From Dimargaris cristalligena (Eukaryota): a stretch of 40,864 nt of DNA. A program made the position numbers and the translations under genes. Shown here piece after piece: positions 1 through 40,864 of the stretch (position 1 is the first letter of the stretch; every line of letters starts with the position of its first letter). The DNA lies in contig ML002334.1 in assembly GCA_003614675.1 (NCBI GenBank), positions 1 through 40,864 on the forward strand, given 5' to 3'. The notes below the pieces were generated by a model. The model ran no database searches. It saw only the letters and a list, made by a program, of their open reading frames with translations, and was not told the origin of the DNA.

Positions 1-119
1 CAGGGGCAGGGGCAGGGGCTCATTCACTCGTCAGGGGCGTCCTTCCGATAAGTGCAAAAAATGGATTAAAAATAAAAGTAAGTAAAAAATGTGGTAAGTT
101 CACCACACCCATTATTATC

Positions 120-967
120 TGTCACCCAGGTTAACTACTCTTAGTACATCAAAAGTCCTGAGGATAGGCTTTTAATGGTAGGCAGGGCTTAGGCTTGGCC
201 AAATAGGCTGCTAGCATCAGGTATGGGGCACAATACTAACTAATAAAAGCTAAGTAGTAAGGATATGTAAAGGTAGTGTAGTAGGTACACTTACTAGTTA
301 GTACAAGGGGGGGTAAGTATATATAGAGTTTATTAGGGGTAAACTAGGGGTAAGAATAAGCTAAGGAATCTAGCTGGTCCCAATGGGGCCCAGTTTTATA
401 TATGCAGGGACAACTCCATAGGAAGGTCCTAAGGAAAGGACACTACTAAGACTAAGGTATAAGTAAATAAGCTGACTAGACAGCTACTAGTATCTGGAAG
501 ACTCTAATGGTAACTGGAAGAGTCTTTGGATTAGTACTTAAGTAATTAGTGAGAAGAGATAGAGTCTGTTGGAAATTAATTTCTCCTGCCCCTCTGAATT
601 CTTTACTCTGATTGGTCTGTCCTAATACCTGGGACTATTCTCTATCTATGAATATATCATCCTATACTCAGAACAAAGTTTATCATCATTACTGCTATTT
701 CCAACTCAATAAAACCAACTATGTGCATCTAGCTTTGCCCCTTGTAGTTCTTTCTCTCTTCTTTAAATCTTTATAGTTGCATTTGAAGGTACTTACATTT
801 ACCATCATATTTATATTTCTAATAGAGTCCAGAAGGGGAAGGGTTATATGATAAGGGATGATCCCATAATACCAGGGATGACTATGGGAAGGCTAATATG
901 ATACTATAAGGCCTAATATGGCTGGACATTAAGCCAGCTGGATTAAGGTGGATTAGATAGTCCAACA
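120..967 (-). mobile_element. Degenerate LTR (family A, about 590 bp net) interrupted by a nested solo LTR at 567-824
   Basis: Begins TGTCAC (120) and ends CCAACA (967). Excluding the insert it aligns with the reverse complement of 38454-39036, and 301-967 aligns directly with 39037-39441. No clear TSD. CpG-free. Confidence 0.75.
567..824 (+). mobile_element. Solo LTR (family B, Ty1/copia-like termini), heavily C>T mutated
   Basis: TGTTGGAAAT start and decayed end ATTTCTAATA (from ATTTCCAACA). Perfect 5-bp TSD GAGTC at 562-566 and 825-829. Internal AATAAA. Homologous to the reverse complement of 1531-1789. The empty site is visible in the family A copy near 39295. Confidence 0.9.
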
Positions 968-1530
968 GTGTTTATATTTTATCTTATACCTTCCCTGTTA
1001 TTTAAAGTCTGGTCAATAGCTACTGCATTCATCTAAGCATAGTAATATTTAGTCAGCCTTTCACAGTCTTTCTCCATAAATCAAATGCAACTGATTTATA
1101 CATTTTATACACATTGTTTTTAGAATATATGAATTACTTGATTCAGCCCTTTGAACCCTAATGATGAAGTCATTATATTCAAATAATGTATATGCTAACC
1201 TTCAAAGTACAATTAACTAACTGAATTTGTAATCAAAAATAGATATGATATAATACTGCTTAGCCATCTATGCTTGTATAATGACATTTATATCCTGACC
1301 TGCAAAGTGAGTAGTGGAAGGTTTATATATCCATAGTAACACCTGAAGCCTTCATGTATATTAGACCTCAGCATGCATAATTTACACCACTGGGCTTCAT
1401 ATCCATATAGATTTTCTGTTTCCAGTAGTCTATAGTATGGGAAGTCCACAACCCAAGTCATCTAATTGATACCCAATGCACACTGCCCTACCCACTCCAA
1501 AGAAAATATAAAGGTTAGCCGAGCACAGAC

Positions 1531-1789
1531 TGTTGGAAATATGGATTTGATAGTAAATGCAAGTACCTTCGAATACAACTGAAATGTTTTAAAGAAGAGA
1601 GAAAGAAGCGCAAGGGGCAAGGCTAGATGCCCGCGGTAGGTTTTATTGAGTTGGAATTAGTAGTAATAATGACTAGGACGAAGTCCCGGGTATAGAATGA
1701 TATAGTAAAGATTAGAATATAGTCCCGAGTATAGGACGAGCCAATCAGAGTAAAGGAATTGGTGGGACGGGGGAAATGAATTTCCAACA
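1531..1789 (-). mobile_element. Solo LTR (family B), well preserved
   Basis: 10-bp terminal inverted repeat TGTTGGAAAT...ATTTCCAACA. Perfect 5-bp TSD CAGAC at 1526-1530 and 1790-1794. 259 bp long and retains its CpGs. Confidence 0.92.
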
Positions 1790-2096
1790 CAGACATCATT
1801 ACATTGGGGCCTTAAAATAACACCAATTTAATTTCTAATCGTAATGTTTACAGTGTTGCATCACACGGGTTAATATATTTAAAAGTGTCAAATATTGAAA
1901 TGAATGTATCATTATAAGGATACCGAGGGATCAGGCGTGTCTAAGTGTTAGCCATCACTGAGATTACCTAATCCAACGACCAGAAAAATGAAAAGCAAAA
2001 GATGTCAATGAAATTACATATGTATACCAACAGATAGTGCAATATAACCTAAACTATTTTTTTTAAAAAACTATCCAGAATAAGATGAGCAAGGTA

Positions 2097-2462
2097 CTAA
2101 TCCTCCACAAATCGGTATCGGAGGCGAGCCTTCTGGTGATCTGGTACTACACAAAACTTCCTACATAAATCACAATAGTTGGCTATAGGGCAGGTTTTTT
2201 CGTGAATGAGTAGCCCTCGCGCAGTGCCAAATGCACCGTTACAGCCTCTGCACCTATACTGTAAATTGGATACTTTGCAGTCCCTTTGGTGTTCAACGAG
2301 AACATGGTGACGATAGAATTGACGACTACAAGTGGGACACTTGAATTGAGATATCTCTCTCTTCTGCTCACTGGAATTATCACGAGTTTCGTCGCCGTTG
2401 CTGGTATTTTCGTTCGATTCAATTAAGTAATCGATACCATGTCTAGCGTCCCGGTCACCCAT
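2097..2462 (-). CDS. Small C2HC/C2H2-like zinc-finger protein (121 aa)
   Basis: Two fingers, FKCPTCSRQFYRHHVLVEHQRDC and YRCRGCNGAFGTARGLLIHEKTC, plus a partial YCDLC motif. TATTTATAA box about 120 bp upstream on the minus strand, followed by a pyrimidine-rich leader. Confidence 0.65.
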   Translation of the reverse strand: MGDRDARHGIDYLIESNENTSNGDETRDNSSEQKREISQFKCPTCSRQFYRHHVLVEHQRDCKVSNLQYRCRGCNGAFGTARGLLIHEKTCPIANYCDLCRKFCVVPDHQKARLRYRFVED

Positions 2463-2849
2463 GATCGATTTGAGTGTACAGAGTAAATAGTGGGGTTGGA
2501 TATACAGGGTCTGAAATGAGATTAGAGGTATGGAGTTAAAAGTGTGATGGCTTAGCAGCGGGCGGCCAGCACTTGGGTTATAAATACTCCATTAATACTA
2601 GCAGAGTAACTAACAACAGTTAATTTTCCAAAGAAAATGGCTGGATGGGGTAAATGAAGAGGCACTCAGGGCTGGCGGCCTGGTTTTCGATTCCATGTTA
2701 CTGGCGACATCTCTGTTCTAAAAAGTATAATATTTATGCGTAAGAATTCAATAATAGACCAATGAACGGCATCAAAGATATGCCTGCGGACTACTAATGA
2801 AGTGGGCTTCTCTTTGAAAAACGTATAATGGATTAGGATTGATGGCATG

Positions 2850-3503
2850 CTTAATAACCAAGGAAATGCAACCCAACCCATCTTTGGGATCTATGAGCAA
2901 CCGTCACCTAGTCTCAGTGAGGCGCAGGAATTTAAACGCGTAAAGAATTGGCATCTTTTGACCATTCCCATTCATATGCTCTGCTAGCCTCGTTCAATTG
3001 TATGTCTCTATAATTTGCTATTTCTATATTATGTCTTCTAGCAGCGATTCCCAGCATACTCTTTGTTGGCCCTAAATTTATATCCTTGGTATGATTGGGT
3101 ATACAAAACTGGGCTCGTTCTTAGAGGTGTCCATTTGTTAAATAGTTATAGCAAGGCATTTTTGTGCAAGTTAGCCGATCCCCCTATTTGGCATCTGCCA
3201 CTATTTATATCAATAAAGGGCCCTTTGTAATCCTATTTTGAAAAGCCTCGGTTTACTCTTCCCAGGCGTAGGGTGGCTGACATCTGCAAGGATTATGCCC
3301 CGCCACAACCAGGAGGGCTTCTTTTATTGTTGGCCTAGATGCAAAGAAAGCAATATTATTCAGTCTAGCAATATACCATTCCAGGAAATATTATTATCGC
3401 TCAGTAGTAGTTGGTCTTTCAGAGAAACTGTCAAAAAATGTAAAGCTATATTGATGAGATGCACATGGTCGCAGTAGTATGCCACACATAATCCACTAAG
3501 AGG
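2850..3503 (-). pseudogene. Decayed ORF / dispersed repeat X, copy 1 (probably TE-derived, family not identified)
   Basis: Homologous to 40083-40730 in inverted orientation. Residual conserved peptides: IILADVSHPTPG vs IILADVSNPTPG; CYNYLTNGHL*ERAQFCIPNHTKDI vs YYNYLTVGYL*E*ARLCIPEQTKDI; KFLRLTET vs EFLRLIKT. Contains stops and frameshifts and is truncated by the LTR at 3507. Confidence 0.6.
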
Positions 3504-3506
3504 ATG

Positions 3507-3983
3507 TGTTAATGCCGGGTCGACTACGGCACCTGACATTGGCCAGGCAGATTATAGTGATGGGCATATGTCTAGGGTGGAGCCACCCATAACTGGACAG
3601 GGCCCCTGTGGAGGAGAACCTGGCGCCGTTGCCGGGGCCAATCTTGTAATAACTACGGTAAACTCGCCATCGGTCTCTAACACTCATGCCCCCAAAAACA
3701 ACATTCTAAACGCCATCGATAAGATTAAACCAGGGCGAAGACTCCAACTAGGATAACAGGCGCATCTGCTGCTGCACCATTCTGACTTAACTCCTCAATC
3801 TTCCAATATAACAGGCAGGATGTACTCGGCGATGTAATGTCCCTCAGATGCCTATTACTCCTACTCGCTCATTAAATATTTATTTGCTAATACCCGTCTT
3901 TAACATTTTCTACCTCGAGCTTGTTAATAAATTTATTTATCAATTATTGCATCTATATACGCTCACCAATTCGCTCATTAACA
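3507..3983 (+). mobile_element. LTR (family C)
   Basis: Terminal inverted repeat TGTTAATG...CATTAACA. TATA-like motif near 3805 and AATAAA near 3926. Homologous to the reverse complement of 4241-4585, with an extra internal segment of about 130 bp. No TSD match. Confidence 0.8.
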
Positions 3984-4240
3984 TTCCCTAAAGCCCTCTT
4001 CGATCAAGATCAGGAACTTCAAGTGCCAACATTGGCGAGAAGGGATTTGAATTGCTGGGTAGTCCTGCCTTCGATGCACTAGGCCTAGGAATCTACAAGA
4101 CGGCCCTGACTTCCTTCACAGGAGGTTGAGACTTCCCAATGGAGGCATACCGGATAACGGGTATGGGTATGTTCGAGAACCCAGACTGGCCGGTTTAACG
4201 GGCACTGAAACTAATGGTAGACGATGGATTGGGCCGTAGA

Positions 4241-4585
4241 TGATGATGCCTAGCGAATTGGTGAGCAAACTTAGATGTTATAATTAGTAGATAGATTTAT
4301 TAATCGGTTGAGACATGAAATGATAAATGAGGATACTAGCGAATGCATGTATTAATGAGCGAGTGGAAGCAATAGTCATCTGAGGGGCTCTACCACGCCG
4401 AGTTATTCCTTCCTTTTTATATTGGAGAATTTAGAGGTCTAAGTCGGAATGGTGTGGCCGCAGTAACATCAGGTTCTCCTCCATGGGGATTGTGTTCGAC
4501 TGGAGGTGGCTCCACCCTGGCTGTATGCCCGTCACCGTGAACTACTTGGCCGATGCCCTGTGTCGCAGTCAATTCGGCATTAACA
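4241..4585 (-). mobile_element. LTR (family C), inverted second copy
   Basis: The minus strand begins TGTTAATGCCG at 4585. It shares AGGGTGGAGCCACC, GGAGGAGAACCTG, CCCTCAGATG, ACTCGCTCATTAA and GCTCACCAATTCGCT with 3507-3983. The far end has decayed to CATCATCA. Confidence 0.75.
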
Positions 4586-5227
4586 ATAACAAGCAATTTC
4601 AATTGCTGAAGTACTAAGAAATACCAACCAAACTGCTATCAGATTATTAGGAACAATAATACTCTCATGATGCCAACTTCTGTGAATACACATCTGTTGT
4701 ATTTCCATTACAGGATTTCAACGTTTTTACATAAGTATTTGTATGATATATAAAAGCCAACTGTGTCGTAAAATAGATACAAAAGGGGTAAAAGGTGATT
4801 GTAAACGATAAATGAATTCACTAGAAATACATCAACAATAAACGGAATTTCAGGTATTAGTATTAGTGTTGAAAGGATGAAAGTCGTAAGAATAGGTGCT
4901 GATTAGCAATATAAAACAAGCTAAACATCGGATTGATTATGGGCGGGACTTGGTATCAACCACTGCTAATTAATCGTGAAATGTCAGACAGGACTACATA
5001 TTCACTCCTATATTGCTGTATTAATATAAATCCCCAGTAGTTTTCTTGTACTTTTATTATGAAATCCATTGTTAAAATGCCAAGTTCAATAACTTTTTTA
5101 TTTTTTGGGCTGCTAGCTACGATAAGTGCTACTTGTAAATGAGCTGTTGTCAAAGTAAAATACTTGGAGATGTCCTGAAAATGAATGACTTCAAGTGTCA
5201 GTTTAAGTTGTCAAGTGTCGCGCATGG

Positions 5228-6598
5228 TTACTTCCGGGTGTGCATTCTCATATGTGATGTGAGACTAATAGATTGTGCGTATGATGCATGGCAGATTGTG
5301 CAGTTATACGGCTTCTCCCCGGTGTGTGTTCGCATATGCACTTTGCAATTACTAGATTGGGAAAATGATTTAGAGCAAACTATGCAGGTAAATGGTTTTA
5401 CCCCGGTATGTGTTCGCAAATGTTCTGAGAGATGACTAGATTGTGAAAATGATGAAGGGCAAAAAGTACAGGCAAAAGGCCTATCCCCGGTGTGTGATCG
5501 GAAATGTACTGCGAGATGACTAGATTGTGAAAATGATAAAGGACAATTGTCGCAATTAAAGTTCTCCCCGGTGTGTGATCGCATATGTGCCTTGAGATTA
5601 TAAGCATTTGAAAAGGATTTCTTGCAAATCTCGCAAGGTATACAATTCTCACCAGTGTGTGATTGCATATGTGCCTTGAGATTATAAGCATTTGAAATTA
5701 TCTTGTTACAAATCTGGCAAGGAACACGCATCTCCCCGGTGTGCGTTTTCATGTGATGTTCGAGATTAAACCTGTTTGAAAGTAATTTGTTACAAATCTC
5801 GCAAGATATAAGATTCTCCCCGGTGTGTATTTGCATATGTTGCCTGAGGTTACCACTACTTGAAAGTGATTTCTTGCAGATGGCACATATATTAGTCTTT
5901 GTTTTGATTGGAGATGTTGAATGGGTTCTGGGTCGCTTCTGGTCCGTTGACGAGTGTTCATCCTGATCACTGATAGACGGTTTCCTTCTGTTGGGTAATA
6001 CTGGGGGATTGTCATTGCAGACGGAACCCGCAGACTCGGGTTGTTTGCGACGATGACCACCGGAATCCAAATCAATCGCTGAATGTATCGGCCGCGGGAC
6101 AAAACTGTCCCTGGATGCCAATTCACTTGCAACAGCGGGATTCCGACCCATACCAGACAGGTTCTCGGCCAGGGTTGGGTCTGAAGTGACATAGCCTCTC
6201 CCGCTATCGGCGTTGGTTGTATCATCTATACCGCCCTCTGAGTGGGGAATATATATTTCCGACACAAGTTGATTGCCGAGATAGTTTGCGTCGAGGGAAT
6301 CTTCGATTTGGAGGAGTTCCGTGACGGCCCTGTCACCCATGGTCACTTCGAGCTGGTGAATTAATTTATCCAACCCATCCGTGCTTAACTGGCCTATTTG
6401 ATCGATGGTCTCGGATAACGGCGGATCCATGGTGCAGGGTTTTGGGGTTTCCCTAGTGACTGCGTCGTCGGAAATAAAATGAGGTACATGGGCTAAAAAA
6501 GTAGTACCCTCATAGTCAAACTCGGGGTTGTATTCGCTAGAGGTACATGCTAGGGGGAGAAATGCCGTAACAAGGCCGGCCGTTTTGAACATACGCAT
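5228..6598 (-). CDS. Intronless C2H2 (Kruppel-type) zinc-finger protein with 8 tandem fingers and a signal-peptide-like N-terminus (456 aa from the ATG at 6598)
   Basis: Eight CxxC-x12-HxxxH units with TGEKP-like linkers (TGENLI, TGEMRV, TGENCI, TGENF, TGDRPF, TGVKPF, TGEKPY). The ORF-track start at 6688 is a TTG; the first ATG is at 6598 (MRMFKTAGLVTAFLPLACTSS). TATA-like CTATATAG near 6710. Confidence 0.9.
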   Translation of the reverse strand: MRMFKTAGLVTAFLPLACTSSEYNPEFDYEGTTFLAHVPHFISDDAVTRETPKPCTMDPPLSETIDQIGQLSTDGLDKLIHQLEVTMGDRAVTELLQIEDSLDANYLGNQLVSEIYIPHSEGGIDDTTNADSGRGYVTSDPTLAENLSGMGRNPAVASELASRDSFVPRPIHSAIDLDSGGHRRKQPESAGSVCNDNPPVLPNRRKPSISDQDEHSSTDQKRPRTHSTSPIKTKTNICAICKKSLSSSGNLRQHMQIHTGENLISCEICNKLLSNRFNLEHHMKTHTGEMRVPCQICNKIISNAYNLKAHMQSHTGENCIPCEICKKSFSNAYNLKAHMRSHTGENFNCDNCPLSFSQSSHLAVHFRSHTGDRPFACTFCPSSFSQSSHLSEHLRTHTGVKPFTCIVCSKSFSQSSNCKVHMRTHTGEKPYNCTICHASYAQSISLTSHMRMHTRK

Positions 6599-6951
6599 TG
6601 TAAAACAGCTGCTTAAGAGCAATCGATTAAAGTAAAGAGTGAAGAGGTATTGGTTAAGACAGAACCGACTCAAATGGCCAGATAGCAACTAAAATACGCA
6701 ATAATACTATATAGCCGTCTATAAGTGTACGCTGCCAATTTAGTATAAAAAATAATAATGCAAACATGACAATACTCAACGGTAGGTGCGTTGGGGGGAG
6801 CGTGCTATGGCAAACAATAGGAGGGATCAATGTTTATATATATATATATATAAATGGTTTATATGGAGATTTGAATAAGACGGACACTAGCCAGGCATCA
6901 ATACCGGAAGGTTCCACGGTGTTACATCTTGTGCCATTAAATAACCCAATA

Positions 6952-7338
6952 TATTGACGCTTAAGTTGCAACCGCCAGGTGAGGCGGAACACCCAACTAT
7001 AGAGCGACTAGGACATCCGGCCAATGAAATCGTCCAACCCGTCCCTCCCCTTACATCCACCTCCACCGGGCAAGTGGTGAACAGCAGCCGCCCAAGCCAG
7101 TAGACAACCAACCGAGTAGTATATAACGAATAGACACAGCATAATCTTGACTCCTTAAGTTTCGATTTAATAATCAATAAATAACTCTTTAAAACTTTTC
7201 CCGCCCAACTCGGCACCTTGTTATTTTGTCAAATCCTTCCTTCTTTGGAAACTCGGTTAATCCATAGGTCCCACTCGACCCAAACCGTTACAAAGTCTAT
7301 ACCATGTCTACATTGTTCAACAATGCTGGTATAAGCGC
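6952..7338 (+). mobile_element. Probable LTR with a downstream primer-binding-site-like motif
   Basis: Starts TATTGA (decayed TGTTGA) and ends TCAACA at 7322. TATATAA near 7120 and AATAAA near 7176. TGGTATAAGCGC at 7327-7338 matches the canonical tRNA-iMet PBS TGGTATCAGAGC at 10 of 12 positions. No second copy in the window. Confidence 0.45.
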
Positions 7339-7656
7339 AGATTCGTTGGAAAATGAATGGGGGCAGACTCTGTTGGCATAATACAGGTGTTCTCTCTAAA
7401 GCATATTTCGGCTATGGCCATGGAAAGACCTGGGTCAACATTGGAAGGGGGATTCCACCCAAGTGGCACATGTATCCCGAATGTAGAATACACGGCTATA
7501 AAGCAGTCGATAACGAAAACAAAAAAACAAGGTGGGAATGGTTTAATCTAGCTGTGCAGTGAAAAGTCTCGCTGGTAAGTCGTGTTATTTAAAATACTAT
7601 GCAGCTGCGCTGGATCCCAACCATATACATTTTAAAAGGACAAGAAATGGATGTTA

Positions 7657-7936
7657 TGTTAGAAATATAGCGGATTTGATTATTGAAATCATACAAGGGC
7701 GCGTAACCTATTAGATTTAGAAATCAAGGGGTGAATACGGGGAATTCTTGATGTTAATTAAAATAATAATAAAAGAGAGGCGGAACCTCAGGTGGCACTA
7801 GTAAATGTCCCAAGTGAGCTTTATTGAATTTGATACGATAAATAATCAACCGATATGGGTGAAATTCAGCCCGGCTGTATCAGATTTTGAATTATATGTA
7901 TGGGAAAATGGAAGGGGGATTCATTTTTAACCAACA
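7657..7936 (-). mobile_element. Probable solo LTR related to family B
   Basis: TGTTAGAAATATAGCGGATTTGAT resembles the 1531 end TGTTGGAAATATGGATTTGAT. Ends CCAACA. Minus-strand AATAAA near 7820 and a similar length. No TSD. Confidence 0.45.
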
Positions 7937-8784
7937 CTATTTGCATCATCCAACGGATTCTTCGTTCGACTATCTATGTTTTTGGTTTAGATATTGAAAC
8001 TCTAGGCAACTGGGGGATTAAAGCCAGAGGCCGATCACCTGGAGTATAGTACTCTCACAAGACCTGTCTTTTATTTACGATACCGAATTACTGGGCGTGA
8101 CAATAGCCGGGATTAACATCCGCCTAGGCTAATGGCAGTATAAGTTAACAGTCGGTGCTTGGTAAAGGAAAGTGCTTGATTTGGGCCACTCAACTGCCTG
8201 CTGTACATCATAGGGAAGGTGTGTTTAAAGGCGCCGACGTTTTTTGGAATGTACTTAGCAGTGAATATTAACATACGAGATGTACTTACTGCACACTACT
8301 GAGATACTCCAAATGGACATAGTGTCATCAATAGAGATGGTCGTCGTGTGTGGCGGTCCCATGGGATATAACAAGTGACTGGCTGACCAACCGATCTAGC
8401 CCTCCTGGAATGATTAAGCCTGTAAGGCATAATAATAGGGCTCAGTGGGCTGGCGGGAGGGCGCCAAGACTGTGTGAAAGGCGCCGCGATAGAACGTGCC
8501 ACACGGTCTATTAACAAGAAACCTTCTAATACCACCACCACCCTTTCCTTTTATATGTATGTTTCTGCCAGTAATTGCCTTCCCAATTGAATTGTATTGC
8601 ACATTCTTTGACCTCCCTTGTATGCTTCCCCTGAGACCAGCTAAACTAGCTTAGCCAGTCACCGGCTTCCTAAAGTTTCTACCGACCCCCTCCTCCTACT
8701 TCTTACTTCCACAACGCGCCCACCCTTTCTTCATAACCGTGTACATTCCCCTCCCCTCTCCGAGTGCATTTACCACACACCACC

Positions 8785-9417
8785 ATGGTGAAGACCTCCA
8801 CTGACCAGGGATTTCCCGACTACTACGCCGTCCTGGGCGTCTCCCCCACCGCCTCTGAAGAGGACATTCGCAAGGCCTACATGAAAGAAGCCCTGCGCAC
8901 CCACCCGGACCGCAGCGAAGACCCCAAGGCCACCCAGCTGTTCCAACAGGTCGCCGACGCCTATTTCGTCCTAAGCGACCGCCAACGACGGAAAGACTAC
9001 GACCGCGCCCGCTCTAGCCGGAGCCAGCGTTCCGATTGGCAGCGCCGCCATCCCGCGGCCAGTCACCCCTTCGACAGCAATAGTAGTAGCGGCAGTGGTG
9101 GCCTGGCCGGTGGGGACGGCGAGGCAGACGCCGAGTCCACCTTTTATTCGGTGTTTGAGGATCTCCTGCGACCCGAAGTCGAAAACCCCCGGAGTTTCTG
9201 GGGTCCGGTGGGCTACGCCGCCGGGGGCGTTTTGGGTTTTATCGTGGCGAACTTACCCGGGGCGATGGTGGGCGCCTTCGCCGGGGGTAAACTAGGCACC
9301 ATTCGGGATAGGAAGGGCAAGGCCGTCTACGAGGTGTTCAATGGGCTGGAACGGACCCACAAGTATGCTATTCTGCAGGCCCTTTTGGTCCAAATGCTCG
9401 CCGGTAAATATAAATAA
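8785..9417 (+). CDS. DnaJ/J-domain protein (type III) with a C-terminal glycine-rich hydrophobic segment
   Basis: DYYAVLGVSPTASEEDIRKAYMKEALRTHPDR (HPD motif) ... FQQVADAYFVLSD. ATG in a CACCATGG context after a CT-rich leader. Intronless. Confidence 0.93.
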   Translation: MVKTSTDQGFPDYYAVLGVSPTASEEDIRKAYMKEALRTHPDRSEDPKATQLFQQVADAYFVLSDRQRRKDYDRARSSRSQRSDWQRRHPAASHPFDSNSSSGSGGLAGGDGEADAESTFYSVFEDLLRPEVENPRSFWGPVGYAAGGVLGFIVANLPGAMVGAFAGGKLGTIRDRKGKAVYEVFNGLERTHKYAILQALLVQMLAGKYK

Positions 9418-10152
9418 GCCCCCACCACCTATACTACACGCTCTATTTGGCTCTTTGCATTGATAGATGATATCAGTATGTTTATCTATACTCTTCGTCA
9501 ATTCTCTGTGTATGTATGTGTGGTTATTGGCTTATTCAATGACGACCTCGTTGTGGAGCAGTTGCTATGCGTTTGCTTGGCTATGATGGTTAGTGGTCCA
9601 TCGTGAGTTCTGTATTCTAAATATCTATATTAATAAATACCCCCTTATAAGACCGACTAGAATGTCCAACATTCCAATAATCACGTACACTCAAGAGCCT
9701 GTTCGACTAGAGTAAGCCGATCCTAAATTACCAAATTCATCGTACATAAATAAAATATCTTTATCGGTACAATCTAAAACGAGGGCAATTCTTCGTCAGA
9801 AAATGAGGGGAGGGGTGGGATTTTGGTAAACTAAACGCATCCTTTTGAATAATACAGCAAACGCCGCATGGTTGCTCTTGTGTTATGATTAAGGAGGCGG
9901 GGATTGACAGCAGCCTTTAGCGTTGTCAAATTTTAACGTATTAAAGCAGAAGTGGGGGGACTACCATCATCGTCAATACAATCAAGTTGGCTATACACAG
10001 TAGACTACGCTGGTAAAAATGCAGAACAACGTAAATGGGAGTCAGGCAGGGAAGTAGGCTCTGGGAGAGTGTGGATGAGAAATTATATCCGTAGCACACC
10101 TTTCCCGTACACAACCCCTTTCCGACTATCCGGCGAGTAAGAGTATCGTTGC

Positions 10153-13100
10153 TCAAGCCATACCGGCCTCGGCTTCCATCCAAGGCACAACCATATCAAC
10201 CAGACTGCCAGCCGGTTCCTTGACCGTATCGGGGAAGAAGGCCAACAAGTCGTCAAACAGAACCCGCCGTGAACCATGGATCAGCTGTTCGCGTGTGGGG
10301 GCATCCTTAGGCCAGTCGTGGAGGAGCGCGACCGGAAGCCGGTGGAACGCGGCCACTTGGAGGGGATTATCGAAGTCCACCAATTCGGCCAGTTGGTTCT
10401 GCAGGTACTGGATGGCCTTGAGAATACGCTGGTAGTCGTACGTCGAGGGCGGGGGATTGAGACTACTGTGGTAGGCGGTAACATAGGATGATACGGATGT
10501 CGAATGGGCGGAGTCCATCCCCGAGTGCATGGGCCGAGCCTGGGGAGCCAATATACACATTTCCAAAAAATGTTGACGACGTACCAGGAATTTCATTCGC
10601 TTGATGACATCAGTGGCGGTGGGTTTGCGAAGTTGGAGCGCCCATAGGTCATTGAGCCGGTGGTTGGGGTGTAACGAATGCCGACGGGTCCAAGAGGCGG
10701 CGGAAGACGAGCAGAAGGGGTGGATGAAGGGCGCATTCCCTCCCGTCGCTAGAGCACCCGCCACCGGATGGGTGTTGGCCAAATCGAGGGGTGGGGAGCC
10801 CGAGGAGGGCGGCGGGGCAGGCGGAGCGACCGAGGAGGAAGGTGCGGGGAAAGGCAGACCCGGGTCTGATTCGGAGGGAGAGGACGGGGAGAATGAGACA
10901 CCGCCGAATAGGTAGTGGGTTCGGTGACGCTCATCATAGACCAGCTGGTGGGCAATGCGTGCGCAGGGGAACGTCGGTGACGCTGGTGGTGAATGCGACA
11001 GGGTCGGGGCGGTTTCCTGCGCCATGCCCAAAGACCTGAATTCCGCGCCTGACGATGCCTTGGTAGCTACGGGGACAGTAGGCGAAGAAACCGACTTTTC
11101 GGGGGTACATAGGCGGGGTCCTGTCAAATCATCCAAGTAAAAGAGAAAACGCGGACACTGGCCGGCCAGGGAGCGGCGGGACCCCGACATCGCAAGACTC
11201 CCGCCTGCCCTACATTTCGACCCCGCCGCCGAGGATTGACTAGGGGGGCACGATTTCAACTCAGCTCCCGGCGACAGCTGTGCTGGGCTGGTATCTGTAG
11301 GGGACGGGCGGACAGGGATGGTGGCGCTCGGGGCAACAGCTCCGGGAATAGTTCCAGTGGGCGGGGAGGTAGCCGGGTAGGATACCGAGCTGGACCGGCG
11401 GTGTGGTAGAGTAGTAGCAGAGTCTAGCTTATTAGGAGGTGTGAGTGGGTCACTAATCCCGTTACGGGAGTGAGTTCGGAATATGGGAGTCCAAGTCTCG
11501 GAAGGTACATGATAACTCCAAAGGGTGCTCACAATATCACTACTTTCCGTGCCCTGCCCCTTGAGGGAGGGATTGTAGGCCCAGCCGGTGAAGACGATAA
11601 TCTCCTGTCGGTCGGGGTCGTAGGTGGCCCTGTGGGTGTAGCGCCGGTCATAAACGATGGAGTTGTTGGTATGTGGAGTCACCTTCTCGAATACGGTATC
11701 GGTGTCCATATCGTAGACCGTAAAGTCGCCCTGGCCAGTGTTTTCCCGCTGGGTCGCTATAATCAGCAGTTGCCGACTGCGCGGATCCAGGAGCGTCGAC
11801 TGTTCCATCCGGGTGCGTAGGGCAGCGTCCACATCGGTGGGTAACACGTCTGGCCGTAGAACCGTCCAAGTCTTGTTGGGAATGGAGTAGCGGTAAAGAC
11901 CCGAATAAACGCACTCCCGGGCATCACTGTTGATGGTACGGCCACCAAACACAAAAAGCTGCTGGGTAGCGGCATCGACGGTCATCTCCAGGTCGAAGGA
12001 TAGACGAGGGCCGCCATCCAGTTCAGTATTGACCGAGAGGCGCTCCCAGGAATTGGTGTGGATATGGTAAGCGTAAAAGTCGCTGTCCAGGGAATTTTCG
12101 CCGCGCTGGTCAGGGTCCACGTAACGGCCGAGTAAGTACAGCACTTGGGTTTGCGGGCAGCAGCACATGGTGTGGTAATTACGAGGCCCCGGCCCACCTT
12201 GCTGGGCTGTATCGGCGCTGATGAGCTCCCACTGACAGCTTTCCAGGTGGTAGCGCCAGAAGTCAGACAGACTCTGGGTGCCGGACCACCCACCAAACAA
12301 GTACAGGTGGCCACCGACCGGATCCATGCACATTTGGTGGGCACCGCGACCGCCGGGACTAGGGCCGGAACGGGGGAGTACCCGCTCCCATTGGGCGCTG
12401 TAGGGGCAACTGCGGATGTAGTCATTCAGGAGGCCGTTGGCATTGCAGGTGGTTAGCATCGATTCCAGACGGTCAAAATGGCCACCCAAAGCGGCAGCCC
12501 GCATATCGGTAACCAGGGGATTTTCGAGTTGGATGGGGGGTTGGTCAGCGGGCAAGGGCCGAATCATGCCCTGTAAGTCGAAGCGCTGGGGGTTCAAGTC
12601 GCGGATTACCTTGAGACACATCCGCAGGGCCACCCGCTCGCAGTAGTGCTGGTACTGGGCGACCAAGGGCTGTACTACGGCGGGGTCCTGGACCCCCCGC
12701 AGCTCCAGATACCAGATACTGAAGTTAAACTTGAGTTCGTAGGCCATCAAGGGGACGACCTTGAGCCACTGGATCGGGAACGGGACCCGGCCGCCGTGCA
12801 GGGTATTGCGGACGGTGAACGACTCGGGCTCGCTGTCGTCGCGCAGTCCCGACAGCAGAATTTCCACCCAGTGGTTTTCGGTAGCGGCGGCGAGTACTTT
12901 GAATTCCTTGAGGTTGCAGATATGCTTGCGGGAAAACTTGCCAAAGGTGATACTCTGAAGGAGACAGGGCCGGTCGAGTTTGAGGGTCAGGAACTGGTGT
13001 TGATCACCGGCGCCGGAGGACCACCGTGACCGACCGGCCGTCGGCTGATTAACTTTGATGTTATCGGGGTAAAAATCGGCATTGTAGCTGGAATAGTCAA

Positions 13101-13524
13101 TGACTTCGTAGCCGAGTTTTTCCATGCGCCGGGTGGGCCGACTGAGTACTCGAGTATCATCATGGTGGTCGGTCGGAGAGGGCGAGGTATGGGGGTTCAG
13201 AAGCGGACAGGGTGGAATGGAATATTGGGAGGCAGAGGAGTTGGTTAGCGAACCCCGGCGACCCAAGGCCTCGGGGGCCAACCAAGTATGGCGCGGGTTC
13301 AGTGGGCGCGGGGTGGGCTCGGCATCGGCTGAACCATTGGCGATAATGGGAGGGGTGATGCGGTAATTGGCGAGCGGGAATAGGTTGCACTCGGCGAAGA
13401 GGTTGGGGCCGGTGGACAGTGTGGCCGGCTGGTCCGTTTCGTCCGGGGACCGTAAATGCATGGAAAGAGGGAATGTGTAACCGAAGGAGGAGAGGAGGTG
13501 AGGTGATAGGACAGTATAGGGCAA
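10153..13524 (-). CDS. MKLN1: Muskelin (CTLH/GID E3 complex subunit): discoidin-like domain, kelch repeats and C-terminal module
   Basis: N-domain YSSYNADFYPDNIKVNQP...RWSS...ITFGKFSRKHICNLKEFK; kelch PGGRGAHQMCMD...YLFGGWSG; C-terminus RRVLFDDLLAFFPDTVKEPAGSLVDMV matches muskelin. The start codon is uncertain because there are several in-frame ATGs. Confidence 0.92.
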   Translation of the reverse strand: MPYTVLSPHLLSSFGYTFPLSMHLRSPDETDQPATLSTGPNLFAECNLFPLANYRITPPIIANGSADAEPTPRPLNPRHTWLAPEALGRRGSLTNSSASQYSIPPCPLLNPHTSPSPTDHHDDTRVLSRPTRRMEKLGYEVIDYSSYNADFYPDNIKVNQPTAGRSRWSSGAGDQHQFLTLKLDRPCLLQSITFGKFSRKHICNLKEFKVLAAATENHWVEILLSGLRDDSEPESFTVRNTLHGGRVPFPIQWLKVVPLMAYELKFNFSIWYLELRGVQDPAVVQPLVAQYQHYCERVALRMCLKVIRDLNPQRFDLQGMIRPLPADQPPIQLENPLVTDMRAAALGGHFDRLESMLTTCNANGLLNDYIRSCPYSAQWERVLPRSGPSPGGRGAHQMCMDPVGGHLYLFGGWSGTQSLSDFWRYHLESCQWELISADTAQQGGPGPRNYHTMCCCPQTQVLYLLGRYVDPDQRGENSLDSDFYAYHIHTNSWERLSVNTELDGGPRLSFDLEMTVDAATQQLFVFGGRTINSDARECVYSGLYRYSIPNKTWTVLRPDVLPTDVDAALRTRMEQSTLLDPRSRQLLIIATQRENTGQGDFTVYDMDTDTVFEKVTPHTNNSIVYDRRYTHRATYDPDRQEIIVFTGWAYNPSLKGQGTESSDIVSTLWSYHVPSETWTPIFRTHSRNGISDPLTPPNKLDSATTLPHRRSSSVSYPATSPPTGTIPGAVAPSATIPVRPSPTDTSPAQLSPGAELKSCPPSQSSAAGSKCRAGGSLAMSGSRRSLAGQCPRFLFYLDDLTGPRLCTPEKSVSSPTVPVATKASSGAEFRSLGMAQETAPTLSHSPPASPTFPCARIAHQLVYDERHRTHYLFGGVSFSPSSPSESDPGLPFPAPSSSVAPPAPPPSSGSPPLDLANTHPVAGALATGGNAPFIHPFCSSSAASWTRRHSLHPNHRLNDLWALQLRKPTATDVIKRMKFLVRRQHFLEMCILAPQARPMHSGMDSAHSTSVSSYVTAYHSSLNPPPSTYDYQRILKAIQYLQNQLAELVDFDNPLQVAAFHRLPVALLHDWPKDAPTREQLIHGSRRVLFDDLLAFFPDTVKEPAGSLVDMVVPWMEAEAGMA

Positions 13525-13663
13525 TGAGGCACTATGGAGGGTTTAAGAAAGGAGCGTGGGCGGTGTTTTGGAGATGGACAACAGGCGACGATGCGGAGCG
13601 TCAACACAAGACGGGGTATGAGAAGGACCCTGAAAGGGAAAGAGATATAGAAAGAGAGAGAAA

Positions 13664-13665
<2 letters not shown>

Positions 13666-13702
<37 letters not shown>
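13666..13702. repeat. (GA)n microsatellite upstream of muskelin
   Basis: About 18 uninterrupted GA units, forming a CT tract on the muskelin strand. Confidence 0.95.
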
Positions 13703-13703
<1 letters not shown>

Positions 13704-14562
13704 AGCATTGAGCGAGGGCGATATCGTGCGTTCCCAGGGTATTAAGGGTTTATTGAACCATGCCGCAAGGTAGGCGGAACGTGACCCTGGAAGCTGAGAG
13801 GATGTCCTTATTCGCGGCCCTATGTGGTTCTTGCCTATTGAATTGGAGGCCTAGAGAGTGGCGAGTTCTTCCTCCTATTATTGCCCCCCCATGTGAGACC
13901 TCCTAGTAAAACCCCCTGTCTAATGTGCTGACTATTAACCAATGCAGCTAAGGTACTCTTCCGTCTTGTCATGGACCCTGTCGAGTCAGGTAAGTCCTCC
14001 CAGACTCTTACTCTCTATGCCCACCGATGCGCCGTGTCACCTGGCCTGGAGGTGCAGGGTGCCGCTCTACTTCTGGTCGTGAACTGACGCCCGCCCTATT
14101 ATACTCTTCTAGCTGGTAAAACCCCGCCGTCATGTCGGGTCCTGCTGAGAAAACGACCCAGCCGTATGGGGTGTCTCTTCAACCTAATAGGCCTTCTTTG
14201 CCTTCTACTACTCCGCATTTCCGGTTAGTAATCGAGGGGGGTTTCGGCGGGGTCTGAAACCCTGACCCGGTGGCCTGAACTGAGCTGAGCTCTTCAAACA
14301 ATAGCCCAAGGGGCCACGCTTCACCTTGGTATTTCCGCTACCATCGCCAAAGGGATATGTCCCAACCGATATATTGGAATGGTAATACTTCAGTCGGCGG
14401 AAACAGCTATCACCTTATTCATGAAAGGGTTATATTTATTCATATTTATAAATGTGGCACTAATCAAAAAACTAATGAATGCAGCCGTGATTGGGGAAAG
14501 GGGCACAATCGGAGGGCTTGTCGCCACCCTTTCTCCATTTCTCTCACTCATTCACGGAATCA

Positions 14563-17500
14563 TCACTGCTTCTCAATAAACAGACGGTCGAGGGCATCCA
14601 GTCCTTCACGGTATTTGCGGTAGTTGAGTTCATACTGGTCCGAATCAATGTCAATCTTACGCGCTCCGTGGTTATAAACAAAACTAATCAGGAATCGGTA
14701 TTCTTCAATGGAAAACACCAGTTCGTGCGTGGAAATGTGGTGCATCAGCGTATCAAGATCCAGCTGGAACAGTTCATAGTATTTGAGGGCGTGGTCCAGT
14801 CCCGACTCGTTGCTGAGTGAGATGTTGGTCAGATTCTGCTGGAGGGCCAGCACATTACGCACCATCTTGCGACTGCCAAAGTAGTTCAAGTCCTTCAGGT
14901 GACCCGCGTTGTTGATCAGGATATATGATATTAAATGGGAGATCCCCGAGAAGACAAATCTATAGAAGCGGTGGGTCGAATATGTGAGGTACAGGTAAAA
15001 AAAAATACAAAGGCAGGCGCAATGAGAAATGCGGTTAGTCACGCTCCCAGTACCCTCTTTCTGGGCAGAACTTCGGACTTTAAAACCCCCTCGCTGAGTG
15101 CGCTGGGGCTCATACACCCCCAGCATTATCCATGACCTTATAGTCCACGGGACTCACATCAGCAGTCCGACAGCCCGGTGGATGCAAGACTTCACGACTA
15201 TGGCACCCCAACTACAACATCGACCGATTAGTTCGATTCCATAGAGCCATAACCATATACTATAACTTACTCGATCTCGTCCCTCGGAAGGCTCTTGGCC
15301 AGCAATTCTTCGCACATAATGAGGTCCGCATTAAATGTTTGAATATACTGGTCCGGTTCTTGGGATTCTTCGCTTAAGCCATAGTTGCCCTAGGGGATTC
15401 ACATATTACAGCAGTCGAAGCCGTAGAAAACATCGGTTAGTTCGACCATGGTTCACAAATCAGGCAGACCGGGCATGCCTTCAAGATTGGCCGCTCGGGG
15501 GGGGGGGGTACCTGCCTTAGAAAGACAATCCTCCCTCACAAAATGGGTCACAACTGTGTATTTGAGGAGGTAAATGTCAGACAAATATTCCACTATAATT
15601 TCCGCCTAGAGAAGGCTAGTACACTTACCTCACGGGTGGCCAGTTCCAAAAAGTACATGCAGCGGCACCGTATTTCAATTCGTAAAATAACCAAACACGA
15701 CGTGGCCAGGACCCGGTGACGGTCCCATAGCTCGTCCAGTCGTTCCCGCAGACCTTTCATCTGGGCCAAGACATCCAAGTCCAAACTATGGTATGCGCTG
15801 GGGTCCGACGGGTCGTCCACCGCCCCCCCGTCGGGCCCAGCATCCGGATGGTTTTTATCCACGCCACCGTCAACCCCTACGGCCATCCGACCTTCGTTCC
15901 CCACGCTCGCCTTACGGGCCGCCTGCGCTGCTCCCAGGTACACTCTCGACGCCTTGGAGTACTTGACGTTGAGCAAAAACCATTCCAAGCTGTGGTGTAG
16001 CGTGGCCAGGAAATTCAGCTTCTTGACGTCGAACATGAGTTCGCTGGGGTGGATGGACCGTTCGTGTTTGAGCTTAAACTCCAACTGTGTTTCCTTCTCA
16101 CCCCGGGGGTCATACTGGACGTTGGGGTCATGCAGCGTGAGTTGCAATTTCATGTCCAATAGCTGGAGTAGGTCCTCATCGCGCGCCCATTGGGACGAGA
16201 GGCATTGCTTGGTTAATAAAGCGGGGATCTGCCCGCCGCCCCCTCCACTACCGACGCCACCACCACTCGTCGACCGTTCCATGGTCATCCCGTTAGAGCC
16301 ATTTCCAACCCCCGGTCCGCCTTCGACCGGACCCCCGCCACTGGGTCCCGCGGGATTATGCAGCAGACTGGAATGGAACATGGTCCCACCCCCGCTGCCA
16401 TCCGCATGGGTCATCATTTTGCTGGTGGCGATGGCCTCCACGAACCGGCGGTGACACTCTTCGAAGTACTGGCGGATAATCTTTTCGATAATCGTTACGT
16501 ACTCCTCCCGGTAAAACGGAATAGCCGACAGCATACCCGCCAAATCATGAATCAGGGGCACAATGGATACCGCACTTTTCACCACCGGTCGGCCGCGGTA
16601 CAGCAGCGTCGGGTGGTTATAGAAGGCGTCGCTACCACTGGTGATTTGCTGAAACAAATGTAGGGCGTGGGCCTCCACCTGGGGCAGGAAGAAACGTACG
16701 AAGAAGTCGCGCAGAAACTCGTCAAAGTCCTGTGTGTCCCGGGGTTCGAGGAGGACATGGCCAATCTTGGCCAAAAACTGAATGGTTGGCGATAGGACCA
16801 CCGAGGCGTGGTAAATGCTGGGTGAAACCAGCAATTGGTGGCCGGCCGTGTTGCAACCGTCGGCGAAGCGGTCCACCACCGTAGAGTTGGATGCCATCTG
16901 GGCCATTTGGTCGTAGTTGGCCATTTGAAGGACCTGGCGAACCTCATCCTCGATGGGTTTGTACAGGGCTTCGGACGTGGTCTTAATTTCGGACTGACTG
17001 AAACTAAAGAGCTGGCGGGGCGGAGGACCCGCCATGTCCGTTGCCGTGGCTGCTGATGCCGCAGGACCTGGGGAGGGTAGTCCGGAGCCGGCCGCCTGGG
17101 GTTGTTGACCAGTGGTACTCTTGGACCGGATCATATTTAGGTTAAATTCGTCTAACCAGCGCGAGCCACCTGCTGCGGCCTTCGCTAATGTTCCCGCTGC
17201 AGGGCGTTGGGGGGTGCTTACTCGATCGCGAGCCCCAGGACCCGGGGACACGACACTCCCGGCCGCACCCCCGGACGGGACTACGGATCCCACAGAAGTC
17301 AAGTCGCTGCTACGGTGGGCCACGGCGGTATCCGCGGTCAAATAATCGTACAGCATGGATTTAATTTCGCTTTGGATGGTCATCCATACTTCACGCAGCG
17401 CGTAAGCGGACAAGGTGCCCCGCGATGAACGGGCGGACGTAGTCGATTGGCTCTGGCGACGGGGACTCTTATTAATCACCTCGAGTACAAATTTATGATA

Positions 17501-19093
17501 CTCCAGGACACTGCCGAACCGCGCGTAGAGGGTCGTAACAAAATCCTCCAGAACTTCCTGGGCCTGCGCGCGCTGCTTTGGGGTCATTAATGCTTTCGTG
17601 TTTAGGGTGGAGGCGGGGGTGAGTTCCGTTTTGGATGCCGCATTCGGCATACCCAGCTTGTGCCGTTCCTCAACCTCCGCAATGATGCGATCGGCCAGGT
17701 GGTGCAGTTCAATGGGAATGCGTTCCTGGATGGTGGCAACCGAGTCGTCGATACGGTCCAGCAGCATCAGACTCTTCAAGAGCATTTCCACATAGGCAAA
17801 GGAATCGGCCTCGGGGTTGTCGTCGTTTTGAATGGCCTTGTCCCCGCGTTGGGGGCGTCTACCCCCCGGTCCCTTGGCCTGCCACTCCTGGTCACTCATG
17901 CCGGCGGGTTTGACGGTGGGTTTGGTTTGACTAACCGTGTCGTCCTCGTCGTCTTGCAATACAATGCCCATACGGCGCTCACAGTAGGGGCTTTTGAGAT
18001 AAATGTGGTTGTTGAGTTCTTCGATGATAACTTCGTGGATCATCTAGGGCGGGGTGGGATAGGAAATAGGAATATGGTGCGAGGGTTAGAGTTATTCATT
18101 CTTGACGACAGGCCTGGGAAGGTATTAGGCCATTGAGGGTATTTAATGGGTGGTATAGCTTACATTCTTCTCCTTTGTCAGTTGCTCGCGTAAATCTACT
18201 AGAGCACCGATTTGGCGAACCTCTTCGCTGTTAATAGTAGTAAGCCCATCCAAAAGCTTCTGGACGGACTCCAGGTACTGTTTCTTGTTGTTGAGCTCCT
18301 CGATGTCCGTGGAGATTTTTTTCAGTTCCTCACTATTACGGGGGATTTAGTCAAACGGATAGAAACGAACAATTATAGGATGGATTAGCCAAAGCGCTGG
18401 TGAAAGGCCTCGGGGATTCAAGGATATACGATAGGGGCCCTGGAATGTACATGTTTATCCGATCGTAAACAGCAATATCATGGGCTTACATTTGGTCGAG
18501 AACCCGAATCATTTCAGTACACTGGATGGTTTTATAATACAGTTGGCCCAGGGCCGACTTATCCTGGCCTAGGGATTCGCTCGTTTGCTTGATATTTTCC
18601 TGGAAGGATCGCACGGAATCCTGGGTCTCTTTTTTTATAAAATGGTTCAAGCGATACATGCAAAATTAGGGCGGTTAATTCCAAACTGAGGCAGTTTTCG
18701 GCGTTTCAGATTGCCAATATGGGGATTATTCTGGATAGACAAATATCCATAATGCCAGCTGGTCAATAAAACGCCATTAAACCACGGCCTACATATCATT
18801 ACGCCCTACTCACCCACTAACTTGTCCTTAATTTCACCAAACGACAGAATTGAGTTATTGAACCCCTGGTAATATTCGTCCACGATATCTTCGAGCGAGT
18901 CGTCAAGGTGGTGGAAGTATCGCATAAACTCGTTGTAGTTGCGACTCGCGGAGCTGCCGTCCAAGAGTTGCAAGGCCAGGGGTACGGGGTTAAATTCCTC
19001 TTCAGTCATGAAACCCCAGTTGCGCTCGATTTCGTAGATGGCGTTTTCGGCCCGCTGGAGGGGCTTCACCCCCGCGTCGTACGGATTGGCCAT
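14563..19093 (-). CDS. SEC8: Exocyst complex component Sec8/EXOC4 (6 exons)
   Basis: Exons 19093-18814, 18628-18490, 18332-18164, 18043-15629, 15389-15271 and 14959-14563; all introns are GT-AG with consistent phases. Motifs FNPVPLALQLLD, IVDEYYQGFNNSI, IIEELNNHIYLKSPY, LRIEIRCRCMYFL and KMVRNVLALQQNL. Confidence 0.95.
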
Positions 19094-19478
19094 GGTGAGG
19101 GGAAGGGAAAGATGGGTCGAAGAGGATGAATGAGTTAAAAACAGTGGAATGGAGCAGGGGATAAGGTGGGCAACGGGTATTAGAACAATAGGGGAGGGGG
19201 TCGGGAAAGAGGTGAACAGCAGAGGCAGTCTCTCCCCCCCCCACCAGCCACTTTAAAGTCAGCCAGTCCCTGGCGCTCCAAAAGAGTGAGCACAGTAGGT
19301 GACCTTTATTGGCCAGGTTAAGTTGGGTACTAAACAGCGTCTGTATTTTGTCAACAAGACCCCAACCTTTAACAAATCCGCTCCTATATTAATATATCTC
19401 TTTACCTACCAACTCTCGATAGCCAATATTACCTAATACCACTCGGTTTAGCTACCGAAACACAGAGTGCCCTTCGCC

Positions 19479-22400
19479 ATGGACGACCGTGACTCCGAAT
19501 CTAATTCGGAAATCGTGGTGACCCAACGCTCGACCTTTAGCTTTTCCGACCTCCAACCTGGCAGCAGTCGTCGCCCCAATGCGGTGGCGGGCGGTCCCGG
19601 CGGCGCGGCTGACGAATTCCTTGGAACCGACAGCCTCACCCTGGCCGACTACAGCGGCAGTGAAGGCGAGGGTGATTCCGGGCCCAGCTCCCATTCGGGC
19701 ATGCACGACCCTTTCAAAAAGAAGGGAACCCAAAAGCGGGCCCACCGGCGGGTTAAAATTAAGCCACTCGATTATAAAACCAACCGCTTACCTACTACCG
19801 CTAAACGTAAGCGCAGCTCAGCTACTACGACCCGGACCAAACCTGGGCCCACCGAAACCAACGACGCTAAACCAGGAACTCGCCCGCCCCGTCGGCGGAA
19901 AACGGACGCACCCATTGCCACAGCCACAGCCACTACCATACCGACGGAGTCAAACAGTGGTAGCTCACGTCCCGCCGCGGCCCCCGCTTTGGTTAGTCAG
20001 AACTTTGTACGGTTGAAGATCAAAAGTCGCAAGGGACACGCCCAGGCCAGTATAGACCGGAATATGCGCTTCCACCGGACCTTGCAGGCCCGTGCCGAAG
20101 CCCGCGAGGCCCGAGACCAGGCAGATGCTGGGGCGGCATTGGAGGTAGCCTTTGACTCTGATGAAGAGGCCATGCTCCAGACCCTCCAGATCAGCGGCCA
20201 GCCCTTGAAATCGGATCCTTCCGCTCCGCCCGATACCATGGAGAATACCACTTTGGTCCATGAAGACGACCCCTGGGCTCCCCGACTGTGCTATTTCCGA
20301 GACGCTTCCCAGTTTGATATTCTCCGGCCCTATGCGGTGGACCCGGCCACGTTCGCTGACCAGCCGGCCACAGCCAAGGTCTGCGTTCTTATCCATCCCA
20401 GCTACTACCTCCGCCCCTCATTTTTTCATCCGAACCCCCCCTTCAACCTCCGGCCTGCCGCCACCCCCGACGCAGATTTCCCGCTATGGATCAATATCCG
20501 CCTACTACTCCAAACGATTTGGCGGTTCCCGGGGTTTCGAACGGATCAGTTTAAAACGATTCAACGCATTCTTAGCCGCCAGTCGACCCTCCTAGCCTTA
20601 GCCACAGGATCGGGTAAATCCCTGTGCTACCAGCTTAGCGGACTCGTCCTGTCGTATTTAGACCCCCAGCAACTTACATTAGTGATTTCCCCCATTATTG
20701 CGCTCATGCAAGACCAAATCAAGCACCTACCCGCAGAGCTTCCCGGCCTTTGCTGGAGTGCAGCCAGCGGTGGGGCCGGCCGGGACGCGACCAAAGTGCT
20801 CCAACGGTTGGTGAACCGGGAAATTAAAGTGCTGTTTGTGTCCCCCGAGCGACTTCGGTCGCGAGTGTTCCAGCAGGCCGCGGCGCAGGGGAGTTTAGGC
20901 CGAGTCGGTTTAGTATGTTTAGACGAAGCCCACTGCCTGTCCATGTGGTCCCACAACTTCCGGCCCGCCTACCTTCATGTCGGTTCGGTGATTGACCAGT
21001 ACCTAAAACACCCTTGCGTTCTGGCCATGACGGGTACGTTGACGAGGGAAACCCAGGCCGCGCTGGTCGAGTCGCTACGCCTAAATGCCGACACGGACGT
21101 GCTACGCAACACCGCCCTACGGTCCAACCTTCTGTTTTCGGTGTCTAAGCCGGCGGCCAAGGATACGGCGCTAGTTCAGTTATTACAGTCCCCACCCTTT
21201 GATCGCCTGGCCTCCATCATCGTGTACGTCAATCGCCAACACGAGGCGGACCAGATCGCGGCCTACCTTAAAGCCCGCAACATCCCCTCCCTCAGCTACC
21301 ACGCCAATAAACCCCCCGCCGACCGGGCCCGCATCCAAACCGCTTTTCTGGCGGGCCAGGTCCGCGTGCTCGTCGCCACCATTGCGTTCGGATTGGGGAT
21401 TGATAAGCCGGATATTCGCGCCGTGATCCATTACCATTTGCCACGTACCGTCGAAGACTACGCCCAGGAAACCGGGCGATGTGGGCGGGACGGACAGGTC
21501 TCCTACTGTCATTTGTTTCTGGACCCCGACGACTATCTGCGGATTCGGAGTCTGGCCTTTACCGATGCCCTCGAACCCAGCCATATTCGTCGATGGTGCC
21601 AGACGTTGCTCCGGCCCCTGCTCACTACTCAGCAAGGCTCCCCGGCGGTATCCGACGGGTATATCACCGTGAACAGCGAACTTACCCCCACGACCGCCGA
21701 CTTTGATATCCGCCCGGAACTATTGGTCACGCTACTGAGCTACCTCGAAATCCACCCGGCCCGTCCATTCCGGACCGTGGAAAGCCTGCCCGAGTGGGTA
21801 CTGGTGCGCTTCTGTAAGTCGGACCCCTCCGATTTGGCGGGGGGCGCTTCCGAACGGGGTCTCCTGCCCCTCCAGTCCGGGGGTCCGGAATCCGTGCAAG
21901 CGCGGCTGGACCGCGCCTTATTCGCCGCCCTCATCGAAATAGGCCCCATCCGCGGGGGTGGTGCAAAACCACTCCGGCCTCTCAGATATGACATGATGAC
22001 CCTCAGTCGGGCTTGGTACCGGCAGTATGGGGCCCTAACGATTTCGAGCGCCTCCCCGAATGAAGAGAGTAGCGAAGGTCAGGACGGGCTGAACTCCGAA
22101 ACTCTCGAAATGACCCGACCAGCGCAATTAATGAGTCGATTGGGCTACTGGAAAGGTCGCAGACAATTGATGCTTCAGTACGGTCCTCCCGTCTATTTTA
22201 TTCGACTCGACCCGCATGCTCCCCGCCGACTAGAGCAGATGGCGTTAGACAAGCAGCTGACTGATTCCCAACTAGAGTCGGCTGAGCCTAGTCGAGCCGG
22301 CCCTACGAATCAAGATACTCTTTTGGAATCGTTCTGTGACGCACTGTCGCAAGACCTTATTCAAAGGGCTGAACGGCTCCTTCGCGCAAAAGTCCGGAAA

Positions 22401-23443
22401 ATCGATACTGTAAGTTGATGCTGGATCTCCAGCTCTTTCTATCTAACATTTTTACTCTTGCTTATTAAACTAGCTAGTCCCAAGTAAGCCCGACGGTCTA
22501 TGTATGGATTACCCATATTCTAACCAGCTGCTCTCTTTTCAATTTGTACTCGCCCACCCAACCACCCATATAATATACACCACATAACCATACCAGATTT
22601 ATAATCTACTTCGGCTGACCATCGAGCAATATCCCCCCGTCGCGATTTCCCGGGCCGCGGGTCGTCCTACTGGCCCCCAGCCTACTGGGACTGATTCCAG
22701 CGCCCCACTCTCTGAGTTTACTCGTCGAAAACAGTCCAAGTTTCTGAAGAACTGGTTGGGGCAATATTTCGATGAGCACGAGGTGGCCGGTAGTAAAACT
22801 AAAACGCCAGGGGCATCATGTGCAGAGACCAACATGCCGGCTAATAGCGACGACCTGTACACCACATGCCAGCGTCTTTCCGATTCCCAAATTCTCGCTA
22901 TTGAAACGTCATCGTAAGTTCCGTGATACTCATATTAATTACCAGTAACCTAGCTACCAAGGTACTATGTGGCGCTAGGTTTTTTTATACTATATTATTA
23001 TTTCTACTATGACTAATTAGGGCTATTTTGCTAAAACGCCCCTGTTCCAATGATGGTATAATTAACATTGTTCAATTTACATCACCTTCTCATACACCAT
23101 CCTCTTTAGCCGCGACCACTTGACGGCCGATATCCACACACTACTCGCCAAGTTCCCCATGCTGACCACCGGTCGGGCGGTGGCCAAGGTATTCCACGGC
23201 CTGGCCTCGCCCCATTTCAGCGCCATGGAATGGAAACCCAGCGGCCAGTGGGGGAAATACCACTTTATAGATTTTGAAATGATTCGTTCTCTGGCCCACC
23301 GGTTTATTGTTGACCTACGGTGCGGGAAACTGAGCACCGGGGAGCATGGTGATGATAGCGGTATAGAGGACGGGATGCTAGACGAAGCGAATCCTGGGAC
23401 AGATACGATTACCGAAAGCCCCCCGGCGGTGGTTTCTAGTTAA
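19479..23443 (+). CDS. RECQL4: RecQ-family helicase, RECQL4 type (3 exons)
   Basis: Exons 19479-22409, 22597-22913 and 23110-23443, phase-consistent. Helicase motifs ATGSGKSLCYQ, SPERL, DEAHCLSMWSHNFRPAY, ATIAFGLGIDK and QETGRCGRDG. RECQL4-like NFVRLKIK and C-terminal TGRAVAKVFHGLASP...WGKY. Confidence 0.92.
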
Positions 23444-24179
23444 ATTTAAGACGGTGTAAGCAACCAAACAAACGCCTCTAAATAAACACTGATGGAAAAA
23501 TTAAGCGAAACGGCGAATTGTTGTGATTGGTAGACCGAATTAATTGGTGACGGTAACGTAAATCCAAAGGGAGTGAAACTCCGCTCTGGAAATACACCAA
23601 TGGCTGAATAAAGGAGCCTCCTAATTGCTGCCAATTTGTCCTGGGCCATCCGATAATTTTTTGCGCTCTTTATAGAGCACCAAGGGTTTTTACGAGGAGT
23701 CGGGCACTTATATTATTTTGGCTATGGGACTACATAGGGCCACTGAGATCAGGGGATATGATATCCAGTGGGTCGATCCAACGTGCCCGCTCCACATTCC
23801 AAGCAGTGGAAAAAGCTCCCAAATGTAAACAAGGATGGACAACCAACGCACTTGAAATGTCCCCTTCCCTTCTCCTATAAACACACTGTTTTTTTCGGCA
23901 GCTGAGTGGGGGCATGACCATTGAAATCAGGAGGTCTGCTGAGGGCCACTCGCAGCAGGGCGCATTTTCTAGGACGGGCGGGGAGAGGAGATGTCGTCCG
24001 CCTTGGGCTGGTGAAGCTAAACCCCTGGTGCCCTACCATGCTTCTCATCGCCAGTGAGGGTTGTACTGTGACCAGCCAGCTCTAATGATTGTAACTCAAC
24101 CCACTCGCCTTTACTTTTATTTCTGAATTGCCTAGTTCTTCTATATATATATATATATATTTCATTAGTTCATCCCACC

Positions 24180-27100
24180 ATGCCCATTTCCGGTAGCAGC
24201 AGTCCAAGTCCCCAGGACGAGCCAATCGAGCTCCTGGCCGTGTCCTCCACCGATGCCATCCACCTGTTCTCCTTGAATCCCGCCCATTCGGCCGACCGGA
24301 GCTCTTCCACAACCCGTAAGCTAGTTTGCCCTCCCCTGAAACACACCCACACATTCACTGGTATTGAAAGCTGGTTATTGGGTATATGCGATAAACTCCA
24401 GCCCACCTCAAATGAATATGGCCGACCCCTCGACTCATACAAACTAGCCATGGCTATATACCCTATTGTACCTCCCAGCCGTCAAATTTCTGCCCATCGC
24501 CAGTTGGTCCCCCTTCAAGGTCGTTCCGGACGACCCCGTTCTCGCCAAATATAGCCACCCCAAAGCTGAAGTCCGATGCATAGCCTGGAGTCACGATGGT
24601 AAGTGCTGCCTCCTCCCTACTGATCACCTGTTGGTGTGCCCTCATTTTACTTTTGGACCGAATGTCAGAAGCCCTTTTATTCACTTACACCATGCTGTAC
24701 TATGACCCACCGGCATACGATCCCTGTCTATTCATTGCCCACCCCCCTCCCTTTCCCTTCCCCCGACTGCAGGCCAAAACTTGGCTGTGGGAGGTACTGC
24801 GCCCTGGATCGAAATTTACACGTGGCAGGGCCAGTTGGTCGAGTCCTTCCCCATTATTAAACCCGCCGAAAACCCGGATACCACCTGTGTGCAAACCATG
24901 GAATTTGCATCGGAATCCCGCACGGTCGTCTACGGGGGATCGTCCCGTCAGGTTCGCCGATATGATCGTCAAGCTAAATGTATTGCACAGTCATTTCAGG
25001 TAGGTATTGAATTAGGCAATTTTTGCTTAATTATGGTCAGCGATTCCCAATCCTTGCTCTTTGTTCAGATGCCTTTATATCTTCACAGTGGGATCCGCCT
25101 ACTATAAATACCATTTATAACTCCCAATTCGACATTGCCCAATCCCTATCCCCACCACTCTAACCCCTCAACTCAGCTACCTATTCCCCTTTGAAATGTC
25201 ATTTTTACCACTACTTTTTCCAGAGTCACAAAACTGCAATTACCGCCGCAGCATTGAGCGTTGATAAAAGTATGATTGCCAGTGGGTCCAACCGCGGCGA
25301 TATCACCCTCTTCAACCGGAAGAACGGAACCAAAGCCGAACTGAAGTTCGGTACTCGGCACGCAATCAATAACCTACAGTTTTCGATCAAGCGCAAACAT
25401 ACTTTAGCGGCCATTAGCGACGACGGGGCGGTGGCCGTCTGGGATACCCACCGGGCCGCCACTCCAGTCAAATTGTTTAGTCGGGTTCATTCGGCACCGT
25501 CCCGGGGATTGGCTTTCAGCCCGGCTTCATCATATACACTGTTTTCTGCCGGCCTGGATCAGAAGATTGTTGTTTTCGATTTGTTAAAGCGAAGGTAAGA
25601 GCAAATTCTAAATAATCGCATCCCCATTTACCCAAACTCCGCGATTGAAATCATGCCCTCTATCTACCTGTATCACCAAGCTTCGATTACTTTCACTAAC
25701 CTCCTTTTTTACTGACCTTCCTTGCCGCACTTCACTGGCCATATTTCCCCGCTACAGCATTACGGAAACCATCAATACCGAATACCCCATCAATACACTA
25801 GCCATCCATAGCGACGGCAACCATCTCTTTGCGGGCACCCTGACGGGACAGGTGATTCTTTACGATACCCGGCTCCCGGCCAAACACCTCGAAATAGTCC
25901 CTTTAGAGGGACCGGCTAAACCCGTAGTCGCCATTCACTTCCAGGTAAGCTGCCCATGTAATACATACGTTTCTACTCGCTGACTTAGTATTTGGTATTA
26001 CCTGCCCCTGTCTATTTGGGAATGCTTTGTATCGGTAATCGAAGGATATAGGGCAAACACCGGCCTGAAAATATATATGAAATGTCGCTATCGGGCCCAT
26101 ACCCTAGGGGGGATTGCAGTACACTGCATGGCGCCTATTATCCACCCACAGCCCCAGTAGTATGTCAGCTATTCATGTGGCCTTGACCCGCCTTACTATT
26201 TAAGCTGGGAGTCTATGATCTCCGCTTTGGTAATTTTCTAATCCGCCCCCTTGTTTATGCCTACATGGTTTGTTTTCATCAATGACTTCCGCCTCACGTA
26301 TGACAGGGAGATTCCAAAATCAACCGAACCGCCTTTGAGAAACACTTAAAGACCCTCGTGCCCCCAGCCCCGGCCCCCGCACCTACAGTTATCCATACAC
26401 ACTATCGTCGCGACAGTGGTCAAGAGACGAAGACACCCCCCACCCCACCTCAATTTGCTATTCCTTTCACCCAACTTGCCGTATCTCCCACACCTCTCCC
26501 GCTCTCCCTGGCCCGGTCCACCACCCCTCCACCTTATCGACTGGCCGACACTGACGAGGCCGTGGTTCCGTCATCCCCACCCCCCAGTGCCGCTTTAAAA
26601 GCACCGGCCTTGCCTGATAAACTCCTCACTCCAGCATCCCCTACCAGCGACCCTCTGACTGACAATTCCATGGTGGCCCGAGACCGAAGCTATATGGAGC
26701 TGTTTTCACCCGTAGGTCGACCAGCCGTAACCCGAATGACATCCTCACCTCTTCAAAAGGCGCATATTCAGCCCCGCACTTACACCCCTGCGTTGTGCAG
26801 CCCCACTAAGGCACCCCTTTCTCTGGCCAAGGTGGACCGAAGTCCACCGAATGTGGTAGCGGCCCCCAAGTCCAACCTCTTTGGGCGGGACTCGGCGGTG
26901 GGTTCTCGCCCGCCCTTATCAAATCTTAGCCCACGTCTGTTTCCACCCTTACACATCACGCCCCAACCGCCCAAGCCGCCTAGTGTAGAATTCACACTCC
27001 CGCCGCCCTGGGAGCCCCAGCAGAGAATGTCCACTACCGGCGCATCATTAGTTGCTACCCAGCGACCCACCCAACCAACTGTTGAGGAAGCGCCGCCTTC

Positions 27101-28021
27101 TGAACCATCGCTTCGGTACACTGAGGGTGATTCTAGTAAGTTATTGTTATTATATTCCATATTTGGCGTATCACTGCCCTACCCCGCACAACCATTCAAC
27201 TGCTCCGCATATAAATATTACCCGGGGAGTTGGCCAGTCGCCCATTCATTGTCTCTGTAAACTCCCTAATCATGCATATACTACCTACTATTTACCCATT
27301 TTACCACGCAGTTCTGGACGTATTTTCGCCCATTGCCAGTCAAAAGAAGCCCGTGGTTCAGACTACACCCGCTAAGGCCACCACGCCAGTGCATCCCCGG
27401 GCCGACGATGACCCCGGGCGGTTTTCACTGAACCGGAATACGCCCAAGACTATCCGTAAATCCGCGCTCAAGAACCGGCTGAAGCATCTGACTAATGCAT
27501 CCCCTGGGCCATCCGATGCCTTGGACCTGCTCCCCTCCCCATCCCCCACGACTAAAGGAGTTCGCAAAGTTATATTTGCCGCGGAGGAGGATCTGCTTGG
27601 CGCACTACCCCGGCCTCCCTCGGCCGACCATCCCATCTACTCGGCCACCAAACGGTCACCCCCTACTGCTCCCGTCCCGCCACATTCACCGGGACCCACC
27701 CGGACTACACCATCCCTGGGACGAACCAAAGCTTCTCCACGACGCTCGCCCGGTACCGCGAAATCCACCAGCTCGGTTGGCGAGGGATTCCAACTCACTC
27801 TAATGCAGAACCTAATCAATGAGTCACTCCAGAACTTTGGATTCGACCTGCGCCAGGAGTTCCATAATCTCCACCTGGAAATGCTGCGGCAATTCCATAT
27901 CCAAGAACAGAACCAGGAAGACCGCTTTAATGACCTACGCAATCAAAACGAAATCCTATCGGAATTGGCACGGCTTCGGGAGGAGAACAAGCGACTCAAA
28001 TCGGAGCTTGGTTACCAGTAA
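24180..28021 (+). CDS. NEDD1: NEDD1/GCP-WD, gamma-tubulin ring complex targeting factor (7 exons)
   Basis: Exons 24180-24315, 24479-24598, 24773-24999, 25224-25594, 25758-25944, 26307-27135 and 27312-28021, phase-consistent. WD40 repeats (HSAPSRGLAFSP...SAGLDQKIVVFD), an S/P-rich linker and the C-terminal helix NLHLEMLRQFHIQ...ELARLREENKRLK typical of NEDD1. Confidence 0.9.
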
Positions 28022-28407
28022 CACAGTCCCCTAGACCTTCTATTATTATTTGTTTCCTGTGCTTATGCTTAGGCTTATACTTATGCTTATGCTATTGATA
28101 TTACATTTTTTCACACACGAACATCGCCGGATGCCTACAGAATTGCTATGCGTTTTTCATACAGGTTCCATTATTTATACTACACGTTGACCCAATGTAT
28201 TGCTACCCCCCCCCCCCGTTCGTATAACCCTTAATAATCCATCTATCCCTTAGTATCCCCCCCGTGCATATATGACACTTAATGCCTTCCCTACTTGCCA
28301 CGATTTCTACCTTGTTTCCTATACTGGCTTATACGCGCACTTTAAATAATACCACCCGCTAATTCTTCCTATCTGATTCACCACAGTATGTATAAGATAT
28401 TAAGTTT

Positions 28408-28428
28408 ATATATATATATATATATATA
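28408..28428. repeat. (TA)n microsatellite
   Basis: About 10 TA units. Similar tracts occur near 6835-6852 and 24143-24160. Confidence 0.85.
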
Positions 28429-29916
28429 ACCTAGCTAAAGGAACCCACGCTCGCTCGGTTTATTGTAATGTGTGAGTTAGTTTACTATTTGTATAGCGTG
28501 AACTACCAAGAGAGATAGCACTAGTGGTGGTCACAGGTTTATCCTTGCGGTATGATTACGAAGCACGTGATGCTTCCTAACCCTGGAAGTTATTCCAGTG
28601 ATCCGGATAATTAATTGGTGAAGCCTAATTGGATCGGAGGGTAAGGGAAAAATGGGGGGGCTGACAGGCAGGCGTGCGACTGGTTCGGCGGTCCAAACTA
28701 AGCCGAAGATGAAACGACAATGATCACGAGGCAGTTGGCCATTTAAAGTGGATTTGGGAGGTAGAGGGAAGGGTCCGGCTGCTCGCGGAACCTGTAGGAG
28801 AAAATGGAAAGGTAATTTAGAAAATTAGGTAAAATCTAAATTGATAGAATCCAGCGGCGAGCCTCCTTCAGGACTGAGAGAGAGGGGGAAGGGCGGCTAA
28901 TGACCCGTGCGACCGGCTTCCCCGGCACTCCTATTTTAGGGAAATGGGAGTAGAGAAGCATAACCGGTAATGAGGAAAATGGAGAAGTTTGGAGGGATGA
29001 CAGCTGACATATTCGGCCCGTGACCGGGGGCTAGCTCGTGCGGGGTAGTGTTGCCATGGGGATTGGCAAAGGAAGTCCGAAATCACCCTACCTACTTCCG
29101 CAGCCAGATGGCGGATTTTCAAACTTGGTTCATGTAGTTTGTATCATAATGATTGTTATTTGGGCAGAGAACAGTGTCGGCTATTTGGATTGCTCTGGCT
29201 GTGTTTTAGGTATTGTGGCCCAGGGAATTCTAGTCAGTTGCCCTCAGTTGGCCCACTCAGCTCCTCGTTGGTCAAAGAGGGCTCGGCGGGTACTGAAATG
29301 GGTCGGTTGATCCGGCGCCGACTCTCGTTTTGGAAGTTGGGCTGTATGGCCTTATGGGAAAGTGGTAGTGGCTACGGGGGGGGGGGAGAGTGTATAAAGA
29401 GGTGGTGAGGGGACCTTCTCACCGTTTGAATCCTCATAACCCCAAGGCCTAATTTATAGAGTGAGCTTTGGTAGCAGCGTAAATTACATGGGTGATATTG
29501 GCTCTCGGCCATCAGCTGTAGAAAGGGGGGGTTGAATGGGCAGCTAGCCCAAGCGTGTGAACAGAGGGACACATCCAATGACACTTAAAGCCAAAGCCCA
29601 TCACCATCTAGAGGTGCCTACAGTACGCCAACAAAGAACCAAGGATTCTTTTGGCTGACATGTGATTCCAATGATGGTGGCCTTGCCTTGTCCCTACTAT
29701 CATATGTATGTATATAACTAGAGTAGAGTAAAGTAGCACATGCCAGAAGCAGAGTCTTACGCATATATGCTGAGTTGGCAGTCCCATTGCACCAATCAAT
29801 CGCACCTGGCGTGGTGGACGGTATGACTATTATTTATTGCCTTCGGCCAATTATCCCCTTTTCTGTTCCTAATTTCATGCGCATTAACGCTCTCCGCTGC
29901 CGTTTTGGCCCTGGAT

Positions 29917-29924
29917 TATAAATA
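29917..29924 (+). promoter_or_regulatory. TATA box of the acyl-CoA oxidase gene
   Basis: TATAAATA followed by a long CT-rich leader up to the ATG at 30240. Confidence 0.55.
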
Positions 29925-30239
29925 AGGCGGCCCCCCCTTTCCCTTCACTCACCCCGTCCTATTTCATTTATTACTCGTCTTGCCTTTTTTTTTTGGAACA
30001 TCCATTGCCCACTTTCACACTCACTCGGCCGTTTCAGACCTCTCTCCCTCTTCTGTATTATCTATTGCTATACTCTCTCACTCCAAAAGTCTTCCACTTC
30101 TCCTAGACCTTGGAGCAATCGTCAATATATTATATATATATATATCCATAGTGTTACCCCACATTTCAAGTGCCCGCCCATCTTAGTCAACGCTCTTCCT
30201 TCATACCCATCCCTACTACCCTTCCTTTCATTGCCCGCC

Positions 30240-32327
30240 ATGTCCAAAGCTAAGACCAGCTCCAAGGGCCTCCCTCCCGTGCCCGTAGCCCCTCGCCCCA
30301 CCGAGTCGCTCAATGAAGAGCGCAAGGCCCCCTCTTTCCCCGTTCGGGAAATGACCTACTTCCTGGATAATGGCCGTGAGGCTGCCGAGTTCAAGGATAA
30401 GGTCATGGCCCAGCTGGAGCGCGACCCCCTCTGGCGCATGGACAACACCCCTGACCTCTCCCTCCTACAGCTCCGCGAGCGCACCCTCGCCAAATTTGGC
30501 AACATTATCAACTTTATGGAATCCGAACCCGCCCCCGTCTTTTGGCAACGCATGGCCGTCCTGAGCGTGGTCGACCCCGCCTTCTGGACCCGTCTGGGTG
30601 TCCACATGGGCCTCTTCCTGGGTGCCGTGCGTGGCCAGGCCACCTCCGAACAGCTCGACTACTGGGTTGGCAAGGGTGCCATGAACCTCGGCGGTATGGT
30701 CGGTTGCTTCGGTATGACCGAATTGGGCCATGGCTCCAACGTGGCCGGTATGGAGACCACCGCTACCTTTGACGAAGAAAACGACGAGTTCGTCATCCAC
30801 ACCCCCACCGTGACCGCTACCAAGTGGTGGATTGGCGGTGCCGCCCACTCGGCCACCCACTGCGCCGTCTATGCCCAGCTCTTCGTCAAGGGCGTGCGCC
30901 ACGGGGTCAAGACCTTCGTGGTTCCCCTGCGTGATCCTCGCACCTACAACCTGCTGCCCGGCGTTACCATTGGTGATATCGGTAAGAAGATGGGTCGCGA
31001 CGGCATCGACAATGGCTGGATCCAGTTCTCCTACGTGCGTATCCCTCGCTCTTATATGCTCATGAAGCACACCAAGGTGACCCGTGCCGGTGAAGTCATC
31101 GAACCCCCCATGGCCCAGCTGGCCTACGGTGCCCTCATCATGGGCCGTGTCAGTATGGTGGTGGACAGCGCCAACATGTCCAAGAAGGCCCTGACCATTG
31201 CTATCCGCTACGCCGCGGTCCGCCGCCAGTTCGGGGACAGCCCTGCCGCCCTCGAGACCAAGCTGCTGGATTACCCCATCCACCAGTACCGCCTCCTGCC
31301 CCTACTGGCCCAGACCTTTGCCCTCAACTTCACAGGTATTGAGATGACCAAGTTGTACCAGAACCTGATGCAGCGCATCGATAACGCCTCTGATGGTGCG
31401 GGTCTCGCCGAAACCATTGAGCTGCTCAAGGAGACTCACGCTACCGCGGCCGGTCTCAAGGCCTTCGGTACCTGGAACTGTGTCAACACTATTGAGCAGT
31501 GCCGCCAGTCGCTGGGTGGCCACGGGTACTCCAGCTACACCGGTTTGTCTAACATGTACACCGATTTCGTGGTCCAGTGCACTTGGGAAGGTGATAACAC
31601 CATCCTGACGCTGCAGTGCGGTCGCTATCTGGTATCTACCCTGCGGGACCACCGCAAGGGCAAGCCTCTGGCCAAGAACGTGCAGTACCTTACCAGGGCC
31701 CTGACCGGCATTAAGCAATTCCCGGGTCGCACCGCCCGTGATATCATCCAGGTTGATGCGCTTCGTGAAGCCTGGGCCGCCGTGGCCGCCAGCGCCGTGG
31801 CCCGGGCCACTGCTGAATTCGAGAAGGCCTTGGCTAAGGGTCTCAACAAGGACCAGGCCTACGAGCAGTGCTCAACCCTGCGTCTCCTGTGCGCCCGTCT
31901 GCACTGCTACGGCTACCTGGTCAACCGCTTTACTGATGCCATCCAGCGTGCCCCCGCTAGCCTGCAACCCGCCCTGACCAACCTGTGCCTCCTTTACGCG
32001 ACCTACACCATCCAGGAGAACTCGGGCGAATTCCTTCAGGCCGGCTTCTTTGACAGCGAGCAGCTTGCCGTGATTCGCGAGGCCATGAATGACCTCCTCG
32101 CCATTGTGCGCAAGGACGCCGTTCCCCTGGTGGACGCCTTCAACTACACCGACTACGTCATCAACTCCCCTCTGGGTCGCTACGACGGTAACGTCTACGA
32201 AGCCTACTTCAACCTGGTCAAGACCAACAACCCCAAGCACAATGATATTCCTTACTTCGACTCGGTCATCAAGCCCTTGCTGACCCGTACTTCTGAGCCT
32301 CTGGAGGCCCCCCAACTTGACTTTTAA
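30240..32327 (+). CDS. POX1: Peroxisomal acyl-CoA oxidase (fungal Pox1/Fox1 type), intronless
   Basis: Motifs GCFGMTELGHGSNVAG, KWWIGGAAHSATH, GDIGKKMGRDGIDNG, ALTIAIRYAAVRRQF, CRQSLGGHGYS and TWEGDN. Strong C-ending codon bias. ATG in a GCCATG context. Confidence 0.96.
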   Translation: MSKAKTSSKGLPPVPVAPRPTESLNEERKAPSFPVREMTYFLDNGREAAEFKDKVMAQLERDPLWRMDNTPDLSLLQLRERTLAKFGNIINFMESEPAPVFWQRMAVLSVVDPAFWTRLGVHMGLFLGAVRGQATSEQLDYWVGKGAMNLGGMVGCFGMTELGHGSNVAGMETTATFDEENDEFVIHTPTVTATKWWIGGAAHSATHCAVYAQLFVKGVRHGVKTFVVPLRDPRTYNLLPGVTIGDIGKKMGRDGIDNGWIQFSYVRIPRSYMLMKHTKVTRAGEVIEPPMAQLAYGALIMGRVSMVVDSANMSKKALTIAIRYAAVRRQFGDSPAALETKLLDYPIHQYRLLPLLAQTFALNFTGIEMTKLYQNLMQRIDNASDGAGLAETIELLKETHATAAGLKAFGTWNCVNTIEQCRQSLGGHGYSSYTGLSNMYTDFVVQCTWEGDNTILTLQCGRYLVSTLRDHRKGKPLAKNVQYLTRALTGIKQFPGRTARDIIQVDALREAWAAVAASAVARATAEFEKALAKGLNKDQAYEQCSTLRLLCARLHCYGYLVNRFTDAIQRAPASLQPALTNLCLLYATYTIQENSGEFLQAGFFDSEQLAVIREAMNDLLAIVRKDAVPLVDAFNYTDYVINSPLGRYDGNVYEAYFNLVKTNNPKHNDIPYFDSVIKPLLTRTSEPLEAPQLDF

Positions 32328-32872
32328 AGAAGTTGCCCAATCCGATTTTTCTTTTTTCTTTTTATTTGATGATACCTAGCTCCATAAGGCTATATTGTCT
32401 ATATCAGACTAGTTCTTTCTCCATTCTTTTCTTTTGTGTTGAAGTGTTGGCATGATCTATAACCCTGCTCAATTGTGTAATATTTCTTATTGTGTTGTGA
32501 ATCCCTTCTTAATTATAGACTAAATCATATTTATTGAATGAACGCCTTATGAAAAAATAGATTGATGAATGAATGTAATGTTGGTTGAGTACCTGTAATT
32601 TAACGAGTTTAGGAAAAGGAGTAATCGGGTTTGATAGCTGATGGGTCTTCAGGGCCTTGAACTTGCGAAGGTCATTAATACATTCGGAAGTGGGGAGATG
32701 GCGTATCGGTTGGTTTGCAAGCTAAGTGGATCAATAATACCTAATGGGGACTTTGTCTTTGATCCAGATGTTATTATTTCACAGATATAACATCCAAGTA
32801 CTCAAACTATTCCGGATATATTGGGAATCATACCGATGGCTTATTATATATATCCCGAATGTAGTTTTTTTC

Positions 32873-32990
32873 AGTTATGGCCACATGTGGACTTCAGCAC
32901 CGTATCCCGTTAGATCTGCGTAGTAAAGTATCCAACAGCTAATTTAGTACTGAGGTGGGAGACCACTTGGGAATAGTTAGTGCTATAACT
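32873..32990 (+). rRNA. 5S rRNA gene (dispersed, divergent sequence)
   Basis: 118 nt. Helix I AGTTATGGC/GCTATAACT; helix II with the canonical A63 bulge; loop C TCCCGTTAGATC; loop E TAGTA/GAA; box C-like GTACTGAGGTGGGAGACC. TATA-like element near -30 and a T-rich tail. Confidence 0.92.
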
Positions 32991-33636
32991 TTATATATTT
33001 ATTTATTTTGCTTTATAGGGGGGGGTGGGTATAACAAACTTATTAGAAAGGTTCAATACAATGACGGATAGTGTATTTCCACAAAATAATACGGGAAGAG
33101 GTTGGAAGTGACTGCTTGGGGTTATGTATGAACGTTAGAAATTGATCCTATGAGTTGAATTGTTAATGATCGAATCGGCGAACTAATTGGGGTTGAAATT
33201 TGATTTAAATGTGCCAGATTATAGATGAGCTGTAAAACGAAGCCATTCTCTTAACCGACATTACCAATTCCTTTAGATGTAATTTTTGTTATATAGGTAG
33301 ATTGGAGTTCCGCCATATTCACAGGGACCCACTCATTTATCTGTAAGGACTGCCTTATTATAGACCGTCAGCCTGGCTAGTCCCCCATTAATTTAAACGT
33401 TAAAAAGCACGTCACTCCCTTCTTTATGGTATTATTTTGTTAGAACAGTTCCTTTTCTAAGGACATTTAAATAACCTGAAGCTTGCGATACTAGTTTATT
33501 ACTAGTAATCCCTACCCACCAACAATATAAAATATCTACTTTACTCACAATCGCAGCACTACTATAACATGGGGGGTACTGCTATTTGCAAGACCAGGGT
33601 ATAGCATATATATGGGTCCGCCGAGGGGTTGGGATT

Positions 33637-36600
33637 TTAGCAAATAGCATGTTGTTGATAAACTAGTCGCCGTATGCGGTAGTAGTCAGGGGACAGCACA
33701 CCCTCGATTAGCAAGTTGCCTTGTTCAGTCTAAAAAGGCAAGTAAATACAGCAGTTAGTCAGTAGGAACAGGGGGTACATATATCAAATTAGCCAACCAA
33801 TACATACCCGAGTGGAATCCATTACCAATACCAATCGAAAAAATCCCAATAAGTCAGGCATGTCTTGTGCTTTGCTCACCTTGCGAATGGCCACGGAATT
33901 ATTACACACCAACACGCCCCCGTCTTTAAAGTCGGCCGTGAACCCCCGTTTAATCAACAGCTGGCGAAGTTGGGTCAGGCGGGGGTTACCGATAAAGACC
34001 GGTGGCCGGAACGGATGGGCCTGGTCAGCTTTAGTCATTTCGAGCACGGCCCGACCGGATTCCCGGGCGGAGGCCGACTGGTGGACCAGTCCACTGACAC
34101 GGCCCACTTTATAGTCTTGTAGGGGTTGCAAGCGGAGGTTAGCAAAGAGGGCCTCGGACAAGGTGAGTGTTAGGGAGACCTGGCCCGATGCCACGGTGAG
34201 GGTTTCCCCCACGTTGGGGGTAAAAATCTCCGCGTTCGTGGGGATGAGTTCGTTGGCGAAACAAAGTTGGGCCAAGTAATCCGTACAGGCGGTATTTCCA
34301 TGCACCAGGATCAGCTTACGGGCCCCCCACTGGTTGAGAATATTAACCACCGAACGGCCGTCGGCCAGCCCGGTGAAGTCCACGTAGGCCAGGCGGCACT
34401 GCAGCGGCAGGGATACCTGTTCGGTGGTGTATTTAAAGGGTGGTTCGACCGGGGCACTTGCCATGAGGCCCGCGGCGGCGGAACTGGATCCCTGGGCAAC
34501 GGTATCGGTAGCTTCGGCCGACTTTTCTTCGAAATGCTTGCGATCGAGAATCTCGCCGTAATCATCGAACTGTTTGCGCCGTTCGATAAATGGGAACATC
34601 CGGAAAGACTGGCCGGAGTGGTGCACGCCCCCCACCAGGGTGGGCTCACGGACATACAGGTCGTATTTCTCGAAGAGTAGCTTTTCGATATCGGTATCGT
34701 CCATGTCCTCGTCCGATTCGTCGGACTTGTCCTCTTCCATTAGGGTCTTGTGCCGCGCTTGGAGGGCAGCCTCGGACGCGGCCTGCTCCTGCCGCCGGCG
34801 CTCCCGTTCGAAATGCTGGGCCAGTTCCGCGCCCTTTAAATAGACCTTGTACTTGAGGGTTAAGTCGATTGTGTCGTTCAATGTGTATAGGGGGGACGTC
34901 CCGCTCCGTTGGGTCCAGGTCGTGTAAAGCCGGTGGGCCAAGCTGTGGGCGGGTCCCGGATTATACAGCATTACCAGGTTATCTGGCTGAGTGGCCCACC
35001 GGGCGAACAGCGTGCGAGCGAAGCCGGTCTCCAGGCTGACCCCGCTGGCCAGCACCAGTAGAGGTCCGGCGGCGTGTTTATCCAAGGCATCCAGCCGGTG
35101 GATGAGTTTCACGTGGATGAGATCAAATGGGCTTTCCCGGTTCTGGGTGAACTTTTCGGTCATCCAGGGGCCCATCCATTCCAGCATGGTTTTGGCGTAG
35201 TTGAATGTGGGCTCGCTGCGGTGGGACAGGAAGTAGACGGGGAATTTGAGCTTGCGGTCCGTCCACATTTGCTCCACCATATAACATAGCTCTAGAATAC
35301 GGGCGGATGAATCGGTGGGAATAAGCACTTGGTGTCCGGCGGTCAAAGTGGGTAGAATGGTATCTATAGATATAGAGAAGAGGCCCAAGGTGGGGTTGGG
35401 TGTGTGGGTTAGATTGCAATCAATGGTGGCAGAAATGGGTGGTTCAACGCCATGATTAGCCTCCCGGGGCCTTTTACAAATCCCCCTACATGAGAATCAC
35501 TAATGCAGGTTAGGGACAATGGTACGTACCAAGAAAAAGAGTCTCCCGCTGTTTACGCGGTGGTAGTGTAGTTAGGGCCCGGTGGGTATCCGTAATTAGT
35601 AGCGAGGGGCGACTGAGTTGGTCGTGAATTGTACCACCTGTTAGTAGTTCCGAGCCGTTGAGATGTCTAGTGGAAGATAAGATGGCGAAATGCGAGTGCC
35701 CGGGAAATATTAGTAAATCGAGACGAAATGGACGCCGGCTAGGACCGTTGTTATGTACCACTCTCTATTAGACAAGCGTCTGGGAATGAAGGAACATTTC
35801 GTTACACAATAGGGTCGATAACTTACAATTCCTTAATCTGATTATAGTCCACCGCATACACGACACTATCGGTGTCTTTACTGATTTTCCAGATAGTACC
35901 ACCAACGGTATGGCCGGCCGCATAGGCGGCTATACTTATTCCTTGGCACTTGCCTGTGAATTGAAATAGACAGTCAAGGGCAAAAGGGGAGGGGTCCTTA
36001 TAGTTAGTTAGTCAATAGGGCGGAGAAGCAGCGAGTCTTATTTACAGATGTTGAAAAGTCCGCATCGATGTATGTCTTGGACAACAGTGAAGGGTGACTT
36101 GACGAAAGGCTTACCGGTAAGATGAACTGGCTGGCGATGCCGTAGGGATGTAATATGGTCAAAGGCTTCATTGATATCGTCGATGCTGAACGCGTCAAAC
36201 GGTTCCGTCTGTAGGCGACTCTGGAGCAAATCCTGCATGGTGAGGCGACCCATACTGAGCACCGGGTAGGCCGCATAGGCGGGGCAGCGGAGCTTCCATT
36301 GGGTGTAGGCATACGTGTACGCGCCCACATGCTCGACGGTGGGATGGGAAAAGAGAACAATGTCGATTTGGGGGGCGACTCTGTTACATGTCAGAAAGTA
36401 TGTGTAAAGTTGGGGAGAGATGGGGGGTTAGGGTTCGCGTGGGGGGACATACAGGGCTAGCTAATAGTAGTGGCGGCGACGGAGGTAGCAGCAGTAGCAA
36501 TGCTATTTCGGCTTACCTCTGGAGACTGGTCCACCGGTCCAGGGCGAATTCGTCGGTGGAGCCGCAATCCAACAAGATCCGGACCTCGTCAATGTCCAAG

Positions 36601-36665
36601 AGGTAGGCTAGCGGGTCGTCACTTTTGGCCCCGGATAGGGCAGTGAAGCGGATGGAGCTGCCCAT
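33637..36665 (-). CDS. CPSF2: Cleavage and polyadenylation specificity factor subunit 2 (CPSF100/Cft2), 6 exons
   Basis: Exons 36665-36517, 36380-36115, 35953-35827, 35666-35530, 35363-33880 and 33729-33637, phase-consistent. Inactive MBL/beta-CASP motifs [51 protein letters not shown] and the terminal [17 protein letters not shown]. Confidence 0.95.
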
Positions 36666-36847
36666 GAGCGTAGTGGCGAATATACAGAAGGGGGAGGAAA
36701 ATATATGGGTATCTAGAAGGTTAAAGTAAAGAATGCAGTCTGGGAATGCTAATGGAATCCCATGGATGTAACTACTACTACTGAATAGGGAAAAAGACGT
36801 GGAATGATCAATAGTTTCCACCCGAATTCCACTTTCCAGCCCCTGGG

Positions 36848-37900
36848 TTAGGTGAGCGCAATGGATAAAATTAGTGAGAGTTCCAAGCAAATAAGTCCCT
36901 CCTCAGGCATAGTAAACCCGGTCCCATAACCACACACATTTGGTGGCGGAGCGGATGGAGCAGATATGGGCCGTTCAGGGCTGATGCGGTAAACCTCATC
37001 TGCTTCGGGTTGCTGAGTGTACCATTTGGGAACTTTTTTTTTGCGCAACCCCTGGGCTATTCATTCTGTGTATAGTTCCGGGGGCTGGGTGAGAGAGACT
37101 CTATAGTTCCTGGGACTACCTCTACTAACCGATAGACTAAAGCGTGGAGGGGGTGAAGAGGGGCTTTATGGCCCACCTCCGCCTCCTCCCTCACCTTCTA
37201 TGACCAACCCCGCTCTAGAGCACAATGGGACTGGACAGATACGGGTGAGACAGGCTTTGGTTTTGCTGTCCAGCGCAGCTTCCCCCTACCGTCTGTGGGT
37301 CACGTTCCCCGGCCGTTCCGGTCTCGTGTTCCGGAGGCCTAGCCTCCCCTCCTTCCTCCTCTGCGTTCTTCCCTGGTGTTTCCCCACGGGAGCTTCCGGT
37401 GGGTCAGGCGGCCTGAGGTCCCCCTTTATTTTTAGGGTGGGCCCCATCCCGCATAATGACTCGCCAATGGATGGCTCCCCGGCTCTAACCCTCACGAACC
37501 TGAACTCTGGGAGGTACGGGGGCCCTTGGGCCAGTGGTACTCCGGGTGGTTTAGCGACGGATGGGATTTGGGCTCCTCTGGTCTTTGGACGAGTAAGCTG
37601 CTGAGTCGCTCAATTGTCGTAATCGGGGGATTCATAAATGGCACCATTTATGCATCATTTATATTGCGACGGTGGCTTCAGTGGCGTACTTATCTGGGGC
37701 TGGGTGTAGTCTGGGTCTTATTCCTTAGTTGGATTGCCGGGGGTGCCGTTAAACTGGTCAGAGGGTCCAAGTGCATCTCGGGGATTTGTTCTGGGGCGCT
37801 TTTGACCTATTTGGCCCCAGACTAGTCTGTAAATAGGCTGGGGGGTGCCGGGTTGACATGGGGGGTGGAGGGAGGGTGTGGTGTTGACGGATAGCCGAGA
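36848..37900 (-). pseudogene. Decayed Pro-rich reading frame, probably a TE (gag-like) remnant
   Basis: ORF fragments 37286-37495 and 36848-37048 lie in the same minus-strand frame, separated by TAG/TGA stops. Low-complexity LRPPDPPEAP. It abuts the CpG-free repeat block. No diagnostic domain recognised. Confidence 0.3.
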
Positions 37901-38453
37901 TCATTTAGGTTCGGTCAGGGGGAGTGGCTCTACCAGTGGGGTGGTTTAGTGTCTGGGCCAAATGGGTTTGTCCTACAATCCTTGGGTTGTAGTTGATAAG
38001 ACCTATTGGCTTCTAGAGTATCCCCTACCTAACCAGTGGGGATTGGCCTGGATACTACAACTGCTCTACTCTGGTAGTGGTAGGGATGCTGGACTGGTGC
38101 AGTAACCAAAGCCCCCCTCCTTTTTTTTCAATCTAAACAATATTATAAATATTATAAACAAGTTATACATCTAAAACACTAGCTGCAATGGTAGTACCAG
38201 GAAATCCCTATTTGCTGATAACAAGCCTAAGAATTCAAAGAAGTATGGCCTGGGATCCTCCTCCTTTTAGGAATGACCTAGCACTAATATGTGTGTGTAG
38301 TCTCTGAATACTAGGAACAGGGATGTCCATCAGGTTTAAAGAGATTGACTTAGACTTAGGGGAATTTTTATACTTGTATTTGATTAGTAATAGTACAGAT
38401 GAAGTGAACCCCTTAGGCTATAGTGAGTTGATTTGAAAACTACAGATAGTAAT

Positions 38454-39036
38454 TATCAGCCCTCCTAATCCAACTTGATCCAGACCTAATGATTACCCAT
38501 CCTATTCTTGCCTTATAGTGCCATACTGACCCTCCCATAGTCACCCCTGGTACTATGGGATCATCCTTTATTATGTAACCCTGCTCATTTAACCCCAACA
38601 CTTTGTACTCTAAACACCCAGCTCACTAATCCAAGACTCTTCCAGTTCCCATAAGAGTCTTCCCAATGTGGCATCATCTAGCCAGATTCCTTACTTATCT
38701 ACACCTAAGTCATAGTAGTATTTTCCTTAAGACCTCCCTCTAGAGCTATCCCTGCATATATATAACTAGGCCCCATTAGAACTAGTTAGATTCCTTAGCT
38801 TATCTCTACCCCTTAGTTTACCTTAATAAACTCTATATATGCTCACCCCCCTTATACCAACTAGTAAGTATGCCTACTACATATCCCTGACATTTACCTG
38901 CACTTATCCTTTATCAGTTAGGACTGTGCCTGTACCTAATACTAGTAGCCAGCTTGGCTGAGCCTAAGCCCCACCTACCATTAGAAGCCTATCCTTGGGA
39001 CTCCTGACAGATTAAGAGTAGTTAACCAGGGTAATA
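38454..39036 (+). mobile_element. Degenerate LTR (family A), full length
   Basis: Reverse complement of 120-967 minus the insert. Termini TATCAG...GTAATA are consistent with decayed TGTCGG...GTGACA. TATATATAA at 38757 and AATAAA at 38825. Confidence 0.8.
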
Positions 39037-39441
39037 GTATAAGGGGAGTGAGTATATATAGAGTTTATTAGATATACAAGGGGTAAGAATAAGCTAAAGA
39101 ATCTAACTGGTCTAAATTAGGCCCTATTATATATACTTAGGGACAACTCTAGAGGGAAGTCCTAAGGAGGAATACTACTAAGACTAAGGAATAGGTAAAT
39201 AGGTTGGCCAGATAGCCACTTATACCCATAAGACTCTAATGGTAACTGGACAAGACTTATGGATTAGTACTTTAGTGATTAGAGTAAAGAGGGAGAGTCT
39301 GGGCAGGGGAAATGTTATATATAATAAAGGATAGTCCTATGGTACTGGGTATGGTCATGGGAAAGCTAATATGGTGTGATAAGGTTTTATATAGTTAATA
39401 GTTAAATCTGGCTAGATCAAGGTAAATTAGAAGGGCCAACA
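39037..39441 (-). mobile_element. Partial LTR (family A), inverted and directly abutting the previous copy
   Basis: Direct match to 301-566 plus 830-967 (e.g. ACTACTAAGACTAAGG, AAGACTCTAATGGTAACTGGA, GGATTAGTACTT). Ends CCAACA. Confidence 0.8.
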
Positions 39442-40082
39442 AATAAGAAAATCAGTTTATATTTAGAAAGCTGGAAGCTAATTTCCCAAGGGAGTTTGGT
39501 AGTAGCCAGAAACTATTTCCTTATTTATGGAACACTTATACTAAGTTGATGATTTAATGCTAATGTCTATGCAGGTTAAAGTCCCACTGCCCATAACAGC
39601 ACATCATATATGTATATAAATTCTCCCCTGGGGTTTACCTTATATATTCCTTAGCTTATACCCCCCCCCATTTGTCCTATTACAATGTTATGACACTTAT
39701 TAGTCAAGTAAATAATAAATATTGAATAGAGTAGAAGGGGAGCTATCAAGATCCATAGGGGAGTTTGGGAGTATGGCCCCAAGCTCCAAGCCCCTGATCC
39801 AGGTATCCTAGTTTCCCCATCAGTAGTCACCATTAACCAGGTATGATATACCCAATATAATGTAGGATTTACTGCTAGATCACCAAGTACCCTCCAAGAA
39901 TGGCCCAACTGACTGTAATAATCTCTTGATCCCTTTATACTTGCTCTAGTATTAGTAGGTATACCTTGTAACTATCTATGATAACTTCACATGTTTTATT
40001 ATCCCCTGTCCCTGTCCCTGCTATGAAAGTGATAGTTAAGAGTACACCCAGTAATAGACCCAATAGAAACCTACCTATGCAG

Positions 40083-40730
40083 CCTCTTAGTGGATTAAGC
40101 ATAAAATCCTACTGTGGCAATGTGTGCTCTATTAATATAGTTTTATATTTTAAATAGGTTTTTCTGAAAGAACAACTACTACTTACTGATAATAATATAT
40201 CCCAGAATGCTTTGTATGGTGAACTGATGTTTTCCCCATTGTATCTAAGCCAGCAATAAATGAATCCCAACTGATTGCAGCAGGACATAATCCTTGCAGA
40301 TGTTAGCAACCCCACACCTGGGCAGAGTAAATAGAGGCTGTTCTAAATAAGATTAAAAAGGACACTATTGATAAAAATAGTAGTGTATGCTAAATGGAGG
40401 GGTTAGTTAACCTGGAGTAAAAAATGTTACTATAACTATTTGACAGTGGGATATCTTTAAGAATGAGCCCGGCTTTGCATACCTGAGCAGACTAAGGATA
40501 TAGGGGTAGAGCCAACAAACAATACACTAGAAGTCACTATTAAAAGACCTTAAACATAAATAGAAAATAAAAGACATACAATCAAATGGGGCAGCCGTAC
40601 TATATGGATGGGAATGGTCGAAGGAAGGTGATGCTTTGCGATACTGAATTCTTGCGCCTCATTAAGACTAGTTGGCGATTGCACCTAGCACCAAAAGAAA
40701 GGTCGGCTGACAACCCTTTGGATATCAAGT
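40083..40730 (+). pseudogene. Decayed ORF / dispersed repeat X, copy 2
   Basis: Inverted homolog of 2850-3503 (CCTCTTAGTGGATTA, CATAATCCTTGCAGATGT, TGCGCCTCA). Many TAA/TAG/TGA stops in the CpG-free part. Confidence 0.6.
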
Positions 40731-40864
40731 GTTGGGCCGGTGATTTGAGGAACCCCTCTCCTGGGACTAAGGCTGGAGCTGAGCCCCGCGCTATGCTCGG
40801 GATTGGATGGGTCACCGGACGTCGGGTTTGGAGGGCTCGAGGAACCTAGGTGGAACATACCGAA

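Follow-up and report, generated by a model that had tools for sequence, protein, structure and literature searches.

Next to nothing is known, as far as we are aware, of the means by which biotrophic mycoparasites of early-diverging fungi gain control over a host, and the gene described here raises the question of whether one such parasite may send a DNA-binding protein into the nuclei of its host. The gene lies in a stretch of 40,864 nucleotides (contig ML002334.1 of assembly GCA_003614675.1), hereafter the window, the proteins of which carry Dimargaris cristalligena as their source name. D. cristalligena is an early-diverging fungus of the Kickxellomycotina. An earlier reading of the DNA letters alone (the original prediction) had guessed at a haustorial mycoparasite, and D. 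cristalligena does form haustoria. The mycoparasitic part of the guess agrees with the accessible text of Ahrendt (2018), in which the species is treated as a biotrophic mycoparasite. A supplemented medium for axenic growth is described in PMC6784888. The protein in question, named P0001, is judged here to be a credible candidate for a protein sent into the host nucleus.

Results

An intact gene in a repeat-flanked setting

P0001 lies on the reverse strand at 5228..6598 and, read from the first in-frame ATG, comprises 456 codons and a stop codon (5228-5230), encoding 456 amino acids. Its frame contained a single stop, its own, in 457 codons, whereas the other five frames had 12–31 apiece, and from stop to stop it reached position 6688, that is, 30 codons upstream of the ATG without another ATG. 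Contamination or mis-assembly was ruled out, because a second assembly has the P0001 locus on a 40.6-kb contig and a second D. cristalligena sample contains it as well, at single-copy depth with 0–1 differences. We conclude that this open reading frame, with the parts described below, is a real D. cristalligena gene. The 456-aa protein was absent from a collection of 15 billion proteins, and both public models of the locus were short and mutually inconsistent, began at M56/57 and left out all of the fingers, indicating that P0001 is mis-annotated in both public annotations. These models are probably ab initio predictions, because the word stem 'transcriptom' does not occur in the accessible text of the genome paper. 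The GC3 of P0001 was 0.45 (0.39 in the fingers), whereas it was 0.65–0.73 in six neighbouring genes; such a low value could reflect weak expression or a young gene just as readily as an effector compartment.

The gene was found in an AT-rich, repeat-flanked compartment adjoining GC-rich housekeeping genes, a setting which suggests an effector-like location. A high-copy repeat upstream of P0001 (about 7006..8406) had a depth of 515–2442 in run X5, compared with about 211 for single-copy genes, and very high-copy repeats with an inverted-repeat structure were identified downstream (1..1868) by contig depth; overall, the repeats beside P0001 were present at 10 to about 700 times the depth of single-copy genes. 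The gene had been described as lying among LTRs. Its flanks are high-copy by depth, whereas an LTR setting is not borne out: of 59 ORFs, 45 aa or longer, in the six frames of positions 1–8700, none matched a transposon protein family. P0001 itself was rejected as a transposon on the basis of its depth (174–344 vs 211 in run X5) and of the lack of transposon domains in the flanking ORFs.

A Krüppel-type array of eight fingers

The C-terminal half carries eight C2H2 fingers (residues 238–453; 5240..5887, reverse strand), the number originally counted, all of which conformed to the pattern C-x2-C-x12-H-x3-H with all 32 zinc ligands intact. Scores in Pfam were 150.1 bits for zf-H2C2_2 (cut-off 40) and 133.5 bits for zf-C2H2 (cut-off 25.2), and all 12 Pfam families matching P0001 were zinc-finger families, so that by finger motif and Pfam score the array is of the classical C2H2 (Krüppel) type. 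The repeat period was 84 nt, or 28 aa. The array had been called TGEKP-linked, which proved too generous: TGEKP was found in just one of the seven linkers, TGDRP and TGVKP in two, and TGENL, TGEMR, TGENC and TGENF, which do not have K/R-P, in the remaining four. The fingers fell into two subgroups, F1–F4 having TGEN/TGEM linkers and the helix residues N.N at −1 and +3, and F5–F8 having TG[DVE][RK]P linkers and Q.[HNS] at these positions. The nucleotide identity was 86% between F3 and F4 and 79% between F5 and F6.

When the finger half was compared with 5.8 billion proteins of 250–798 aa, 7626 of 8000 scored candidates had an E-value of 1e-10 or below, and the 120 matches listed were generic arrays, nearly all from animals, with two from Metschnikowia and none named Dimargaris. 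Among the matches listed, the best for the finger array were the animal Krüppel-type proteins ZNF180, ZNF544, ZFP2-like and PRDM5/9, with 32–51% identity over 75–96% of residues 190–456. They share with P0001 the tandem C2H2 units and TGEKP-like linkers (F5–F8 in P0001); however, P0001 has no KRAB, SCAN or PR/SET domain, its N-terminal half is unrelated to theirs, and four of its seven linkers are non-canonical. At the sequence level, the resemblance is therefore generic to the repeat and does not represent orthology. The KRAB-type repressors have an N-terminal KRAB, SCAN or BTB domain, in contrast to residues 1–232 of P0001, for which Pfam reported no such domain and no family at all at E ≤ 0.1. 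TFIIIA has nine fingers beginning near the N-terminus and is a universal single-copy orthologue; this identity was ruled out for P0001, which has eight C-terminal fingers behind a non-finger half of 237 residues, a half with paralogs in one species and no relatives elsewhere in the searches made.

A conserved leader ahead of an acidic half

The original prediction of a signal peptide-like N-terminus was supported by hydropathy and conservation. The leader, MRMFKTAGLVTAFLPLACTS (residues 1–20; 6539..6598, reverse strand), is followed by SEY, so that the N-terminus reads MRMFKTAGLVTAFLPLACTS/SEY. Its n-region is basic (R2 and K5), its hydrophobic core, about 11–13 residues long, carries no charge, and small residues at −3/−1 permit putative cleavage after residue 19, 20 or 21. 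For segments of 9, 11 and 13 residues, the peak of hydrophobicity in P0001 fell each time within residues 7–19, with Kyte-Doolittle means of 2.19, 1.98 and 1.76, respectively, and there was no other hydrophobic segment elsewhere. The core of 11–13 residues would be too short for a membrane span. A mitochondrial presequence was ruled out by inspection, on the grounds that the leader has no more than two basic residues and an unbroken hydrophobic core and that acidic residues occur from position 22.

The leader was present at all four family loci that have a modelled N-terminus, and the paralogs of the MR[MV]FKT type shared 11–13 of its 20 residues, compared with 0/12 to 6/26 in residues 31–56. 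The relatives thus presented the opposite of an unconserved, non-hydrophobic N-terminus, which had been named as a finding that would count against the prediction: the leader was the best-conserved segment of the N-terminal half, and the substitutions in its core (columns 9–17) retained hydrophobicity. The paralog leaders (…LVLVFLSVARA/SEEYD, …FILAFISLARA/SEEYD and …LLSLLFLVCTSG/AND) were more signal peptide-like than that of P0001, the core of which, with T, P and no more than three L, is the weakest in the family. The putative cleavage position was A-R-A in P0005 and P0008 and T-R-A in P0003, directly ahead of SEEYD.

Signal-peptide character was assessed by a crude three-part n/h/c rule, which was composed after the sequence had been seen. 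It was passed by five of the six leader-bearing N-termini of the family and by none of 120 control zinc-finger proteins, and, among the 32 ATG-initiated ORFs of the window that have 100 aa or more, by P0001 alone. Composition-preserving shuffles passed it in 236 of 200000 cases with the composition of the N-terminal half and in 507 of 200000 with that of the whole protein, corresponding to about 0.1–0.25%. When P0005 and P0008 were read from a start 21 codons upstream, they failed. The conservation of the leader and of M1 indicates that the family leader is translated and under constraint, and the leader is a putative cleavable signal peptide, which may direct secretion.

Directly past the putative cleavage site, the family motif SE(E)Y[ND]PEF opens an acidic region (residues 21–160; 6119..6538, reverse strand) with 26 D+E against 6 K+R, in agreement with what had been noticed at the outset. 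Within it lies the family block DPPLSETID..QL..DGL....QLE..MG (residues 57–88; 6335..6430, reverse strand), at the edge of which the public models begin and which was identical to the paralogs at 15/32, 12/26 and 16/32 positions. The basic clusters suspected of nuclear localization were likewise found, as RRK at 183, RRK at 204 and KRPR at 221 (residues 182–224; 5927..6055, reverse strand), and the motifs N[RK][RK]K and KRPR recurred in the paralogs P0004 and P0005. These motifs are of the nuclear localization signal (NLS) type and may mediate nuclear import. This pattern of conservation, high in the leader, the DPPLSE block and the NLS and low in the spacers, implies selection. In Pfam, no family exceeded the cut-off for the N-terminal halves of P0001, six paralogue models and P0009 (the window locus's own).

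The start of translation

The choice between M1 and M56 bears on whether the leader belongs to the protein. The start context of M56 (ACCATGG) is stronger than that of M1 (ACAATGC). M1, on the other hand, was kept in all five leader-bearing family models, whereas M56 was kept in no paralogue, the residue at its position being E, E or A; therefore, the translation of the paralogs must begin upstream of this position. Although the paralogs are only 35–40% identical, their frame was open from the leader through the DPPLSE block. Further upstream, an in-frame stretch without an ATG (6599..6664, reverse strand) aligned with the 21-aa N-terminal extension that precedes the leader, in frame, in the models of P0005 and P0008, and it may represent an extension that has been lost or else a 5′ leader. 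Immediately before the P0001 ATG there is a pyrimidine tract with an AG, which, together with this matching open stretch, makes an upstream exon possible.

A family seen so far in one species

Relatives of the N-terminal half were found in D. cristalligena only, at four or five loci. In a phmmer search of 1.84 billion representatives, six of the seven matches were from D. cristalligena and the seventh was a low-complexity match to a fish protein; all four matches of a profile search were from D. cristalligena. Among 5.8 billion proteins of 250–798 aa, the N-terminal half gave 754 candidates, none of which had an E-value of 0.01 or below. The paralogs are represented by short predicted fragments of 116–211 aa, and no full-length paralogue (250–798 aa) was found in the protein collections searched; in P0005, nevertheless, a single frame includes the leader, a C2H2 finger and a KRPRK motif. 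No orthologue of the N-terminal half was found in other species in the protein searches, and the organism-B run (share 0.11) contained no P0001 orthologue, yielding a few pieces of 151–230 nt (near-)identical to the window at depth 2–5, plus diverged repeat pieces. There was no usable match to residues 1–232 in the ESM Atlas, no match at E ≤ 1 in a PDB profile search with the family alignment A1, and no confirmed case among 202 pattern matches to JGI metagenome contigs with a single-protein query. By these sequence comparisons, P0001 belongs to a small paralogous family seen so far in D. cristalligena only. We tentatively propose, at somewhat less than an even chance, that the order of parts common to the family is a putative signal peptide, an acidic region, nuclear localization motifs and C-terminal C2H2 fingers.

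Discussion

The reading that we favour, with some reserve and short of an even bet, is that P0001 is an effector that reprograms host transcription, working like MoHTR1-3 of Magnaporthe by means of its secretion-type leader, NLS and fingers. Its leader would act as an ER signal peptide that directs P0001 to the secretory pathway, where it would be cleaved near residue 20; the mature protein would be released by the parasite at the interface with the mucoralean host, where the KRPR and RRK motifs would bring it into the host nucleus; the eight fingers could then recognise an extended stretch of DNA, of up to about 24 bp, and the acidic region could recruit the transcription machinery. Each of these steps, from the function of the leader as a signal peptide and secretion, through uptake and import into the nucleus, to the binding of DNA and activation, is one that we infer from the parts of the protein. 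The secretory pathway is oxidising, and the zinc fingers would have to survive the passage, which counts against the effector reading.

The architecture itself has a precedent. In the accessible text of the MoHTR papers, the combination of signal peptide, NLS and C2H2 is already proven for MoHTR1-3, with the signal peptide N-terminal, the NLS in the middle and the C2H2 domain C-terminal (PMC10189765), and the MoHTRs were found by experiment to be secreted, to enter host nuclei and to bind host promoters (PMC7672089). The premise that C2H2 proteins normally have no signal peptides is therefore outdated. It counts against the effector reading that only a few of 20 predicted secreted DNA-binding proteins of M. 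oryzae were validated (PMC7672089). P0001 resembles MoHTR1-3 in the order of its parts, the signal peptide being putative in P0001, and in being lineage-restricted. However, the MoHTRs are small and have a single C2H2 domain (PMC7672089, PMC10189765), whereas P0001 has 456 aa and eight tandem fingers; P0001 also has, unlike the MoHTRs as described there, an acidic region of about 140 residues, and the host is a plant for the MoHTRs and would be another fungus for P0001. Because relatives of the N-terminal half were found in D. cristalligena only, any link with the MoHTRs would be one of convergent architecture. A likeness to the TAL effectors of Xanthomonas had also been drawn, and its conceptual logic holds in that both combine a modular repeat DNA binder, an NLS, an acidic activation region and delivery to the host nucleus, the last being presumed for P0001. 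The likeness does not extend to the repeat, since TAL effectors have repeats of 33–35 aa and P0001 has none of these, showing a 28-aa zinc-finger period and Pfam matches to zinc fingers only. TAL effectors are, moreover, bacterial and rely for their delivery on type III secretion instead of an ER signal peptide. The comparison is best regarded as an analogy, not as membership.

P0001 could instead be an endogenous transcription factor of the usual kind, acting in the nuclei of the parasite itself, with an N-terminus that is not a working signal peptide, either because translation starts mostly elsewhere (at M56, or in an upstream exon or extension) or because this segment has a different role, for instance in protein–protein contact or as a degron. 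We consider this somewhat unlikely. A C2H2 array with an acidic region and an NLS is the textbook layout of a nuclear factor, M56 has the better start context and was chosen by both public pipelines, and the frame, which is open further upstream, shows homology there to the P0005 and P0008 extensions. Nevertheless, it is M1 and not M56 that is conserved, the leader is maintained in hydrophobicity rather than in sequence, such an N-terminus occurred in none of the 120 control proteins, and the public models conflict with each other and omit eight intact fingers. If the leader does work in secretion, P0001 might still act outside the host nucleus, for example, by binding nucleic acids or metal in the interface or the cell wall; the same leader evidence would fit, but the conserved KRPR and N[RK][RK]K motifs point to the nucleus and the eight-finger array with DNA-type linkers in F5–F8 points to DNA binding, so that we hold this to be very improbable.

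Two further explanations take up the genomic setting, and each is improbable in our estimation. In the classical recognition code, N/Q at −1 and N/H at +3 point to A-rich DNA, and the presence of these helix residues in P0001 suggests A-rich targets; together with the confinement of the family to one species, the recent tandem duplication of fingers evident in F3/F4 and the adjoining high-copy repeats, this would suit a fast-evolving, lineage-specific family that binds the AT-rich repeats of the parasite itself for genome defence or repeat regulation, by a logic like that of the KRAB zinc fingers. Yet residues 1–232 have neither KRAB nor another repressor domain, the acidity of the N-terminal half is activator-like, and a conserved secretion-type leader would have no role there; we know of no KRAB-like repeat-control system of zinc fingers described in fungi. 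Alternatively, P0001 might be a young or decaying, unexpressed duplicate in a repeat-rich region that has not yet been hit by stops, as its low GC3, the fragmentary state of its predicted paralogs and the failure of either gene predictor to accept the long frame might suggest. Its 456 stop-free codons, the integrity of every zinc ligand and the patterned conservation along the protein argue against decay.

Extending the favoured effector reading to the whole family, one may envisage secreted poly-zinc-finger proteins delivered via haustoria to the nuclei of mucoralean hosts, with arrays that read long DNA addresses, an acidic region that activates host genes and SE(E)Y[DN]PEF as a candidate host-uptake signal; this wider proposal is speculative and, as a whole, unlikely. 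No paper on Dimargaris effectors was found in the searches made. Because the public annotations truncate the gene and omit its fingers, surveys of the secretome or of transcription factors that rely on those proteomes would miss the family as a whole. If the leader works, the MoHTR principle, described in a plant pathogen for proteins with one finger, would also hold for a fungus that parasitises another fungus and for an array of eight fingers, the target of which could be predicted and sought in host genomes. If the wider proposal is true, the family would provide the first case of a transcription-factor effector handed from fungus to fungus and, among eukaryotic effector families, the first one based on a multi-finger array, which could be re-targeted by finger duplication.

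Architecture of the zinc-finger ORF

The zinc-finger ORF P0001 comprises 456 codons at 5228–6598 on the minus strand, starting at the first in-frame ATG; its stop-to-stop frame extends to 6688, and none of the 30 additional codons is an ATG. Over this region, its own frame contains one stop, the terminal one, whereas each of the remaining five contains 12 to 31. Pfam assigned 12 families to P0001, all of them zinc-finger, with zf-H2C2_2 (150 bits) and zf-C2H2 (133.5 bits) both scoring well over the cut-off, and a pattern scan located eight C-x2-C-x12-H-x3-H units (F1–F8) at residues 238–453. N-terminal of the fingers are three parts: a 20-residue leader, MRMFKTAGLVTAFLPLACTS, which contains the most hydrophobic windows in the entire protein; an acidic stretch at residues 21–160, with 26 D+E vs 6 K+R; and three basic motifs (RRK at 183, RRK at 204, and KRPR at 221). 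The leader, acidic region, basic clusters, and eight C2H2 fingers of the original prediction were thus all found by ORF reading, Pfam, and the pattern scan. The array had also been described as TGEKP-linked, which did not hold, as a true TGEKP is present in only one linker. It consists of two subgroups, F1–F4, with linkers TGENL, TGEMR, TGENC, and TGENF and N.N at helix positions −1 and +3, and F5–F8, with linkers TGDRP, TGVKP, and TGEKP and Q.[HNS] at the same helix positions. The nucleotide identity was 86% between F3 and F4 and 79% between F5 and F6, indicating that finger units were duplicated recently.

A conserved leader in a family found only in D. cristalligena

The N-terminal half of P0001 gave no match when searched by word index against proteins of 250–798 aa. 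Exhaustive phmmer against 1.84 billion representatives gave seven, namely six short D. cristalligena proteins (116–211 aa) and one low-complexity fish-protein match. With cluster mates, and with models paired into loci by judging near-identity of their sequences, these represented the locus of P0001 itself (P0002 and P0009) and four others (P0003/P0008, P0005, P0006/P0010, and P0004). The four matches of a profile search were likewise all from D. cristalligena and brought in no new species.

The leader was present at every locus with a modelled N-terminus: MRVFKTAGLVQVFLSVTRA in P0003, MRVFKTAGLVLVFLSVARA in P0008, and MRVFKTVGFILAFISLARA in P0005, each followed by SEEYD, and M(HACKM)TGLLSLLFLVCTSG in P0006/P0010, followed by ANDSE. 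Its identity to that of P0001 was 12/20, 13/20, 11/20, and 9/19, that of residues 31–56 was 5/26, 5/26, 0/12, and 6/26, and that of the conserved DPPLSE block (residues 57–88) was 12–16 of 26–32. Changes in the leader core exchange one hydrophobic residue for another, and three paralogs have a classical small-x-small site (A-R-A or T-R-A). Furthermore, all five models with the leader keep M1, M56 is replaced by E, E, or A in the paralogs, and their frames are open from the leader through the DPPLSE block at an identity of only 35–40%, which together indicate, on comparison of these sequences, that the leader is translated and under constraint. P0005 carries the leader, KRPRK, and one C2H2 finger in a single frame, so that the architecture is a property of the family and not of the P0001 copy alone. 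We consider it very likely that the gene and its family are genuine and that the leader is indeed conserved.

Signal-peptide likeness was evaluated by a crude rule, written after the sequence had been seen and serving as a rough yardstick only, which called for an uncharged 9-residue window averaging 1.9 or more on the Kyte-Doolittle scale and beginning no later than residue 13, one or more K/R but no D/E ahead of it, and small residues at −3/−1 no more than 8 residues past it. This post hoc rule was passed by P0001, P0003, and P0010, and by P0005 and P0008 when read from the conserved methionine; the latter two failed from their upstream methionine, and P0006 as modelled failed because a basic residue is missing. 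None of 120 control zinc-finger proteins passed (6/120 had the hydrophobic window alone), and P0001 was the only one to pass among the 32 ATG-ORFs in the window with 100 or more residues. Of 200000 composition-preserving shuffles each, 236 passed with N-half composition and 507 with that of the whole protein. The leader core is 11–13 residues, too short for a membrane anchor, and P0001 has no other hydrophobic segment; should the leader engage the ER, P0001 would be a soluble, secreted protein with its fingers lumenal.

Public gene models

The two public models of the locus, spanning 5895–6430 on the minus strand, conflict in their "introns," and both start at M56 and end before all eight fingers. 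The JGI model P0009 (142 aa) extends from 6430 down to about 6036, where 35 nt are removed and ten frame-shifted codons follow, and P0002 (116 aa), from another assembly, covers 6430–6128, with about 190 nt removed and then 14 frame-shifted codons. Both are probably ab initio models because the word stem "transcriptom" has no match in the text of the D. cristalligena genome paper (PMC6784888). The 456-aa P0001 and its finger half were both absent from a collection of 15 billion proteins.

Genomic setting

The neighbours of the zinc-finger ORF are eukaryotic housekeeping genes (DnaJ, muskelin, Sec8, DEAD-box helicase, acyl-CoA oxidase, and CPSF100) with GC3 values of 0.65–0.73; the ORF, located in an AT-rich stretch, has a GC3 of 0.45, and its fingers 0.39, as would fit a gene that is young or weakly expressed. 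In three DNA runs from this organism, contig depth puts the repeats at 1–1868 and about 7006–8406 at approximately ten-fold to several-hundred-fold the single-copy level and the zinc-finger gene at approximately single copy (174–344 vs 211 in run X5). The surroundings had been described as LTRs, a term that the flanking repeats cannot be given; of the 59 six-frame ORFs in 1–8700 that reach 45 aa, none matched a transposon protein family.

Two long, imperfect palindromes of nested inverted repeats (arms of 58–143 nt, 72–83% complementary) lie at 3507–4585 and 567–1789, the latter within extremely high-copy sequence (contig-set depth reaching about 10^5). Differences among repeat copies in 1–14000 were mostly transitions (496 vs 208 transversions in run X5), spread across all four types, and a one-directional C-to-T signature is therefore absent. 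One repeat family occurs near both contig ends (320–526 and 39053–39258, 77–80% identical, same orientation), consistent with the assembly having broken in repeats. Run contigs break at a (TA)n microsatellite at 6825–6862, about 230 nt upstream of the zinc-finger ATG.

The AT-rich stretch also holds a 121-aa ATG-ORF, P0131 (2100–2462, minus strand), with an acidic N-terminus and two C-x2-C-x12-H-x4-C (C2HC-type) fingers; its zf-C2H2 match was weak (21.7 bits, under the cut-off), and it was absent from the protein collection and had no significant similarity to the main zinc-finger family. Elsewhere, a solitary 5S rRNA gene (32873–32991, plus strand; Rfam RF00001, 88 bits) is flanked by the acyl-CoA oxidase and CPSF100 genes, so 5S genes here appear dispersed, without rDNA linkage. 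GC-rich overlapping open frames of 318 and 268 aa without a Pfam family, at 26304–28021 on the plus strand, probably make up a single gene of unknown function that has an intron or a frame change.

Interpretation and comparison with known systems

Dimargaritales feed via haustoria. Reynolds et al, 2023 (PMC9866270), term the order mycoparasites, and D. cristalligena is one of the biotrophic mycoparasites of Ahrendt et al, 2018 (PMC6784888). The full reading of P0001 as an effector, that is, a secreted, host-nuclear, DNA-binding activator, is tentatively the best single explanation. An ordinary endogenous factor ranks next, as somewhat less likely, and smaller rivals rank below it. The leader conserved from M1 favours the effector reading; the start context, which is better at M56 than at M1, favours the endogenous factor. 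In addition, the 66 nt before the P0001 ATG align in frame with a 21-residue extension of P0005 and P0008, and a pyrimidine tract and then AG immediately precede this ATG, so that P0001 may have an upstream exon or a longer, ancestral N-terminus. The hydrophobic segment would then be at approximately residues 27–40, with a long n-region that would still be compatible with a signal peptide, albeit less typical.

In Magnaporthe oryzae, the entry of secreted C2H2 proteins into host nuclei is established, and MoHTR3 is described as having an N-terminal signal peptide, a middle NLS, and a C-terminal C2H2 domain (PMC10189765). P0001, with a putative signal peptide, has the same order of parts, but differs in its eight tandem fingers, its long acidic region, and a host that would be a fungus instead of a plant. 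Since relatives of its N-terminal half are found in D. cristalligena alone, any kinship with the MoHTR proteins would be convergent. Only the logic is common to P0001 and TAL effectors. The best sequence matches of the array were generic animal poly-zinc-finger proteins (32–51% identity); the features tested for membership of the KRAB type (Pfam) and of TFIIIA (finger scan) were not found in P0001. Secreted C2H2 nuclear effectors are thus already known from M. oryzae, and P0001 would represent a variation on that theme, within a zinc-finger family that surveys relying on the public proteomes would miss.
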